A DNA stretch of 64,000 nt from an uncultured Candidatus Saccharibacteria bacterium (GCA_964401135.1 CAYNXC010000002.1:112975-176974), one strand, 5' to 3'; counted from the stretch's first letter, positions 1 to 64,000 are shown. The notes: a model not told the origin generated them from the letters alone. Numbers and translations are program-made.

Positions 1-1
1 C

Positions 2-2188
2 GCAGATAAGCTTGATCCGGTGATTGGTCGCGATGAGGAGATTAAGCGCATTATGCAGATCCTCTCTCGTCGTACAAAAAATAATCCTATCTTGATTGGA
101 GAGGCGGGGACGGGGAAGACCGCTATCGTTGAAGGACTTGCACTCCGTATTGCGCACAACGATGTTTCAGAGTCATTGAAGGATAAAGAGATTGTCTCTC
201 TTGATCTGGGTCTCCTTATGGCAGGCACTAAGTATCGTGGAGAGTTTGAGGAGCGGCTTAAAAATATTTTGAAAGAGATTGAGCGCGCGGGAAATAAAAT
301 TATTCTCTTCATTGATGAGATCCATACTATTGTGGGCGCCGGCGCAGCAGAAGGCGCTTTGGATGCCTCAAACATGCTCAAGCCTGCGCTTGCACGCGGA
401 GAACTGCGCGCAGTGGGAGCGACTACCTTAAAGGAGTATCAGAAGCATATAGAAAAAGATCAGGCACTCACGAGACGCTTTCAGCCGGTACATATTGAAG
501 AGCCATCCACAGATGATGCGATCACTATTCTGCGTGGACTCAAAGAGAAGTATGAGCTACATCACGGTATTCGCATTACCGACGAGGCGATTGTTGCGGC
601 GGTGACACTATCATCACGCTACATTTCAGATCGCTTTTTGCCCGACAAGGCGGTTGATCTTATTGATGAAGCCGCGTCGGCACTTCGTTTAGAATTAGAG
701 AATAAGCCAGAGGCCTTGGAAAAGGCACAGCGTGATATTATGCGCTTACAGGTTGAGCAAGAGGCACTCAAAGAAGAAGTTAATACTCGTCTTGACTCGG
801 CGAGGCAGGCACACACGGATACGAAAGGCAAAGTGCGCATAAAAGAGATTGAAAAAGAAATTGCAAACCTGCGCGAAAAGACAGGGGAATTAGAGCTACG
901 ATGGGAGAATGAGAAAGAGGCAATTGGTAGTATCCGCGATATCAAAGAAAAGCTGGAGACCGCGCGCGTAGAAGCTGAACGCGCAGAGATGAATGCCGAT
1001 CTCTCAAAGGCGGCGGAGATTCGCTACGGACGCATCCCAGAGCTTACCAAAGAGCTAAAGGCAAAAGAGTCACGGTTGAAAAAATTACAGAGTTTCCGAA
1101 AAATTACTAAAGAGGATGTGACGGGTGAGGATATTGCCTCGGTGGTGGCACGGTGGACGGGAATACCGGTGCGTCGAATGTTAGAGGAGGAGGCAGAGAA
1201 GCTGGGGCGTATGGAAGAAGATTTGGGTAAGCGGGTTCTCGGGCAGCGCGAAGCAATTAAGAAGATCTCAGATGCAGTAAAGCGTTCTCGCGCGGGTATG
1301 TCTGACCCCAAGCGGCCGATTGGGTCCTTCATCTTCTTGGGACCAACAGGAGTGGGGAAGACTGAACTTGCGAAGGCACTCGCTGAATTTATGTTCAATG
1401 ATGAGAAATCGCTTATCCGCGTGGATATGAGCGAGTATATGGAAAAACATGCCATCTCAAAGATGATCGGCTCGCCACCCGGCTATGTTGGCTATGATGA
1501 GGGTGGAGCGCTTACAGAGATGGTGCGGCATCGTCCGTATTCAGTGGTACTTTTTGACGAGATTGAGAAGGCGCACCCCGAAGTCTTTAACATTCTTCTT
1601 CAGGTTCTAGATGATGGACGCCTCACGGACTCTAAGGGTCGTGTGGTGAATTTCAAGAACACAGTGATCATTATGACCTCTAACATCGGAAGTGATGCCT
1701 TGAACCGTCAGGGGACACTCGGGTTTAGTGAGGGAGGAATAGTGCGTGATAATGCGATGGTGAAAGAACGAATTTTGGAAAGCTTGAAAGAACGCTTTAA
1801 GCCCGAATTCTTAAACCGTGTAGATGACATCATCTTCTTTAATATCTTGAGTAAAGAAGTGCTCAAGGAGATTGTGGGTAATCAAATTGCTATTGTCTCT
1901 GCACGACTCAAGACAAAAGATATTGAACTTGAGGTGAGCGAGGCGGCCTTAGACTATCTTGGTGAAAAAGGTTTTGATCCGCACTACGGCGCGCGGCCTT
2001 TAAAGCGTCTCATCCAAGATAAAGTACTCAATCCGGTAGCGGAGTTCATCATTACACAGAAAGTGCGTGGTGGTGGCGCCGTATCAGTTACAATAGTGAA
2101 CGGAGAGCCAAAGGTGGAACTTCTGCGCTCGGGGAAGATACGAAGCCGCAAGTCAACCGAAAAGCATACCGAGAGGGCAATGGCGTAA
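2..2188 (+). CDS. clpB: ATP-dependent chaperone ClpB, 5-prime truncated by window edge (reading frame continues upstream of nt 20)
   Basis: Walker A GEAGTGKT, coiled-coil M-domain, second AAA module [16 protein letters not shown]-terminal small domain; translation upstream of the first Met is in frame ([13 protein letters not shown]). Confidence 0.9.
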
Positions 2189-2229
2189 CTCTGTGCGGGT
2201 ATGATATACTTCCCGCGAGTGTCTCTTTT

Positions 2230-2316
2230 GCGTAGGTGGCGGAGCGGTCAATCGCAACAGACTGTAAATCTGTCGCCCTTTGGGCTACGGGGGTTCGAAT
2301 CCCTCCCTACGCACCA
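2230..2316 (+). tRNA. tRNA-Tyr(GTA): tRNA-Tyr (anticodon GTA), type II long variable arm, CCA encoded
   Basis: 7-bp acceptor gcgtagg/cctacgc, anticodon loop ctGTAaa, T-arm gggggttcgaatccctcc, 3-prime aCCA. Confidence 0.85.
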
Positions 2317-2341
2317 CGATAAGCACGGCGTGAACAGAGTA

Positions 2342-2413
2342 GTCCCCGTAGTTTAACGGATAGAACACGGGCCTCCGAAGCTCGTAATACAGGTTCAATT
2401 CCTGTCGGGGGCA
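2342..2413 (+). tRNA. tRNA-Arg(CCG): tRNA-Arg (anticodon CCG), CCA not encoded
   Basis: acceptor gtccccg/cgggggc with one G-U pair, anticodon stem cgggc/gctcg, loop ctCCGaa, T-arm acaggttcaattcctgt. Confidence 0.75.
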
Positions 2414-2453
2414 TCGAGATATTTATTTTTATAGAAAATTGTTTTAACATTAT

Positions 2454-3581
2454 ATGATGGAAAAACCTTCATTTGAGCAGCCAAAACAAGAGATAGAACA
2501 AAAAGGATTAGGCGTGGAGAGAATTAATGATCCGGAGAGAGCTCACCTGATGGCTTCTTTGGAAAATCTTGCTTATGAACAGGCCGAAGCATATAGACAT
2601 TATCTTGAAAAGCCGGAAGATAACCTTGTAGAAGAAACTGCTCAATTTAGTGCATGGAAAGTGTTTGGATGTAGTCCTGCCGATATTAAAACTTTTGGCG
2701 CGGAAAATGCAAGAATTGCTGGAGAAAAATATGATATAGAAAAGATTGTACAAGGATATGAAGAGAGAAAAAGCAGGTTTGGTCTGATAAAAGAGCAGGT
2801 AAAATCTGTACTCAATATAACTGCGAGCCAGATTGGCTTTGTTTTCTCAGACCTCATGGCATCAAGAGATTCAAATAAAATAATGAAACTCCATCGTTTC
2901 TTTAAGAATTTTGATCTTGAATCATATCGTTTCTTTGTGGCGAATGAGGCCAGACTGAATCTGAATAAGGGTGGAAGAAAGGAATATATTGCGGATGCTT
3001 TGGATGCATTGGCGAAGGAGTCGCTCTTAAAGGCCGAGGGTTATCTATCGCCGGAAGCGCCGGAGGAAAAAGAAAAAGAAGAAGAAAAAGAAATAGACAC
3101 CACGCCGAAACTGAGCGAAGTGACCGCTGAGCCACAGGAAGAACATTGGGGACTGGGAGGTGAAGAATCGCAGAATGAAAATGAAGTGAGAGAGAAAGAC
3201 GATGTTGTCACCGACACATTTGATTGGGCGTATAAAAAATATGAAGAGTACCTCTCTTTGTCTCAAGAAGAAAAACAGAAACAGTCTTATTTTTTCCGAA
3301 ATCTGGAAAAGCAAGGAGTGCGTCTTGAGGATTTAAAAGATCAAGAGAAAGCTGTGAGTGAATGGCTGGGCAGGCTTATGGTATATGGTAAGCGTTTGGA
3401 GAATCTTACGGAAGATGAATTAAAAAAAGAAATGAAGTTCAGTTTCCTCACTTCTGTAACAAAGCAGATTATTGAAGACGATAAACAGAAGTCAGGAACG
3501 GAAATCCTGTTAGATTTAGGGACATCATTGTTTAAGACATATAAAGCGGCGAGAGAATTGGAAAAGCGTAAGGGTTCATAG
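2454..3581 (+). CDS. hypothetical protein, Lys/Glu-rich with EKEKEEEKE low-complexity tract, AT-rich coding sequence
   Basis: 375-aa ORF directly downstream of tRNA-Tyr/Arg; no recognisable motif; composition visibly more AT-rich than flanking genes. Confidence 0.5.
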   Translation: MMEKPSFEQPKQEIEQKGLGVERINDPERAHLMASLENLAYEQAEAYRHYLEKPEDNLVEETAQFSAWKVFGCSPADIKTFGAENARIAGEKYDIEKIVQGYEERKSRFGLIKEQVKSVLNITASQIGFVFSDLMASRDSNKIMKLHRFFKNFDLESYRFFVANEARLNLNKGGRKEYIADALDALAKESLLKAEGYLSPEAPEEKEKEEEKEIDTTPKLSEVTAEPQEEHWGLGGEESQNENEVREKDDVVTDTFDWAYKKYEEYLSLSQEEKQKQSYFFRNLEKQGVRLEDLKDQEKAVSEWLGRLMVYGKRLENLTEDELKKEMKFSFLTSVTKQIIEDDKQKSGTEILLDLGTSLFKTYKAARELEKRKGS

Positions 3582-3625
3582 AACTTATTGCAAAAGTATA
3601 TCAGGACTGGTATAGTTCCCCCAGT

Positions 3626-3784
3626 ATGTCACAGGATAACCTCATCAAGCTCGCCTGCGGGAAGTGCAAGCGGATTAACTATTGGAGTAGCAAAAACCGC
3701 AAGAAGGTGGAGCGTAAAATAGAGCTCAAAAAGTACTGTAAGTGGTGCAAGGCTTCTACTATGCACAAAGAGGCAAAAAAATAG
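3626..3784 (+). CDS. rpmG: 50S ribosomal protein L33 (52 aa; below ORF-track size cutoff)
   Basis: translation MSQDNLIKLACGKCKRINYWSSKNRKKVERKIELKKYCKWCKASTMHKEAKK matches L33 pattern (CxxC ... ELKKYCxxC ... HKE). Confidence 0.85.
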   Translation: MSQDNLIKLACGKCKRINYWSSKNRKKVERKIELKKYCKWCKASTMHKEAKK

Positions 3785-3872
3785 TATACTCCACTCAAGC
3801 GAGTAGATTTTTACGGCTTTATCCGCAAGTAGGCTCAGGTGACGATAAAAGTTTACTCGCCCAAGTTCTCGT

Positions 3873-3944
3873 GGGCCTATAGTTTCAATGGTAAAACAAC
3901 GGTCTCCAAAACCGTAGTTCGAGGTTCGACTCCTCGTGGGCCTG
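3873..3944 (+). tRNA. tRNA-Trp(CCA): tRNA-Trp (anticodon CCA), CCA not encoded
   Basis: acceptor gggccta/tgggcct (two G-U pairs), D-stem gttt/aaac, anticodon stem acggt/accgt with loop ctCCAaa, T-arm cgaggttcgactcctcg, discriminator G. Confidence 0.75.
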
Positions 3945-3947
3945 TAG

Positions 3948-4787
3948 CTATCGCCACATAATCTTTTTATTTCGTCTAAACCAAGTGCGTTGGCGTTTGG
4001 CGTAGTGCCAAATATCCATTTCTAATTTAGTGAGCATCTCTTCCCTGCTGATTGTGTGTCGCAGGTAGCGCGCGAGCCATCGATACTCAAGACCAAGATC
4101 CTCCATACGCCTCCACGAGAGGCCGTGTGAGTGTAGACGCTCCACCTCCCTTAACATACCGCTGCGTATACGCGAGTGCAGCCGCAGGTGAATTCTTTTC
4201 TTTAGTTCCTCGTTAGGGAGATCAATACCAATCCACTCAAAATGGATGGTAGGTAGGGGAGCGCTTTTTTGCACGGGGACTCTCCCCAGTGCCTCAACAA
4301 TCTCAAGCGCGCGGATAAGTCGGCGCGGATTTTTTGCATCAATTGTCTGCGAGCGTGATGGATCGCGCTTGTTGAGGAGCGTAAAAAGTTTGTATGTGCT
4401 CATCGTCTTTAATTTCTTTCGCAGAGCACTGTTTGGTGGTACAGAAGGAAGCACAGTACCTTCTATGAGTGCGTCAATATAAAAACCGGTACCGCCGCAG
4501 ATGATAGGGGTTTTGCCACGGGCAAGAATATCAGATAATGCTTTGCGCGCCTCCTTTTGGTATCGTACTACCGAGTATCGTCTCTTTGGATTGGCTACAG
4601 AGAGGAGGTAGTGAGGAATACCATTCTTCTCTTTTTCTGTCACCTTGCCAGTGCCAATGTCCATACCACGGTAGACTTGCCGAGAGTCGGCAGAGATAAC
4701 CTCACCGTCTACTTTTTTTGCGAGTTGTATTGCAAACGCGCTCTTGCCACTTGCGGTAGGCCCTACAATAATAAAGGCTTTTTTCAT
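3948..4787 (-). CDS. miaA: tRNA dimethylallyltransferase (isopentenyl-tRNA transferase)
   Basis: N-terminal P-loop IIVGPTASGKSAFAIQLAK, SADSRQVYRGMDIGTGK motif typical of MiaA. Confidence 0.9.
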   Translation of the reverse strand: MKKAFIIVGPTASGKSAFAIQLAKKVDGEVISADSRQVYRGMDIGTGKVTEKEKNGIPHYLLSVANPKRRYSVVRYQKEARKALSDILARGKTPIICGGTGFYIDALIEGTVLPSVPPNSALRKKLKTMSTYKLFTLLNKRDPSRSQTIDAKNPRRLIRALEIVEALGRVPVQKSAPLPTIHFEWIGIDLPNEELKKRIHLRLHSRIRSGMLREVERLHSHGLSWRRMEDLGLEYRWLARYLRHTISREEMLTKLEMDIWHYAKRQRTWFRRNKKIMWR

Positions 4788-4872
4788 AACGGAAGTGAGA
4801 CTTCCTCTTGCTCGAAGTCACACCCTATCCACCCTAGCAGATTGGATGAAAATGTGGTACTTTTTTTTAATT

Positions 4873-4955
4873 GCCGCGGTGGCGGAATGGTAGACGCGAT
4901 AGACTCAAAATCTATTGATCGTAGGGTCGTGAGAGTTCAAGTCTCTCCCGCGGCA
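4873..4955 (+). tRNA. tRNA-Leu(CAA): tRNA-Leu (anticodon CAA), type II, CCA not encoded
   Basis: acceptor gccgcgg/ccgcggc, anticodon stem ataga/tctat loop ctCAAaa, long variable arm, T-arm gagagttcaagtctctc. Confidence 0.85.
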
Positions 4956-4972
4956 CATGATATAATCTTTGT

Positions 4973-5929
4973 ATGACCAATATCTACAACAACTCTATAT
5001 TCTGGATTGAGGTTGATAAGATTGACCCAAATCCCTACCAGCCACGCCACGAGTTTGACGAGGCAAAGCTCAAGGAACTGTCAGAATCTATTCGACAGTA
5101 CGGTGTACTCCAGCCACTAGTGGTGACTCGCTGTGAAGGAGTTCGCGACGATGGAGGTATCACAGTCACCTACGAGCTCATCTCGGGAGAACGGCGCTTG
5201 CGCGCCTCCAAGCTCGCTGGTGTCTCGCAAGTACCTGCTATCATCCGTATTGGCTCTGACACCGAGAAGGAGAAGTTGGAGCTCGCTATCATTGAGAACC
5301 TCCAACGAGAAGATTTAAATTCTATCGACCGTGCGCTCGCCTTTCACCGTCTCGCCAACGAGTTTGGCTTCAAACACACCGAGATCGCCAAGAAGGTCGG
5401 CAAGAGTCGCGAGTATGTCTCCAACACTATTCGCATACTCTCACTCCCGCAAGATGTGATTGATGCCCTGCGCGAAGGTAAGATTACCGAGGGGCACACT
5501 CGTCCCATCCTCATGCTCGCTGAGAAGCCTGAGGAGCAGCTTACCCTCTTCAAAGAGATTTTGTACAAACAGCTCACCGTCCGTGAGGCGGAGGCACTCT
5601 CACGACGCATGGCGCAGGAGCGCGTGCGCAACAAGGAGTACCTCGTTGATCCACGCATCCTCGAGATAGAAGGGGAGCTAATGGAAAAACTGGGTACTCG
5701 CGTGCATATTGAGAAGCGCGGCGAGAAAGGAGGCAAGATCACCATAGACTTTTTCTCTGATGACGATCTCAAGACACTTCTTGAACAATTTATGCTAGAG
5801 AGTAGCAGTGCGGCTATCGGAGCCGTGACTGAAGGTCCGGCTCTTATGGTAGAGGAGAACTCTGATGCGCAGACTATTGACGAGGACGAGAGCGACGATC
5901 TCTATGCGGTGAGTAACTTCTCTCTGTAG
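4973..5929 (+). CDS. parB: chromosome partitioning protein ParB/Spo0J (no parA adjacent in window)
   Basis: ParB box GERRLRAS, HTH IENLQREDLN, dimerisation C-terminus. Confidence 0.85.
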   Translation: MTNIYNNSIFWIEVDKIDPNPYQPRHEFDEAKLKELSESIRQYGVLQPLVVTRCEGVRDDGGITVTYELISGERRLRASKLAGVSQVPAIIRIGSDTEKEKLELAIIENLQREDLNSIDRALAFHRLANEFGFKHTEIAKKVGKSREYVSNTIRILSLPQDVIDALREGKITEGHTRPILMLAEKPEEQLTLFKEILYKQLTVREAEALSRRMAQERVRNKEYLVDPRILEIEGELMEKLGTRVHIEKRGEKGGKITIDFFSDDDLKTLLEQFMLESSSAAIGAVTEGPALMVEENSDAQTIDEDESDDLYAVSNFSL

Positions 5930-5932
5930 GTG

Positions 5933-7390
5933 TTACGAGCTACCCTCTTTTTCTTGGATCGTCTTCTGTGAGAGACTGATGCGGATATTTTTCCGTGCCA
6001 TGCTCGTCTTCACATAGTCCAGCCATTTGTGTGAAGGGTGACTCGTCTTTTTTGTCTCTATATGCACAATGTCACCGCTCTTTAGTGTGTGATCTAGGGA
6101 GACATACTTCCCCGAGACATTGGCAGCGCTCGCGTGATCGCCAATGTCTGAGTGTATGGTGTAGGCAAAGTCCAAGGCAGAGGCACCCTCGGGGAGCTCA
6201 ACCACATCACCTTTGGGGGTAAATACAAAGATGCGATCCTGAAAGAAGTCCATCTTCAGATTCTCCAGGAATTCCTCATTCTCGTGGTACTCTCGCTGGA
6301 GGCGTAGCAACTCCTGTATCCACTTGAGCTTCTGTGATAGCTTCCACGGGCGCTTATTCTTCCCCATCTCTTCGTAACCTACATGTGATGCAACGCCGTA
6401 CTCTGCCTCATGGTGCATTGCAAAGGTGCGGATCTGGATCTCTGCCACTGAACCGTCCCCAGAAAAAACACTGGTGTGAATACTCTGGTAGCCGTTTGGC
6501 TTTGGAGTGGCAATGTAATCCTTGATGCGCTCTGGGGCAGGCTTCCACTGTGCGTGTATGATGCCGAGTACTTGGTAACAATCAGCGATGGAGGGTACAA
6601 TCACACGGAGCGCAATAATGTCGTATATCTTTTCAATATCCATGTTGTAACGGCGCAATTTTTTGTAGAGACTGTAGAGCCCTTTCACCCGGTAGTCAAT
6701 TTTGTAATCCTTTACACCGGCATCTGCGAGATTGCGCGTGAGTGAGCGGTACATCTTCTGTAAACGCAGTTCTGTCTCATGCTTCTTCTGCTTGAGAAGA
6801 TTTTTGACGAGCGCATATTCTTCAGGGTAAGCAAAAGGGAATGCCCCATCCTCAAGCGCCTCCTTCAACTGCCCCATACCGAGGCGGTTGGCGAGCGGTG
6901 CGTAGATGTCAATTGTCTCAAGTGCAATGCGCTTGTGCTTCCCTTCAGGCACAAAGAGGAGTGTGCGTACATTGTGAAGTCGGTCGGCGAGGCGGATGAG
7001 CATCACACGGATATCTCTTGCCATTGCAATAAAGAGCTTGCGTAAACTCTCTGCGTGCCGTTCCAATCCCTTGTACTTCAAATGCCCTAACTTGGTCACG
7101 CCCTCAACTAGGAAGAATATTTCTGGGCCGAATTCTTCTTTTAGCTGCTCGCGTTTATCCGGGTAGTCTTCAAGGCAGTCGTGCAAGATACCCGCAGCAA
7201 TAGTCTTCGCGTCTGCATCTTGTTCGGCAAGGATCTCTGCGACTGCGAGCGGGTGGATGATGTATGGCTCACCAGAGAAGCGTAATTGCCCCTCGTGCGT
7301 CTTTTGTGCAAACTCGTAGGCGCGGGAGATAAGCTCGCGATCAGAAGGGGAGAGTGACCCGAGCGATTGTATAATGTCGTGTAATTCCAT
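5933..7390 (-). CDS. rel: bifunctional (p)ppGpp synthetase/hydrolase Rel/SpoT-family, short form (HD + synthetase + TGS, no ACT domain)
   Basis: HD hydrolase motif ILHDCLED, synthetase region YRVKGLYSLYKKL...IALRVIV, TGS GDIVHIETKK. Confidence 0.85.
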   Translation of the reverse strand: MELHDIIQSLGSLSPSDRELISRAYEFAQKTHEGQLRFSGEPYIIHPLAVAEILAEQDADAKTIAAGILHDCLEDYPDKREQLKEEFGPEIFFLVEGVTKLGHLKYKGLERHAESLRKLFIAMARDIRVMLIRLADRLHNVRTLLFVPEGKHKRIALETIDIYAPLANRLGMGQLKEALEDGAFPFAYPEEYALVKNLLKQKKHETELRLQKMYRSLTRNLADAGVKDYKIDYRVKGLYSLYKKLRRYNMDIEKIYDIIALRVIVPSIADCYQVLGIIHAQWKPAPERIKDYIATPKPNGYQSIHTSVFSGDGSVAEIQIRTFAMHHEAEYGVASHVGYEEMGKNKRPWKLSQKLKWIQELLRLQREYHENEEFLENLKMDFFQDRIFVFTPKGDVVELPEGASALDFAYTIHSDIGDHASAANVSGKYVSLDHTLKSGDIVHIETKKTSHPSHKWLDYVKTSMARKNIRISLSQKTIQEKEGSS

Positions 7391-7398
7391 AACTCTTG

Positions 7399-9633
7399 CT
7401 AGGTCTCGCTACCTACCTTCGCCATCTTGTGCGGGTTATGATTTGGACACAGTTTATTCGAACATCGCTCTGGTATGGTTTTGGTCCCTTCCATCATGAG
7501 TGATCCACACTCCCGGCAGATATTTCCTGTTGGTTTACTCTTCACAATATGGTTACATGTGGGGTAGTTGGAGCATCCGTAAAAGACTCCGTAGCGCCCA
7601 CGCTTTCCTACCATCGTCCCATTCTTGCAGAGGGTGCACCGCACGCCAGTGTCATTCGCCTTGGCCGATTCTTCATCCTGTCTTTTAAACTTACATTTTG
7701 GGTAGTTGGAGCAGGTAATAAACTTCCCGTACCGGCCGTCGCGCTCAATCAATCTTCCTTCCTCACATCCAGGGCACTTCTCTCCCGTCTCCTTAGGCCC
7801 CTCCATCTCTCTTCCTCCTAGGGTGAGTGCGCCACTGCACGCGGGGAACTTTTTACAGCTGTAGAACTTACCGCCCTTCCCTAACTTAATACTCATAGCT
7901 CCACCGCAAACAGGACAGTGGAACTCCTGTGGAGCATCACCAAGATCATTAATTTTGGGTATATCTTTTTTAGATAGCACATCACGATGGAAGGGCATGT
8001 AAAAATCTGTGAGCGTCTTCTCGTAACTGCGCTTACCCAGAGCAATGTCGTCTAATTCATCTTCCATCTCCGCGGTGAAGGTGTCGCTGATGTACTCCAT
8101 AAAGTGTTCTTCGAGAAATGAGCTCACTACTTCGCCCAGGTCAGTTGGCTTTAATGAGCGTCCCTCCTTACTCACATATCCGCGGTCATTTAAGGTCTTG
8201 ATAATGCTCGCATAAGTAGACGGTCTGCCGATGTCTCGCTTCTCTAACTCTTTCACGAGTCCTGCCTCGGAGTAGCGGTGTGGAGGTTCTGTCTCTTTAC
8301 CATCCTTTTCTATAGAGCGGAGTCCTAAAATGTCACCCTTGGTGAGGTGAGGGACTTCAACCTCTTCCCCTCGTGCACCTGGATCAGCTAGGAGCCATCC
8401 TGGAGAGACAATCACATTTCCGTTTGCGGTAAAGTCGGGAGTCTGCCTATCGGCGGATACTCCTTGTGGCAGTGCAGTAATCTTGGTGCGAAGGAGCTTT
8501 GCATCTGCCATTTGACTCGCAATCGTCCTCTGCCAGATGATCTGGTACAATCTTTTTTCATCCACACTGTGCCCCGTGCTTTTTATCCCCACATCAGTAG
8601 GACGGATGGCCTCATGCGCCTCCTGCGCGTTTTTACTTTTTGTCTTGAATTGTCGCGTTGAGACCTGCGCAGCACCAAACTCTTTTTCAATCACGCGTGC
8701 GATTGATGTAAGAGCCTGCGCCGAGAGCGCTGTAGAGTCGGTGCGCATATAGGTAATGAGTCCTGCCTCATAGAGTTTCTGCGCAATGCGCATAGTATTT
8801 GCAGGGGAGAGGTTGAGGCGCGAAGATGCTGCTTGCTGGAGCGTGGAAGTGGTGAAGGGCGCCTTCGGCGCGCGCGCCACCTCTGTCTGTGTGATGTCGG
8901 TGACGCTCCACGAAAGTTCTCGGCCGACTTCTACAATCTTTTCTGCATCTTTCTCATCGCGTGGCTCTTCTACACAGGTGAAGGTAATAATGTTAGACAC
9001 CGAGTGTTTAACATCTTTAACACTCGGTGTCTCGAGCATTGCAGTGATGACAAAGTATGCCTCTGGTACAAAGGAGCGTATCTCACGCTCACGCTCTACT
9101 AAAATGCGCAATGCTGGTGACTGTACACGACCAGCCGAGAGTCCGTAGCGGAGCTTCTTCCAGATGAGTCCAGAAAGGTCGTAGCCTACGAGTCGGTCTA
9201 AGACGCGCCTTGTCTCCTGCGCCTCCTTTAGATTCTCATCGATGGCACGCGGAAACTCCAAAGCCTTCTTCACCGCGTCCTCTGTAATCTCGTGGAAGAC
9301 GACGCGTTTTGGATTTTCCAACTTGCATGCCTCCTTTACATGCCACGCGATGGCTTCTCCTTCACGGTCAGGGTCGGTTGCGAGGAGCACCTGCTCTGCA
9401 CGCTGTGCACGACGAGTAATTTCGTCTACGATACTCTCCTTGCCCCGCACTATCTCGTAGTGTGGGATGAAGCCGCGATCAATGTCCAGGGCATTCTTAT
9501 TGTTCTTCGGCAGGTCACGTATATGACCGACACTTGCAATAACCTCGTAGCCGTCACCGAGGTACTTTGAGATTGTCTTTGCTTTTGCTGGCGATTCAAC
9601 AATAAGCAGATTCATTGCTTCCAGTAGTAGCAC
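7399..9633 (-). CDS. topA: DNA topoisomerase I with multiple C-terminal Cys4 zinc ribbons
   Basis: Toprim start MNLLIVESPAKAKTISKYLG, active-site Tyr region, four CxxC...CxxC repeats at C-terminus. Confidence 0.9.
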   Translation of the reverse strand: MLLLEAMNLLIVESPAKAKTISKYLGDGYEVIASVGHIRDLPKNNKNALDIDRGFIPHYEIVRGKESIVDEITRRAQRAEQVLLATDPDREGEAIAWHVKEACKLENPKRVVFHEITEDAVKKALEFPRAIDENLKEAQETRRVLDRLVGYDLSGLIWKKLRYGLSAGRVQSPALRILVEREREIRSFVPEAYFVITAMLETPSVKDVKHSVSNIITFTCVEEPRDEKDAEKIVEVGRELSWSVTDITQTEVARAPKAPFTTSTLQQAASSRLNLSPANTMRIAQKLYEAGLITYMRTDSTALSAQALTSIARVIEKEFGAAQVSTRQFKTKSKNAQEAHEAIRPTDVGIKSTGHSVDEKRLYQIIWQRTIASQMADAKLLRTKITALPQGVSADRQTPDFTANGNVIVSPGWLLADPGARGEEVEVPHLTKGDILGLRSIEKDGKETEPPHRYSEAGLVKELEKRDIGRPSTYASIIKTLNDRGYVSKEGRSLKPTDLGEVVSSFLEEHFMEYISDTFTAEMEDELDDIALGKRSYEKTLTDFYMPFHRDVLSKKDIPKINDLGDAPQEFHCPVCGGAMSIKLGKGGKFYSCKKFPACSGALTLGGREMEGPKETGEKCPGCEEGRLIERDGRYGKFITCSNYPKCKFKRQDEESAKANDTGVRCTLCKNGTMVGKRGRYGVFYGCSNYPTCNHIVKSKPTGNICRECGSLMMEGTKTIPERCSNKLCPNHNPHKMAKVGSET

Positions 9634-9667
9634 GCTTTACGGATGCGCGCAAACTGTGTGTAAGTGA

Positions 9668-10564
9668 TTATGCCAAATAAAATTCTCCCAGCCGCTCTAT
9701 GATAACACCGCGAAGTTCTAATGAAGCGATGATGGTATTTGCCTCACTGATGTGGAGTGGATGCACGCTTTCACTTGATTGTGACGAGGCAAGCGCACGG
9801 ATGAGAGAGTCGCGTGGGGCAGGCTCTTGTGCGAGTAGCTCAATAATATTCCGTTCCACTGCTGTGAAGAGATCTAAATTGAGTGTCTGTGCCTCATCTG
9901 CATCGTTATGCAAGCATAGAGCTGAGAGTATATCATTACTCTCAGTCACAGTAGTTGCTCCTTGGCGTAGGAGTGCATTGGTGCCCTTGGAGCTGGGAGT
10001 AAAAATAGAACCTGGCACGACGAGTACATCACGGTTGTAATCAAGTGCGAGGCGTGCAGTGATGAGTGTACCCGAGTGCTCACCTGCTTCAATAATTAGT
10101 ACTGCGTGCGCAAGCCCTGCCATAATGCGATTGCGACGCGGGAAGGTGTGGAGTCCAGCTGGTGTTTGCGGAGAGAGTTCGGAGATAAGTGCACCCCCTG
10201 CATCAACAATCTTGTCTGCGAGATGGATGTTTGACGGAGGGTGGAGTACGGATCGATCTAATCCAGAGCCAGGGATGGCGATAGTGGTGAGTCCAGTAGA
10301 GAGTGCGGACTGATGCGCGATGGTATCAATCCCGATGGCGAGACCTGAGACGATGGCTAGCGGATGTCCTGCGAGTCCATGCACTAAAAACTCACACACT
10401 TCCTTCCCGTAGCCACTTAATTTACGCGAGCCAACCACAGCAAGATATTTTAACTCAGAAGAGGGGAGTACTCCCTCTAACCACAATTCCTTTGGGGCGT
10501 CAGGTATCTCTTGTAACAGTTCCGGAAACTCTTCCTGTCTTAGATGTGTAAACTCCCGCGCCAT
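9668..10564 (-). CDS. dprA: DNA processing protein DprA/Smf
   Basis: Rossmann-like DprA core LAVVGSRKLSGYGKEVCEFL...GIDTIAHQSAL. Confidence 0.8.
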   Translation of the reverse strand: MAREFTHLRQEEFPELLQEIPDAPKELWLEGVLPSSELKYLAVVGSRKLSGYGKEVCEFLVHGLAGHPLAIVSGLAIGIDTIAHQSALSTGLTTIAIPGSGLDRSVLHPPSNIHLADKIVDAGGALISELSPQTPAGLHTFPRRNRIMAGLAHAVLIIEAGEHSGTLITARLALDYNRDVLVVPGSIFTPSSKGTNALLRQGATTVTESNDILSALCLHNDADEAQTLNLDLFTAVERNIIELLAQEPAPRDSLIRALASSQSSESVHPLHISEANTIIASLELRGVIIERLGEFYLA

Positions 10565-10600
10565 CTATACAGTGTAACAGACTCGCGCTACTATAGGGCT

Positions 10601-11863
10601 ATGTTGGATATTAAGTTTATTCGGGATAATAAGGAGCTGGTAGCCGAGGCGGCTAAGAAGAAGCACATCACCTTTGATGTAGAACATCTAATCTCCTTGG
10701 ATGATGAGCGGGTCAGACTTCTCGCCGAGGTTGAAGGAGCTCGTGCCACACAAAACGCGGCCAATGATGCTATTGCCCAGGCAAGCACGAGTGAGCGAGA
10801 AAAACTACTCACTGAAATGCGCGCAGTTAAAGATGCTCTCGCTGGCGGTGAAGAAAAACTTAAAGAAGTGATGAATGAGTGGCGCTTAGCAATGCTCCAA
10901 GTCCCAAACGTTCCTGATATGAGTGTGCCTGATGGCGACGACGACTCCGCGAATGTTGAGTACTCCACATGGGGTGTGTTGCCTCAATTTTCGTTCACAC
11001 CCAAGAGTCACATCGAGCTTATGGAAGACTTACACATTCTTGATCTTGAGCGTGGCGCAAAGGTTTCCGGTTTCCGTGGCTACTTTCTAAAAGGGGACGG
11101 CGCACTTCTTTCCATGTCTATTTGGCGTCTCGCTATTGACTCTTTAGTGAAGAAGGGATATGAGCCGATGCTCACTCCTTCACTCGTCCGCAAAGAGCCA
11201 CTCTTTGGCACCGGCTATCTCCCGCAAGGAGAGGAGGATCTCTATAGAACACAAGATGGCGAATATCTCTCGGGTACCGCTGAGGTCCCTACGATGGGGT
11301 ATCTGATGGATGAGACACTGGAAGCACGCGAGCTCCCAAAAAGATTCGTTTCTTTTTCTCCCTGCTACCGCCGTGAGGCGGGGAGCCACGGCAAGGACAC
11401 GCGCGGAATTATGCGATTGCATGAGTTCTATAAAGTGGAGATGGTAGTGCTCTGTGAAGGCACACACGACGAGAGTGTGCGGTACCATGAAGAGATCCGT
11501 GAGAATGCGGAGGAGCTGATGCGCGCGCTCGAGATCCCGCATCATGTAGTTATAAACTGTGGTGGAGACCTAGGGCTTGGTCAGGTAAAGAAATACGACA
11601 TTGAAGCGTGGATCCCTTCAGAGAACCGCTACCGCGAGACGCACTCCATCTCGTACTTCCACGACTTTCAAACACGCCGTTTCAATATTAAATACAAAGA
11701 TGTGGAGGGGAAGCGCCGTTTTGCTCACTCGTTGAATGGTACCGCCTTTGCCACTCCACGCCTACTCATCCCACTCTTAGAAAATCATCAACGTGAGGAT
11801 GGGAGCGTCACTGTACCCAAGGCTCTCATACCATATTTCGGAAAAGAGACTCTTGTCCCGTAG
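10601..11863 (+). CDS. serS: seryl-tRNA synthetase (start placed at MLDIKFIR; ORF-track start at 10544 overlaps dprA)
   Basis: N-terminal coiled-coil arm, class II motifs FRREAGSHGKDTRGIMRLHEF and GTAFATPRLLIPLLENHQ. Confidence 0.9.
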   Translation: MLDIKFIRDNKELVAEAAKKKHITFDVEHLISLDDERVRLLAEVEGARATQNAANDAIAQASTSEREKLLTEMRAVKDALAGGEEKLKEVMNEWRLAMLQVPNVPDMSVPDGDDDSANVEYSTWGVLPQFSFTPKSHIELMEDLHILDLERGAKVSGFRGYFLKGDGALLSMSIWRLAIDSLVKKGYEPMLTPSLVRKEPLFGTGYLPQGEEDLYRTQDGEYLSGTAEVPTMGYLMDETLEARELPKRFVSFSPCYRREAGSHGKDTRGIMRLHEFYKVEMVVLCEGTHDESVRYHEEIRENAEELMRALEIPHHVVINCGGDLGLGQVKKYDIEAWIPSENRYRETHSISYFHDFQTRRFNIKYKDVEGKRRFAHSLNGTAFATPRLLIPLLENHQREDGSVTVPKALIPYFGKETLVP

Positions 11864-12679
11864 ATGAACAGAAAAGAAGTACTTCTCAAACGATCAGCCG
11901 AATTCAAGCGTCGTTCCCGCGCGGTCAAGATTGTCTTATCGTTCGGATTTTCCGTGTTTTTGGTACTGGGAATCTTAGTGGTCTTAAATCTCTCATCATT
12001 CTCCCTCTCACGGGTGAGTGTCGATGGCGCGAGCACAGTCTCTGCAGAAAAAATCTCTCGTGCTGCGAGAGAGGTCTTGCGTGGATCTTACTTCTACCTC
12101 ATCCCTCATAGAAGTATGGTATTCTTCCCGCGCAGTCGTGTGCGCGAGGAAGTGCTGGCTGTCTCTCCGCGCATTGAGCGAGTGTCACTCAATACACACC
12201 GTGGTACTTTGGTGGTGCATGTGAGCGAGCGAACGCCGGTGGCACTTTGGTGCGGAGAGCTTGTTGTGTGGAGTAGTACTTCGCAGTGCCTCTCGTTAGA
12301 CAGAGGCGGATTCGCCTTTGGCCTTGCTCCCTATGCCCACAGTGGCGCGTATCTCATATTCAACACCTCCGATCGTGGTCCACGCGTGGGGTCCTTCATT
12401 ACCGAGAGTGGCACCTTTGGCATGCTGTACAACTTTGTAAAAACATTTCCACTCCCTATCTCGCGCGTACTCATCAACAAAAATTTGCGCTACACGCTCT
12501 ACACAAAGGATGGTATGGCAATCTTTATTAATCCGCGCATTCCGCTTGATCAGACGCGGAGCTCTGTCATCACTGCGCTCTCAAGTGATGCACTTGCCTC
12601 GAGTACTCGCTTAGGGGAAAGCATAGAGTACTTAGATGTCCGTGTCTCTGGAAAAGTCTTCTACAAATTGAGAGAGTGA
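11864..12679 (+). CDS. ftsQ: cell division protein FtsQ/DivIB-like (N-terminal TM helix + POTRA)
   Basis: basic N-terminus, single TM, VSVDGASTVSAEKISRAAREVL POTRA-like segment; weak family resemblance only. Confidence 0.5.
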   Translation: MNRKEVLLKRSAEFKRRSRAVKIVLSFGFSVFLVLGILVVLNLSSFSLSRVSVDGASTVSAEKISRAAREVLRGSYFYLIPHRSMVFFPRSRVREEVLAVSPRIERVSLNTHRGTLVVHVSERTPVALWCGELVVWSSTSQCLSLDRGGFAFGLAPYAHSGAYLIFNTSDRGPRVGSFITESGTFGMLYNFVKTFPLPISRVLINKNLRYTLYTKDGMAIFINPRIPLDQTRSSVITALSSDALASSTRLGESIEYLDVRVSGKVFYKLRE

Positions 12680-12698
12680 TGCGATATACTGTAAGGTA

Positions 12699-15149
12699 AT
12701 GAGGATTTTTCCACCAAAACATACGATCATGATCGTGCTCACTGTTCTCTGTGCGGTTGGTGCTGGGCTTTTTATTGCGGCAGGTTTTGTGTATGGAGGG
12801 CGTTTTGCTCTCTCTCATTCTCCGCTCAAGCTCTCCGCTCAAGTGAGCAAAACTTCTTCCAGTCCTTCCAGTCCTTCCAGCCCTTCAGTCTCTACTCCTA
12901 TATACTCCAAGATCACTCTTGGCTCTCTTTCGCAGGATCTAAGCTCTCTGCCACAGCAAGGGAAGGCACTCTATGTAGATTTAGATGCCATGACCCTTTC
13001 TCTCTACTCCGATGGCACTGTGACAGAGAAAGTCCCCGTGATGTCTAAGGGACGCATTGGTACTCCCTGGGAGACGCCTCCAGGAGTGTATAAGGTTGAG
13101 ACGAAGGAGGAGAATCACTTCTCATCCATTGGTACCGTATGGATGCCGTACTCGATGCAGTTTTTTGGTAACTTTTTTATCCACGGGTGGCCATACTATC
13201 CTGGGGGGACGCCAGTCCCCAAGGGCTATTCGGGGGGGTGCATCCGTCTGAGCACCGAGGACGCAAAAAAGGTGTTTCTCTTTGCTGATACAGGCACTCC
13301 GCTTATTGTGGTGGGGAAAAACTCATCGAGCGCTACTTCTCCTGACGAGAACTTTTATTACATTGCTAATCTTGGCGCTACACCGAGAGTGTCTGCTGGT
13401 GCATACTTGGTTGCCGATCTTGATTCGGGTGACATTCTCCTTGAGCACAATAGTGGTAGAGAGTATCCCATTGCATCTCTCACCAAACTGATCACCGCAC
13501 TTACCTCACTTGATGTAGTAAACCAGTATCAGACTGCACGAGTGTCCAGCCGAGCGTCTGCTACATACGGTAACTTTGGAGGACTAAAGGAGGGTGAGGC
13601 TGTAAGCGTGGGAACCCTTCTGTACCCACTCCTCTTAGAATCATCTAATGATGCGGCAGAGGTGATTGCCGAGCATTACGGGAGAGATCGTTTTCTCTCG
13701 CAGATGAATAAAAAAGCGCGCTCCATCGGATTGAATATGACTCACTTTGATGATCCTAGCGGACTCTCTCCAGGGAACACTTCAACCGCACAAGATCTCT
13801 TTACGCTCGCGCAGTATATATACCGGCACAAGTCTTATGTGTTGGGCATTACCAAGACAGCAGTGAAGAAAGTTGAGAAAGAGAGTCCAAGTGCAAAAAC
13901 ACATACCTGGTACAACAATAATTATTTTGTTGTTAAAGGTGACCCAAAGTACTTGGGAGGGAAGAATGGTTATACCGATGCTGCAGGGCGCACCCTCATT
14001 TCACTGTTCTCACTCCCGCTCTCTGAGTTTCAAAAAAGAGATATTGCAGTCATCGTGCTTGCGAGTGAAAATCGCGAAAAAGATGCAGAAAAATTAGTCC
14101 AGTATGTGAGTAAAAATATATATTTCGGCTTAAGTCCAGATGCCAAGCGGCTTGCCGTCCAGTCTGTAGCTACTCCGGAGCTCACAAGAGGGCAGACACG
14201 AGAATCTGTCTGGAGCGCAATGGGGAAGCGCATGGTCTCTTCACTCGGTATCCTCGCAACATCGACAGCCAGCTCTAGTAAACAAGTCCGCCTACTCTTT
14301 GTTGGCGATATTATGGCTGATCGTGGAGTGCGTTCTGTCGTGGAGAGGAGCTTCTCGGGGGATTATCAACAACTATTTGCTCGTGCGCGCACAATTGCTG
14401 ATTACGATATTAGTTTTGCAAACCTTGAGGGGCCGGTCTCTCTCCGTGGGACGGATCATGGTAGTATCTACTCCTTCCGTATGGACCCAAAGCTTGTGCC
14501 CGCACTTAAGAAGGTGGGCTTTGATGTGTTGAGTGTGGCAAATAATCACGCAGGTGATTGGGGGGGCGAGGCATTTTACGATACCATTTCTCAAGTATCT
14601 GAGTACGGTATTCTCCCTGTTGGAGGAGGTTATGATCGCACAGATGCAGTAGCAGTGAAAATCCTTGAACGCAATGGAGTGCGCGTCGGCTTCTTAGGGT
14701 TTACTGATGTGGGACCTGACTGGTTAGAAGTTGGTGCAAAAAATGCGGGAGTGCTCCGTGCCGCTGATGGAGACTTTGACACACTGATTGCTCACGCGGC
14801 GAGGCAGGTGGACGCGCTTGTTGTCTCCTTCCACTTTGGTGATGAGTACCAGCCGCTCTCTAACGCACGGCAGAAGGCGCTTGCGCGGCGCGCGGTAGAA
14901 AACGGCGCGCGGATTGTAGTAGGACACCATCCTCATGTGGTACAAGAGCTGGAACGCTACAATGGTGGAGTGATTGCCTACAGCTTGGGTAACTTTATCT
15001 TTGATCAGAACTTTTCTCCCGAGACTATGCAGGGCTTAGGGCTCATGGTGACACTGAATGCACAAGGGGGAGTGGAGGATGTACGACGGCTCCCATTCAG
15101 TATAAACAAGTCATACCAGCCAGAACTTGATGTACAGAAAAAGAAATAG
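12699..15149 (+). CDS. three-domain peptidoglycan-remodelling fusion protein: TM anchor + L,D-transpeptidase (YkuD) + D-Ala-D-Ala carboxypeptidase (S11) + CapA/PGA_cap metallophosphatase-like domain
   Basis: Ldt catalytic HGWP...SGGCIRL; S11 motifs SLTKLIT (SxxK), LESSNDAAE (SxN), GGKNGYTD (KTG-like); CapA-like VRLLFVGDIMADRG...SVANNHAGDWG...GHHPHVVQE. Confidence 0.7.
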   Translation: MRIFPPKHTIMIVLTVLCAVGAGLFIAAGFVYGGRFALSHSPLKLSAQVSKTSSSPSSPSSPSVSTPIYSKITLGSLSQDLSSLPQQGKALYVDLDAMTLSLYSDGTVTEKVPVMSKGRIGTPWETPPGVYKVETKEENHFSSIGTVWMPYSMQFFGNFFIHGWPYYPGGTPVPKGYSGGCIRLSTEDAKKVFLFADTGTPLIVVGKNSSSATSPDENFYYIANLGATPRVSAGAYLVADLDSGDILLEHNSGREYPIASLTKLITALTSLDVVNQYQTARVSSRASATYGNFGGLKEGEAVSVGTLLYPLLLESSNDAAEVIAEHYGRDRFLSQMNKKARSIGLNMTHFDDPSGLSPGNTSTAQDLFTLAQYIYRHKSYVLGITKTAVKKVEKESPSAKTHTWYNNNYFVVKGDPKYLGGKNGYTDAAGRTLISLFSLPLSEFQKRDIAVIVLASENREKDAEKLVQYVSKNIYFGLSPDAKRLAVQSVATPELTRGQTRESVWSAMGKRMVSSLGILATSTASSSKQVRLLFVGDIMADRGVRSVVERSFSGDYQQLFARARTIADYDISFANLEGPVSLRGTDHGSIYSFRMDPKLVPALKKVGFDVLSVANNHAGDWGGEAFYDTISQVSEYGILPVGGGYDRTDAVAVKILERNGVRVGFLGFTDVGPDWLEVGAKNAGVLRAADGDFDTLIAHAARQVDALVVSFHFGDEYQPLSNARQKALARRAVENGARIVVGHHPHVVQELERYNGGVIAYSLGNFIFDQNFSPETMQGLGLMVTLNAQGGVEDVRRLPFSINKSYQPELDVQKKK

Positions 15150-15150
15150 C

Positions 15151-16356
15151 ATGAGCGCATTTTTTGTCTTTTCTTTTTTCTTTCCATTTTCTTTTGGGTG
15201 GGTCACCGATATGGCCTCTCAACTTGCGACACTGTCTGCTGGCGTAGGGCGTGCATACCCAGAGACAGTAGACATCCAAGATCTTATGGATCGTTACACT
15301 GCGGGGAAACTCTCTGTGCTTATTGTGCCTGGGCACGATAATGCAGATCCTGGCTCTGCTTTTGGGAAGGTGAGTGAGTCTGAGGTAAGCCTAACGATGA
15401 CTAAGTATCTTTTGGAACGCTTTGCAAATGATCCGCATATGCGCGCTTCAAGTACGCGCGATACTGAAACAGGGTCATACAGTACAGAATTGCAGTCATT
15501 TATACAAAAAGAGTCGCAAGATATTGACTCGTGGATGAGAACCTTGAGAGCCTTCTCTGCGCATTACCACCAAGTCGGTCTCTTAGATAAAAAAATACTT
15601 GTACACCATAACTCCGCAAATACGCGTGTATCGCGCATACTCTATGGCATTAACCGTTTTGCAAATGAGCACGACATAGACATTGTGCTTCATGTTCACT
15701 TTAACGATTACCCACGGCGCTCTACCCGGAATATAGGATCCTATTCTGGCTTCTCTATCTATGCGCCGAGTGAACAATTACCCAATGGTCGTGCAAGCCA
15801 GGCTCTTGCCGAGTCAATATGGTCTCGCCTCTACTCACGCTTACCTGTCAGTAATCTGCCCGGAGAAAACTCGGGCATCGTCCCAGATCAAGAATTGATT
15901 GCGGTTGGATCAAATGGTTCGCGAGAAAAAATATCACTACTGATTGAGTACGGGTATATCTACGAATCGCAGTTCAAAACACCTGAGGTGCGGGAAAAAA
16001 TTTTACGAGAAATGGCGTATCAGACCTACCTCGGTGTGGTAGATTTCTTTGAAGCAAGCGGTGCCACACTCGCAGAAGAGACGACACTCTTCCCCTATAC
16101 ATTCACGCGTAATCTTACTAAGGGAGAGAAGCATTCTGCTGATGTACTACACTTACAAGGAGTACTCCACACGATTGGCTTTTATCCTCCAGACGGGAAA
16201 ACACTCTCAGACTGTCCGATCAATGGAATTTTTGGGAACTGTGTAGAGCGCGCGGTAAAAGATTTCCAATCCGCGCATGACTTGAGTACCACTGGATCTG
16301 TGGGGCCGCAGACGCGTGAGAAGCTAAATAGATTTACGGAATTGGAAGAACAATAA
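15151..16356 (+). CDS. N-acetylmuramoyl-L-alanine amidase (Amidase_3) with C-terminal peptidoglycan-binding domain
   Basis: signal-like N-terminus, LIVPGHDNADPGSAF...EVSLTMTKYL amidase_3 core, C-terminal PG_binding_1-like GSVGPQTREKL. Confidence 0.75.
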   Translation: MSAFFVFSFFFPFSFGWVTDMASQLATLSAGVGRAYPETVDIQDLMDRYTAGKLSVLIVPGHDNADPGSAFGKVSESEVSLTMTKYLLERFANDPHMRASSTRDTETGSYSTELQSFIQKESQDIDSWMRTLRAFSAHYHQVGLLDKKILVHHNSANTRVSRILYGINRFANEHDIDIVLHVHFNDYPRRSTRNIGSYSGFSIYAPSEQLPNGRASQALAESIWSRLYSRLPVSNLPGENSGIVPDQELIAVGSNGSREKISLLIEYGYIYESQFKTPEVREKILREMAYQTYLGVVDFFEASGATLAEETTLFPYTFTRNLTKGEKHSADVLHLQGVLHTIGFYPPDGKTLSDCPINGIFGNCVERAVKDFQSAHDLSTTGSVGPQTREKLNRFTELEEQ

Positions 16357-16361
16357 AAATT

Positions 16362-16398
16362 CCCCTCTCACAATCCGCGATGCAGATTGTGAGAGGGG
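16362..16398. terminator. bidirectional intrinsic terminator hairpin between convergent genes
   Basis: perfect 14-bp inverted repeat cccctctcacaatc/gattgtgagagggg with 9-nt loop; A-run on + strand side gives U-run for the minus-strand transcript. Confidence 0.7.
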
Positions 16399-16444
16399 GT
16401 CTGTCTGAGAGGTATCCTACAAGAAGTGTGGCGGGCAAAAGTCC

Positions 16445-16894
16445 TTAGAACTCTTCATCCTCTCCACGATACGCGGGAGAGGGTAGGTAATAGCAGTCTT
16501 GATAGAGCGGACCACCATTTCGCTCATTTGTCCCAAAGAAGGTGAGAGGGAAGGTCGCTATCTCAAACACGCCGACTGCCGCATCCCGCACAGTCCGTAA
16601 GGGGCCGAGCACCGTACCAGCAATGTTAGAGAGTACTGGTATCTCTACCGCAGGGTCTCCATTAAAAACAGACCGGGTGATGTGTTTTGGAGAGGTCACG
16701 GCCATATGGACTCCGTGGGCAAAGCGGTTGCCCATCCGTGCGCCCATAGTATCAACTCTCATCTCAAGATCGGTGGGGCAGGGTGCTGGTGGACAGACAC
16801 AGCACGGCTCCTCTTGGTTGTAATACTGCTGTGCCAAGCAGAGATTAGTAAGAGAGCATACAAGCACAGCCAGAACGACGAGTAGCTGCTTCAT
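16445..16894 (-). CDS. small secreted Cys-rich hypothetical protein (signal peptide; CCVCPPAPCP motif)
   Basis: start MKQLLVVLAVLVCS preceded by perfect AAGGAG RBS; hydrophobic signal then cysteine cluster EEPCCVCPPAPCPTD. Confidence 0.6.
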   Translation of the reverse strand: MKQLLVVLAVLVCSLTNLCLAQQYYNQEEPCCVCPPAPCPTDLEMRVDTMGARMGNRFAHGVHMAVTSPKHITRSVFNGDPAVEIPVLSNIAGTVLGPLRTVRDAAVGVFEIATFPLTFFGTNERNGGPLYQDCYYLPSPAYRGEDEEF

Positions 16895-17004
16895 AGCAAG
16901 ACTCCTTTTATTGTGAGGATCATACCGCATGAGCGGTCTCTATTTCAACAGTACTACTTGTGGTGGAGATTGTCAATCAGAGGGTGCTCTGCTACGCTTC
17001 CTCT

Positions 17005-17946
17005 ATGCAAAGGGGATTCTGGGATACACTCCCGCGACCATTCTTCTGTCTCGCGCCAATGGCGAATGTCACCGACGCGGCTTTTCGTCGAATTATCACA
17101 CTCTATGGGAAACCGGATGTGTTCTGGACCGAATTTGTATCTGCAGATGGTCTACAGTCATCGGGGAGGGAAAAATTACTAATTGATCTGTCGTTTGAGA
17201 GTAAAGAACGGCCAATCGTTGCACAACTTTTCGGATCTCGCCCGGAGATTATGGAACGAAGCGCAGCACTTATAGCAGAACTCGGATTTGATGGAGTAGA
17301 CATCAATATGGGTTGCCCTGATCGTGCAATAGAGAAACAGGGCGCGGGCGCGGCACTCATCAAAGATCCGACTCTTGCAAGAGAATTGATCGAAGCGGCG
17401 CGGCAAGGAGTGAGAGATGCGATTCCAGTCTCGGTTAAGACTCGCACTGGGTATAACAAAAATAGTGCGGAAGAGTGGATAGGTCATTTACTCTTAGCGC
17501 GCCCCGCTGTCATCACTCTCCACGCGCGCACCAGAAAAGAAATGTCTCGAGTGTCTGCTGATTGGGAGTCTGTGCGACTAGCAGTCACTGTGGCGACCGG
17601 TACGGGGACGCGTATTATTGGGAACGGCGATGTAGAGACTGTTATGGATGCTCGGGAGAAAGCGCGTGAGTACGGCTGTGATGGTGTAATGTTAGGGAGA
17701 GGCATCTTTGGTAACCCATGGCTATTTGCCGAACGAACACCGGATGTGTGCGAGCGACTTACGGTGATGGTGGAACATTCACGGATGTTTGAGGCGATTC
17801 TTGGGGAACATAAAAGTTTTTCTATTATGCGCAAGCACTTTGGTGCCTATGTTAAGGGCTTTGTCGGAGCGGCGGAATTGCGCGAGAAATTGATGAGAAC
17901 CGAGACCGCAGATGAGGTGGAGCAGATAGTGCAGTGCATGCTATAA
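17005..17946 (+). CDS. dus: tRNA-dihydrouridine synthase (start uncertain; ORF-track start 16960)
   Basis: FMN-binding TIM barrel signature CLAPMANVTDAAFRRI, ...DINMGCP... Confidence 0.8.
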   Translation: MQRGFWDTLPRPFFCLAPMANVTDAAFRRIITLYGKPDVFWTEFVSADGLQSSGREKLLIDLSFESKERPIVAQLFGSRPEIMERSAALIAELGFDGVDINMGCPDRAIEKQGAGAALIKDPTLARELIEAARQGVRDAIPVSVKTRTGYNKNSAEEWIGHLLLARPAVITLHARTRKEMSRVSADWESVRLAVTVATGTGTRIIGNGDVETVMDAREKAREYGCDGVMLGRGIFGNPWLFAERTPDVCERLTVMVEHSRMFEAILGEHKSFSIMRKHFGAYVKGFVGAAELREKLMRTETADEVEQIVQCML

Positions 17947-17955
17947 TCGCTCCTG

Positions 17956-19014
17956 ATGAACGAGCGTGTGCTGTATCGTAAATATCGTCCGGCGAAGTGG
18001 ACCGATGTACTGGGTCAGTCACACATCGTGGATGTGCTTAAGGGAGCGGTAGCAGGAAAGACGATTGCGCATGCCTACCTCTTCTCGGGCTCACGGGGGA
18101 CAGGAAAGACTTCTGTAGCGCGTATTTTTGCCGCCGCAATTGGGTGCACTCCTACTGACTTATACGAGATTGATGCGGCATCAAATCGCGGCATTGACGA
18201 TGTACGAGAACTGCGAGATGCGGTTGCGACTCTCCCTTTTGAGAGTCCTTACAAAGTGTACTTGATTGATGAAGTGCACATGCTCACTAAGGAGGCCTTC
18301 AATGCGCTCCTTAAAACATTAGAGGAGCCACCCGCACATGTAGTCTTCATTCTCGCGACAACAGAGTACTCTCGTGTACCGGAGACGATTGTCTCTCGCT
18401 GTCAGACTTTTGTCTTTAAAAAACCTTCACGCGAGGAGCTGGCAAAGCATCTTGTCACGGTGGCGAAAAAGGAGGGTTGTGCGCTAGGGAAGGAAGCCGC
18501 ACAACTTATCGCCTCCTTAGGGGATAGCTCCTTCCGCGATGCGCTCGGTGTACTTCAAAAAGTGATGACGGTGAGCCTACCCCGCCAAGGGCGGGATGAA
18601 GATGCGGAGTTGACTGCCGATGAAGTCGCGCGTGTGACTGGGGCACCAAAGATAGAACTGGTGCGTAGCATCGCTCGCGCACTTGCAGAGGCCAATGCAG
18701 ACGCTGCACTCACGGCGGTAAGTGCCGCGCAGGAAGAGAATGTAGATATGAAGGTGCTCATGCGTCTTGTGATGCATACGGTGCGTGAGGCAATGCTCAT
18801 CATCTTTGCGCACGATCTCGCTGTGCAGATTGAGGGGGAAGTCTCGAGTGATGAGTACGCTTTTCTGGAGGATCTTGGGAGAGGGGAGAGGGGTAAGCGG
18901 CTATCACTGATATTGCGAGAACTCCTTGCTGCGTATCCTCTCATAGACGCTTCTCCCTCTCCGTCACTACCCTTAGAGCTTGCGATTATGAGACTCTCGG
19001 GGCAAGATAGGTAG
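17956..19014 (+). CDS. dnaX: DNA polymerase III subunit gamma/tau, short form
   Basis: clamp-loader AAA+ motifs: GTGKTS Walker A, DEVHML, SRC motif (VSRCQTF). Confidence 0.8.
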   Translation: MNERVLYRKYRPAKWTDVLGQSHIVDVLKGAVAGKTIAHAYLFSGSRGTGKTSVARIFAAAIGCTPTDLYEIDAASNRGIDDVRELRDAVATLPFESPYKVYLIDEVHMLTKEAFNALLKTLEEPPAHVVFILATTEYSRVPETIVSRCQTFVFKKPSREELAKHLVTVAKKEGCALGKEAAQLIASLGDSSFRDALGVLQKVMTVSLPRQGRDEDAELTADEVARVTGAPKIELVRSIARALAEANADAALTAVSAAQEENVDMKVLMRLVMHTVREAMLIIFAHDLAVQIEGEVSSDEYAFLEDLGRGERGKRLSLILRELLAAYPLIDASPSPSLPLELAIMRLSGQDR

Positions 19015-19021
19015 TACCCAG

Positions 19022-19095
19022 TGCCGAGTCGTCTAATGGTAGGACATCGCCCTTTGGAGGCGAGTATCTTGGTTCGAATCCAAGCTCGGCAGCCA
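19022..19095 (+). tRNA. tRNA-Gln(TTG): tRNA-Gln (anticodon TTG), CCA encoded; overlapped on opposite strand by the 3-prime end of the recombinase ORF
   Basis: acceptor tgccgag/ctcggca (U1-A72), anticodon stem tcgcc/ggcga loop ctTTGga, T-arm cttggttcgaatccaag, discriminator G + CCA. Confidence 0.8.
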
Positions 19096-20694
19096 ATTTG
19101 CATCTTTTTGATGCGCAGACACTTTTTGTCCAGTAGTTGCTGGCTCTTTTGTGATTTCTGCCAGTTCGTAGCTCATATTCAAGCGAGGAATCCAATTATG
19201 CAGAAATTCGGCAGCTTTTGAGTAAACGGGCTTGATTTCATAACGGTTTTGCAGAAGGTTCGTAAAAAGCTGGGAGAGAAGCAGACGCTTTTCCTCGATG
19301 TTGGCTTTCTCATAGATTTCCTTCGACCTGAATGCAAGCTCGTGGACTGCTAGACCAAGATGCAGAAACTCATCATTCTTGTCTCCCAAGCGTTCTAGCG
19401 CAGCTTCCAAGGTTTCTTCTTCGGTAGTGCACTCGGCAATCTTACGCTCAACGTATTCAAGTGGAGCTTCGCGGTTGATTTTTGCTTCGTAGTATTTGTC
19501 CTTCTGTTGGCGCACGTTGGCGAGAAGTCCGTTGAGATGAGCTATTTCTTGCTCGCGTGTCTTGATTTTGTCCGCGTGTTCCTCGCGCAAGATATTTTCA
19601 ATCTCGCATAGCACCTCCTCACTCTTGGGTGCGATGAGGTCAAAGAAGTCTGTATACTGGGACTCAATACGGTCTTGGCGCACGCAGGTTTTACCAGAAC
19701 ACCTCTTATACTCGCCGTGATTATTACAGTGTCCATACCAATGTCCTTTCTTCTCGTACCAGGTCAACATTCCGCCGCAGTGTTCACACTGAATCTTGCT
19801 CTTGAAAAGAGGGTTGTGCTTCGCCAGGTGCGGATTTTTGGTCTTGCGGCGCAAGATAGTCTGTACTTTGTCGAAGGTATCTTTGGTAATGATAGGCTCG
19901 TGCTTCGCAGGTAATACGCCACCTTTCCATCGCATCTTGCCGTAGAAGAAAGGATTTTGCAGAAGCTGGTGGATTTTACTCATCCCAACTTTCTTCCCGC
20001 CTTTCTTGATTTTCTTTCCATCCACTTCTTTTTCAGTGATTCTAGTACGCAGCCCCTTCTCGTATAGTTCCTTTTCTAGCTTTGAAAGGGAGTAGTTGCC
20101 TGTAGCGTACAACTCAAACATTTTTTTGATGTGAGGTGCGATATTCTCATCTACCTGGTGAATCTTGCCACCAGTTTCTTCGAGAGGTTTGTATCCTAGC
20201 GGTGGCTTTGTTGGGTATAGTTCATTCTCGACCTTCACTTTTTGACTCTTACGCACTTCTTCGGAAAGGTTATTGGAATAGAAGCGAGCGATAGCTACTT
20301 TCATATCCCATACAAGATTCTCGTGCGCTCGTGTCTCGCCGTTTGCGATAAATGATTCCTTTACGAAGTGAACAGCCCTCTGCGGGTCAGATTTAAGCCA
20401 TTCATCCACTGTTCCAGCGTCTTTAAGATTTCTAGTCAGACGGTCAATCTTTTCACATAAAATAACAGGAATCTTATTCTTGGTAGCAAACTGAATCATC
20501 TCGTAAAAGGTCTTTCGAGCGTGCTTGCCACTCGCAGATTCAGAGATTCGATACACTTTCACAACATTAAGATTCCTCTTGGTTGCGTGCTCTCTCAAGA
20601 GATTTTCCTGCGCGTCGAGTGAATAGCCAGTTTCCTGGTCTTTGGTTGAAACTCGACAATATGCAACTGCTTTTACTTTTGTTTCTGTGCTCAT
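19033..20694 (-). CDS. large serine recombinase (integrase) of integrated element; last ~21 codons lie antisense to tRNA-Gln
   Basis: N-terminal resolvase catalytic segment AVAYCRVSTKDQ, recombinase domain, zinc beta-ribbon CEHCGG...HCNNH...C, C-terminal coiled-coil. Confidence 0.85.
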   Translation of the reverse strand: MSTETKVKAVAYCRVSTKDQETGYSLDAQENLLREHATKRNLNVVKVYRISESASGKHARKTFYEMIQFATKNKIPVILCEKIDRLTRNLKDAGTVDEWLKSDPQRAVHFVKESFIANGETRAHENLVWDMKVAIARFYSNNLSEEVRKSQKVKVENELYPTKPPLGYKPLEETGGKIHQVDENIAPHIKKMFELYATGNYSLSKLEKELYEKGLRTRITEKEVDGKKIKKGGKKVGMSKIHQLLQNPFFYGKMRWKGGVLPAKHEPIITKDTFDKVQTILRRKTKNPHLAKHNPLFKSKIQCEHCGGMLTWYEKKGHWYGHCNNHGEYKRCSGKTCVRQDRIESQYTDFFDLIAPKSEEVLCEIENILREEHADKIKTREQEIAHLNGLLANVRQQKDKYYEAKINREAPLEYVERKIAECTTEEETLEAALERLGDKNDEFLHLGLAVHELAFRSKEIYEKANIEEKRLLLSQLFTNLLQNRYEIKPVYSKAAEFLHNWIPRLNMSYELAEITKEPATTGQKVSAHQKDANWLPSLDSNQDTRLQRAMSYH

Positions 20695-20700
20695 AGTTGG

Positions 20701-21252
20701 TTATTGGTTATCTTTTTTGTTATTAAGATTTCCATCTCCATCAAGCATTCCCATTTCTTTATAAAACTTCATCCTGCCAGCCTCTGATAGACCCCAGGGA
20801 TTACCTGCTCGCGCTGCTAGTTCTTGCTTGCGCTTTGCTTCGTACTCCTCAAGAAACTTCATTGTCTCTTTCTCTTTTTCCCAACGCTCATTTAGTTTAG
20901 GGTGAGGAATATAAACAGATTTTCCTTGTCGTAATAGTTCAAGCTGTTCCTCAATTTTCCTTTCGTCCTCTCGTTGGTTGTAGAGATGTTGTCCTACGCT
21001 ACAGATTCCCCACACGAGAAGGAAAAGACGGTAGCTCGTATCAATCTTTGTGATTTCAATTCCAATAGTCCAATCAAGAGCTATGCTCAATAGGAAAAGT
21101 ATTCCGAAGGCATAAATGAATCCAAAGAATACGATTCCTAGAAGGTACGAGATGCTTTCCTTTATTTCTTTTAGTGTTGATTGTTCTTGCATACAAAAAG
21201 CGGCAGCCGAGGAGCCTGCTGCCCGTAGTAATGAATTGCACGAGGCAACCAT
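20701..21252 (-). CDS. hypothetical membrane protein of element (2-3 TM helices, charged C-terminal tail); start uncertain
   Basis: hydrophobic segments LLGIVFFGFIYAFGILFLLSIAL and RLFLLVWGICSV; no RBS evident at either candidate start. Confidence 0.45.
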   Translation of the reverse strand: MVASCNSLLRAAGSSAAAFCMQEQSTLKEIKESISYLLGIVFFGFIYAFGILFLLSIALDWTIGIEITKIDTSYRLFLLVWGICSVGQHLYNQREDERKIEEQLELLRQGKSVYIPHPKLNERWEKEKETMKFLEEYEAKRKQELAARAGNPWGLSEAGRMKFYKEMGMLDGDGNLNNKKDNQ

Positions 21253-21375
21253 TTACGGAGGTCTCGACTGCCGCTTTCAGTCCATAAATGGAGCCTGAAA
21301 AGGCAGAGACCTCGTACATATTTCATTACTACAGGCAGCGTACTAATTATAGCAAGGTGTACAATTGTGGCAAGT

Positions 21376-21600
21376 CTACCTTTTGTCCACAGCGTTAAGC
21401 GCATCAGCGATTGCAGCAATAATGTCGTGGATGATACTCTCACTCACTTTTTCGATTTCTTCTTTTGTTAAAGGTCTATCAAGATACGCTTCCGCCTGGT
21501 CTTGCAAGTCAGCTTCTGTAAGCTCGTAGATGGTACGTCCTTCGCCTATTGTGTTCATCTGATTTAGTTGGTTAAAGCTAATAATCTCCAGGGGGTGCAT
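21376..21600 (-). CDS. small acidic hypothetical protein of element
   Basis: 74-aa ORF co-oriented and abutting (3-nt gap) the primase-polymerase gene. Confidence 0.4.
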   Translation of the reverse strand: MHPLEIISFNQLNQMNTIGEGRTIYELTEADLQDQAEAYLDRPLTKEEIEKVSESIIHDIIAAIADALNAVDKR

Positions 21601-21602
21601 TT

Positions 21603-23324
21603 TTAACCATCATCCACCCTGGGTTGGTTGAGTGTGCAAAGTACGGTGTTTTTCTGTCCCTGTTCCGTGTGCACTTCGCCAGCCTCGATAAGTTCTTCGA
21701 GCGTAGTTTTAAGGGTAGAGCGTCCGACTTTCACACCAGCGTCTCCGACACGTTTCAAAACATCACTTTTTGACAGTGGCTCAAGTGATTTTTCCAGTAC
21801 GCTTTTAATAGCCGCCGCAGCCTCTGCCTTCTTGCTCGGTTTCTCTTTCACTTTACCCGCGTACTCGAATCTCAAAGAATGCGGTTCGCTAACGACATTC
21901 ACCTCAAAAGGTTTCTGTTCTTCCTCCTGTCGCAATTTAGTCTGGGTAAGTGTTAAAAACCTCTCATCTGCTTTTCTTGATACAGCAATATGACAGTCCA
22001 GGAACGCGAGAATATCGGATGAGCCACGCATCTCTTGGGATAAATTAGAGGATACGCCACCTTGTTTTCTATGGTGATGCGTGATGAGAACGCTGATGCC
22101 ATTCTTCGTGAACTCTTTGAGATGTTTGGAAACAGCCGCCATTTTTGAAGCATCATTTTCATCTGTATTGTGAATCCTAATGAACGAATCGAAGATGATA
22201 ACTTTCGCTTCCAGCTTTTCGGCTACACCCAGAATGCTTTGCACATTCTCATCATTCAAAGAGAATCCTTGAAGTGAAATAAAGTGAATAGGCAGACCCG
22301 ATGTCGCCGAAAGTTTCTTTAACCGACCTTGAATCAGAGACGGAGAGTTTTCTTCGTCTACGATGAGTACAGGACTTTTCATAACATCAAAGTTATCGAA
22401 AACTCTGTTACCCTCGGCAATTTTGAGTGCGATATGTAGCGTGAGCCACGTCTTGTAGACCGCAGGTGCGCCAGAAATGAAAGTGATAGCGTCTTTCGGA
22501 ATGAGATTCTCGACCACCCACTGAATATCGCCGAAGTCTTGCCGCATCAATTCATCTAGGGACGTTGAAGCGAATGTTTTTGCAGGTTCTTTCTCGCCGC
22601 GCTTCTTGTTTTCACGTTCTCGAATACTCTCAAACGTGCGGCGCAGCTCAACTTCTTCGAGTGGAGGATTGCACTTGCTTTGATTCCAAGCAGATACAAG
22701 CGACCACGCCATTTCCCAGTCATTTCTGTCACGAAAACTACCGAGTAATTTTCCAATGACTTTTGCTGCGGTGTCATTGCGCCTACCTTCCAAAACTTTT
22801 TCATCTGTATTCCGTGAATCATTCCGTGTGCTTACTGGAATCTGTGTATCGAGCACCCACTGTGGCAATTCCTCAAAGCCAGAATCATCAGGAGAAATAA
22901 TCCACTCGTAGGATTTACCACTTTCGTGAATTGAGGGCGGCATAACTACGTACCCACCATCACCACGAACATCCACGTGCGAAATGATTCCAGCACTGTT
23001 TTTAACCTCTCTGCCTGGGTGCTTGTAGAAATAATGTTTTCCTCTACCTGTACGAGAAACTGCTGTAGGAGAAAGTGGTTTGTCTATCTTTTCCATCGTG
23101 TCTACATCAACCACAACAATGCCAGAAATTGCACCTGTAATGACTCCAACATTAGCGTTGGGAAACCGCGCATACCACTCCTCAATTTGTTCCTTCGATG
23201 CTCGCTCTTTCTGATACTTTTGCCAAACTACAAGTGGTTTTTTATCTCGCCCAACAGGAAAAACAGAGAAGCCGAGTTCGGCGTAATGCAATGCTGATTT
23301 AAGAATCTCGTTTCTGTTTTCCAT
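21603..23324 (-). CDS. replication protein: bifunctional DNA primase-polymerase (PrimPol) N-terminal domain fused to RepA/AAA_25-type ATPase-helicase domain
   Basis: PrimPol-like LGFSVFPVGRDKKP...GVITG...VVVDVD; ATPase block LIVDEENSP...VLITHHHRKQGG typical of AAA_25/RepA. Confidence 0.7.
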   Translation of the reverse strand: MENRNEILKSALHYAELGFSVFPVGRDKKPLVVWQKYQKERASKEQIEEWYARFPNANVGVITGAISGIVVVDVDTMEKIDKPLSPTAVSRTGRGKHYFYKHPGREVKNSAGIISHVDVRGDGGYVVMPPSIHESGKSYEWIISPDDSGFEELPQWVLDTQIPVSTRNDSRNTDEKVLEGRRNDTAAKVIGKLLGSFRDRNDWEMAWSLVSAWNQSKCNPPLEEVELRRTFESIRERENKKRGEKEPAKTFASTSLDELMRQDFGDIQWVVENLIPKDAITFISGAPAVYKTWLTLHIALKIAEGNRVFDNFDVMKSPVLIVDEENSPSLIQGRLKKLSATSGLPIHFISLQGFSLNDENVQSILGVAEKLEAKVIIFDSFIRIHNTDENDASKMAAVSKHLKEFTKNGISVLITHHHRKQGGVSSNLSQEMRGSSDILAFLDCHIAVSRKADERFLTLTQTKLRQEEEQKPFEVNVVSEPHSLRFEYAGKVKEKPSKKAEAAAAIKSVLEKSLEPLSKSDVLKRVGDAGVKVGRSTLKTTLEELIEAGEVHTEQGQKNTVLCTLNQPRVDDG

Positions 23325-23326
23325 AA

Positions 23327-23596
23327 TTATTTAATCTTCTTGCTCTTTTCAGCCCAACCACATACGAAGCCTGCCAAGAAGGATGTATCAACCAGGCTTT
23401 TCACATTCAGAAAAGAAATGGGCATACCACCAATTGCATCTGATTTAGCCAGGTTTGTTTGACTGAAATTGGAGAACTCTCGCCACATCTGCTGTTTTAT
23501 TCCCAAGAGTTTTTCTGCTCTTTTTGCGTTGTGTTCGGCTGCGTTGATGACTTGATGCGGGAACTTATTTAAGAACTTTTTAGTAAACTTTTTCAT
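23327..23596 (-). CDS. hypothetical small protein of element
   Basis: ORF only, co-oriented in operon-like array. Confidence 0.35.
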   Translation of the reverse strand: MKKFTKKFLNKFPHQVINAAEHNAKRAEKLLGIKQQMWREFSNFSQTNLAKSDAIGGMPISFLNVKSLVDTSFLAGFVCGWAEKSKKIK

Positions 23597-23603
23597 ATCT
23601 CAA

Positions 23604-23783
23604 TTAGCTATTTTTATTTACCTCCTCGTTTTTAATGCGAAGCTCAATCCTTGCGAGCGTCAGGTAGTAGTCCATTGCTGCTTCCAGCAACTTCTTCACA
23701 TCCTCATCGGGTATACCCGTGAACGCTCCGAGCTTGTCGAAAGGTTTGCGTAGCCGTGCAATTTGTTCGGGTCTCAATTGCAT
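23604..23783 (-). CDS. hypothetical 59-aa protein (below ORF-track cutoff)
   Basis: in-frame ATG..TAA MQLRPEQIARLRKPFDKL..., fills gap between co-oriented genes; not otherwise supported. Confidence 0.25.
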   Translation of the reverse strand: MQLRPEQIARLRKPFDKLGAFTGIPDEDVKKLLEAAMDYYLTLARIELRIKNEEVNKNS

Positions 23784-23785
23784 AG

Positions 23786-24055
23786 CTACTTCTCCGCATA
23801 GAGGCGGTTCTTAAGTTGGCGGAAATTATGGAACAGACTTTGGATGGGGACTTCAATTGTTTTGTCTCCCCAGAAGTCGCTGATAGCTGTTTCAATTCCT
23901 TCCGTCGCGGCAAACACAAAGTCCATCCTCTTGTCGCTTGTACGCTCCAAACCGACCAATTTGAATTGGAGCGTGAGCAGCGTTGCTGCCAAGCCAATAT
24001 CACTGATGAATACTTTTTGCTCTGTGCTTGCCATACTCTGATTCTTGCAAGCCAA
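23786..24055 (-). CDS. hypothetical small protein of element (strand choice tentative; alternative + ORF 23816-24067)
   Basis: co-orientation with flanking minus-strand genes. Confidence 0.3.
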   Translation of the reverse strand: MACKNQSMASTEQKVFISDIGLAATLLTLQFKLVGLERTSDKRMDFVFAATEGIETAISDFWGDKTIEVPIQSLFHNFRQLKNRLYAEK

Positions 24056-24163
24056 GTCCGTACCTAGATATCTCCATAGATACTTTCCAAAAGAGAAAAC
24101 ACTCCCAGAAATGAGAGTGTCTTTTTTACTTGTCCACAGTAGCTATTGAGTACCTATGGGTAC

Positions 24164-24871
24164 CTATCCGATTTTGATGATTTCTATCCGAGGGTTGAGT
24201 CTGTAGCCGCTCCCTTGTTTCGCTTCAATGAGTTTGAGTGAACCTTTTAAGTCCAGCTCGTCAGCAGTTGCTTTATTGAGCTTTCCAAACTCATTGCGCA
24301 ATCGTGCCGATGTCATATCAAGTTCTGATGCCATATCCTGCGTACTTAACTCGTAGTCAGCATTAGGATTGTCAATAAGATATTTGAAAACTTTGAAAGG
24401 CGCTCCATTTCGTGCCATAGAGTATGATTTTTCTTTCGTGTCCTTGAAAACAATCCCTTCGTCTTTGTAGTACAGAACCAATTTGTCTATTGGTGTTTGA
24501 GTAGAGACAACAGACTTTTGCTTATTCACAAATGCCGCAATCTTCTTCGGGTCAATCGTTATACGCCACGCGGTTTCTATGGAGTCGAGCATTTCCTCGT
24601 CGTTTTTTCGCCAGTTTTCTATATCTGCCTCTGATATCTCGTTGAAGTGCCATTCATTTTCTCCGCTCGTTCGCTCCATTTGTCCTTTGCATTGTTCGTG
24701 ATTGCTTACGCCGTGTTTGGATAGAAGCGAAAATCCCAGCATTAAATCGTGCAAGGTAATACCTTTCGCATCAAACATTTTTGTCGGTACATACACGACA
24801 CTTTTTTCTTTATTAAAATCTACACGCGAGTAGTCGTGAATGACTTTTGCGATATCCATCTCCATTGCCAT
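24164..24871 (-). CDS. hypothetical protein of element, possible C-terminal DNA-binding domain
   Basis: 235-aa ORF divergent from xis-like gene; no firm motif. Confidence 0.4.
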   Translation of the reverse strand: MAMEMDIAKVIHDYSRVDFNKEKSVVYVPTKMFDAKGITLHDLMLGFSLLSKHGVSNHEQCKGQMERTSGENEWHFNEISEADIENWRKNDEEMLDSIETAWRITIDPKKIAAFVNKQKSVVSTQTPIDKLVLYYKDEGIVFKDTKEKSYSMARNGAPFKVFKYLIDNPNADYELSTQDMASELDMTSARLRNEFGKLNKATADELDLKGSLKLIEAKQGSGYRLNPRIEIIKIG

Positions 24872-24938
24872 TTATCCAGTTTACCACAACTGGACACATT
24901 TGCTCATAGGCTTACATCGTAGTATTATGAGTATACCT

Positions 24939-25151
24939 ATGAAGAAAAGTAAGGAGGAGCAATTTTTGACTCTTCAAGAGGTCGCCAAGCGCTTGCGGGT
25001 TAGCGAGCGTTCGGTGTTTCGATATATTCACGACGGAAAGATTGAAGCCACGAAAGTGGGCTACTGGCGCATCACTGAAAGTGCTTTGGCAAAGTTTTTG
25101 AAAGACCGCTCCAATCTGAACAAGTCGCCGCGTAAGAAGTCGAAAAAGTAA
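24939..25151 (+). CDS. xis: excisionase-family HTH DNA-binding protein (MerR/Xis-like HTH_17); start at MKKSKEEQ
   Basis: LTLQEVAKRLRVSERSVFRYIHDGKIEATKVGYWRI matches excisionase/HTH_17 pattern. Confidence 0.7.
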   Translation: MKKSKEEQFLTLQEVAKRLRVSERSVFRYIHDGKIEATKVGYWRITESALAKFLKDRSNLNKSPRKKSKK

Positions 25152-25176
25152 CCTCGTTTTTTGAAATGGAAATGTA

Positions 25177-27687
25177 ATGCAAAAAGAAGCCAAAGCCAGA
25201 ATCAAAATAAACAACCTACTACAGCAATCTGGCTGGAGGTTTTTCGATGATGAGAACGGCAAGGCAAACATCACCCTTGAGCTTAATACCAAACTTACGA
25301 ACAAAGATATCAATGATATCGGCGAAAACTTTGAGAACACAAAGAACGGTTTTGTAGACTTCCTTCTGCTCGACGATAAGGGCTTTCCGTACGTTGTTCT
25401 TGAGGCAAAGTCCGAGGACAAAGACCCTCTTGATGGTAAAGAGCAGGCACGTCGCTATGCGCAGTCTCTGAACGTCCGCTTTGTTATCCTTTCAAACGGG
25501 AACCTCCACTACTTCTGGGACTTGGAGCGCGGCAATCCATCCATCATTATCCAATTCCCAACACCTGAATCTCTACAACATTTTGAGCAGTTCAAACCGA
25601 ATCCTAAACAACTTGCCGAGGAAAAAGTTTCTAACGATTACATAGTTCTTACCCAGAAAGCGGAGTACCAAAATGACCCGCGCTGGATAGACGAAGCACA
25701 GCGAGATGATTTCGTGTACGCGGAGTCGCTCAAGTTCTTGCGCCCGTATCAGCTTCGTGCGGTTCAGTCTCTCCAAGAAGCTGCTACTGCTGGTAATGAC
25801 CGTTATCTTTTTGAGATGGCAACGGGTACGGGTAAAACACTCGTGTCTGCTGCTGTTATCAAACTCTTTCTCAAGTCTGGTAATGCAAAGCGCATCCTCT
25901 TTCTTGTAGACCGTTTGGAACTTGAAGACCAAGCCGCAAAGAGTTTTAAGAAACTACTCTCGAAGGATTACACAACTGTTATCTACAAGGAGAGCAAGGA
26001 CGATTGGCGTAAGGCAGAGATTGTTGTCTCAACAGTGCAAAGTCTATCTTTCAATAACAAATACCAGCGACTCTTTTCTCCAACTGACTTCGACCTCATT
26101 ATCTCTGACGAAGCCCATCGTTCAATAGGCGGAAACAGCCGTGCGGTTTTCGAGTATTTTGTTGGCTACAAGCTCGGACTTACAGCAACACCAAAAAATT
26201 ATCTCAAGGGCATTGACCCAGATAAACTCAACTCAAAAGACCCTCGTGCGTGGGAACGCCGACAACTTCTTGATACCTACAAGACTTTTGGTTGCGAGAG
26301 CGGAGAACCTACATTCCGATACACACTCCTCGATGGCGTGAAAGATGGATATCTCATCAACCCTGTTGTTGCTGATGCTCGTACAGAGATTACGACAGAG
26401 CTTCTTTCAGAGAAGGGATATTCTCTGATGGTTGAAAGTGAAGATGGTAAAGAGGAGGAACAGGTCTTCTTTCATACTGATTTCGAGCGTAAGTTTTTCT
26501 CCGACAAGACCAATCAGATTTTGTGCAAAACATTCTTGGAAAACGCACTCAAAGACCCGATTACGGGTGAAATAGGAAAAGGTATCGTTTTCTGTGTGAG
26601 CCAGAAGCACGCCTCAAAAATTACCCAGACGCTCAATCAGTTTGCAGACCAGCTTTATCCAGGAAAGTACAACTCCGATTTTGCGGTGCAGATTACTTCC
26701 AACATTCCGAACGCACAGGAATATACCATCAACTTTGCGAACAATAACCTTAATGGCTATACGAAGTTCCTGGATGGCTATCGTTCCAGCAAGACACGCG
26801 TCTGCGTAACGGTAGGAATGATGACAACAGGATATGACTGCGAAGATATCCTGAATGTGGCACTGATGCGCCCTATATTCTCTCCAACAGATTTCATTCA
26901 GATAAAGGGACGCGGTACACGTAAGTTTTCGTTTGTGCACCAGGAAAAAGAAGGTGGCGAGATACAAGAAGCAAAGATACCAAAAGACAAGTTCAAGCTG
27001 TTCGATTTCTTTGCGAACTGTGAATACTTCGAGGACAAATATAACTACGATGAGGTTTTGGTTCTTCCAACCATCGGCACGGGCACAGGTGGTGGTGATG
27101 GTGTGAATATAGACGAAGTATCAATCACACAGCACGACCCACTCAAGACGTTTACTGAAAAAGCGGTTGGTATGGATGGAATGAAGATTGACCGCAAGCT
27201 ATTTGAGAAGTTTGAGGCGGCAATCAAAGAAGACCCATTCATCAAACAGAAATACGAAGAAGGCGACCTTGCTTCCATCGAAAATTACGTAAAAGAAAAT
27301 ATCTTCGATAAGCCAGAGGAATGGTTTAGTCTCGATAAGCTCCGCAAGTCTGTCAAAGCTGACCGTCGCATCAGCATCCGTGAGTTCATTGCCAAAGCGT
27401 TTGGAGGCATCACCAGGTTCAAGTCAAAGGATGAATTGCTTGAAGATGAGTTTGAGCAATTTGTCGCTATCAACAAACCAGACAGCCAATACGTAATGCC
27501 AATCAAGAATTATTTGAAGGCATACATCACTGATAACGAAATTAGAGACATTATCGAGAAAGGAGAATATACGCGCTTGGCAACCAACCCCAAGCTCACG
27601 TTTGCTGACCTCCAAGAGCTAAATGGTTGGATTGAACGCGTGCCAGAATACGTGAAGGACTACGTATCTCTTAACGCTTATATGTAA
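25177..27687 (+). CDS. hsdR: Type I restriction enzyme R subunit
   Basis: HsdR_N nuclease motif VDFLLLDDKG...VVLEAKSE, SF2 helicase motifs ATGTGKT (I), DEAHR (II), C-terminal helical region. Confidence 0.9.
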   Translation: MQKEAKARIKINNLLQQSGWRFFDDENGKANITLELNTKLTNKDINDIGENFENTKNGFVDFLLLDDKGFPYVVLEAKSEDKDPLDGKEQARRYAQSLNVRFVILSNGNLHYFWDLERGNPSIIIQFPTPESLQHFEQFKPNPKQLAEEKVSNDYIVLTQKAEYQNDPRWIDEAQRDDFVYAESLKFLRPYQLRAVQSLQEAATAGNDRYLFEMATGTGKTLVSAAVIKLFLKSGNAKRILFLVDRLELEDQAAKSFKKLLSKDYTTVIYKESKDDWRKAEIVVSTVQSLSFNNKYQRLFSPTDFDLIISDEAHRSIGGNSRAVFEYFVGYKLGLTATPKNYLKGIDPDKLNSKDPRAWERRQLLDTYKTFGCESGEPTFRYTLLDGVKDGYLINPVVADARTEITTELLSEKGYSLMVESEDGKEEEQVFFHTDFERKFFSDKTNQILCKTFLENALKDPITGEIGKGIVFCVSQKHASKITQTLNQFADQLYPGKYNSDFAVQITSNIPNAQEYTINFANNNLNGYTKFLDGYRSSKTRVCVTVGMMTTGYDCEDILNVALMRPIFSPTDFIQIKGRGTRKFSFVHQEKEGGEIQEAKIPKDKFKLFDFFANCEYFEDKYNYDEVLVLPTIGTGTGGGDGVNIDEVSITQHDPLKTFTEKAVGMDGMKIDRKLFEKFEAAIKEDPFIKQKYEEGDLASIENYVKENIFDKPEEWFSLDKLRKSVKADRRISIREFIAKAFGGITRFKSKDELLEDEFEQFVAINKPDSQYVMPIKNYLKAYITDNEIRDIIEKGEYTRLATNPKLTFADLQELNGWIERVPEYVKDYVSLNAYM

Positions 27688-27689
27688 TT

Positions 27690-30113
27690 ATGCTTACCGC
27701 AGAAACAAAAAGAAAAATTGATAATGCGCGAGATATCCTCGTAGGAAAAGTGCCAGACCCGAAGGCGCAGGTGGAGCAGATTACTACGGCGCTCATCTAT
27801 AAGTTTATGGATGATATGGATATGCACTCTGCCTCTCTCCCGAAAGGTAAAGCGCAATTCTTCACTAACGGTTTTGGAAAATATGCCTGGAGCAAACTGA
27901 TGGATGCGAAACTTGGTGGGCAAGAGCGTCTGAATCTTTACGAGGAAGCGATTAGAAAGATGTCTACTAATCCACACTTACCTCAACTTTTTCGTGATGT
28001 ATTTAAGGATGCTTATCTACCTTATCGAGACCCACAAACACTTAATCTTTTCTTGAAGGAGATAAACGATTTTGAATACGACCATAGCGAGAATCTTGGT
28101 GATGCGTTTGAATACCTACTTTCTGTACTTGGCTCTCAAGGTGAGGCTGGACAATTTCGCACACCACGCCACATCATTGATTTCATTGTTGAAGTGCTTG
28201 ACCCTAAAAAAGATGAAACCATCCTCGACCCAGCGTGTGGTACGGCAGGTTTTCTAATTTCTGCATATAAACACATACTCAAGGCAAATGAAAAAAAGCG
28301 ACTTACACCAGACGAAAAAAAGCGGCTAATGAGCAATTTGGCTGGATACGATATTTCACCAGATATGGTGAAGCTCTCTCTTGTGAATATGTATCTCCAC
28401 GGTTTTCCAAGTCCGAATATTCACGAATACGATACACTCACAAGCGATGAACGTTGGGACGAGCACTTTGACGTAATGATGGCGAATCCTCCTTTTATGA
28501 CTCCGAGGGGCGGTATCCGTCCTCATAAGCGATTTATGGTGCAAGCGAATCGTGCAGAAGTCTTGTTTGTTGATTACATAATGGAACATCTCAACAGCAA
28601 GGGGCGCGCAGGTATTATTGTTCCTGAAGGTGTTATTTTTCAATCTGCTGGTGCATATAAAGAGTTGAGGCGAGCGCTTGTGGCAGATGGATTGTATGCG
28701 GTTGTATCTTTACCTGCTGGTGTCTTTAATCCTTATGCGGGAGTGAAAACCAGTATCCTATTTTTTGATAACCAACTCTCAAAGTTATCCAAGGAAGTGC
28801 TTTTTATCAAAGTACTCAATGATGGTTTTAGTTTAGGTGCACAACGTAGACCAATAGATAAAAATGATTTACCACACGCTCTCAAGGTTTTGCAGGCGCA
28901 CAAAGAGGCAATACTCAATAAGAAAAGAAGCCCTCTCAAAAAAGAAAACCTGTTTGCTTGGACAATAAGTAAAAAGAAAATTGCTGAACGTGTTGATACT
29001 AACCTTGAGGGAGAGAGATACAAACCAGTAAAGTTTGCTGAAAGATTGAAGCATCCATTAGAGGAGTTGGGTAACATTATCGAACTCGATTTTGGAACGA
29101 GGATTACTCAAAAGAATAATACTGGCAGTCTATATCCTGTTTATGGTGGAGGCGGTGAAAGTTTTAGAACCGATGACTTCAACAGGCAGGATGAGGTAGT
29201 GATTTCGAGGTTTGCTATGTCAGAAAATTGTGCGCGAGTTGTGAAGGAAAAGTTTTTCCTAATGGACTCTGGTTTTACTTACTCAATCAAGGAAGAGTTT
29301 GCTGCTAGGGCGGATAAACAGTTCATAGATTACCTAATACTCAATATGCAGGAGCGTATCTATGCCTGTGGCAGAGGGCACGCCCAAAAGAATCTTGATA
29401 CCAAGGCTTTCAAAAAGTTACTCATTCCACTTCCAACACTTGAGGAACAGAAACAAATTATTTCTGAATTAGATAGCTACCAAAAAGTGGTTGATGGTGC
29501 GAATCAAGTAATTGAACACCACAAACCATCAATTCAAATTAGCGAGTCTTGGGAACGAGCAGAACTAGGTGATATTGCCAAGATGGAGTATGGATACACA
29601 GAAACAGCAAAGATTAAGGGAGATGCTCGTTTTGTCCGTATAACAGATATCAGTAACGAAGGACACCTAAAGTCGGAAGGTGCGAAGTACGTAAACCTTA
29701 CCAAAGAGGCAAAGGCATACTTACTCAAGCGCGGGGATGTTCTTGTTGCCCGTACTGGTGCAACGTATGGCAAAACTATGATTTTCAATGAAGAATATCC
29801 AGCAGTATTTGCTTCGTTTCTTATTCGCCTCAATTTCGATACCAAAAAGATTCTCCCAGAATACTATTGGGCATTTGCTCAAACCACTGATTACTGGAAT
29901 CAAGCAAGGGCGTTAGTAACAGGCGGTGTGCAGCCGCAGTTCAATGGTAATGCAATGAAACATCTTTCTATTCCACTACCAAGTTTAGAAGTCCAAGAGC
30001 AAATTATTGCTCAAGTGAAAAATGAACAAGCACACGCTTCATCTGCGATGAAAATGGTTGAGATTTATGGAGATAAGATTAAAAATAAAATTGCCGAAAT
30101 ATGGGGCGAATAA
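27690..30113 (+). CDS. hsdMS: fused Type I R-M methyltransferase-specificity protein (HsdM ~470 aa + HsdS with two target-recognition domains)
   Basis: HsdM N-terminal domain, SAM motif DPACGTAGFL, catalytic NPPF; C-terminal two TRD blocks each ending in HsdS conserved spacer LPLPTLEEQKQI / LPLPSLEVQEQI; uninterrupted 807-aa frame. Confidence 0.85.
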   Translation: MLTAETKRKIDNARDILVGKVPDPKAQVEQITTALIYKFMDDMDMHSASLPKGKAQFFTNGFGKYAWSKLMDAKLGGQERLNLYEEAIRKMSTNPHLPQLFRDVFKDAYLPYRDPQTLNLFLKEINDFEYDHSENLGDAFEYLLSVLGSQGEAGQFRTPRHIIDFIVEVLDPKKDETILDPACGTAGFLISAYKHILKANEKKRLTPDEKKRLMSNLAGYDISPDMVKLSLVNMYLHGFPSPNIHEYDTLTSDERWDEHFDVMMANPPFMTPRGGIRPHKRFMVQANRAEVLFVDYIMEHLNSKGRAGIIVPEGVIFQSAGAYKELRRALVADGLYAVVSLPAGVFNPYAGVKTSILFFDNQLSKLSKEVLFIKVLNDGFSLGAQRRPIDKNDLPHALKVLQAHKEAILNKKRSPLKKENLFAWTISKKKIAERVDTNLEGERYKPVKFAERLKHPLEELGNIIELDFGTRITQKNNTGSLYPVYGGGGESFRTDDFNRQDEVVISRFAMSENCARVVKEKFFLMDSGFTYSIKEEFAARADKQFIDYLILNMQERIYACGRGHAQKNLDTKAFKKLLIPLPTLEEQKQIISELDSYQKVVDGANQVIEHHKPSIQISESWERAELGDIAKMEYGYTETAKIKGDARFVRITDISNEGHLKSEGAKYVNLTKEAKAYLLKRGDVLVARTGATYGKTMIFNEEYPAVFASFLIRLNFDTKKILPEYYWAFAQTTDYWNQARALVTGGVQPQFNGNAMKHLSIPLPSLEVQEQIIAQVKNEQAHASSAMKMVEIYGDKIKNKIAEIWGE

Positions 30114-31459
30114 CCAAGAACATTATGAACCTCACCACTGAACAAAAGAAGGAACTGGAATCTTACTTGACGACATATCGAGACGTGCCAATTGTCGAGA
30201 ATGACGGTATGCAAGAATCATACGCATCCTTTGATGATAAGCGTGTTGCTGCAACAGTTGAGATAAAGAAGCTGGTTGATGATTTTCTGCGCGGCGGTCT
30301 TTCTGTTGCCGAGTTCAAGGAACAAAGCGATGCAATGAGTCGCAAGTTTTCATATTGGGGGTTCAAAGGTTTTAGCGGACAGATGCAGCTCAACCAGTAC
30401 GCAAACAATATCGAAGACGCAGAACAAGAGCAGCGTCTTAAGGAAGCTATTGCATTGCCCGCAACTCTCGATGAGGCGGTAGCGAAAATAAACACTTTCG
30501 CGGAGTATATGCGGGAGCTGAAAACAAAAACCGATAATCCCAAGAGTATCCCGCGTATCAACCAGTCTTTTATGCTCTCGTACTTCTGGGAGATGCAAAG
30601 CCCTGAACTCTATCCTGTGTACTTCGGTTCAATGAAGAACGTGTTGGAAAACCTGGGCTTTGACTTCAAGAGCCAAGAGACACCAGGAGACGAGTACCGA
30701 TACTTTGCAGAGATTTGCTACGCAGTTCGTGAGTTCTTTGAACAGAGCGGAATGCAGGAAACACACCCGATATGGTACGTCGAACACGTTATCTGGCACT
30801 ACTTCAAAAAGCAGAATACGGAGATTGAGACAGAGGTAAAACAAGCAGTGCCAAGCAAAATCAGAATCGGAAAAACACCAGAAGAAAGTTGGACACCACC
30901 TATCATTGGCGACCTTGAACAATTGGCGCTCAATCAAGAAACCGAATGGTCAAAATTGCGTGGGCTAAAACCTGAAAAAGCGTTTGAGACCAAGCTACGT
31001 TATCTGTTTACCATTCTTGGATACAACACCACCGAGCTTGGACAAGGTAGAGGCAGAGAGCCAGACGGTATTACTATCTCCAATGACGGTAACGCTGGCT
31101 ATTACGCCATCATCTACGATGCAAAAGCACGAGAAAAGGATTACTCAATCGGTACACAAGACCGAGAGATTGTTGAATACATCAAAAACAAACAGCGTGA
31201 GTTGCAGCGCCAGCGCGTTGATAAGGTTTCTTTCTTGATTGTTTCTTCGGAGTTCACTAACAGTCCTTCACTTGAAAACTCACTCAAAGACATCTACCGA
31301 GCAACGCGAGTACCAGTGATTCTCGTACGGGCAAAAGACCTGTTGCGTATCGTCGAGCGCAAACTATCGAATGCAGATATAGACCACGTGCAGCTCGAAG
31401 ACCTGTTCCTTGAGACAGGCGTACTCACCGCAGATAAAATTGTGGACGTACTTGGATAA
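30101..31459 (+). CDS. hypothetical protein with C-terminal Mrr-like PD-(D/E)xK restriction-endonuclease fold and unrecognised ~280-aa N-terminal domain; overlaps hsdMS stop (alternative start 30125)
   Basis: C-terminal ILGYNTTELGQGRGREPDGITIS...YAIIYDAKAREK fits Mrr_cat PD...(D/E)xK pattern; N-terminal region has no recognisable motif. Confidence 0.6.
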   Translation: MGRITKNIMNLTTEQKKELESYLTTYRDVPIVENDGMQESYASFDDKRVAATVEIKKLVDDFLRGGLSVAEFKEQSDAMSRKFSYWGFKGFSGQMQLNQYANNIEDAEQEQRLKEAIALPATLDEAVAKINTFAEYMRELKTKTDNPKSIPRINQSFMLSYFWEMQSPELYPVYFGSMKNVLENLGFDFKSQETPGDEYRYFAEICYAVREFFEQSGMQETHPIWYVEHVIWHYFKKQNTEIETEVKQAVPSKIRIGKTPEESWTPPIIGDLEQLALNQETEWSKLRGLKPEKAFETKLRYLFTILGYNTTELGQGRGREPDGITISNDGNAGYYAIIYDAKAREKDYSIGTQDREIVEYIKNKQRELQRQRVDKVSFLIVSSEFTNSPSLENSLKDIYRATRVPVILVRAKDLLRIVERKLSNADIDHVQLEDLFLETGVLTADKIVDVLG

Positions 31460-31460
31460 T

Positions 31461-32273
31461 ATGAAAAAGAAAACCGCCATCATACTCATAGTTGTTGCCG
31501 CTATCATCGCCTTCATCGCGGGGGCGTGGGTTTTTATGGGCGACTATTACGAAGCTGATGAGACTGCGTACATTCCTGAAAGTTGCAACGTGCTTGCGTT
31601 CGCCGTCAACGGTTATCTTGCTACATACACCAGCGACACCACAGCAGAAGAACTCGAAATGGATGCTGTTTCGTCGTGGAATATCGCCGATGGCATCCGC
31701 CACGCAAAAGATTACCCGAACGTCAAAGCAATCCTACTTTCCGTTGATTCAAGTGGCGGAGACCCCACCACTGGTGAAGAGATAGCAAACGCTCTCAAAG
31801 CCCTAGAATTGCCTTCTGTAGCGGTTATCCGAAGCATCGGAGCATCTGCTGCATATTGGGCTGCTACAGGAGCGGATACAGTCTTTGCATCTCGTGTTTC
31901 TGATGTTGGCAGTATCGGCGTTACCGCTTCTTATCTTGATGAGACCGTTAAGAATGCAAAGGATGGCTACACACTTGTAGAACTATCATCAGCACCACAC
32001 AAAGATGCGGGTAGCCCGAACCGCGCTCTCACTGCGACAGAAAAAGCAGCTATCGTTTCCGACCTCAAGAAGATACACGAAGTATTTGTTGATGATGTTG
32101 CTGCGAATCGAAACCTTGAACGTGAGAAAGTGGCACAGCTTGCGAACGGACTCACCTATCTCGGCGTTGACGCGCTTGAGTACGGCTTGGTAGATAAACT
32201 CGGCGACTTCACTGCCGCCACTGACTACATCGCAGAACAGATTGGCGAGCCAGTGGAGTTGTGTTGGTACTAG
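31461..32273 (+). CDS. sppA: signal peptide peptidase SppA-like (S49 / ClpP-fold) with N-terminal TM anchor
   Basis: TM helix AIILIVVAAIIAFIAG, S49 core ILLSVDSSGGDP...VIRSIGASAAYWAA. Confidence 0.75.
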   Translation: MKKKTAIILIVVAAIIAFIAGAWVFMGDYYEADETAYIPESCNVLAFAVNGYLATYTSDTTAEELEMDAVSSWNIADGIRHAKDYPNVKAILLSVDSSGGDPTTGEEIANALKALELPSVAVIRSIGASAAYWAATGADTVFASRVSDVGSIGVTASYLDETVKNAKDGYTLVELSSAPHKDAGSPNRALTATEKAAIVSDLKKIHEVFVDDVAANRNLEREKVAQLANGLTYLGVDALEYGLVDKLGDFTAATDYIAEQIGEPVELCWY

Positions 32274-32280
32274 AAATAAA

Positions 32281-32790
32281 ATGAATTGGCGTGAGAAGGT
32301 ACTAAAGAAACATAAGAAAGAAATTATCCTGTCGGCAGCGTTCGCTCTTACGCTTGCACTGGCAACTGCACTTTGGCACTACTTCACAGGAAAGAGTTTT
32401 GAGTGGCAGTCCATCACTCCGATAGAGCAGCCAGGACTGTTGCCGCGTCTCTTTTACAGCGCACTCGTCTTTGCTGTGCCTGGTTGGTTTCTGTACCACA
32501 AGCTCAAGTTTTGGAAGTTTCTATACGAACCTTATCGTGGAACTGGGCGGCGTGGTTATCGTGAGTATAAGAAACTCAAAGCCGCCATCTGGGGTCTCCT
32601 CATTCTTCTGATGTATTTTGTTATTGTGCCGTTTGTTGTAGATATTCTAAACACCATCATCTCGTTCTTCTTTAATCTCTACGTTCTCGTGCTGTATCTT
32701 GTCCCTTCACTTGCTATCTCGCTGCTTGTCTGTGGGGTTGGATTATTCATTTACAAAAAACACAATGCTCTCAAAAGAAGCACTCAATGA
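32281..32790 (+). CDS. hypothetical 4-TM membrane protein downstream of sppA
   Basis: four hydrophobic helices; basic loops; position analogous to small membrane partner genes of sppA operons. Confidence 0.5.
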   Translation: MNWREKVLKKHKKEIILSAAFALTLALATALWHYFTGKSFEWQSITPIEQPGLLPRLFYSALVFAVPGWFLYHKLKFWKFLYEPYRGTGRRGYREYKKLKAAIWGLLILLMYFVIVPFVVDILNTIISFFFNLYVLVLYLVPSLAISLLVCGVGLFIYKKHNALKRSTQ

Positions 32791-32950
32791 GTTCAAGAAA
32801 ATATGGCGGGAGGAGAAGGGTGAAGATGTATCCGACGAGCTTGCCGTTGAAGAAGCCATAAACCTCCTTACGTTGTTCAGCGCCATCTATCGCCCTGTGA
32901 AGCAGGAATGGGTAGATGAATACGACCGCACCCACAAGGTTAAAGAGTAA
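32765..32950 (+). CDS. hypothetical small protein (61 aa), last gene of element cargo array
   Basis: ORF overlapping the previous gene end by 26 nt; no motif. Confidence 0.3.
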   Translation: MLSKEALNEFKKIWREEKGEDVSDELAVEEAINLLTLFSAIYRPVKQEWVDEYDRTHKVKE

Positions 32951-33299
32951 TGCTCCCTAGATATTAGACTTTTGACCAAGAGTTTTTGGGTGAAAAAAGT
33001 GCGGGTGGAGAGGGTGTCCCCCGCGAAAGGAAAGGAGCGGAATGGAAAACTCCCACCACCCATTTCTGGATTTCGTACAAAACAACCCAAGATGAACGGG
33101 GTATACCCCTTTTGAGTGCTGTTTAGTCATCAATGCTATAGAAATGAGCACTAATGAACACACGGTAGGTACTAAAGTAAGAACAGGCAGAGGTATGGTG
33201 GGCACACTGTCCTTGTGTGGCATATCTACTACAGTGCTCGGACATATCTACCCCCTGTGCTATCTCACCACAGCCAATAACTGCTGCATCTGCTGTAGG

Positions 33300-33590
33300 G
33301 AAACGGTAGGATATGGGAATAGTTCAAGCCAGTTGATAGTTCGTAGTTCCTCCCGCCAAGCCAGCCACATTGTATGAATCGGAAAGGTTGCCTAGCCCGC
33401 TCGCTACTGGAGACCGTCGGGCCGGCCAAGCACGACCTTGCAAAGGTTGGACTCTGGCCACACGACGAACAGAGAGACGGGAAGTGCATGGATGGTACAG
33501 AGCTCTACGACCACCTCATTGTTCCAGCATAGGGTTCGAGATTTGAAACTATGGTCATGGCTTACGGAGTGAGGGAGCCGAGTAGGAAAG
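33300..33590 (+). ncRNA. candidate structured ncRNA, possibly a reduced RNase P RNA; coordinates and strand approximate
   Basis: ORF-poor GC-rich segment with ordered short matches to bacterial RNase P conserved regions: GGAAAGgttgcc, ccacacgacgAACAGAGAGac, cagcAUAGGGuUCgag, AUGGCUUAC; not verifiable without a covariance-model search. Confidence 0.25.
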
Positions 33591-33984
33591 AGGCAAGAGC
33601 TTTCTTTGCTTTCTCTGACGATCCGTGTTGCTTTGTAAACGCTTCGGTACCGTCCTTACCGCAAAGTCCAAGGATTGCGTCTTCTCCACCAGGGTGTTTA
33701 CTGATCCAGTCGGTGAGGTCGTACACATTTCCTCCTACAGCTGTGTAGCAGCTCGAAGTATCTGCATGCGCGGCTACATCTGCCATCGTAAAGATGACCC
33801 CGATATTAAGCTCATCCGCTACTTGGTCTGAGCTCGTTGCTACTTGTGTGCCTGGGGCACTATTTTGTCTATAGCTAATAAACGCAATTCCTCCGACGAC
33901 CAGCACTCCGGCAATATATAGATATAGTCTGTCCATATTCATATTTTTTTTATGCCAATGACTACTCGTAGCGCAGAGTGCCAA
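33562..33984 (-). CDS. cytochrome b5-like heme-binding domain protein with N-terminal TM anchor
   Basis: TM LYLYIAGVLVVGGIAFI; Cyt-b5 motif DLTDWISKHPGGEDAILGLCGKDGTEAF. Confidence 0.7.
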   Translation of the reverse strand: MALCATSSHWHKKNMNMDRLYLYIAGVLVVGGIAFISYRQNSAPGTQVATSSDQVADELNIGVIFTMADVAAHADTSSCYTAVGGNVYDLTDWISKHPGGEDAILGLCGKDGTEAFTKQHGSSEKAKKALASFLLGSLTP

Positions 33985-34208
33985 TCGGGTTTAAGCGAGT
34001 GGCGTGTCGCGCAGGATAGTAGTAAAAGATTATACCAATTACTGCAGAAATTCCAAATGCCAAAGCAATAGGGCCTCATGAGGCGGTCGTATGAAAAGGG
34101 AGCATCTTCTGTTCGGACTACTGCCAGTCCTCATGCAACAAGCACCCAAGTGAGTACGCTACTACTAAAATTATTGAATGCCTTAAAAAATAGACTATAA
34201 TAGGATGT

Positions 34209-34613
34209 ATGGAACAATTGCCACACAGAGAAGAGGCTCTTGAAGTTCCTGAAAAAGAAGACTCTGTGCGGTACGAGCTCCTTGCTCGTGCCGATGAAGC
34301 AGTTGCACAAGCCGTGCACGAACTTTCTGTACGCACAGAAGCAGAACTGGAGACCCTCACTCATTTTGAACTGAATGGACGGGAGTGGAAGATAGAGGAT
34401 GCAGACGATAGAGTCTTTGCAATGGAGTTGAGACTCTTGGAAGGGGTACGCGATATTGCGGATCGGGAGACTGATTACTATAGAAAGAAAGGGCTACTCA
34501 AGGTTTTTGAACTGCAACAGTCGCACATAGAGATACTCCGCCGTACGATAGAATTGAAGCGGGATTGGCCATTGGTAGCAGCGCAGATGGAAGGCAGAGA
34601 ACAAAACAGATGA
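34209..34613 (+). CDS. hypothetical acidic protein
   Basis: 134-aa ORF, ATGA overlap with downstream GH15-like gene. Confidence 0.4.
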   Translation: MEQLPHREEALEVPEKEDSVRYELLARADEAVAQAVHELSVRTEAELETLTHFELNGREWKIEDADDRVFAMELRLLEGVRDIADRETDYYRKKGLLKVFELQQSHIEILRRTIELKRDWPLVAAQMEGREQNR

Positions 34614-35644
34614 GTAGTACTGTAGATTCACATCTTACTGTAATTAAATCACTCCAGTCGCCATCGGGACTCTTTCTCGCGTCAGCACAAGAGGTCTCTA
34701 CCGGATACAACAAGGCGTGGCTCCGTGACAACTTTTATACCGCGCTTGCCTTTGAGTCAGTAGGAGATTGGGATACGGTGCAGCATACCTACCGCGCACT
34801 GCTTGATGTATTGAAAAAGCATGAGACAAAGATCTCATGGGTAGCACACAATAAGCCCTACGCGACATGGCAATACATCCATGCGCGCTATAATCCAGAA
34901 ACCTTTGAAGAATTTTGGGAAGAGTGGGGAAATAAGCAGAATGACGCTGTTGGAGCACTCTTGTACAAGTTTGGAGATTTGGAGACAAGCGGCCATGGTG
35001 TAGTAGAGACAGATGATGATAAGCGAATGCTGCAAAAATTGGTGGAGTATGCTGGCGCTATTGAGTATTGGCACGACCCTGACTCGGGGATGTGGGAGGA
35101 GAGAGAAGAAGTGCACGCTTCTTCTGTAGGGGCGATGCTCGCAGGTCTAGAGTCAGTAGCGCGACTTCCGTACATCACAGTGCCTCGTGAGTACATTAAA
35201 AGAGGCGGAGCTACTCTGGAAAAATTGTTACCTCGAGAGAGTAAAGATAAGTTTTGCGATCTTTCTTTGCTCTCACTCATCTGGCCATATCGGATTGTGA
35301 GTAGAGAAAATGCAGACAGTATTCTCCGCAATCTTGAATACCACCTAGAGAAGCGACACGGCGTGCTCCGTTACAAGACAGACCGCTACTATAACGCAAA
35401 TGAGGATGGTTGGAGTGAGGAAGCAGAGTGGACATTCGGATTCCCTTGGCTTGCCATCATCTACGCCGAGCGCGGAGATGGTGAAAGAGCACGAGAATAT
35501 TTCAGAAAGGCAGAGTCGGTTGTCACGAAAGATGGGCTTCTCCCCGAACTCTACTATAGTAACAGCGAGCGTTATAATGAGAATGTTCCACTCGCGTGGA
35601 GTGAGAGTCTCTATGTGGTGGCAAAGACTCTTGTCGGCACATAA
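34610..35644 (+). CDS. glycoside hydrolase family 15-like (glucoamylase-related) protein, catalytic (alpha/alpha)6 portion only
   Basis: GYNKAWLRDNFYTALAF and W..WEEREEVHASSVGAMLAGL segments typical of GH15. Confidence 0.6.
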   Translation: MSSTVDSHLTVIKSLQSPSGLFLASAQEVSTGYNKAWLRDNFYTALAFESVGDWDTVQHTYRALLDVLKKHETKISWVAHNKPYATWQYIHARYNPETFEEFWEEWGNKQNDAVGALLYKFGDLETSGHGVVETDDDKRMLQKLVEYAGAIEYWHDPDSGMWEEREEVHASSVGAMLAGLESVARLPYITVPREYIKRGGATLEKLLPRESKDKFCDLSLLSLIWPYRIVSRENADSILRNLEYHLEKRHGVLRYKTDRYYNANEDGWSEEAEWTFGFPWLAIIYAERGDGERAREYFRKAESVVTKDGLLPELYYSNSERYNENVPLAWSESLYVVAKTLVGT

Positions 35645-35694
35645 CACCGTGTGATATAGTCTCTCTGGTAAAGAACTTTTGAAAGGAGAGTGTT

Positions 35695-36174
35695 ATGGGG
35701 AGTACCTCACTGGAAACACTTGTGGCAGAAGATTTTTCTGCTGTAGGAAAACGTAGAGAAGAGAGTGAGCAGGAGTGCTTACGTATTCTGACCAACATTG
35801 TTACAGAGTTTAAGATGGACCAAAGGGTGATCGAGACTCTTACACCGCTCACACGTTCGGCGGAGTCAATGTTTTCAATCTTGTGTGTCTTGATAAAAGA
35901 CTCATCTGATACCGAGACAATGTCTCACAATCTCTGTGAGTGGTTCAACAGGCAATCAACACAAGTAAAAACATTTCCTCTGCGGATCCAAAATTTTAAG
36001 GTTCCTGCATACTATTTTGAATTGTTGCAAGACGATCCGGACGTAGAAGTACGAAAAGCCTTGGCAGATCATCCCTGTGTTCCACTCCCTCTTCTTCGAA
36101 AATTAAAAATGGACAGAGATCTTGCGGTACAAACGATTGCCGCGAGGAATACTGCCATTCCTGTACAGCGATAA
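35695..36174 (+). CDS. hypothetical protein with HEAT/PBS-lyase-like repeats
   Basis: DPDVEVRKALADHPCVPLPLLRKL...DLAVQTIAARN repeat pattern. Confidence 0.4.
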   Translation: MGSTSLETLVAEDFSAVGKRREESEQECLRILTNIVTEFKMDQRVIETLTPLTRSAESMFSILCVLIKDSSDTETMSHNLCEWFNRQSTQVKTFPLRIQNFKVPAYYFELLQDDPDVEVRKALADHPCVPLPLLRKLKMDRDLAVQTIAARNTAIPVQR

Positions 36175-36187
36175 TATGTACACCTCT

Positions 36188-36222
36188 ATCCGTCCGCCTC
36201 TCCCGCGGGCGGATTTCTTTTT
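36188..36222 (+). terminator. intrinsic terminator
   Basis: 10-bp stem atccgtccgc/gcgggcggat (one G-U) followed by ttcttttt. Confidence 0.6.
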
Positions 36223-36245
36223 GTTTGATATACTACATTACGCGT

Positions 36246-36833
36246 ATGTTTGATATGGTTGCTCTAATTGAGTGGGGAGGTTATGTGGGTCTCACAGTTA
36301 TTATCTTTGCCGAGAGTGGGCTCTTTTTTGGTTTCTTTCTACCAGGAGATAGCCTCCTCTTTACGGCAGGGTTTCTCGCTTCGCAGGGGTATTTGAATAT
36401 CTGGATCCTCGCTCCGCTTCTCTTTATTGCCGCTGTCACGGGAGACTCCGTTGGTTACGCTTTTGGTTACCGTGTTGGCCCCGCACTTTTTTCGCGGGCA
36501 GATTCCCGTTTTTTTAAAAAGGAATATCTTGTCCGTACCGAGCACTTTTTTGAGAAGTACGGATCGCGCGCAATTATCATTGCGCGCTTTATCCCAATCG
36601 TACGCACCTTCACCCCCATCCTTGCGGGAGTGGGGAAGATGCGCTACGCGACCTTTCTCTCCTTTAATATTATTGGAGCGGGTCTCTGGGCACTTGGGAT
36701 GACTTACCTAGGGTACTTTCTTGGGTCAGTCATTCAGGGGATTGATCAATACTTACTTCCGATAATTTTTGCCATTATCATTATCTCAGTACTACCTCCA
36801 TGTTATGAATATTGGAAGAGTCGTCGCACATAG
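36246..36833 (+). CDS. dedA: DedA-family membrane protein
   Basis: FAESGLFFGFFLPGDSLLFTAGFLA, ...RFIPIVRTFTPILAGVGKM motifs of DedA/SNARE-associated family. Confidence 0.8.
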   Translation: MFDMVALIEWGGYVGLTVIIFAESGLFFGFFLPGDSLLFTAGFLASQGYLNIWILAPLLFIAAVTGDSVGYAFGYRVGPALFSRADSRFFKKEYLVRTEHFFEKYGSRAIIIARFIPIVRTFTPILAGVGKMRYATFLSFNIIGAGLWALGMTYLGYFLGSVIQGIDQYLLPIIFAIIIISVLPPCYEYWKSRRT

Positions 36834-37263
36834 GGATTTGCTATTTCTATGGGGTCGTGGTAGAGTATTTTTCAGAATGTTCTTACTCGGGAGGTAACGA
36901 TAATGATCAGGTTTGGTGATGAGGATAAAGCTATTGGTCCGACTCATACAAAGAAGGCAGCTAGTTCAATGTTTATCACTCGTTCTGGGACGATACAGGT
37001 CTCTACGACTCAAGACGGAGTGCTCACGATTTCTGGTCCTGGAGTAAAGAAAGTCTTTGTACATTCATCTCATCGTACTGTCCCCATCATTCGCCGTATT
37101 GGATGATGGGGATTTGTTTTTGGATTCAATAGGTTATCAACAGTTTTGTTCTTGTAGGCTACTTTTCTCATTGCGTGTGACACACAATTCTCTACAATGG
37201 ATGTAAACACTCTCTGTTTAAGAGAAGGTCGAATATTAACCAATCGATCATCACATACATACT

Positions 37264-37311
37264 ATGGCAGCAAAGAAGAAGGCAAAGAAGGCAAAGAAGG
37301 GAAAGAAATAA
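37264..37311 (+). other. 15-codon Lys-rich mini-ORF (MAAKKKAKKAKKGKK) built on a tandem 9-nt repeat, followed by a strong hairpin (37323-37357)
   Basis: atg gca gca aag aag aag gca aag aag gca aag aag gga aag aaa taa; hairpin aaaaccccctctt/aagagagggggtttt. Confidence 0.2.
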
Positions 37312-37425
37312 GTTCTACTTCTAAAACCCCCTCTTTTTCAATAAGAGAGGGGGTTTTGCGTGCTTGCGCTTCTTCTTTTTTGGTGTAGAGTGGATGTATC
37401 ATCGGAAGCTTATCAGCCAGCATAT

Positions 37426-38574
37426 ATGGCTATGAAAAAAATATTACTCATTGCGTGTGTTGCTCTCCTTTACCCATTAAGCTCTCACGCGGCTCTCATT
37501 AAGGGGGGAGATGAGTACTCACTCCGTCAGCTCGATGTGGTATCGGGTGATCTCTATGTGGGAGCTGGCACGGCCTCAATTGCAGGCGTTGTGCGTGGCG
37601 ATCTCTCGGTTGGAGGAGGTACAGTACTCTACACTGGGTATACGGCAGGAGATATATTAGTCGGCGGTGGCACTGTAACACTCACCGGCCGTGCGAACGA
37701 TGATGTCCGTGTGGCGGGAGGTACGGTGATCGTGAGTGGTCCCATTGCCGGTGATTTGATCGTTGCAGGTGGGCTGGTCCGTGTAGAGTCAACGGCGAGT
37801 ATTGCTGGAGATGTGTTGATTGGCGGTGGACGCGTTGTGTTAGATGGCCCTGTACAGGGTAATCTCCGCGTCTATGGAGGACAAGTTGATATAGAGAGTA
37901 TGGTGAATGGTTCTGTAGAGGCTGCTGCGGACAGGCTCGTTATAAGACCCCGTGCCTATATCCGTGGCGATCTCATCTACCGTGCCCCGCAACGAGCGGT
38001 CATAGCAAATTCTGCGGTGATTGATGGAAAAATAATTTATAAAGAAACCAAGGACTTTTTAGCGATAGGGAAGACCTCTGTCCGAGAGGCAGCCGCTGCG
38101 TTCTTAGGACTCTGGCTTATCCTTAAATTCGTTATGACGCTCTTGATTGCTCTCATTATTGTGCTTCTCTTTGGTAATTTGGCGCACGAGCTGGTCTACC
38201 GTGTTGTGCATGAACCATGGTGGACAGTACTTATGGGTTTTGTTCTTCTCGTCTCTCTTCCTGTGGCAACACTGCTAATCTGTATGACCATCGTTGGTAT
38301 ACCTATAGGAATTCTTGCACTGCTTATGTACGCCTTCTTCATTCTCCTATCTATTCCTCTAGCAAGTCTTATTTGCGGAATATGGGCGATAAAACTGATT
38401 AAGAAAGAGTCCACTATCACAGCCACATGGCAGGCGGCGGTACTTGGCTCGCTTATATATACTGCACTTGGATTTATCCCAATCCTTGGATGGGTAGTTA
38501 AGCTCCTTTTTGTGCTTGCCGCACTCGGAGCCTTTTCGCACTATTGGTATCGCTTCATCTGGATGAATCGTTGA
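37426..38574 (+). CDS. secreted bactofilin-like beta-helical repeat protein with C-terminal multi-TM domain
   Basis: signal peptide MKKILLIACVALLYPLSSHA; repeated GDL-V-GG-V-G motifs; five hydrophobic helices at C-terminus. Confidence 0.6.
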   Translation: MAMKKILLIACVALLYPLSSHAALIKGGDEYSLRQLDVVSGDLYVGAGTASIAGVVRGDLSVGGGTVLYTGYTAGDILVGGGTVTLTGRANDDVRVAGGTVIVSGPIAGDLIVAGGLVRVESTASIAGDVLIGGGRVVLDGPVQGNLRVYGGQVDIESMVNGSVEAAADRLVIRPRAYIRGDLIYRAPQRAVIANSAVIDGKIIYKETKDFLAIGKTSVREAAAAFLGLWLILKFVMTLLIALIIVLLFGNLAHELVYRVVHEPWWTVLMGFVLLVSLPVATLLICMTIVGIPIGILALLMYAFFILLSIPLASLICGIWAIKLIKKESTITATWQAAVLGSLIYTALGFIPILGWVVKLLFVLAALGAFSHYWYRFIWMNR

Positions 38575-38659
38575 GAGGGAAGTATGGCAATTACTATGAA
38601 CAGTATCGAATAGGTACTGTAGTAAATATATAGCCATCCGCCGACTATCCTAGTGGATA

Positions 38660-39025
38660 ATGCTTTTCAATGAGGGTGTCTCTTTGCTAGGATTGGGTAT
38701 GGTCAGTTATGATGATTTCAAAGAACTTGATCTGCGCGTTGTGCGTGTGCACGAGGCTTCTCGTGTGGAGGGGTCAGAAAAACTCCTTAAACTCCTCGTC
38801 GAGTCGGGCAGTGGCGAGATCAGACAGATCATTGCCGGCATTGGGAAGGCTTATGAGCCAGAGGCACTTATGGGCAGGAGTATTGTAATTGTGGCCAACC
38901 TTGATCCTCGCACTCTGATGGGTTTAGAGAGTCAGGGCATGGTGCTTGCCGCACATGGGGAAGATGGAGCGCCGGTGCTCTTGTCCCCCGAGCGTGAAGT
39001 CCCGTCTGGCTCAGAGATTAGTTAA
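38660..39025 (+). CDS. tRNA-binding (EMAP/CsaA/Trbp111-like) domain protein
   Basis: DLRVVRVHEA...LLKLLVESGSGEIRQIIAGI OB-fold tRNA-binding signature. Confidence 0.7.
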   Translation: MLFNEGVSLLGLGMVSYDDFKELDLRVVRVHEASRVEGSEKLLKLLVESGSGEIRQIIAGIGKAYEPEALMGRSIVIVANLDPRTLMGLESQGMVLAAHGEDGAPVLLSPEREVPSGSEIS

Positions 39026-39026
39026 T

Positions 39027-39097
39027 GGGCCTATAGTAAAGTGGTATTACGCGGCATTCGCATTGCCGAGTCCCGGGTCCGACTCCCGGTAGGTCCA
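39027..39097 (+). tRNA. tRNA-Ala(CGC): tRNA-Ala (anticodon CGC), G3-U70 identity pair, CCA not encoded
   Basis: acceptor gggccta/taggtcc with G3:U70, anticodon stem cggca/tgccg loop ttCGCat, T-arm ccgggtccgactcccgg. Confidence 0.8.
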
Positions 39098-39122
39098 CAA
39101 GTATGGTATACTCTTATGATAT

Positions 39123-39425
39123 ATGAAAGGCTTCATCGAATTTATCCGTGAACAAGGAGTTGTGGGGTTAGCTGTTGGCTTTATTCTAGGAGGCGCAGTT
39201 TCTAAGGTAGTCTCGGCACTGGTGACCGATGTTATCAACCCACTCCTTGGGCTCGTTCTTGGGGCGGCAGGAGGGTTAAAGGATGTTGCTATCTCCGTCG
39301 GCTCCGCACGCATTCTCTATGGGGATCTCGTGAGTGTGGTGATTGATTTTCTTGTTATTGCGCTCGTGGTCTACTATGGCGTCAGACTACTCCGATTGGA
39401 CAAGTTGGATAAGAAAAAGGTATGA
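39123..39425 (+). CDS. mscL: large-conductance mechanosensitive channel
   Basis: FIREQGVVGLAVGFILGGAVSKVVSALVTDVINPLLG. Confidence 0.85.
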   Translation: MKGFIEFIREQGVVGLAVGFILGGAVSKVVSALVTDVINPLLGLVLGAAGGLKDVAISVGSARILYGDLVSVVIDFLVIALVVYYGVRLLRLDKLDKKKV

Positions 39426-39448
39426 TCGCAATCTCTACTCGAGCAAGC

Positions 39449-39478
39449 CTCGCCATGCCTCTTGTATGGCGGGTTTTT
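39449..39478 (+). terminator. intrinsic terminator after mscL
   Basis: hairpin cgccat-gcctcttgt-atggcg followed by ggttttta. Confidence 0.5.
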
Positions 39479-39503
39479 ATAAAGTGCTATACTATACATA
39501 TCT

Positions 39504-40202
39504 ATGGGATCGGCTCAACTTACAGAGCAAATACGAGTAGCGCTTGCTACTGGTAAACGCAAGGAGGAGATTTACCAAGAGCTACTCGCTCAAGGGACTA
39601 CTCTCACGGCAATTGAGGCAGGCTTTGACTCCCTTATACAAGAGACTGCAAAGAGCGACTCTCACAAGTGGGCGGTACGAGTGATCGTGAGCATAGGTGC
39701 GCTCTTGGTTGCTGCTGGCATCTTCTCCTTCGTAGCGGCCAACTGGCAGGAGATTGGGCGCATGGCCAAGGTTGGCATCGTGCTTACAGCGATGGCTGTC
39801 TCATACGGGCTCGGGTTCTATTTAAAAGAGTATCGCAGTTATGCCCGCTCTGGTGAGGCACTCATACTCCTTGGAGCTATTAGCTATGGCGCGGGGATCT
39901 TTCTTGTTGCACAACTCTTTCATGTGCAGGTTGAGTGGCCGGATGGTTTCCTACTCTGGATGCTCGGTACTCTGGCGATGGCCATTGCCATTGACTCCTA
40001 CCTTCTCTACTACTTAAGTCTACCGCTCGGATTCGCTGGATTGGTGGGGCTTCCTTCTATTATGTTTGAACTCTTTTGGTCGCGTGGCATCTCCGCTACT
40101 TTTATCTCGATATCCCTCCTTATCATCTCTGCCCTTTGTACCTTTGCTACTGGATGGATTATAAGGCGGAGAATGCCCGATGAATTAAAGCAACTCTACT
40201 AG
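39504..40202 (+). CDS. DUF2157-family integral membrane protein
   Basis: multi-TM architecture, first gene of conserved DUF2157/DUF4401/GDYXXLXY triad. Confidence 0.6.
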   Translation: MGSAQLTEQIRVALATGKRKEEIYQELLAQGTTLTAIEAGFDSLIQETAKSDSHKWAVRVIVSIGALLVAAGIFSFVAANWQEIGRMAKVGIVLTAMAVSYGLGFYLKEYRSYARSGEALILLGAISYGAGIFLVAQLFHVQVEWPDGFLLWMLGTLAMAIAIDSYLLYYLSLPLGFAGLVGLPSIMFELFWSRGISATFISISLLIISALCTFATGWIIRRRMPDELKQLY

Positions 40203-40206
40203 TACT

Positions 40207-41334
40207 ATGTCCGCACTCGGCTTCATCCCATTCTTCATCGTCATCGGACTTGCAATCCCTCTACTCTTGCTTTTCTTTGTCATCCGTTTTGTGTTTGGGA
40301 TCTTTCGTCATCGAGGTGGCACTTCCGTGAAGAGCGAGTGGCATCTCATGGTTGCCAACTCTCGCGAGGACGCGGTGAGCCAAGCATTTTTCTTCCTCTC
40401 CTTCCTATCTCTCTGTATGATACTCCTCCATATCAATCAAGAGCTAGATTACCTGCTCTCATCGCAGACGATATTCCTCATCTCCTCCATTGTAGGGCTC
40501 GCCGGTGCTTACTGGCTCAAAAATGTATACCTTTTGGTGGGCTCCTTGGCAGGTGTGACGCTCTGGTGGGGAGCGCAAGCAGCGCTCTGGGCTAGTGAAA
40601 GAGTGGGAGACATTGCTCTCTCTTCCATTACCATCGTCAGCGGTATCGGTCTCATTACTTTGCTTTTTTATGCGCTTGGTAGATTGCATGAGTGGTTCCC
40701 CAAAGCAAAACGCTTTGCGCTCACCTACCTAGTTCTCGGCGTAGTTCCTGTCACTGCCCTTCTCTTCTTTTTATCCACGGGCATTGGATTAGAGGCTTTA
40801 GAAGATATGACAAGAGGAACATCGATGCTCAATACTTGGCAGGTACTTTTCTCCTTTGTAGTGATTGGGATCGCGCTTGTGGTGACACTCACGGTTATCA
40901 CCATTAAGCGTCTCATATACCCAGGAGAACTTGCGGCACTCATTGTGCTCGTGGCACTCTTAGGGAGCATCGCCTTCCTTCCCGCGCAGACTTTGGTGGC
41001 GAAGGGGGACTCATACTCATATTCGCGTACACTCACGAGTACGGGCATTATTTGGGCGAGCATCTTTAACATCGCACTTCTTGCCGAGTTGGTGGGGATC
41101 GTGTTTATGGGTTACGCACGCCGCGCAACAGGGCTCATCAATCTCGGTGCCTTGGCACTCTTCATCTTTATTTTCATAAAATACTTTGACTGGTTCTTTA
41201 GTTATATAAATAAGAGCGTATTTTTTATCGGCGCGGGCGTTCTCCTCTTTGCACTCGGCTGGCTGATGGAGCGGGGGAGGCGGCGTATGATCGCAACACT
41301 TAAGAGCACTGAAAATCAACCCTCAACACTATGA
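40207..41334 (+). CDS. DUF4401-family polytopic membrane protein
   Basis: ~10 TM helices, second gene of triad, 4-nt gap to previous gene. Confidence 0.6.
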   Translation: MSALGFIPFFIVIGLAIPLLLLFFVIRFVFGIFRHRGGTSVKSEWHLMVANSREDAVSQAFFFLSFLSLCMILLHINQELDYLLSSQTIFLISSIVGLAGAYWLKNVYLLVGSLAGVTLWWGAQAALWASERVGDIALSSITIVSGIGLITLLFYALGRLHEWFPKAKRFALTYLVLGVVPVTALLFFLSTGIGLEALEDMTRGTSMLNTWQVLFSFVVIGIALVVTLTVITIKRLIYPGELAALIVLVALLGSIAFLPAQTLVAKGDSYSYSRTLTSTGIIWASIFNIALLAELVGIVFMGYARRATGLINLGALALFIFIFIKYFDWFFSYINKSVFFIGAGVLLFALGWLMERGRRRMIATLKSTENQPSTL

Positions 41335-41921
41335 TACCTACGAGTACAAAATTCTTTCTCGCCTTTGCGTTGCAGGTTATTGTGATTCTTGTACTTGTAC
41401 TTGTGAAGCTCTCTGTCTTAGAAAGTGGCACTGAAGTTCTTTTGCGTATCGCCCCTGTAGACCCACGAGATCCTCTGCGTGGAGACTATGTAACCTTCCA
41501 GTATGAAATTTCACAGGTAGACTCATTTCTAGTAAGGGGTGATAATCTCCGTACTCTACACAATGGTGATGACCTCTATGTGGTGCTACAAGAAGGTAAT
41601 CCATATTGGCACATTAGTTACGCAAGTACCGAGAGGCCCAATACAAACGAGAGTCAGATTTTTTTGAAGGGAAAGATAGTGCGGGGGGCACGGAGTCCAC
41701 TAGAAGAATCTCAGACAGGAACCAGCACTCAAATAGCACAGTCAGTAAAAATTGTGGATGACTTAACACTCTCGTATGGGATGGAGCAATACTTTATTCC
41801 CGAGGGAAAAGGGAATAGTTTTAATTTTTGGGACAAAGAAGTGGGGATGCGCATTAAGGTAGATGCAAACGGCAAAGCTGTCCCTGATCAATTGTTTGTT
41901 GACGGAAAAAGGTGGCCGTAG
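41331..41921 (+). CDS. GDYXXLXY-domain protein (N-terminal TM anchor)
   Basis: motif GDYVTFQY after the N-terminal TM; 4-nt overlap with upstream gene. Confidence 0.65.
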   Translation: MIPTSTKFFLAFALQVIVILVLVLVKLSVLESGTEVLLRIAPVDPRDPLRGDYVTFQYEISQVDSFLVRGDNLRTLHNGDDLYVVLQEGNPYWHISYASTERPNTNESQIFLKGKIVRGARSPLEESQTGTSTQIAQSVKIVDDLTLSYGMEQYFIPEGKGNSFNFWDKEVGMRIKVDANGKAVPDQLFVDGKRWP

Positions 41922-41924
41922 ACT

Positions 41925-42143
41925 TTAATTGATTCCAAAAAACTTTTTGACTCGTACTGTGTGTGCTGGCCAGCGCTGTTCAATATAGCTCTGCAGTACT
42001 ACACGCCAGCCGAGTAGCTCCAGTCCGACAATGCCGAGCCATGCGCCGGGGGTGAGCGGAGTGAGAATAGAGAGGATACCGAGGATAACAAGGAGTACTC
42101 CTAGGATCTTTTTCAGTATTAACTTCGTGAGTGCCATAGACAT
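41925..42143 (-). CDS. small 2-TM membrane protein (DUF454/YbaN-like)
   Basis: 72-aa ORF, two hydrophobic helices. Confidence 0.35.
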   Translation of the reverse strand: MSMALTKLILKKILGVLLVILGILSILTPLTPGAWLGIVGLELLGWRVVLQSYIEQRWPAHTVRVKKFFGIN

Positions 42144-42162
42144 ATGATAGACTGATACAAGT

Positions 42163-42684
42163 ATGTCGTCAAAGCAGACCTTTGCACTCTATGTGAAGAC
42201 ATTTATCTTTGGTGTGGAAGATAGTCTCGTCTCCACGGTGGGGCTTCTCTCTGGTGTTGCGCTTGCGGGCGCTGATCGTGACTCCATTCTCCTTTCCGGA
42301 TTTATTCTCATTTTTGTTGAGGCTTTTTCTATGGGGGTAGGGAGTCTTCTTGCTGAACACCAAGCAGAAAATTATCTTGCACATAGGACTGTCCCCATCA
42401 GACATGCGGCTACTTCAGGGGTGCTTATGTTTACCTCATACCTTGTTGCGGGATTGATCCCTATTCTGCCTTACCTATATTACACAAACAGCGTGGCCGT
42501 CTCGCTCTCTATCGCACTTACCCTCTCGGCACTCTTTGTTCTTGGTCTTGTAAGTGCCTTCTTCTTTAAAATCAGCTTGTTGCGTAATGGCTTTGAGATG
42601 CTTATTATGGGAGGGCTCGCAATCCTCGTCGGCATCCTCGTGGGGCATTTCGTAGGAGGCGGGCTTCTCACGGCGGTCGGTTAG
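42163..42684 (+). CDS. VIT1/CCC1-family (iron/manganese transporter-like) membrane protein
   Basis: FIFGVEDSLVSTVGLLSGVA and downstream TM pattern. Confidence 0.7.
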   Translation: MSSKQTFALYVKTFIFGVEDSLVSTVGLLSGVALAGADRDSILLSGFILIFVEAFSMGVGSLLAEHQAENYLAHRTVPIRHAATSGVLMFTSYLVAGLIPILPYLYYTNSVAVSLSIALTLSALFVLGLVSAFFFKISLLRNGFEMLIMGGLAILVGILVGHFVGGGLLTAVG

Positions 42685-42810
42685 CCCGCCTGGATGGCTC
42701 CAGTTGAGCAGGCTCAGTGGTACCCGCCCGAACGCTGATGTCGTTCAGTTAGGTGTGGGGAGCGCGATCCATATGATGGACAGACTCGGGCAACAAAGGA
42801 GATGAAAGAT

Positions 42811-42882
42811 GCGCCTTTAGCTCAGTGGTAGAGCGTTCGCTTCACACGCGAAAGGCCGTAGGTTCAATCCCTACAAGGCGCA
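42811..42882 (+). tRNA. tRNA-Val(CAC): tRNA-Val (anticodon CAC), CCA not encoded
   Basis: acceptor gcgcctt/aaggcgc, D-arm agctcagtggtagagc, anticodon stem ttcgc/gcgaa loop ttCACac, T-arm gtaggttcaatccctac. Confidence 0.85.
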
Positions 42883-42992
42883 CAAGCTAAGACGCGAGAG
42901 GTCGTAGACTTGTCCCGATGTAGTCCGCCCTGTCTATCGATAGGCAGGCGTGGTGGACGGGGGAGGATTTATCTCCTACAGAGTGAGCTCGT

Positions 42993-43823
42993 TTATCTTT
43001 CTCCGCGTATTTTCACAGAGAAATTAGGATCATCTGCATACTTTAGCGCGCGGGTGTTGATAAGGTATCGTTCACGCGCTTGATTAAACGAGAGGTCCGT
43101 TTCAATAAGGCCGAGTGTGTAAGCAAGTCGATCAGAATTTTTTGGTAAAAAGACATGTAGACTAAAGAGAGGGACGCGCCCCGGTGCGATGCTGTTGATA
43201 TGGCGGACTATGTTTGTAGTGCAGGTGTTAAAAATAGCGTTGTAAAATTCCGGCCGTTCTTGCAGTGCATTTGTTCGCTTAAGCATACTCACAAAAAGTT
43301 CTCGTACTTTTTCTGGAGATGCCTTACCGGGGTACAAGTACACCATATCCTTGCGATAATTTGAACGAAGTTTGATCACATCGCGTTCATCAGCAACTAC
43401 ATACATGATCTCGTAACGACTCAGTAGTCCCTTGATTGCGCTAAAGCTTTCTCCTTTTTCTTTTCTAATCTCTACAGAGATTGCAATAAATTGACCCCCC
43501 TTAAATTCAAAGCTCAAAAAAGTATGAGCTGACCCGGGGAAGCCCGAGAATGGCTCTACCACATACCAGACCCTCTGTATGTCTCCCAAATTAAACTGCC
43601 CGTCGTAGTAGTGAGGGATGTAGCTAGTAGTTGAGGCATAGGTAAAGTTCCGTATGTTATGTACTGTTACTGTATCTCCCTTAAACTCTGCGTAGGGGAG
43701 TAGCGCCTGATCTGGGTTCCACTCACGCTCGTTTGAGGGAGTGGTGCTAATGCTCAAAAGGAGGTAGGCAATGATTATTGTCGCACATATTTTTAGCATT
43801 AAAATTGCAAATGTACGAAACAT
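42993..43823 (-). CDS. hypothetical membrane-anchored/secreted protein
   Basis: N-terminal TM MLKICATIIIAYLLLSI; 276 aa; no motif. Confidence 0.5.
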   Translation of the reverse strand: MFRTFAILMLKICATIIIAYLLLSISTTPSNEREWNPDQALLPYAEFKGDTVTVHNIRNFTYASTTSYIPHYYDGQFNLGDIQRVWYVVEPFSGFPGSAHTFLSFEFKGGQFIAISVEIRKEKGESFSAIKGLLSRYEIMYVVADERDVIKLRSNYRKDMVYLYPGKASPEKVRELFVSMLKRTNALQERPEFYNAIFNTCTTNIVRHINSIAPGRVPLFSLHVFLPKNSDRLAYTLGLIETDLSFNQARERYLINTRALKYADDPNFSVKIRGER

Positions 43824-43842
43824 ATTCTCATTATTGCATATA

Positions 43843-43871
43843 TTGACTTTCTTGTCATTTGACTTTATAAT
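43843..43871 (+). promoter_or_regulatory. consensus sigma-70-type promoter for the 1437-aa gene
   Basis: TTGACT - 17 nt - TATAAT, followed by AGGAG RBS 10 nt upstream of ATG 43948. Confidence 0.65.
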
Positions 43872-43947
43872 CCCGTCCAGAAATGCACCTTTACATCAAG
43901 GGTGATAATAAACAAAATAGAACTGAAAAGACTGAAAGGAGACAGGA

Positions 43948-46900
43948 ATGGAGATAGAATCGGTAGGTATTTGCTGCGGTTCTTCAACCGTAGCTGGAGT
44001 GAGCTTAGATGGAAGATTTGTTGAATCTAAGCTACGGCACAATGGAGATGTTGCTGATACAGCCCAAGAAATTCTCAATATTCTTTCACCCTCCCCAAAT
44101 GCAAAAATTGTTATCACGGGACGGGCGCGTCAAGCTTTTTCCAACTATCCCTATGTGACGGAGCCAGAAGCTCTTCAACGAGCTCTCAAAGAGTTCGTAT
44201 CAGAGGAGTATCCTGAAGCTGTCGTCAGCTTTGGTGGACAGACGATTCTTGCGTATGAAGTTGATACGCAAGGGTATATTGTTCGTTCACATTCGTTCAA
44301 CAAGTGTGGTAGTGGGACTGGAGAATTCATGATCCAGCAGATTGGCAGGCTCGGCTTTACTTCGCTTACCCATGCGATGGATGCCGCAAACGATCCTTTG
44401 TCGTACGCCAATCCGTATGTACCAGCGAGTCGTTGTAGTGTATTCTGCAAATCTGACTGTACTCATGCAGCAAACGAAGGTAAGGCAAGCACAAGCCAGA
44501 TCACAGCCGGTCTATGCCTTATGGTTGCTCAAAAAATCGCAGAACTTGCAGGTAAGATAGAAGCAAGATGTCTCTGGCTTATTGGAGGAGGCTCGGCACT
44601 TGGACCAGTACGGTCATATCTTGAGGATCTCGGATTTCGAGTCACTATACCTCCTCATGCAGAACATTTTGAAGCGTGGGGAGCCGCACTCCTTGGTGCT
44701 GACGATGACGAAAGAGCGTGCCAGAAACAATTTATGGCAAGTGAAAAAAGCGATTCTTTTCCTCGATTGCCGCCACTAGAAAATTTTTCACACCTCGTTA
44801 CCTACAAAGAGGCACTGCGTGGGGAAGCAGAAGCTAACGATCAGTGTATCCTCTCAATTGATGTTGGATCAACCACGACTAAGGCTGCATTACTGCGACT
44901 TGATGACTTAAGTCTCCTTGCTTCTCACTATGGTTATACACATGGGATGCCTCACAAGGCAATGCTTGAGTGCTTTGCCGAACTTGACAAATTGATTACT
45001 GTTCCGATTCAGATTGTCGGTATCAATGTAACTGGTTCGGGGCGTTATCTTGCCGAAGCATTTTTGACCGATTATGCTCTACAAGATAAAAATGCCGCGC
45101 AGATCTCTGTTGTGAATGAGATCACTTGTCATGCAACTGCTGCCGAACGTTTGAATCCAGGAGTATCATGTGTATTAGAGATTGGCGGACAGGACGCGAA
45201 ATACACATACCTAGAATCTGGAGTGCCACTTGATTTCTGCATGAATGAAGCATGTTCTGCCGGGACGGGAAGCTTTCTTGCTGAGGTTGCAAAAGAATTG
45301 TTTCAGATCCAGGATCCTAATAAGATCGCGCCAACTGCTCTTGAGGGTAAGAGGCCGATCAAGTTTGGAGAACAATGCTCCGCATTCATTGAGAGCGACA
45401 TCAATTCAGCGCTTCGCGAAGGTGCTTTACAGGAAGATGTTATGGCTGGATTGTGTTATTCTGTCTGCTACAACTATGTCAATCGTGTTGTTGGCAATCG
45501 TCCGATCAGAGGAACCATTTCTCTCCAAGGTGGCACTGCCTATAATCCTGCATTCTGTCTTGCAATGGCGGGAGTCCTGTCTCAGAGCGCGATATTAGGG
45601 AAGGACGATCGTATTATTGTATCGCGCGAAGCGGGGCTCATGGGAGTGATAGGCGGAGCAGCTTTCCTTGTTGAAAAAATTCGACAAGGAGGCTATAAGC
45701 TTATACATACGACACTTGCCACCCTTCTCACCAAAGAACTCAAAGAAGCTTCGAGTTTCGAATGCAGAGGATGCACATACAAATGTTCCATAAAGCGATT
45801 CGAGATTACGAGTGAGGGAAAATCTACAAAAGTTCCTTTTGGTGGATTCTGTCGCAAGTACGATACAATTCGCCGCGGAAGTAAGCCATTTTCGTCGGAT
45901 GATTATGACTTTACTGCACTACGAGACCAGATGTTGTTTGGAGTCTATTCTAACCTCGGCCAATCGCTTTCTAGTACAGCTCCGTCCATTGGAGTTCTTG
46001 GAAATTTCTTTGAGCTCAAGTATCTGCCTCTCTTCTCAACGATCTTCGCTAGCCTTGGTATGAGGACTGTGTTGGCGGATGCTGTGGATCAAAATGGTCT
46101 ACAACGCCAAAGCGGTTCCTATTGTTGGCCAGTTGGACGATCCCACGGACTTATGGAGAATCTTATACAAAAAAATCCAGATTTCTTCTGGATGCCACAT
46201 GTCCATACTGTGGAGTCCTCTGATATTACGCGAGATCAATGCTGCCCACTTGCGCAAGGCACTCCGTTCTTGCTCAAGACGGCTTTCCCAGAAATTCCTC
46301 CACATAAGATTATGGATCCGTATCTGTGTATCACCGATGATATCTCCGATCTCCTCACAGCATTTACTCCCCTCGCAAAACAAATAGGAGTGGGGCGAAG
46401 AAAGCTGAAGAAGGCGATAGAGGCGGGTATTGAAGCTCAGCGATGTTTTACACTAGCGTGCAAACAGAAGGGCCGCGAACTTCTTGAAGAACTTGCGCAA
46501 TGTCCTGGAGAAATAGCTTTTGTTATGGTCGGAAGACCATATAATGCTCTCTCAAACCACTTAGGAAGTAATAAGGGTCTTTCTCGTAAAATTGCTTCGA
46601 TGGGTATCCGCGTCATTCCACTCGATTTTCTTCCTCTGGATGAGGTTGAAGATGAGCCGGATATGTACTGGTCAGCGGGGCAAGACATATTACGCGCGGC
46701 GCGATTCATTGCTCAACGGAAAGAATTGTATGGAGTATTCCTTACCAACTTCAGTTGTGGACCAGATTCTTTCCTTGTCACTAAGTATCGTCGCTATCTC
46801 GATGGTAAGCCATCTCTTATTCTTGAGTTCGATGCACATACGGCGAATGCCGGATTTGACACGAGAATTGAAGCATTTCATGAAATCGTGCAAAGCTTCA

Positions 46901-48261
46901 TCCGCGTAAGTGCTTCGGGACACAGGCCAGAGAAGATCCTTGCTTTTGATGGCTCTCCTTTGGAGACAGATCCAGAGGATATCAGAGGCCAGAAGATGAG
47001 AGTCGTTATTCCTGACATGGGAAGCTTCTATTCACAGGCGCTTTCCGCTACCTTAGAAAGTTTCGGAGTTAGGACAACACTGTTGCCTCAACCGGATCAT
47101 GCCACTCTCGCTTTGGGGCGTCGACATGCAAGTTGTAAAGAATGTCTGCCCTACAATCTGACGATTGGGAGTTTCCTTCATTATCTGGAGCATGAGCGTG
47201 AGTCTGGAGAATCCACCGCACTCTTTATGCCAGCTGGATCAGGGCCATGTCGTTTTGGGCAGTATAGTATTCACACACGGCTTCTACTCCATGAGTTGGG
47301 ATATTCCGATGTCACAGTACTCTCGCCTTCGGATAGTACCGCGTATGCAGGACTTGGCCCAAGCTTTCGGGAGAGAGCATGGATCGCTCTCGTCGCTGGC
47401 TCTCTCGTTGAGAACATTAGTTGTGCTCTTCAAACTCTTGCAGTGGATGTTGAGGAAGCCAAGACGATACTCCATACTTCTTGGGGTAGAATTGTAGAGA
47501 AAATACGCGGGGGAGTACAGATGAAGAACATATCAAGTTTCCTCTCTCTCCTCCAAAAAGAGGCTCAGATCCTTAAGACAATCCCACTCCATAACTCTCT
47601 GGACAAGGTGCCGAAGGTACTTATCACAGGTGAGATCTATGTACGCCTCTCTGACTTTACCACCTTGCCGATTGTCCGTTATCTTGGACAGCATGGCATC
47701 GTAGCAGTCAAGGAACCTGCTACAAACTGGTTGAAGTATGTTGATTATATTTATCAGCATGCGTATGTCTTACAAAAACAAAGTATGAAGGCGCGCTTCC
47801 TCCATTTTGTTAAGAGGAAGGTACAAGTACTCTACGAAAGGCTTATCACAGACGCTCTCTCTATGTCCGGACTATGTGCAGATACAAGCGGGAATATAGA
47901 AGAGATTATAAAATGGGCTCAGCCTTATCTCTCCGATCGTCTATGGGGAGAGGCTATCCTTACTATAGGCAGTGCACGATTTGAATCTCTCGGACGATAC
48001 GCGGGAGTTGTTGTGGTCGGCCCGTTTGGCTGTATGCCAACACGGCTTGCAAGCGGCATCCTAACCTACACAATGTCGGTAGAGGATAAAGTCGCATCTG
48101 ATCCTCATTGTATCCCTGAAGCTTTGAGAAAATCATGTTCTCACTGTCCCTTCATCACCCTTGAGACTGACGGAGTTGCACTCTCCCCAATCACCTGTTC
48201 GTCACTTGACGCATTTTGTGTCGTAGCGAAAAGGGTACACGGAGTAATGCAGAAATCGTGA
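43948..48261 (+). CDS. 1437-aa CoA-substrate-specific enzyme activase-family fusion: two ASKHA (BadF/BadG/BcrA/BcrD) ATPase domains + DUF2229 / 2-hydroxyacyl-CoA dehydratase (HgdB/FldB)-like C-terminal region
   Basis: two acetate/sugar-kinase-like modules (ILSIDVGSTTTKAALL; LEIGGQDAKYTYLE; CSAGTGSFLAEVAKEL), then Cys-rich dehydratase-like region. Confidence 0.75.
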   Translation: MEIESVGICCGSSTVAGVSLDGRFVESKLRHNGDVADTAQEILNILSPSPNAKIVITGRARQAFSNYPYVTEPEALQRALKEFVSEEYPEAVVSFGGQTILAYEVDTQGYIVRSHSFNKCGSGTGEFMIQQIGRLGFTSLTHAMDAANDPLSYANPYVPASRCSVFCKSDCTHAANEGKASTSQITAGLCLMVAQKIAELAGKIEARCLWLIGGGSALGPVRSYLEDLGFRVTIPPHAEHFEAWGAALLGADDDERACQKQFMASEKSDSFPRLPPLENFSHLVTYKEALRGEAEANDQCILSIDVGSTTTKAALLRLDDLSLLASHYGYTHGMPHKAMLECFAELDKLITVPIQIVGINVTGSGRYLAEAFLTDYALQDKNAAQISVVNEITCHATAAERLNPGVSCVLEIGGQDAKYTYLESGVPLDFCMNEACSAGTGSFLAEVAKELFQIQDPNKIAPTALEGKRPIKFGEQCSAFIESDINSALREGALQEDVMAGLCYSVCYNYVNRVVGNRPIRGTISLQGGTAYNPAFCLAMAGVLSQSAILGKDDRIIVSREAGLMGVIGGAAFLVEKIRQGGYKLIHTTLATLLTKELKEASSFECRGCTYKCSIKRFEITSEGKSTKVPFGGFCRKYDTIRRGSKPFSSDDYDFTALRDQMLFGVYSNLGQSLSSTAPSIGVLGNFFELKYLPLFSTIFASLGMRTVLADAVDQNGLQRQSGSYCWPVGRSHGLMENLIQKNPDFFWMPHVHTVESSDITRDQCCPLAQGTPFLLKTAFPEIPPHKIMDPYLCITDDISDLLTAFTPLAKQIGVGRRKLKKAIEAGIEAQRCFTLACKQKGRELLEELAQCPGEIAFVMVGRPYNALSNHLGSNKGLSRKIASMGIRVIPLDFLPLDEVEDEPDMYWSAGQDILRAARFIAQRKELYGVFLTNFSCGPDSFLVTKYRRYLDGKPSLILEFDAHTANAGFDTRIEAFHEIVQSFIRVSASGHRPEKILAFDGSPLETDPEDIRGQKMRVVIPDMGSFYSQALSATLESFGVRTTLLPQPDHATLALGRRHASCKECLPYNLTIGSFLHYLEHERESGESTALFMPAGSGPCRFGQYSIHTRLLLHELGYSDVTVLSPSDSTAYAGLGPSFRERAWIALVAGSLVENISCALQTLAVDVEEAKTILHTSWGRIVEKIRGGVQMKNISSFLSLLQKEAQILKTIPLHNSLDKVPKVLITGEIYVRLSDFTTLPIVRYLGQHGIVAVKEPATNWLKYVDYIYQHAYVLQKQSMKARFLHFVKRKVQVLYERLITDALSMSGLCADTSGNIEEIIKWAQPYLSDRLWGEAILTIGSARFESLGRYAGVVVVGPFGCMPTRLASGILTYTMSVEDKVASDPHCIPEALRKSCSHCPFITLETDGVALSPITCSSLDAFCVVAKRVHGVMQKS

Positions 48262-48267
48262 TATATT

Positions 48268-48309
48268 CCCGTTCCATTCTCATAATTTGAGAGTGGGACG
48301 GGTTTTTTT
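48268..48309 (+). terminator. intrinsic terminator after the 1437-aa gene
   Basis: 14-bp stem cccgttccattctc/gagagtgggacggg (two G-U), loop ataattt, then ttttttt. Confidence 0.75.
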
Positions 48310-48343
48310 ATTTTTCATTATTTTGTGCTACAATCCGCACACA

Positions 48344-48724
48344 ATGAAGTCATGGATTGCCATCTTTGTGCTCTCTCTAATGCTTGCAGTGAGTGTAGTG
48401 GGAGTACTGCACAGTAGCGAGTCTGGGCACATGGGGCACGGCTCCGGGTGCGTTTTTAATTTCGGCGGGCAGGAGTTATGTATTACTGATATTGCGGCTA
48501 CTCTCTCTGAAATACGAGATATCCTACCTACTGCTCTAGTATTTTTTGCAGCATCTCTTTCTATCGCATTTATCTATACATCTTTCCTCCGGGCACCACA
48601 GTCTCATCCAATTCGTGGATATACTCGTACATGGCTCACGCGGCTCCGAGGTCTTTGTCCGCCGCACCATCTCTCTCTCGCATTTTCATCAGGAGTAGTT
48701 CATCCGAAACTCTTTCTTTCCTAG
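48344..48724 (+). CDS. small membrane protein with His/Met-rich motif (SGHMGHGSG), possible metal-binding
   Basis: extended -10 TGcTACAAT upstream; signal/TM then HMGHGSGC; ORF-track start 48287 lies inside the terminator so it is rejected. Confidence 0.5.
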   Translation: MKSWIAIFVLSLMLAVSVVGVLHSSESGHMGHGSGCVFNFGGQELCITDIAATLSEIRDILPTALVFFAASLSIAFIYTSFLRAPQSHPIRGYTRTWLTRLRGLCPPHHLSLAFSSGVVHPKLFLS

Positions 48725-48755
48725 CCACGATTCTTTATCAGCTAGGTAAAAAAGT

Positions 48756-50102
48756 ATGTCTTCACACACACAAGAGCACACACTCCACGTGCAGGGTATG
48801 CACTGTCGTGGATGCGAGGTGCTCATAGAAAGGAAGTTTGGAGAAATTGATGGTATAAGTTCTGTGCGGGCACATCAGCATCGGGGTACCGTCTCTTTTC
48901 GCAGTTCTCGCGATATCCCCTTAGATGTTCTCAATGCAGCGATTACTGCCGATGGTTACCATGTCACTCACGAACCACTTACTGTCGTACGACAAAAGAA
49001 TACGGCGCTTGATTACATGGAGATCGGAGCGGTCGCGATGATTCTCTTCTCTTCGTACCTGCTCTTCTCAAAACTTGGTCTCATTCCTGAAGTGTCTCTA
49101 TCGGAGAATATGAGCTACGGGGTCATCTTTATTATTGGCCTCGTTGCCGCCTTCTCTACTTGTATGGCAGTCTCAGGAGGATTACTCCTTGCCATCAGTG
49201 CCCGTGCAGCAGAAAAAAATCCGCACGCAACGCGCCGTGAACGATTGGTCCCACACCTCTACTTCAACATCGGCCGCATCATCTCCTACACTTTTTTAGG
49301 AGGAGCTATTGGAGCACTCGGTTCTGTCATTGCACTCTCGCCTGCAATCAATGGGATTGTTACGGTGCTTGCCTCCCTTGTTATGATCGTGCTTGGATTC
49401 CAAATTCTGAATCTCTTCCCTCGCCTCTCGTATCTGATTCCCAAAATGCCCAAGTTACTTGGGCACCGCATCCACGCCTTGGCAGGTCGCGATGGGGGTC
49501 GGGGATCATTCTTATTGGGAGCCGGAACCTTTTTCCTCCCCTGCGGGTTTACCCAGGCACTCCAGCTCTATGTGCTTGCACAAGGGTCGGCACTCACCGG
49601 AGCACTCACGATGCTTACCTTTGCACTCGGTACTCTACCCGCCTTTCTTGCTGTTGGAGCAGTATCACAAGCTGAAAGTGGCACATTCCGTCGTTACTTA
49701 CTCAAAACGGCGGGAGTGCTCGCGCTTACTCTTGGTATCGTCAACACGAGTGCAGGATTTACTCTCTTAGGAGTTGGCGGCATTACAAAGGGTACTGGTA
49801 ATGCTGTTACGATAACAGAGGAAGGTGGTACGCAAGTTGTTGAGATGAAGGTGCGTGGTCTCTCGTACTCTCCCTCACAATTTGTTGTCAAAAAAGGCGT
49901 TCCTGTTGAATGGCGCATTGATGGCACTGGTGCCGCAGGGTGCGCACGAGTCATTGTTGCCCCTAAGCTTGGTCTCTCCACCTACTTGAAGGCGGACGGC
50001 CCGACTATTGTTACCTTCACTCCAGAACAAGAGGGGACTATAGAGTTCAGTTGTAGTATGGGGATGACAACTCGTGGTGCAAAGTTTATCGTTAAATCAT
50101 AA
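48756..50102 (+). CDS. HMA (CxxC) domain + DsbD/CcdA-like transmembrane domain + C-terminal cupredoxin-like domain protein
   Basis: GMHCRGC metal-binding motif, 6 TM region with paired Cys, C-terminal beta-sandwich with Cys/His/Met candidates. Confidence 0.65.
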
Positions 50103-50107
50103 TCTGT

Positions 50108-52282
50108 ATGAAAACTATTCAATTCCGCATCCCCGATATGCACTGTGCTTCGTGCGTGACTAATAATGAGTCTGCACTCAAAGCACTTTCCGGGGTGCAG
50201 TCAGCATCAGTCAACTTTGCAACACGAGCGGCAACGGTTGAATATAATGAGGCGCAGGTATCAGAAGAAAAGCTCCATGAAGCAGTCATACAGAATGGGT
50301 ACCATGTAGCGCCTCTCCACAATGATGGAGCGAGTTCACATGAGCATCACAATGAGGTGAAGAGTGCACGGTTCCGCGCATTTTCTGCTATCCTTCTTGC
50401 TCTCCCGCCACTTATCCTCTCAATGGGAGCTATCCGTTTTGGCACGCTCTTTGTCGGTTTAGATCTGAGCATCTGGATCCAAACACTACTCTCTTCATTC
50501 GTTATCCTGATTATTGGAAGCGAGTTCCATATCCGTATGTTACGACAAGCACGGAGATTCCGCGCCGATATGGATACACTCATCTCTGTTGGTACTCTCT
50601 CTGCACTCTTGCTCTCGCTCTGGTCACTCACACAGGGGGATAGCGAGTCGCTCTACTTTGAGACGGGGGCAGTAATCACAGCTCTTATTCTCCTCGGGCG
50701 CTACTTTGAAGCGCTCTCGCGTGGGAGGGCGAGTGCGGCAATAGAAAAGTTGATGGCACTTGGCGCAAAAACTGCTCGTGTGCTTCGCGACGGTGAGGAG
50801 CGTGACATCCCGATAGAAGAGATACACATTGGAGATCAGATCCGCGTGCGACCAGGAGAAAAAATTCCAGTAGATGGGATTATTGTTGATGGAGTCTCCA
50901 GCGTTGATGAGTCTGCCTTGACGGGCGAGAGCATGCCTGTTGAGAAAAAAAATGGTGACACAGTGCTCGGTGCAAGCGTCAACCAATATGGTTCCTTCGT
51001 AGTACGAGCAGAAAAGATTGGTGCAGATTCAGTACTCGGTCAGATGGTAACAATGGTGGCAGAAGCGCAGAGTGCCAAGGCGCCGATACAAAAACTTGCC
51101 GATCGTGTCTCGGGCATCTTTGTTCCGATAGTCATGCTCATTGCACTGATTACCGCGGTACTCTGGTTTATAGTTACCAGAGATGTAGGAGCATCACTCA
51201 TCCCCGCAGTTGCCGTATTGGTTATTGCATGCCCGTGCGCGCTTGGGTTAGCCACTCCTACCGCAATTATGGTGGGGACAGGCACCGGTGCACGACGGGG
51301 GATACTGATTAAAAATGGAGAGTCATTGGAGAAGGGGAAAAATATAGACACAGTAGTCTTTGACAAAACAGGTACCTTAACTGAAGGTCATCCTGGAGTC
51401 ACCAATGTAGATTGTGCTACAGGAGTACAAGAAGCAGAGATGCTTGCACTTGCGGCAAGTCTAGAGATACTTTCGGAACATCCGCTTGCTCGCGCTGTTG
51501 TAGAGTATGCAAAGACGCACCACATTACCTTACATACAGCGACAGAGTTTGCGAGTATTCCTGGTCGTGGTGTACGGGGGAACATAGGGCCTCATACGAT
51601 CTCTGTTACGAGTGTCAGAGATGCGGAGACGCGGGGAGTCAATTTTTCTGCGTATCGTGAGCAGATACGACTCCGTGAGACAGAGGCAAAGACTGTTCTC
51701 GTTGTCGTTCGTGGAGAAGAGTACCTCGGGTCAATCTCTGTTGCAGACACAGTGAAGCCAGAATCTCACCGTGCTATTGCCGCGCTACAGAAGCGAGGCA
51801 TCCGTACCGTGATGATAACGGGCGATAATCAATTGACGGCCGAAGCGATTGCGCGAGCGGTTGGTATTACTGAAGTGTTTGCAGAAGTACTCCCACAAGA
51901 TAAGCGCAATAAGGTACAGGAACTCCAACAGAAAGGTCGGCATGTTGCTTTTGTCGGTGACGGTATTAATGACGCGCCCGCGCTCGCTCAATCTGATCTG
52001 GGGATTGCTTTAGGTACAGGGACTGACATTGCCATTGAGACCGGTGATATTGTCTTGGTAAAAGGGAGCCCTCTGAAGGCGCTTGAGGGGCTCATGCTCT
52101 CACAAAAGACCTTCCGCATTATCAAGCAAAATCTCTTTTGGGCTTTTGCTTACAATGTAGCAGCGATACCTCTTGCGGCACTCGGTTTTCTCAATCCTAT
52201 GATCGCTGCCGCAGCAATGGCCTTCTCATCTATCTCTGTCATTCTCAATTCACTTCGTCTCCGTATCCCTGTGTTATACTAG
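50108..52282 (+). CDS. copA: copper-translocating P1B-type ATPase
   Basis: N-terminal HMA MHCASC, TM CPC motif ([12 protein letters not shown]), DKTGTLT phosphorylation site, GDGINDAP. Confidence 0.9.
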
Positions 52283-52321
52283 TTCTTAGGCCGTATTACT
52301 CACATTAACACAGACATTACT

Positions 52322-52441
52322 ATGATGGGATTCGGATATGGGGGTGGATTTGGACCTCTTCTCTCACTCCTCTCGAGCATCGTGTGGCTCGTGGCTGGCA
52401 TTCTCCTTATTATCTGGCTGTGGAAGCAAATCAGCAAGTAG
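52322..52441 (+). CDS. 39-aa Gly-zipper hydrophobic peptide (MMGFGYGGGFGPLLSLLSSIVWLVAGILLIIWLWKQISK), below ORF-track cutoff
   Basis: in-frame ATG..TAG immediately after copA and before a terminator hairpin. Confidence 0.35.
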   Translation: MMGFGYGGGFGPLLSLLSSIVWLVAGILLIIWLWKQISK

Positions 52442-52456
52442 CCCTTGCCAGAAAAG

Positions 52457-52488
52457 AAAATCCCTCCGCTTAAAGCGGAGGGATTTTA
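52457..52488 (+). terminator. intrinsic terminator closing copper module
   Basis: stem aaaatccctccgc/gcggagggatttt with ttaa loop and T-run. Confidence 0.7.
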
Positions 52489-52544
52489 GTGAATTATAAG
52501 GTTGTCCACCGTCTTTTTTGAACTCTACCCTGTATAATAGAGGC

Positions 52545-53765
52545 ATGGCACTACGAGTGCTAATGTTCGGCTGGGAGTTTCCTCCCCGGTCAAGTGGCGG
52601 CTTGGGCGTGGCGTGTTTTGGATTGACTCGAGCACTTACGCAAGATGGAGTGAAGGTTCATTTTGTACTTCCTAAGCATATGGATCCGGAAGTGACTTTT
52701 ATGGATTTTTCTTTTGCTGACATTCCCAACGTTGTTGCTACAGGAGTAAACTCATTGCTCTATCCCTATGTGACCGAAGGAAGCTACCTCTCCTCGTACT
52801 ACACAGTAGGTGGTGGGGGTGGTATGTACGGTCCCTCACTTTTTGAAGAGGTACTGCTCTACGCGTCCAAGGCGGAAGAGATAGCCAGTAATTCATCATT
52901 TGATGTTATTCATGCACATGATTGGCTCTCCTTTCTCGCGGGGCTTGAGGCAAAACGGGTGAGCGGGAAGCCTCTAGTGGTTCATGTTCACGCAACTGAG
53001 TTTGATCGGAGTGGTGGGAACAGCGCCAATCCTCGCGTGTATGAGATCGAGAAGAAAGGGATGCAGGGAGCAGACAAGGTTGTGGCAGTCTCCTTATGGA
53101 CCAAACAAGTAATCATAGAGAAGTACGGTATTACTCCAGAAAAAATAGAAGTAGTACACAATGGGGTTGAGGCGAAAGACTTCAGAGCACTCCCATCAGA
53201 CTTAACCGCACTCAAGCACGCAGGTAAAAAAATCGTGCTCTTCCATGGGCGTATTACTCTACAGAAGGGCCCAGACTATTTTATCCGTACTGCGAAGCGC
53301 GTGCTTGAATATTATCCTGATGCACTTTTCATCGTGTCTGGTATTGGTGATATGCTCCCACAGATGATACGCGAGACAGTGCGACTTGGTATCTCCGACA
53401 AAGTATTCTTTGTTGGTGCCTTATGGGATGACGAACGTGATCGCGTGTATCAGGCGGCAGATGTAGTGCTGATGCCATCGGTCTCAGAGCCATTTGGTAT
53501 CGTGCCACTAGAGGCGCTTACAAATGGAGCCCCGGTACTTATTTCAAAACAATCTGGTGTCGCAGAGGTCCTCTCTCATGCCTTAAAGAGTGACTTTTGG
53601 GACATTGATGAAATGGCAAATAAGATTGTGGTGATGCTCCGGAATGATTCATTACAAGCGACCTTGCGTAAAAATGGTGGTAAAGAAGTTGAGACCATCA
53701 CTTGGTCTAAGGCGGCGCAGAAGCTCCTTGGGGTGTATCAGTCGCTCGCACCTAAATTTACATAA
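52545..53765 (+). CDS. glgA: glycogen/alpha-glucan synthase-like glycosyltransferase (GT4/GT5-like, K-x-GGL-type motif)
   Basis: MALRVLMFGWEFPPRSSGGLGVAC N-terminus, C-terminal GT-B E..E region; GAGG RBS. Confidence 0.7.
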   Translation: MALRVLMFGWEFPPRSSGGLGVACFGLTRALTQDGVKVHFVLPKHMDPEVTFMDFSFADIPNVVATGVNSLLYPYVTEGSYLSSYYTVGGGGGMYGPSLFEEVLLYASKAEEIASNSSFDVIHAHDWLSFLAGLEAKRVSGKPLVVHVHATEFDRSGGNSANPRVYEIEKKGMQGADKVVAVSLWTKQVIIEKYGITPEKIEVVHNGVEAKDFRALPSDLTALKHAGKKIVLFHGRITLQKGPDYFIRTAKRVLEYYPDALFIVSGIGDMLPQMIRETVRLGISDKVFFVGALWDDERDRVYQAADVVLMPSVSEPFGIVPLEALTNGAPVLISKQSGVAEVLSHALKSDFWDIDEMANKIVVMLRNDSLQATLRKNGGKEVETITWSKAAQKLLGVYQSLAPKFT

Positions 53766-54964
53766 TGGCATCCGTCTGTTTTTACTTTCAAGTCCACCAG
53801 CCCTGGCGCGTAAAGCGCTTCAGAATCTTTGATGTGGGGAACGGAGGGAGATATTTTGACGATCAGTCTGTGACAAATCTCAATAACGAGAAGATATTTA
53901 GAAAAGTCGCCGAGAAATCCTATCTACCGGCGAATGCGGTTATGCTCGCACTTTTGAAGCGCCATCCTGAATTCCGCGTGAGCTACTCACTTTCGGGAGT
54001 ATTTATGGAACAGATGGAGAGCTTTGGCACTGATGTGTTGGACTCCTTCCGTCGCCTTGTTGATACTGGTCGCGCTGAACTCCTCTCTGAGACTTACTAT
54101 CACTCACTCTCCTTCCTCTACTCGCGTGACGAGTTTGCTGAGCAAGTGAAGCTCCATCGCGACAAGGAGCACTCGCTCTTTGGGGTAACACCGAGAGTCT
54201 TTCGTAATACAGAGTTGATCTTTAGTAATGAAGTAGCACAAGCTGCAGCCGAACTCGGTTACACGGGGATCCTCGCTGAAGGGGCAGACCATGTGCTGGA
54301 CTGGCGCAGTCCAAACTTTTTGTACACAGCAAAGGGGGCAAACAATATCAAGCTGATGCTCAAGAATTACAAACTCTCAGACGATATTGCTTTCCGTTTT
54401 GGTAGTCGCTCATGGGCAGAGTATCCGCTCACGGCGCCGAAATTTTCACAGTGGGTGAATGCGATTAATGGGAACGGCGATGTGGTAAATCTCTTTATGG
54501 ACTACGAGACTTTTGGAGAACATCAGTGGGAGGATACTGGTATTTTTAAATTTTTAGAGTCACTACCGCGAGAAATTTTAAGACATCCTGACAATGACTT
54601 TGTCACCGTGTCTGAAGCAGTGGAGCGTTATGAGCCAGTCTCAGAATTGGATGTCCCTCACTATGTCTCATGGGCAGATACCGAGCGAGACCTCTCTGCG
54701 TGGCTTTCCAACGAGATCCAGTACGATGCAATTGGTAAACTTTATGCGCTGGAAGGGGAGGTAAAAAAGAGCGGTGACCGACGCATTATGGAAGACTGGC
54801 GACGACTCACCACCTCGGATCACTTCTACTACATGTGTACCAAGTGGTGGAACGATGGCGATGTACACAAGTACTTTAATCCTTACGAGTCTCCCTACGA
54901 CGCCTTTATCTCATACATGAATGTACTGGAAGATCTCAAAATGCGTCTCGCTATACCCGTGTAA
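53765..54964 (+). CDS. glycoside hydrolase family 57 protein (alpha-glucan branching/amylase-type)
   Basis: N-terminal FQVHQPWR GH57 signature, catalytic-domain-length 399 aa. Confidence 0.65.
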   Translation: MASVCFYFQVHQPWRVKRFRIFDVGNGGRYFDDQSVTNLNNEKIFRKVAEKSYLPANAVMLALLKRHPEFRVSYSLSGVFMEQMESFGTDVLDSFRRLVDTGRAELLSETYYHSLSFLYSRDEFAEQVKLHRDKEHSLFGVTPRVFRNTELIFSNEVAQAAAELGYTGILAEGADHVLDWRSPNFLYTAKGANNIKLMLKNYKLSDDIAFRFGSRSWAEYPLTAPKFSQWVNAINGNGDVVNLFMDYETFGEHQWEDTGIFKFLESLPREILRHPDNDFVTVSEAVERYEPVSELDVPHYVSWADTERDLSAWLSNEIQYDAIGKLYALEGEVKKSGDRRIMEDWRRLTTSDHFYYMCTKWWNDGDVHKYFNPYESPYDAFISYMNVLEDLKMRLAIPV

Positions 54965-54975
54965 GTTTTAATAAA

Positions 54976-55017
54976 AGATCACACTTCTTCACGACAGTGA
55001 GAAAGTGTGATCTTTTT
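54976..55017 (+). terminator. intrinsic terminator
   Basis: stem agatcacacttcttc/gagaaagtgtgatct then ttttt. Confidence 0.7.
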
Positions 55018-55135
55018 CTACTAAGCGCTGAGCATATGTCTTCTTAAGTATAATAAAAGTATCACGGCCGTGAGAGAATTATTACATCTCATTTATCCAC
55101 CACGCGTGAATGTATAAGCGTGGTATTATCTTGTT

Positions 55136-57133
55136 ATGGCAAGAGCCCTCACACTTGGGAATGGGAGTATTCTCGTTGGTGTTGATCACTGTGGAGAAGT
55201 GCGTGATTTTTACTATCCCTATGTTGGTCTTGAGAATCAGGTGGGAGGAAATTCAGTACACCGCATTGGTGTCTTTGCTGATAATAGGCTTGCATGGCTC
55301 TCCGATCCATCGTGGAAGGTTAGCGTGGGAAGCAAAGAAGAATCTCTCTCAAGTGCAATTAGTGCCGAGAATCGAGAACTTGGTGTCTCTCTAACTTCAA
55401 ATGATCTCGTCTACAACGAGCGTAATGTTTTTATTCGCAAAGTGACAGTTAAAAATCTTCAAGGAATCAGCCGTCCGATAAAAATATTCTTCGCCCACCA
55501 ATTTGAGATAGCCGAGTCGCATCGCGCACACACTGCATACTTTGATCCAAGTACACACACAATCATCCACTACCGCGGACGGAGGGTGTTTCTTATCAAC
55601 GCAAAGATTGAGGGGCGAGTCTTTGATGATTACTCAACTGGCGTTTTTGACTCAGAGGGGAAGGAGGGGACACATAAGGATGCCGAGGATGGTCAACTAG
55701 CAAAGAATCCAATTGAGCACGGATCCGCCGATTCCGTAATTGGGCTCTCTGCTGACTTTGGTCCAGGTGAGGAAAAGACGGTTTATTATTGGGTCTGTGT
55801 GGCCAAAACACATCGCGCCGTTAAGTATTTAAATGTAATGGTACAAGAGAAGAGTCCTGCGCATATGATTAAGACAACGGAAGACTACTGGCGCGCGTGG
55901 ATTAATCGACAGAATTTCACCTTCCATGGTCTCTCTCCAGAGGTTGTCGCGCTCTTTAAAAAATCACTTCTTGTCATACGAGCACATACCGATAAAAAGG
56001 GTGCAATCATTGCCTCCAGTGACTCCAGTATGATGCAACAAGGTGGAAAGGATAATTATTGTTACATCTGGCACCGTGATGCTGCCTTCTCTTCTATGGC
56101 GCTTGATCGTGTTGGCGACTTTACTGTATGTCAACGTTTTTTTGAGTTTTCAAATGAAGTGATCAGTGACCAGGGCTACTTTATGCATAAGTACTGTCCA
56201 GATAAGTCACTTGGGAGCTCGTGGCATGGATGGATAGATAAGGACACGCATAATGCGCGACTTCCCATCCAAGAGGATGAGACTGCACTCACTCTCATTG
56301 CACTTGCTCGGCATTACGAATTTACTAAAGATTTGGAGTTTATAGAACTTATCTATAATTCACTCATCCGTCGCGCGGCAAATTTTCTTGTGTCGTATCG
56401 CGATGAGACGACGGGGCTCCCACTTCCCAGCAACGACTTGTGGGAAGAAAAGTTTGGAATACATACATTTACTGCCGCAAGCGTGTACGCTGCATTGCTG
56501 GCCGCATCTCACTTCGCAGAAATCCTTGGCAAAGCAAAGAGCCAAATACGCTTTGCGGAGACAGCAAAAGAGATTAAGGAGGCAATCCTGAAGCATCTCT
56601 ACAACGAAGAGGGAGGATACTTTGCAAAGTCACTCACTATCCGTGAGGGCGCACTCTTACGTGATGATACTGTGGATGCATCGAGCGCGTATGGGATTTT
56701 TGCTTTCGGAGTACTTCCTACTGATGACCTCCGCCTTATCCGTGCGATGAAAAAAACCGAGGAGGAACTTTCTGTGCGTACTCCCATTGGTGGTGTAGCA
56801 CGCTACCAAGGTGATCGTTACTACCGCCCCGGTGGCGCTGCCCCAGGTAATCCATGGGTTGTCACCACGCTCTGGCTTGCTGAATACTTTATCTCTATAG
56901 CACGCAACGATCATGATCTTGATCGTGTCCGCACTATTTTCTCTTGGGTTGTATCTCGTGCAGATAAGAGTGGAGTGCTCCCAGAACAAATCCACCCCTT
57001 CAGCGGCGCGGCTCTCTCTGCTGCTCCGCTCGTGTGGAGCCACGCATCTTTCATCCACGCGGTAGTAAGCTACTTAGACAAACTAGAAGAGTTAGGGATT
57101 TGCAAGGCGTGCGATCCACTGAATGGATCTTAG
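55136..57133 (+). CDS. bacterial glucoamylase/glucodextranase-type GH15 enzyme with N-terminal beta-sandwich domain
   Basis: GH15 catalytic signatures YIWHRDAAF, GYFMHKYCPD...SWHGWID, LWEEKFG. Confidence 0.75.
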   Translation: MARALTLGNGSILVGVDHCGEVRDFYYPYVGLENQVGGNSVHRIGVFADNRLAWLSDPSWKVSVGSKEESLSSAISAENRELGVSLTSNDLVYNERNVFIRKVTVKNLQGISRPIKIFFAHQFEIAESHRAHTAYFDPSTHTIIHYRGRRVFLINAKIEGRVFDDYSTGVFDSEGKEGTHKDAEDGQLAKNPIEHGSADSVIGLSADFGPGEEKTVYYWVCVAKTHRAVKYLNVMVQEKSPAHMIKTTEDYWRAWINRQNFTFHGLSPEVVALFKKSLLVIRAHTDKKGAIIASSDSSMMQQGGKDNYCYIWHRDAAFSSMALDRVGDFTVCQRFFEFSNEVISDQGYFMHKYCPDKSLGSSWHGWIDKDTHNARLPIQEDETALTLIALARHYEFTKDLEFIELIYNSLIRRAANFLVSYRDETTGLPLPSNDLWEEKFGIHTFTAASVYAALLAASHFAEILGKAKSQIRFAETAKEIKEAILKHLYNEEGGYFAKSLTIREGALLRDDTVDASSAYGIFAFGVLPTDDLRLIRAMKKTEEELSVRTPIGGVARYQGDRYYRPGGAAPGNPWVVTTLWLAEYFISIARNDHDLDRVRTIFSWVVSRADKSGVLPEQIHPFSGAALSAAPLVWSHASFIHAVVSYLDKLEELGICKACDPLNGS

Positions 57134-57153
57134 GCCGTGCTACACTAGAGCCG

Positions 57154-58536
57154 ATGCAGGCAAAAGGAGCAGTACTCGTCATCTTTGGCGCGACAGGAGA
57201 CCTCGCAGGGCGTAAGCTTTTTCCTGCGCTTCTTAATCTGAGCGGAAGAAATCAGTTGCCAGAGGAATTTAATATTATTGCACTGGGGCGAAAGCCTCAT
57301 TCCGAGCACTCGTTTCGTGTGGTAGTACGGGAAAAGTTAGACGAGCATGGTCATGGGTTTGGAAACGCTACCGTGGAACAATTTCTCTCTCGTATCCGTT
57401 ATGTGGAATGTGACATCACTCACGCTACGGCCTACACAACGCTATCTACCCAACTTTCTTTCTTTGGCGAATGTGACCGCTTGTTTTATCTAGCAGTCCC
57501 TCCACTCTTGTATGAGAATATAGTGGAACAACTTTCTTTATCAAAGCTTGTATCACGCGGGCATGGGAAAAAACTATCACGCATCCTGATTGAGAAACCT
57601 TTTGGTAGAGATGCCACGACAGCAGAGGCCTTGGATGTAGCTCTAGGAGCACTCTTTCTTGAGGAGCATATCTTCCGCATAGATCACTACCTTGCTAAGG
57701 AGACGCTCCAAAATATTCTCGCATTCCGTTTTTCTAACACACTCTTTGAGCCTGTGTGGAATGCCGAGTTCATAGAGTCTGTACACATCCTGCTCTCTGA
57801 GCGGGGCGCAGTAGAGACTCGTGCCGCTTTCTACTCCGATACAGGAGCACTCAAAGATGTAGGACAAAATCATCTACTCCAGATGCTCGCGCTCATTGCG
57901 ATGGAACGACCGCAGGACTTAGATCCGGAACATATTCGGGCGGCACGCGCTACCGTGCTCAAGTCGCTTATCCCGGTCACTCGTCAAGATGTTCTGACTA
58001 GAGTATCACGAGGACGCTGTAGCTCCTGTGTGCTTGGAGCGAGTGGCGCAGAGACCTACTTTAAGGTACAAACTTCTCTCTCCATCCCGCGTTGGGAGGG
58101 AGTTCCTTTTATCTTAGAGAGCGGCAAGTACCTACAGGAAGACCGCGTACAAATTTGTGTTTCCTTCAAGCCGGGGACTTCTTGTTTCCCCATTTTGGGA
58201 ACTTGCCCAGTGGGGAATCGTCTAACTTTTACGATACAGCCAGAAGAAGGAATCACGCTCACCTTTTTAGCAAAGAAGCCTGGCTTCACGATTGAGCTGG
58301 AAGAGCGAACCCTCGTCCTCTCTTACGCCAATAAAGAGGCACAAGGTGTATCACCAAGTGCGTATGAGAGAATCCTCTATGATGGCATTCGCGGTGACAC
58401 AACGCTCTTCACCTCAACCGAAGAAGTACTTGCCTCATGGCGCTTTATTAGCTCGGTGCTCTCAGTGTGGGAGGCCGTGCCACTCGTGCTCTATACACAG
58501 GGAGCTAGAGAGCTTGGGTACACTATTGTACAATGA
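57154..58536 (+). CDS. zwf: glucose-6-phosphate 1-dehydrogenase
   Basis: VIFGATGDLAGRKLFPAL NADP site, EKPFGRD, RIDHYLAKE active-site motif. Confidence 0.9.
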   Translation: MQAKGAVLVIFGATGDLAGRKLFPALLNLSGRNQLPEEFNIIALGRKPHSEHSFRVVVREKLDEHGHGFGNATVEQFLSRIRYVECDITHATAYTTLSTQLSFFGECDRLFYLAVPPLLYENIVEQLSLSKLVSRGHGKKLSRILIEKPFGRDATTAEALDVALGALFLEEHIFRIDHYLAKETLQNILAFRFSNTLFEPVWNAEFIESVHILLSERGAVETRAAFYSDTGALKDVGQNHLLQMLALIAMERPQDLDPEHIRAARATVLKSLIPVTRQDVLTRVSRGRCSSCVLGASGAETYFKVQTSLSIPRWEGVPFILESGKYLQEDRVQICVSFKPGTSCFPILGTCPVGNRLTFTIQPEEGITLTFLAKKPGFTIELEERTLVLSYANKEAQGVSPSAYERILYDGIRGDTTLFTSTEEVLASWRFISSVLSVWEAVPLVLYTQGARELGYTIVQ

Positions 58537-58540
58537 GCAT

Positions 58541-59443
58541 ATGACGCTCGGATACATTGGCCTTGGTAAGATGGGTTACCCTATGGTGCTCAACCTTCTA
58601 GAGCATGGACATATGGTGGTTGCTTACAATCGTTCTCGTGAGCCGATTGATCAAGTAAAAGCAGCTGGAGCTCTCCCTACCTACTCCTACGATGAATTTA
58701 TCAAAGAGCTTCCTAGCCCTCGCACGATTTGGATCATGGTCCCACACGAGGCAGTAGAAGCAGTGCTTGCAGAGCTTGCGCCGAGACTCAACTCGGGAGA
58801 CACTCTTGTAGATGGCGGTAACTCGCCCTATCAGATATCGCAAAAACGGCACACGGACTTTGCCGCACGGGGAATCTCTTTTCTTGATGTGGGCATTAGT
58901 GGAGGTGTCTACGGAGCACGGCACGGCACCTGTATCATGGTGGGAGGAGATCGAGCAGCCTATGATCGCTACGAATCTCTCTTTGAATCACTTTCTGCGA
59001 ACGGTGGTTACGGGTATATGGGAGAGTCTGGTGCGGGACATTTTGTAAAAATGGTACATAATGCGATAGAGTACGGGATGATGCAAGCGATTGCGGAAGG
59101 TTTTGATGTTCTTAACGCAGCTCCCTTTACACTTGATCTGCCTCACATTGCAGAACTCTACAACCACAATAGTGTGATTACATCACGGCTCATGGGCTGG
59201 CTTTCAGATGCGTATAAAAAACATGGCGCAGACTTAAGAGAGATTTCGGGCGTCGTCGCCGCAACTGGAGGAGGCGAGTGGACTATCAATTACGCCAAAG
59301 AGAAAGGAATCCCCGTCCCCAGTATGGAGAGCGCGCTTGCTGTACGCAGAGAGTCAGATCAGGATCCTCGTTATGCCGGGAAGATTCTTTCAGCACTTCG
59401 AAACGAGTTTGGTGGTCACGAAGTATTACATAAAAAAGTATGA
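58541..59443 (+). CDS. gnd: 6-phosphogluconate dehydrogenase (decarboxylating), short (gnd-like/YqeC) form
   Basis: MTLGYIGLGKMGYPMVLNLLEHGH Rossmann start, ...GGEWTINYA... Confidence 0.8.
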   Translation: MTLGYIGLGKMGYPMVLNLLEHGHMVVAYNRSREPIDQVKAAGALPTYSYDEFIKELPSPRTIWIMVPHEAVEAVLAELAPRLNSGDTLVDGGNSPYQISQKRHTDFAARGISFLDVGISGGVYGARHGTCIMVGGDRAAYDRYESLFESLSANGGYGYMGESGAGHFVKMVHNAIEYGMMQAIAEGFDVLNAAPFTLDLPHIAELYNHNSVITSRLMGWLSDAYKKHGADLREISGVVAATGGGEWTINYAKEKGIPVPSMESALAVRRESDQDPRYAGKILSALRNEFGGHEVLHKKV

Positions 59444-60738
59444 AGCATCTGATCCTTGCTCACAGGGAAAAAGCGCGTATCCCAGAAGATAGTGTGCAGC
59501 GTTGCGCGGATGAGTTGAATGGCTACCGTACTCACCTCATTGCCGTAACAGAGTCGGAAGAGTACGATTTTCCAGAATCATCCCTATGTCTACCATTTGA
59601 CTCTGTTATGGAAGAGACCTTGAAATCTCTTACTCCTCGCCTCAAGACAAACAAGCTTTCTTGCATCATCCTCATTGGTTCTGGAGGATCTGCACTTGGA
59701 GCGTACAGTATCTATGCGGCGCGGTACCCTTGGACGGATGCTTTCTCGTCACGGACACCAAAACTCCTAGTTCTCGATGGCCTAAATGCGAGTATTTTGA
59801 AAAGTTTACTCGCGATGCTCGATCGTGGTGTTCGTACTCCAGAAGAAGTGCTAGTGTTTGTCTCTACTAAATCAGGGACCACGACAGAGACGATTGCGCA
59901 GTACGAAGTAATAGCCGAGTACTTACATAATCGCTTCGGATCCGTGCAGGATCGTTTTATTTTTTTCACCGATATGACCTCACCGTTAATGGAGCAGGCG
60001 CGACTACATGGTATGCAAGTACGAGAGACTCCACGCTTAGTGGGGGGGCGTTTCTCTGTCTTCTCATTAGCTCACCTCTTACCCCTCGCTGTCTCTGGAA
60101 TCGAAGTCTTTCCACTCCTTGAGGGAGCACGAGCGATGCGCACGCGTTGCCTTGATGCTGATCTAGATGAGAATCCGGCGCTCTTTTCTGCCGCAGCACT
60201 CTACTACCACTACGAAAAAGGGAAGCGTTCACATTCACTCTTCCTCTTTGATTCTGCCCTCTCTGGGGTTGGGGCTTGGTATCGACAGCTACTCTCAGAG
60301 AGTCTGGGGAAAAATGGGAAGGGGATACTACCCATCATTGCCGTCGGCCCACAGGATCTGCACTCACTCGCGCAGCTCTTCCTTGGTGGTCCGAAAGATT
60401 TTTTCACTACCTTCGTCTCCACTTATGAGGGAGAGAGCCTGCGTCTCCATCGTACCGAACTTGCTCAACATCTCGCTCCCGGCATAGTAGGGAAGAGTGT
60501 TGATGAAATAAATCGTGCAATTAGGAGGGGAGTGGAGGATGCCTACGAGCGACACGGGCTACCTTATCTAAGCGCAGTGCTTCCCGATACGAGCGAGCGT
60601 TCTCTTGGGCAGTTTCTGATGTGGCAGATGATGACAGTTATGTACTTGGGTAAGCTTATGGGAGTAAACTCATTTGATCAACCGGATGTAGAAGATTACA
60701 AACGAGAGACGAAGGGGTATCTATCCCGTCCTTCTTAA
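59440..60738 (+). CDS. pgi: glucose-6-phosphate isomerase (SIS-domain type)
   Basis: IGSGGSALGAYSIY, GGRFSVFSLAHLLPLAVSG motifs. Confidence 0.8.
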   Translation: MKHLILAHREKARIPEDSVQRCADELNGYRTHLIAVTESEEYDFPESSLCLPFDSVMEETLKSLTPRLKTNKLSCIILIGSGGSALGAYSIYAARYPWTDAFSSRTPKLLVLDGLNASILKSLLAMLDRGVRTPEEVLVFVSTKSGTTTETIAQYEVIAEYLHNRFGSVQDRFIFFTDMTSPLMEQARLHGMQVRETPRLVGGRFSVFSLAHLLPLAVSGIEVFPLLEGARAMRTRCLDADLDENPALFSAAALYYHYEKGKRSHSLFLFDSALSGVGAWYRQLLSESLGKNGKGILPIIAVGPQDLHSLAQLFLGGPKDFFTTFVSTYEGESLRLHRTELAQHLAPGIVGKSVDEINRAIRRGVEDAYERHGLPYLSAVLPDTSERSLGQFLMWQMMTVMYLGKLMGVNSFDQPDVEDYKRETKGYLSRPS

Positions 60739-60747
60739 CTCGCCTGT

Positions 60748-61548
60748 ATGAATATTCTCCTTGATATTGGTGGTACAAAGATGCGTATTACTGCGGCGAG
60801 TGGTGGGGATGCCTTTGTCACGCCTCATATTGTAGATACTCCCGCAACGGGAGACGAAGCACTTCGTGTGATTGCCTCAAACGCTCGTGAGCTTGCTAAT
60901 GATAATACAATTAGTGGTGTCTATGCTGGTGTGCGAGCCTATGATCGTATCACTGGCACACTGCGTGACCATCCTCGTCTCCCTATGTGGGAGGGTTTTG
61001 CTATCCGTGATGCACTACAAAAAAATTTCAATACAACCGTAGTAATAGAGAATGATGCTGCTGTGGTAGGGCTTGGAGAAGCAGTCTGCGGAGCAGGGAA
61101 GGGAAGACAGATTGTTGCGTATCTCACTATCTCGACCGGTGTTGGTGGTGCAAAAATAGTAGATGGGCGCATTGATGAGAATGCAATTGGTTTTGAGCCG
61201 GGTGCGGAAATCGTTGATGGTACGCATACCCTTGAAGAGCTCATCTCAGGATCGGCGATAGAGTCTAAGTATGGAATGTCACCAAAGGATATCACTAATC
61301 CTAAAATATGGGAGGAGCTAGCACATTTTTTAGCAATTGGTGTAAACAATGCGATTGTGCACTGGTCTCCGGATTGTGTCGTGCTGGGTGGTAGTATGAT
61401 GAATGAGGTTGGTATCCCGCTTCCCTTAGTAGAAGAGTCTCTCTCCAAGATGCTTACGGTGTATGGTGCTTGTCCACCGATCGTACATGCTTCACTCGGA
61501 GACCTCGGCGGGCTCTACGGCGCGCTTGCACTCTCTCGGCAATCATAA
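60748..61548 (+). CDS. glk: ROK-family glucokinase
   Basis: MNILLDIGGTKMRI ATPase N-terminus, ROK core ENDAAVVGLGEAVCGAG. Confidence 0.75.
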   Translation: MNILLDIGGTKMRITAASGGDAFVTPHIVDTPATGDEALRVIASNARELANDNTISGVYAGVRAYDRITGTLRDHPRLPMWEGFAIRDALQKNFNTTVVIENDAAVVGLGEAVCGAGKGRQIVAYLTISTGVGGAKIVDGRIDENAIGFEPGAEIVDGTHTLEELISGSAIESKYGMSPKDITNPKIWEELAHFLAIGVNNAIVHWSPDCVVLGGSMMNEVGIPLPLVEESLSKMLTVYGACPPIVHASLGDLGGLYGALALSRQS

Positions 61549-61561
61549 GTAATATAAAAAA

Positions 61562-61596
61562 GGGGGCAAGGTATGCGATACCGTACCCCCTTTTTC
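61562..61596 (+). terminator. intrinsic terminator after glk
   Basis: ggggg...ccccc hairpin with inner ggta/tacc stem followed by tttttct. Confidence 0.65.
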
Positions 61597-61798
61597 TGTG
61601 TTCACGCAAGAGTATGTCTATATCTCTGTTAGTCTCTTCTCGAATATACACAAGGGAAGATGAGAGCGCCTGTTGGCTCTTCCTTGGTTATTACGAATCG
61701 TGCCTGGTAAACAACTCCTGCGTGTGTCATTACATAGGCCACCTCCTCTAGGAAGTACTTACGCGATCTTTTTGCATTATACTACGGATCAATCTTCT

Positions 61799-63004
61799 AT
61801 GCAATCTCAAGCTCTGTGCTATAGTGGCAAAGTGTCACACTTTGCTATAGAAAGACGAATTGAGGGGAGCCTTGCGCGAGCGGCTACACTCACCACTCCT
61901 CATGGTGTTATCACAACACCCGCGTTTGTTGCTGTTGGCACTAAGGCGACGATCAAATCACTGACTCCAGAACAGGCAAAGAAAAGTGGTGTACAGGTAG
62001 TATTGGGGAATACTTATCATCTCTATCTGGAGCCCGGAGCGGAGACGGTAGAGAAAGCAAAAGGGCTCGGTACTTTTATGCACTGGGATAGGCCGACAGT
62101 GACGGACTCTGGTGGCTTTCAAGCCTTCTCACTCGGAGCGGCGTACAAAAAAGGGATTAGTAAGATCGCAAAAGGGGAAGCTCCTGTGTGTGAAGATGCC
62201 GAACCATCACTCGCGACTGTGACAGAAGATGGGGTAGCCTTCAAATCCCACTTGGATGGGAGTGAACATTTTTTTACTCCAGAACGATCCATACAGATTC
62301 AGCACCAACTTGGAGCGGATATTATCTTTGCCTTTGACGAGTGTACCTCTCCGCACGCGAATGACACATACCAAGAGGAGGCGATGTGGAGGACGCATCG
62401 CTGGGCGGCACGCTGTCTTACAGAGCACAGAAAGCTTGGTGGTGAGCAGTTACTTTTCGGGATTGTACAAGGGGGGAGGGTGAAAGAGTTACGAGAAGAG
62501 AGTGCAAATACCATCGGCGCTCTGGACTTTGATGGTTTTGGCATTGGTGGCTCCTTCAATAAAGACGACTTAGACACTGCTGTCGCTTGGGTGAACAGGA
62601 TACTTACCGAAGATAGACCACGGCACTTGCTTGGCATCGGTGAGCCGGAGGATATTGTACGTGGGGTTGTGGCAGGGTGCGATCTTTTTGACTGTGTGAC
62701 GCCAACGCGCAACGCACGGAATGGCTCCTTATACACAAAAGTTGGGAGAATGAATATAAGTAACACCAAGTATCGTGAAGATTTTTCTCCCATCGAAGAA
62801 GGATGTGATTGTTACACTTGTACATATATAACCCGTTCCTACCTCGCGCACCTCTTTCGCGCAAAAGAGATGCTCGCGGGTACGCTCGCGACCATACATA
62901 ATCTCCGCTTTCTTACTCGTCTCACCGAGGAGCTTCGTGCTGCAATTCTAAACAGTACTCTAACCGAGTACTCGCAAACATTTTTATCAACATATCAAAA
63001 ATAA
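61799..63004 (+). CDS. tgt: queuine tRNA-ribosyltransferase (start placed at MQSQ; ORF-track start 61673)
   Basis: TPHGVITTPAFVAVGT, VVLGNTYHL, zinc site CDCYTC...H. Confidence 0.85.
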   Translation: MQSQALCYSGKVSHFAIERRIEGSLARAATLTTPHGVITTPAFVAVGTKATIKSLTPEQAKKSGVQVVLGNTYHLYLEPGAETVEKAKGLGTFMHWDRPTVTDSGGFQAFSLGAAYKKGISKIAKGEAPVCEDAEPSLATVTEDGVAFKSHLDGSEHFFTPERSIQIQHQLGADIIFAFDECTSPHANDTYQEEAMWRTHRWAARCLTEHRKLGGEQLLFGIVQGGRVKELREESANTIGALDFDGFGIGGSFNKDDLDTAVAWVNRILTEDRPRHLLGIGEPEDIVRGVVAGCDLFDCVTPTRNARNGSLYTKVGRMNISNTKYREDFSPIEEGCDCYTCTYITRSYLAHLFRAKEMLAGTLATIHNLRFLTRLTEELRAAILNSTLTEYSQTFLSTYQK

Positions 63005-63173
63005 AAAGCGGTCCCACTCGTTGTAATGGGACCGCCGAAGGTAATCGGGCTTGGGGTGCATACTCGCTACTATCAGAGGATGGGAATCCCAGTTTCCGAA
63101 AAGAGCTTCTATTCACACACTAGCATCATTACTGTACCTGTCAATTAGTTGACGAATATGGTAATTTAGTGTG

Positions 63174-64000
63174 ATGTCCACAGGTATATTTAAGCTCAAG
63201 TCACCCTTTGCTCCCGCAGGAGATCAGCCAGAGGCGATAGCGCAGTTGTTGGAGGGGCTCAAAAAAGGCAATCGTTGTCAAACGCTTTTAGGAGTGACCG
63301 GATCGGGTAAGACATTCACTATGGCAAATGTAATTGCCGCAGTACAAAAGCCGACACTCGTCATCGCACACAATAAAACTCTCGCCGCACAACTTGCACA
63401 GGAGTATCGCGAATTTTTTCCTGAGAACGCGGTACACTATTTTGTCTCTTACTATGACTACTATCAGCCGGAGGCCTACCTTCCCGTCACCGATACTTAT
63501 ATAGAGAAGGATGCCTCTATCAACGAGGAGATTGACCGTCTCCGCCACGCCAGTACCCAGGCGCTCCTCACACGTAAGGATGTAATTATTGTCGCATCAG
63601 TTTCATGTATCTATGGATTGGGGAGTCCCAAGGAGTATGAGCGCGAGAATCTTAAATTACTCGTTGGAGAAATTTCTTCTCGTAGTAAGCTCCTCCAACA
63701 TTTGGTAGATATTCACTTTGAGCGCATCCCGCCGGCAGGTGGGTCTGATCTCACACCAGGGAGATTTCGCACCACTGGTAACACGGTTGAGATCATGCCG
63801 ACGGGTGAGACGCTGGTGTATAATGTGCGCTTGGAGGGCTCTACCATTACAGAGATCACAGTTATTGATCCCGTCTCCCGCCGCATTCTTCGTGAGGAGA
63901 AGTGTATTTTTATTTTTCCAGCAAAACACTTTATTACTACAAAAAAAGCGCGTGAGGCGGCGATCAAGTCTATACAGATTGAATTAGATGAGCGGCTGAA
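63174..64000 (+). CDS. uvrB: excinuclease ABC subunit B, 5-prime part (continues beyond window; absent from ORF track because no stop)
   Basis: MSTGIFKLKSPFAPAGDQPEAI...LLGVTGSGKTFTMANVIA...LVIAHNKTLAAQL...YFVSYYDYYQPEAY. Confidence 0.9.
   Translation, partial: MSTGIFKLKSPFAPAGDQPEAIAQLLEGLKKGNRCQTLLGVTGSGKTFTMANVIAAVQKPTLVIAHNKTLAAQLAQEYREFFPENAVHYFVSYYDYYQPEAYLPVTDTYIEKDASINEEIDRLRHASTQALLTRKDVIIVASVSCIYGLGSPKEYERENLKLLVGEISSRSKLLQHLVDIHFERIPPAGGSDLTPGRFRTTGNTVEIMPTGETLVYNVRLEGSTITEITVIDPVSRRILREEKCIFIFPAKHFITTKKAREAAIKSIQIELDERL

Follow-up and report, generated by a model that had tools for sequence, protein, structure and literature searches.

A predicted copper-defence operon in an uncultured Saccharibacteria bacterium pairs CopA with an HMA-DsbD_2-CupA-like membrane protein

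Results

The window analysed here, a 64-kb stretch of DNA from an uncultured Candidatus Saccharibacteria bacterium, contains four genes on the + strand: ORF1 (48344-48724; 126 aa from its ATG), ORF2 (48756-50102; 448 aa), copA (50108-52282; 724 aa), which starts 5 nt past the ORF2 stop codon, and an ORF for a small, Gly-rich transmembrane (TM) peptide (52322-52441; 39 aa). All of these had been listed in a first-pass annotation of this DNA, and we found each of them. The four genes lie behind a conserved extended -10 box and are bracketed by strong hairpins at 48268-48302 and 52457-52487. The operon is real and self-contained, and its type is widespread in ultra-small (CPR/DPANN) microbes. It is very likely a copper-defence operon, either constitutively promoted or under remote regulation, and operons of this kind are common among CPR bacteria and DPANN archaea.

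Promoter, terminators, and regulation

The extended -10 element TGcTACAAT (48326-48334, + strand), which the first-pass annotation had taken for the module's own promoter, is kept as TGcTATAAT in two related loci (L003 and L004) whose DNA further upstream is wholly unrelated. A simple -35/-10 scan did not list this promoter because it has no -35 element. The ORF1 ATG is 9 nt downstream of the -10 element, which implies that the ORF1 mRNA is leaderless or near-leaderless. Upstream, the module is bounded by the intrinsic terminator (48268-48302, + strand) of the 1437-aa gene before it, a 15-bp stem followed by U7 with a folding energy of -26.6 kcal/mol (z, -8.3). The downstream hairpin (52457-52487, + strand; -23.2 kcal/mol; z, -5.7) is weaker and has the A-tract and U-tract flanks of a bidirectional terminator. 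The hairpin thought to end the module is present and sets its downstream limit, but only 4 U follow it on the + strand, and the terminator scan places it on the - strand.

No CsoR was found among the 839 ORFs of the window (CsoR HMM; best E, 0.17), and none of the ten regulator-sized ORFs that were scanned contained a CopY (Penicillinase_R) or MerR domain, so that within these limits the earlier observation that a CsoR/CopY/CueR-type regulator is missing from the window is true. A search of the promoter for operators, as the annotation had proposed, turned up neither a dyad nor an operator of significance between 48240 and 48360, and no TACAnnTGTA or GC-rich CsoR-type palindrome was visible by eye in the promoter region. 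Among 80 related loci, CsoR is near the module in 18, and the other 62 have no CsoR within ~8 kb. Since so many relatives also have no nearby CsoR and the window is only 64 kb long, the lack of a visible regulator is unremarkable.

Domain architecture of ORF2

The first-pass annotation had read three domains in ORF2, and Pfam placed all three (HMA, DsbD_2, and cupredoxin) above the gathering score. By direct matches or strong prediction, ORF2 is a three-compartment protein with a cytoplasmic HMA domain, a seven-TM DsbD_2 core, and an extracytoplasmic CupA-like domain. The AF2 model has a pLDDT of 81.9 and seven helices, and the K+R counts of the loops, read from the sequence, are 5, 6, and 3 on one side of the membrane and 0, 0, and 0 on the other. 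The N-terminal CxxC-containing HMA domain (residues 9-69; 48780-48962, + strand) matches PF00403 at an E value of 1e-6 and scores 29.5 bits, above the cutoff of 24.8. It has the motif GMHCRGC and, in the AF2 model, the E-H-E-E-H-E order of secondary structure of a ferredoxin-like HMA fold, and both cysteines of its Cys17-x-x-Cys20 pair are invariant in 56 sequences. No signal peptide precedes this domain, which also has CopZ-type matches in NCBIfam and the PDB and weak MerTP/MerP matches in NCBIfam.

The membrane core (49005-49769, + strand), as delimited by PF13386 and the AF2 helices, consists of a linker helix, TM0 (residues 84-106), and six DsbD_2 helices. Residues 124-328 fit PF13386 over model positions 2-198 of 199 (E, 3.6e-39; 135.2 bits). 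Across 71 sequences at 40-56% identity, 25 core residues are invariant, including Cys136 (S-T-C, TM1), Met210 (TM3), and Cys263 (L-P-C-G-F-T-Q, TM4). In the AF2 model, Cys136 lies within helix 121-154 and Cys263 within helix 249-274; conserved cysteines in the first and fourth helices of a six-helix (3+3) core are the arrangement of the DsbD/CcdA superfamily. The match to DsbD proper is not significant (E, 0.024), the top Foldseek match in the PDB, CcdA (5VKV), is weak (E, 0.4; TM score, 0.36-0.41), and a profile of the core found no PDB sequence at an E value of ≤10. For many relatives, PF02683 (DsbD_TM) is on record as well. We take PF13386 to be the UreH-like family. UreH members, or some members of that family, have been reported as Ni transporters (PMC2667541). 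Of the earlier description of a DsbD/CcdA-like thiol-transfer core, the fold family stands, while thiol transfer is no more than a candidate role, given the DsbD and CcdA scores; a metal-conduit role of the core is at least as likely.

The C-terminal domain of ORF2 (residues 356-441; 49821-50078, + strand) has a cupredoxin fold, as had been proposed (PF13473, Cupredoxin_1; E, 5.9e-9), but needs a more precise name. In phmmer searches it matches pneumococcal CupA (2MRY/4F2E; E, 5.6e-8) and the metal-binding domain (MBD) of pneumococcal CopA (4F2F; E, 1e-6), and its Cys and CxMxM align with both residue for residue. The candidate ligands, Cys396 and Cys433-x-Met435-x-Met437, show no variation in 56 sequences; Trp386 and Asp389 come close to invariance, and the other invariants include structural Gly, Pro, Phe, and Tyr residues. 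A cupredoxin-like beta-barrel is thus combined with the S1 bis-thiolate and the Met-rich S2 ligand set of CupA, the chemistry of which has been described (PMC7558416). We also considered a type-1 (blue) copper cupredoxin; its His, Cys, His, Met set is missing, and the domain has no invariant His. From its ligand residues, we conclude that the domain is a CupA-type Cu(I) chaperone with Cys/Met ligands that binds Cu(I) and is not a blue-copper electron transfer domain. Whereas CupA faces the cytoplasm from a single N-terminal TM anchor and delivers Cu(I) to a cupredoxin MBD on CopA, the ORF2 domain comes after seven TM helices, with a predicted location outside, and the CopA encoded here has an HMA MBD. 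For these reasons, the domain shares the fold and site of CupA without being its orthologue in role. In relatives, it is often present in duplicate.

CopA and the two small membrane proteins

The product of copA scores 594 bits against TIGR01511 (cutoff, 397) and 657 bits against TIGR01525. It contains all motifs of a P1B-1 Cu(I)/Ag(I) ATPase, namely an HMA CxxC (residue 13), CPC (375), DKTGT (419), N-x6-YN-x4-P (675), and P-x6-M-xx-SS-x5-N (697), together with TGES and GDGIND. As judged by these motifs, CopA, which the annotation had correctly placed after ORF2, is an ordinary P1B-1 pump that would expel cytoplasmic Cu(I), with one N-terminal HMA domain.

ORF1 encodes the small membrane protein with SGHMGHGSG that had been noted at the head of the module. 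Its TM segments span residues 4-22 and 60-80, and it is predicted to be a two-TM protein with an outside loop carrying H-x-x-H and Cys36...Cys46 (Cys-x9-Cys) and a basic cytoplasmic tail, which ends in FSSGVVHPKLF. Compared with an 82% allele, 24 codons of ORF1 have changed synonymously and 23 non-synonymously, with 13, 9, and 34 nucleotide differences at codon positions 1, 2, and 3; because this divergence is third-position biased, the comparison indicates that ORF1 is a real gene under purifying selection. It has no Pfam or NCBIfam match, DUF2933 included. Its phmmer relatives have 33-40% identity, and two of them (P0127 and P0128) share an RGI(I/L)HPK tail. A leave-one-out HMM built from relatives matched ORF1 alone among the 839 window ORFs (E, 2.7e-9), and HMMs built without the window sequence gave E values of 2.7e-9 to 4.9e-18. 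In the alignment, the hallmarks of the family are an N-terminal TM segment, an outside Cys-x7-12-Cys segment, a second TM segment, and the basic tail F-S-x-G-I-L-H-P-K-[IL]-[YF]. With these hallmarks and its location directly upstream of an HMA-DsbD_2-cupredoxin gene, ORF1 can be assigned to an undescribed CPR two-TM family.

The 39-aa peptide begins with MMGFGYGGGFG, has a TM helix at residues 13-31, and ends 8 residues past that helix, with WKQISK at its C terminus. It is predicted to be single-pass, with the Gly/aromatic-rich N terminus outside and WKQISK inside. The peptide reported earlier is thus present, while its description as a Gly zipper is loose, as the Gly/aromatic run precedes the TM helix and is not inside it. 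A leave-one-out HMM from relatives matched this ORF alone among the 839 window ORFs (E, 9.6e-7), and in near-identical contigs the ORF has been annotated as a gene. Peptides of this Gly-rich TM class, some of which have a SHOCT tail, occur in 12 of 80 related loci (13 matches, against 1 in a reversed-sequence control). The 39-aa peptide was also considered as a SHOCT protein (PF09851), but it has no Pfam match. At the family level, then, the small ORFs are conserved in relatives, whose HMMs match just these two ORFs in the window.

Distribution and gene neighbourhood

ORF2 has more than 4,218 homologues, nearly all in CPR bacteria or DPANN archaea, and a near-identical one (99%) sits on a 672-kb contig. 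The homologues carry the generic database name "sulfite exporter TauE/SafE", which looks like an over-extension; for ORF2 itself, no TauE model is among the Pfam or NCBIfam matches at an E value of ≤1. In the comparative survey that the annotation had suggested, 64 loci were informative; in 45 of them copA is directly 3' of the ORF2 homologue and in the same orientation, and in 5 more it is 5', a conserved pairing that supports the reading of a copper module. Among 150 neighbours there were 15 stand-alone HMA proteins and 4 extra Cupredoxin_1 proteins.

The accompanying small genes vary. Across 76 loci, ORF1-family members are directly upstream of the ORF2 homologue in 12, an RRE-tail family accompanies it in 10, and 40 have none or another gene. 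His-rich DUF2933 peptides take the position of ORF1 in L001 and adjoin copA in L069. The nearest two relatives (61-63% identity) have a different His-rich peptide in place of ORF1, one of the two matching DUF2933, and no Gly peptide. The small genes are interchangeable accessories rather than fixed parts.

Discussion

The locus encodes an uncharacterised membrane protein, with Cys pairs inside the cell, in the membrane, and outside, beside an ordinary copper pump, together with two small membrane proteins of recurring, undescribed families. The mechanism that we prefer, although only tentatively, is a Cu(I) relay through the three thiol pairs beside CopA. Ligand exchange would carry Cu(I) from the HMA site in the cytoplasm, which a separate CopZ could load in many relatives, first to a Cys136/Cys263(/Met210) site within the membrane and from there to the CupA-like site outside. 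In this way, ORF2 would work beside CopA as a thiol-lined conduit or acceptor for Cu(I), and the copper that has been exported would stay bound, as Cu(I), on the outer face of a cell without a periplasm; the transport step itself is one that we purely infer. The His-x-x-His and Cys-x9-Cys loop of ORF1 and the Gly-rich N terminus of the 39-aa peptide would share this outer face, and both proteins are probably accessory partners. Parsimony favours the relay, as two of the three ORF2 modules are dedicated Cu(I)-chaperone folds. The copA linkage, the HMA and Cupredoxin_1 neighbours, and the CsoR genes of related loci tie ORF2 to copper export, as does the place of the related HMA-DsbD_2-DUF2318 group (COG2836) in a predicted CsoR regulon (PMC4938975), and the core fits PF13386 over its full length and DsbD proper only insignificantly. 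Against it, it is not obvious what would power uphill Cu(I) export by a six-TM, secondary-type core, and one or two external sites are no sink unless the copper is passed on.

The main alternative, which we consider rather unlikely, is an electron (thiol-disulfide) relay of the kind found in DsbD, CcdA, and ScsB, in which reducing equivalents would move from the cytoplasm to the outside, external Cys396/Cys433 and the ORF1 Cys pair would be kept reduced to bind Cu(I) expelled by CopA or to reduce Cu(II), and the HMA domain would be a copper-sensing or docking module. A precedent is a copper-induced DsbD-like reductase that supplies thiol proteins of the periplasm which bind Cu(I) (ScsB/ScsC; PMC10907172, PMC3322552, PMC8900818), and the cysteines of CupA are able to reduce Cu(II) in vitro (PMC7558416). 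The invariant cysteines, one in TM1 and one in TM4, are just what characterises the electron transporters DsbD and CcdA, CcdA ranks first, if weakly, among solved folds for the core, DsbD_TM is recorded in many relatives, and a Cys pair in each of three compartments resembles DsbD alpha, beta, and gamma. In 3 of 26 loci, DsbA/thioredoxin-fold (Thioredoxin_4) genes are found close to the module, which likewise argues for electron relay and counts against Cu(I) relay. However, HMA and cupredoxin folds are not known as thiol-disulfide relay modules, DsbD cores obtain their electrons straight from thioredoxin and do not require a cytoplasmic domain to be fused to them, and the DsbD and CcdA matches are not significant. 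The residues around the ORF2 Cys pair also differ, with an invariant Met and Thr/Gln and a TM1 motif, S-T-C-x-A-V, that lacks the Pro-Cys context of CcdA and DsbD.

It is improbable that ORF2 is only a passive chaperone, its core an anchor or platform that holds the HMA domain near the CopA entrance and the CupA-like domain near the exit, with the small ORFs dispensable or non-functional. CupA itself is merely a membrane-anchored chaperone (PMC7558416), and the small accessory genes are swapped freely between relatives, but a simple anchor would not hold 25 invariant residues, both Cys, Met210, and LPCGFTQ among them, and ORF1 is conserved as a family and apparently under purifying selection. 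More improbable still is an inward, Mer-like relay for acquisition or scavenging, in which the external CupA-like domain would capture Cu(I) and hand it, by way of the Cys pair in the membrane, to CopZ and the HMA domain inside the cell, leaving the surplus to CopA. Its geometry is that of MerP (an outside HMA domain), the MerT TM Cys pair, and cytoplasmic NmerA, the HMA domain of ORF2 has those weak MerTP/MerP matches, and UreH-type relatives are importers (PMC2667541). Yet ORF2 goes closely together with an exporter-type CopA and, in the 18 of 80 loci with CsoR, with a regulator that de-represses under copper excess; COG2836, too, is in a predicted CsoR regulon (PMC4938975), and copper import under excess would be senseless. 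We also found no cuproenzyme gene in the window.

An extension of the Cu(I) relay, which we regard as doubtful, is that ORF2 represents a new class of ATP-independent copper transporter, widespread in CPR/DPANN lineages, in which a DsbD/CcdA scaffold would have been repurposed so that Cu(I) hops from the HMA domain to a DsbD-type Cys pair and a CupA-type site, with the ORF1-family protein as a dedicated outer-face partner or copper sensor. If this were true, that protein might regulate through its conserved cytoplasmic GILHPK tail in lineages without a linked CsoR.

Several known systems share parts of this arrangement. UreH-type secondary Ni transporters, presumably the founding members of PF13386, differ from ORF2 in having no HMA or cupredoxin fusions. 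The HMA and DsbD_2 front end of ORF2 is also that of COG2836 (HMA, DsbD_2, and DUF2318), which belongs to the CsoR regulon predicted for gut Firmicutes (PMC4938975) and like ORF2 is associated with copA and CsoR, but its C-terminal domain is DUF2318 instead of a CupA-type cupredoxin. DsbD, CcdA, and ScsB share with ORF2 a core of the same Pfam clan, cysteines in TM1 and TM4, and soluble Cys-pair domains flanking the core, and ScsB/ScsC is copper linked; their flanking domains are thioredoxin or Ig-like, in contrast to the metal-chaperone folds of ORF2, and the motifs around the cysteines differ. In MerT/MerP and MerTP, metal moves between an HMA domain, a membrane Cys pair, and a second soluble thiol site, as in the proposed relay, but the membrane fold is unrelated, the HMA orientation is opposite, the direction is import, and the window has no merA. 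The Cu(I) fold and Cys/Met ligands of the ORF2 domain are common to CupA and the pneumococcal CopA N-terminal domain (4F2E/2MRY and 4F2F), although the CupA of Streptococcus pneumoniae is a single-TM, cytoplasm-facing protein and pneumococcal CopA has a cupredoxin MBD where the CopA of the window has a classical HMA domain. A review describes CupA as restricted to a few streptococci (PMC7558416), whereas the CupA-type domain of ORF2 is spread through CPR and DPANN lineages. Of the small proteins, the 39-aa peptide matches the SHOCT membrane proteins of related loci just in their Gly-rich N terminus and TM part, and ORF1 differs from the DUF2933 peptides in being longer, with two TM segments and a conserved tail of its own.

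The copper operon and its promoter

The first-pass annotation had proposed a four-gene copper module, and we found all four genes as co-directional ORFs that fill positions 48344-52441 of the window: ORF1 (48344-48724, + strand), encoding a 126-aa protein that contains SGHMGHGSG; ORF2 (48756-50102, +; 448 aa); copA (50108-52282, +; 724 aa); and a 39-aa ORF (52322-52441, +) whose product begins MMGFGYGGGFG. Two very stable hairpins bracket these ORFs. The upstream hairpin (48268-48302, -26.6 kcal/mol, then U7) terminates the preceding gene, which encodes a 1437-aa BcrAD_BadFG/DUF2229 protein, and the downstream hairpin (52457-52487, -23.2 kcal/mol) has an A-tract on one side and a U-tract on the other. 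CopA is an ordinary, textbook P1B-1 Cu(I) pump, with a TIGR01511 score of 594 bits, the CPC, NX6YNX4P, PX6MXXSSX5N, and DKTGT motifs, and one HMA domain. The copper operon is genuine and well bounded, and a specialist would not be shocked by it.

The extended -10 element previously claimed ahead of ORF1, TGcTACAAT, is present at 48326-48334 with no -35 element. In L003 and L004, which carry a diverged allele of the ORF1 locus and have a different neighboring gene, this stretch (in the form TGcTATAAT) is the only upstream DNA that is conserved, which supports its assignment as a promoter. Since the ORF1 ATG lies 9 nt past the -10 element, the ORF1 mRNA would be leaderless or near-leaderless. 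We rejected the longer ORF1 start placed by gene callers (143 or 145 aa), which begins within the upstream terminator and is not conserved in L003. We also found that a downstream glycosyltransferase gene is laid out like ORF1 (52531-52547), with TATAAT at 52533-52538 preceded by TG, a likely ATG (52545) 6 nt on, and no space for a Shine-Dalgarno sequence at this start. Leaderless transcripts may be common in the source organism.

Domains and predicted topology of ORF2

The earlier assignment of HMA, DsbD-like, and cupredoxin-like domains to ORF2 was borne out by Pfam, where three models matched, each over its gathering score: HMA (residues 9-69), DsbD_2 (PF13386; residues 124-328, E = 3.6e-39, full model covered), and Cupredoxin_1 (residues 356-441). 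The AF2 model of ORF2 (pLDDT of 81.9) contains an HMA fold, seven long helices, and a beta-barrel. The loops between helices contain 5, 6, and 3 Lys plus Arg residues on one side of the membrane and 0, 0, and 0 on the other, and this bias, in a protein with no signal peptide, strongly predicts that the HMA domain, with its CxxC, is cytoplasmic and that the C-terminal domain lies outside. The DsbD_2 core has invariant Cys136 (TM1), Met210 (TM3), and Cys263 (TM4) residues and an LPCGFTQ motif, and its match to PF13386 is far stronger than that to DsbD proper (E = 0.024).

In a sequence search of the PDB, ORF2 gave its best matches to CupA (2MRY/4F2E, E = 5.6e-8) and to the metal-binding domain of pneumococcal CopA (4F2F, E = 1e-6). 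Both proteins align with ORF2 at the lone Cys and at C-x-M-x-M, and Cys396, Cys433, Met435, and Met437 do not vary across 56 homologs, among which we found no invariant His in this domain. Thus, while the cupredoxin-like label stands as a Cupredoxin_1 match, the site itself is, as judged from these alignments, a CupA-type Cu(I) site.

Distribution and genetic linkage of the ORF2 family

Among 8,000 candidates scored, more than 4,218 ORF2 homologs were found at E <= 0.001, and those with named sources are from Patescibacteria/CPR. Most are ~580 aa long and carry CupA-like domains as a tandem pair; a single one is present in the window protein and in its nearest relatives. We considered whether ORF2 is a truncation or pseudogene and rejected this, as single-domain forms are a natural subgroup that includes P0002, P0003, and proteins from many loci labeled Woese- or Nanoarchaeota. 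NCBI and JGI name ORF2 homologs "sulfite exporter TauE/SafE family protein." At E <= 1, neither Pfam nor NCBIfam gave a TauE/SafE match for ORF2; this annotation has probably been propagated in error. ORF2 is an abundant, uncharacterized, and misnamed fusion protein, made of known parts in a new arrangement.

We also surveyed 80 loci from species-representative genomes, many of them labeled Woese- or Nanoarchaeota. A copA gene lies downstream on the same strand in 45 of the 64 loci with enough downstream sequence and upstream in 5 more, and CsoR-like genes lie near the ORF2 homolog in 18 of the 80. The first 26 loci supplied 150 neighboring proteins, in which the Pfam families seen repeatedly were HMA (15 proteins), ArsR-type HTH (5), extra Cupredoxin_1 (4), and DsbA/Thioredoxin_4 (3), with the HMA proteins being stand-alone CopZ, often encoded between the ORF2 homolog and copA. 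Genetic coupling of the ORF2 family to CopA, CopZ, and CsoR is evident or at least strongly predicted.

Small genes of the copper loci

In a word-indexed search ORF1 appeared orphan-like, with only two close matches (100% and 82% identity). Between ORF1 and the 82% allele there are 24 synonymous and 23 nonsynonymous codon changes, with 13, 9, and 34 nucleotide differences at codon positions 1, 2, and 3, a pattern that marks a translated gene. Its family was detected only by exhaustive phmmer, which found relatives at 33 to 40% identity (two of them, P0127 and P0128, ending in RGI(I/L)HPK), and by locus-based HMMs. With HMMs seeded from the phmmer relatives, we found that in 12 of 76 loci the gene immediately preceding the ORF2 homolog encodes a family member, and an HMM built from those loci alone matched only ORF1 among 839 window ORFs (E = 2.7e-9). 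Members share a layout of TM1, an outside His/Met-rich segment with Cys-x7-12-Cys, TM2, and a basic cytoplasmic tail that terminates in FSxGILHPK[IL][YF]; they have no Pfam domain and only "hypothetical" as a database name.

The 39-aa peptide belongs to a class with a Gly/aromatic-rich N terminus and one TM helix, present in 12 of 80 loci (13 matches versus 1 in a reversed control). Some members are similarly short, such as a 51-aa peptide ending in LWKQIKKKR (L015), and others bear a SHOCT tail. A leave-one-out HMM matched only the 39-aa ORF in the window (E = 9.6e-7). The first-pass annotation had held that the module would be undermined if its small ORFs lacked conservation in relatives; given the recurrence of both families and the matches to relative-built HMMs, both are conserved at the family level. 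ORF1 and the 39-aa peptide belong to undescribed recurrent families, and these small genes are accessory and interchangeable rather than fixed parts of the module.

We also observed other genes in the ORF1 position. In 10 loci (L044, L064, L067, L068, L071, L073, L078, L079, L084, and L086) it is occupied by a second undescribed family, unrelated to ORF1, of N-anchored, Met/His/Cys-rich proteins of 120 to 150 aa with a PP motif, CxxxC or CC in some examples, and an "RRE" C terminus (like ...VRRE or ...LKE); the two members scanned, from L084 and L078, had no Pfam match. At the loci of the two closest relatives of ORF2 (L001, 1999-3347; L002, 75-1123), the upstream genes differ from those of the window. 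Both encode a 297- to 300-aa membrane-anchored protein that bears a CCGNSTHFPDCNHGMAM motif and has GGGGC at its C terminus (no Pfam match for the L001 copy) and, in the ORF1 position, a 45- to 50-aa His-rich peptide ending in KHKHGGCCH (a weak DUF2933 match for the L001 copy and no Pfam match for the L002 copy); L001 alone also encodes an 88-aa two-TM protein. These genes are another uncharacterized copper-locus gene set.

Regulation

As stated in the first-pass annotation, we found no CopY/CsoR/CueR-type regulator in the window: the best CsoR-like ORF had an E value of 0.17, and no CopY or MerR domain was found among the ten regulator-sized ORFs scanned. The sole HTH in these ORFs is the HTH_17 at 24840-25151, which belongs to the integrated element described below. 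The operator search suggested for the promoter at 48.3 kb revealed no inverted repeat and, by eye, no cop box or CsoR-type palindrome. An imperfect 8-bp dyad over the -10 box, TTTTGTGC-N8-GCACACAA (7/8, by eye), was discounted because it falls to 5/8 in the L003 allele. A linked CsoR is also missing in 62 of 80 relatives, so its absence near ORF2 is not unusual. A 99% identical ORF2 homolog sits on a 672-kb contig; the window spans 64 kb.

Genomic surroundings

Alignment of window positions 48320-49139 with L003 (976-1796) and L004 (359-943), two independent assemblies, revealed a sharp step in identity. The Lnb_N gene is 86 to 88.5% identical and ORF1 ~85% identical in nucleotides. From ~48712 onward, starting within the final codons of ORF1, one 1-nt indel is the only difference in the intergenic spacer, and ORF2 matches at 100% over its first 384 nt. 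This pattern suggests recent recombinational exchange of the ORF2(-copA) segment between lineages ~87% identical elsewhere. In the window the gene for the 1437-aa protein (CoA-enzyme-activase-like; 43948-48261) separates Lnb_N from ORF1, and in L003 (900-1000) it is missing, with Lnb_N and ORF1 as divergent neighbors ~40 bp apart. The two arrangements differ by 4.4 kb, inserted or deleted just ahead of the copper promoter.

Farther upstream, the region 19022-32800 looks like an integrated mobile element. It contains a tRNA-Gln gene (19022-19095) that shares sequence with the end of the gene for a large serine recombinase (19033-20694, minus strand). It also encodes a primase-helicase of the Prim-Pol/AAA_25 type (21603-23324, minus strand), an excisionase-like HTH_17 protein (24840-25151), type I-like restriction-modification R and fused M+S subunits (25177-30113), and a FokI-type cleavage-domain protein (30101-31459). 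Its GC content is 0.41 to 0.44 between positions ~20 and 30 kb and 0.46 at 30 to 32 kb, with flanks at 0.48 to 0.50. We also found a gene (33562-33984, minus strand) whose 140-aa product combines an N-terminal TM helix with a cytochrome b5-like heme-binding domain (PF00173, E = 3.9e-20), which is unexpected in what looks like a CPR-type genome.

Proposed function of ORF2

We tentatively infer that ORF2 is a Cu(I) relay that acts beside CopA, in which Cu(I) would be handed on by ligand exchange along three thiol sites and would be held at the outer face. This reading is preferred since two of the three ORF2 modules are dedicated Cu(I)-chaperone folds and since the core resembles PF13386 far more than DsbD. 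We take PF13386 to be a UreH-like family. Nickel transport has been reported for that family (PMC2667541), which also favors metal relay.

The main alternative is a DsbD/Scs-type electron relay that keeps outside cysteines reduced. The core carries the TM1/TM4 Cys hallmark of such proteins, CcdA ranks top, though as a weak match, in a fold search with the core, and copper-linked ScsB/ScsC provide a precedent; however, no redox-relay role is known for HMA or cupredoxin folds, and we regard this alternative as possible but doubtful. It is unlikely that ORF2 is a passive anchor or chaperone, and a Mer-like importer is less probable still.

To our knowledge, there is next to no work on how CPR bacteria and DPANN archaea handle copper; their genomes are minimal, they lack a periplasm, and they often live as episymbionts. 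The ORF2-copA pair is retained in thousands of these organisms under a misleading "sulfite exporter" name, and our analysis allows better annotation of ORF2, of the family of ORF1, and of the Gly-rich peptides. The system provides a test case for whether a DsbD-type scaffold can carry metal rather than electrons. Should ORF2 prove to pass Cu(I) or electrons through the membrane by way of three cysteine pairs, it would reveal how a single polypeptide came to combine a scaffold of the DsbD/CcdA type with a CupA-type site. It would also take the CupA paradigm outside the cell and into two domains of life, and it would offer a compact, testable system for the fate of Cu(I) after release by a P1B pump in a single-membrane cell.

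In the literature on PF13386, DsbD_2 and copper, COG2836, and Patescibacteria and copper, we found no study of the ORF2 architecture; the one relevant report places COG2836 of Firmicutes (HMA, DsbD_2, and DUF2318) in a predicted CsoR regulon (PMC4938975). These cousins carry DUF2318, whereas ORF2 carries a CupA-type domain. CupA itself, known from only a few streptococci, binds Cu(I) with high affinity at a bis-thiolate site, S1, has a second site, S2, that is rich in Met, and is anchored to the membrane on its cytoplasmic side (reviewed in PMC7558416). In contrast, ORF2 is polytopic, and the same site is predicted to lie on its outer face.
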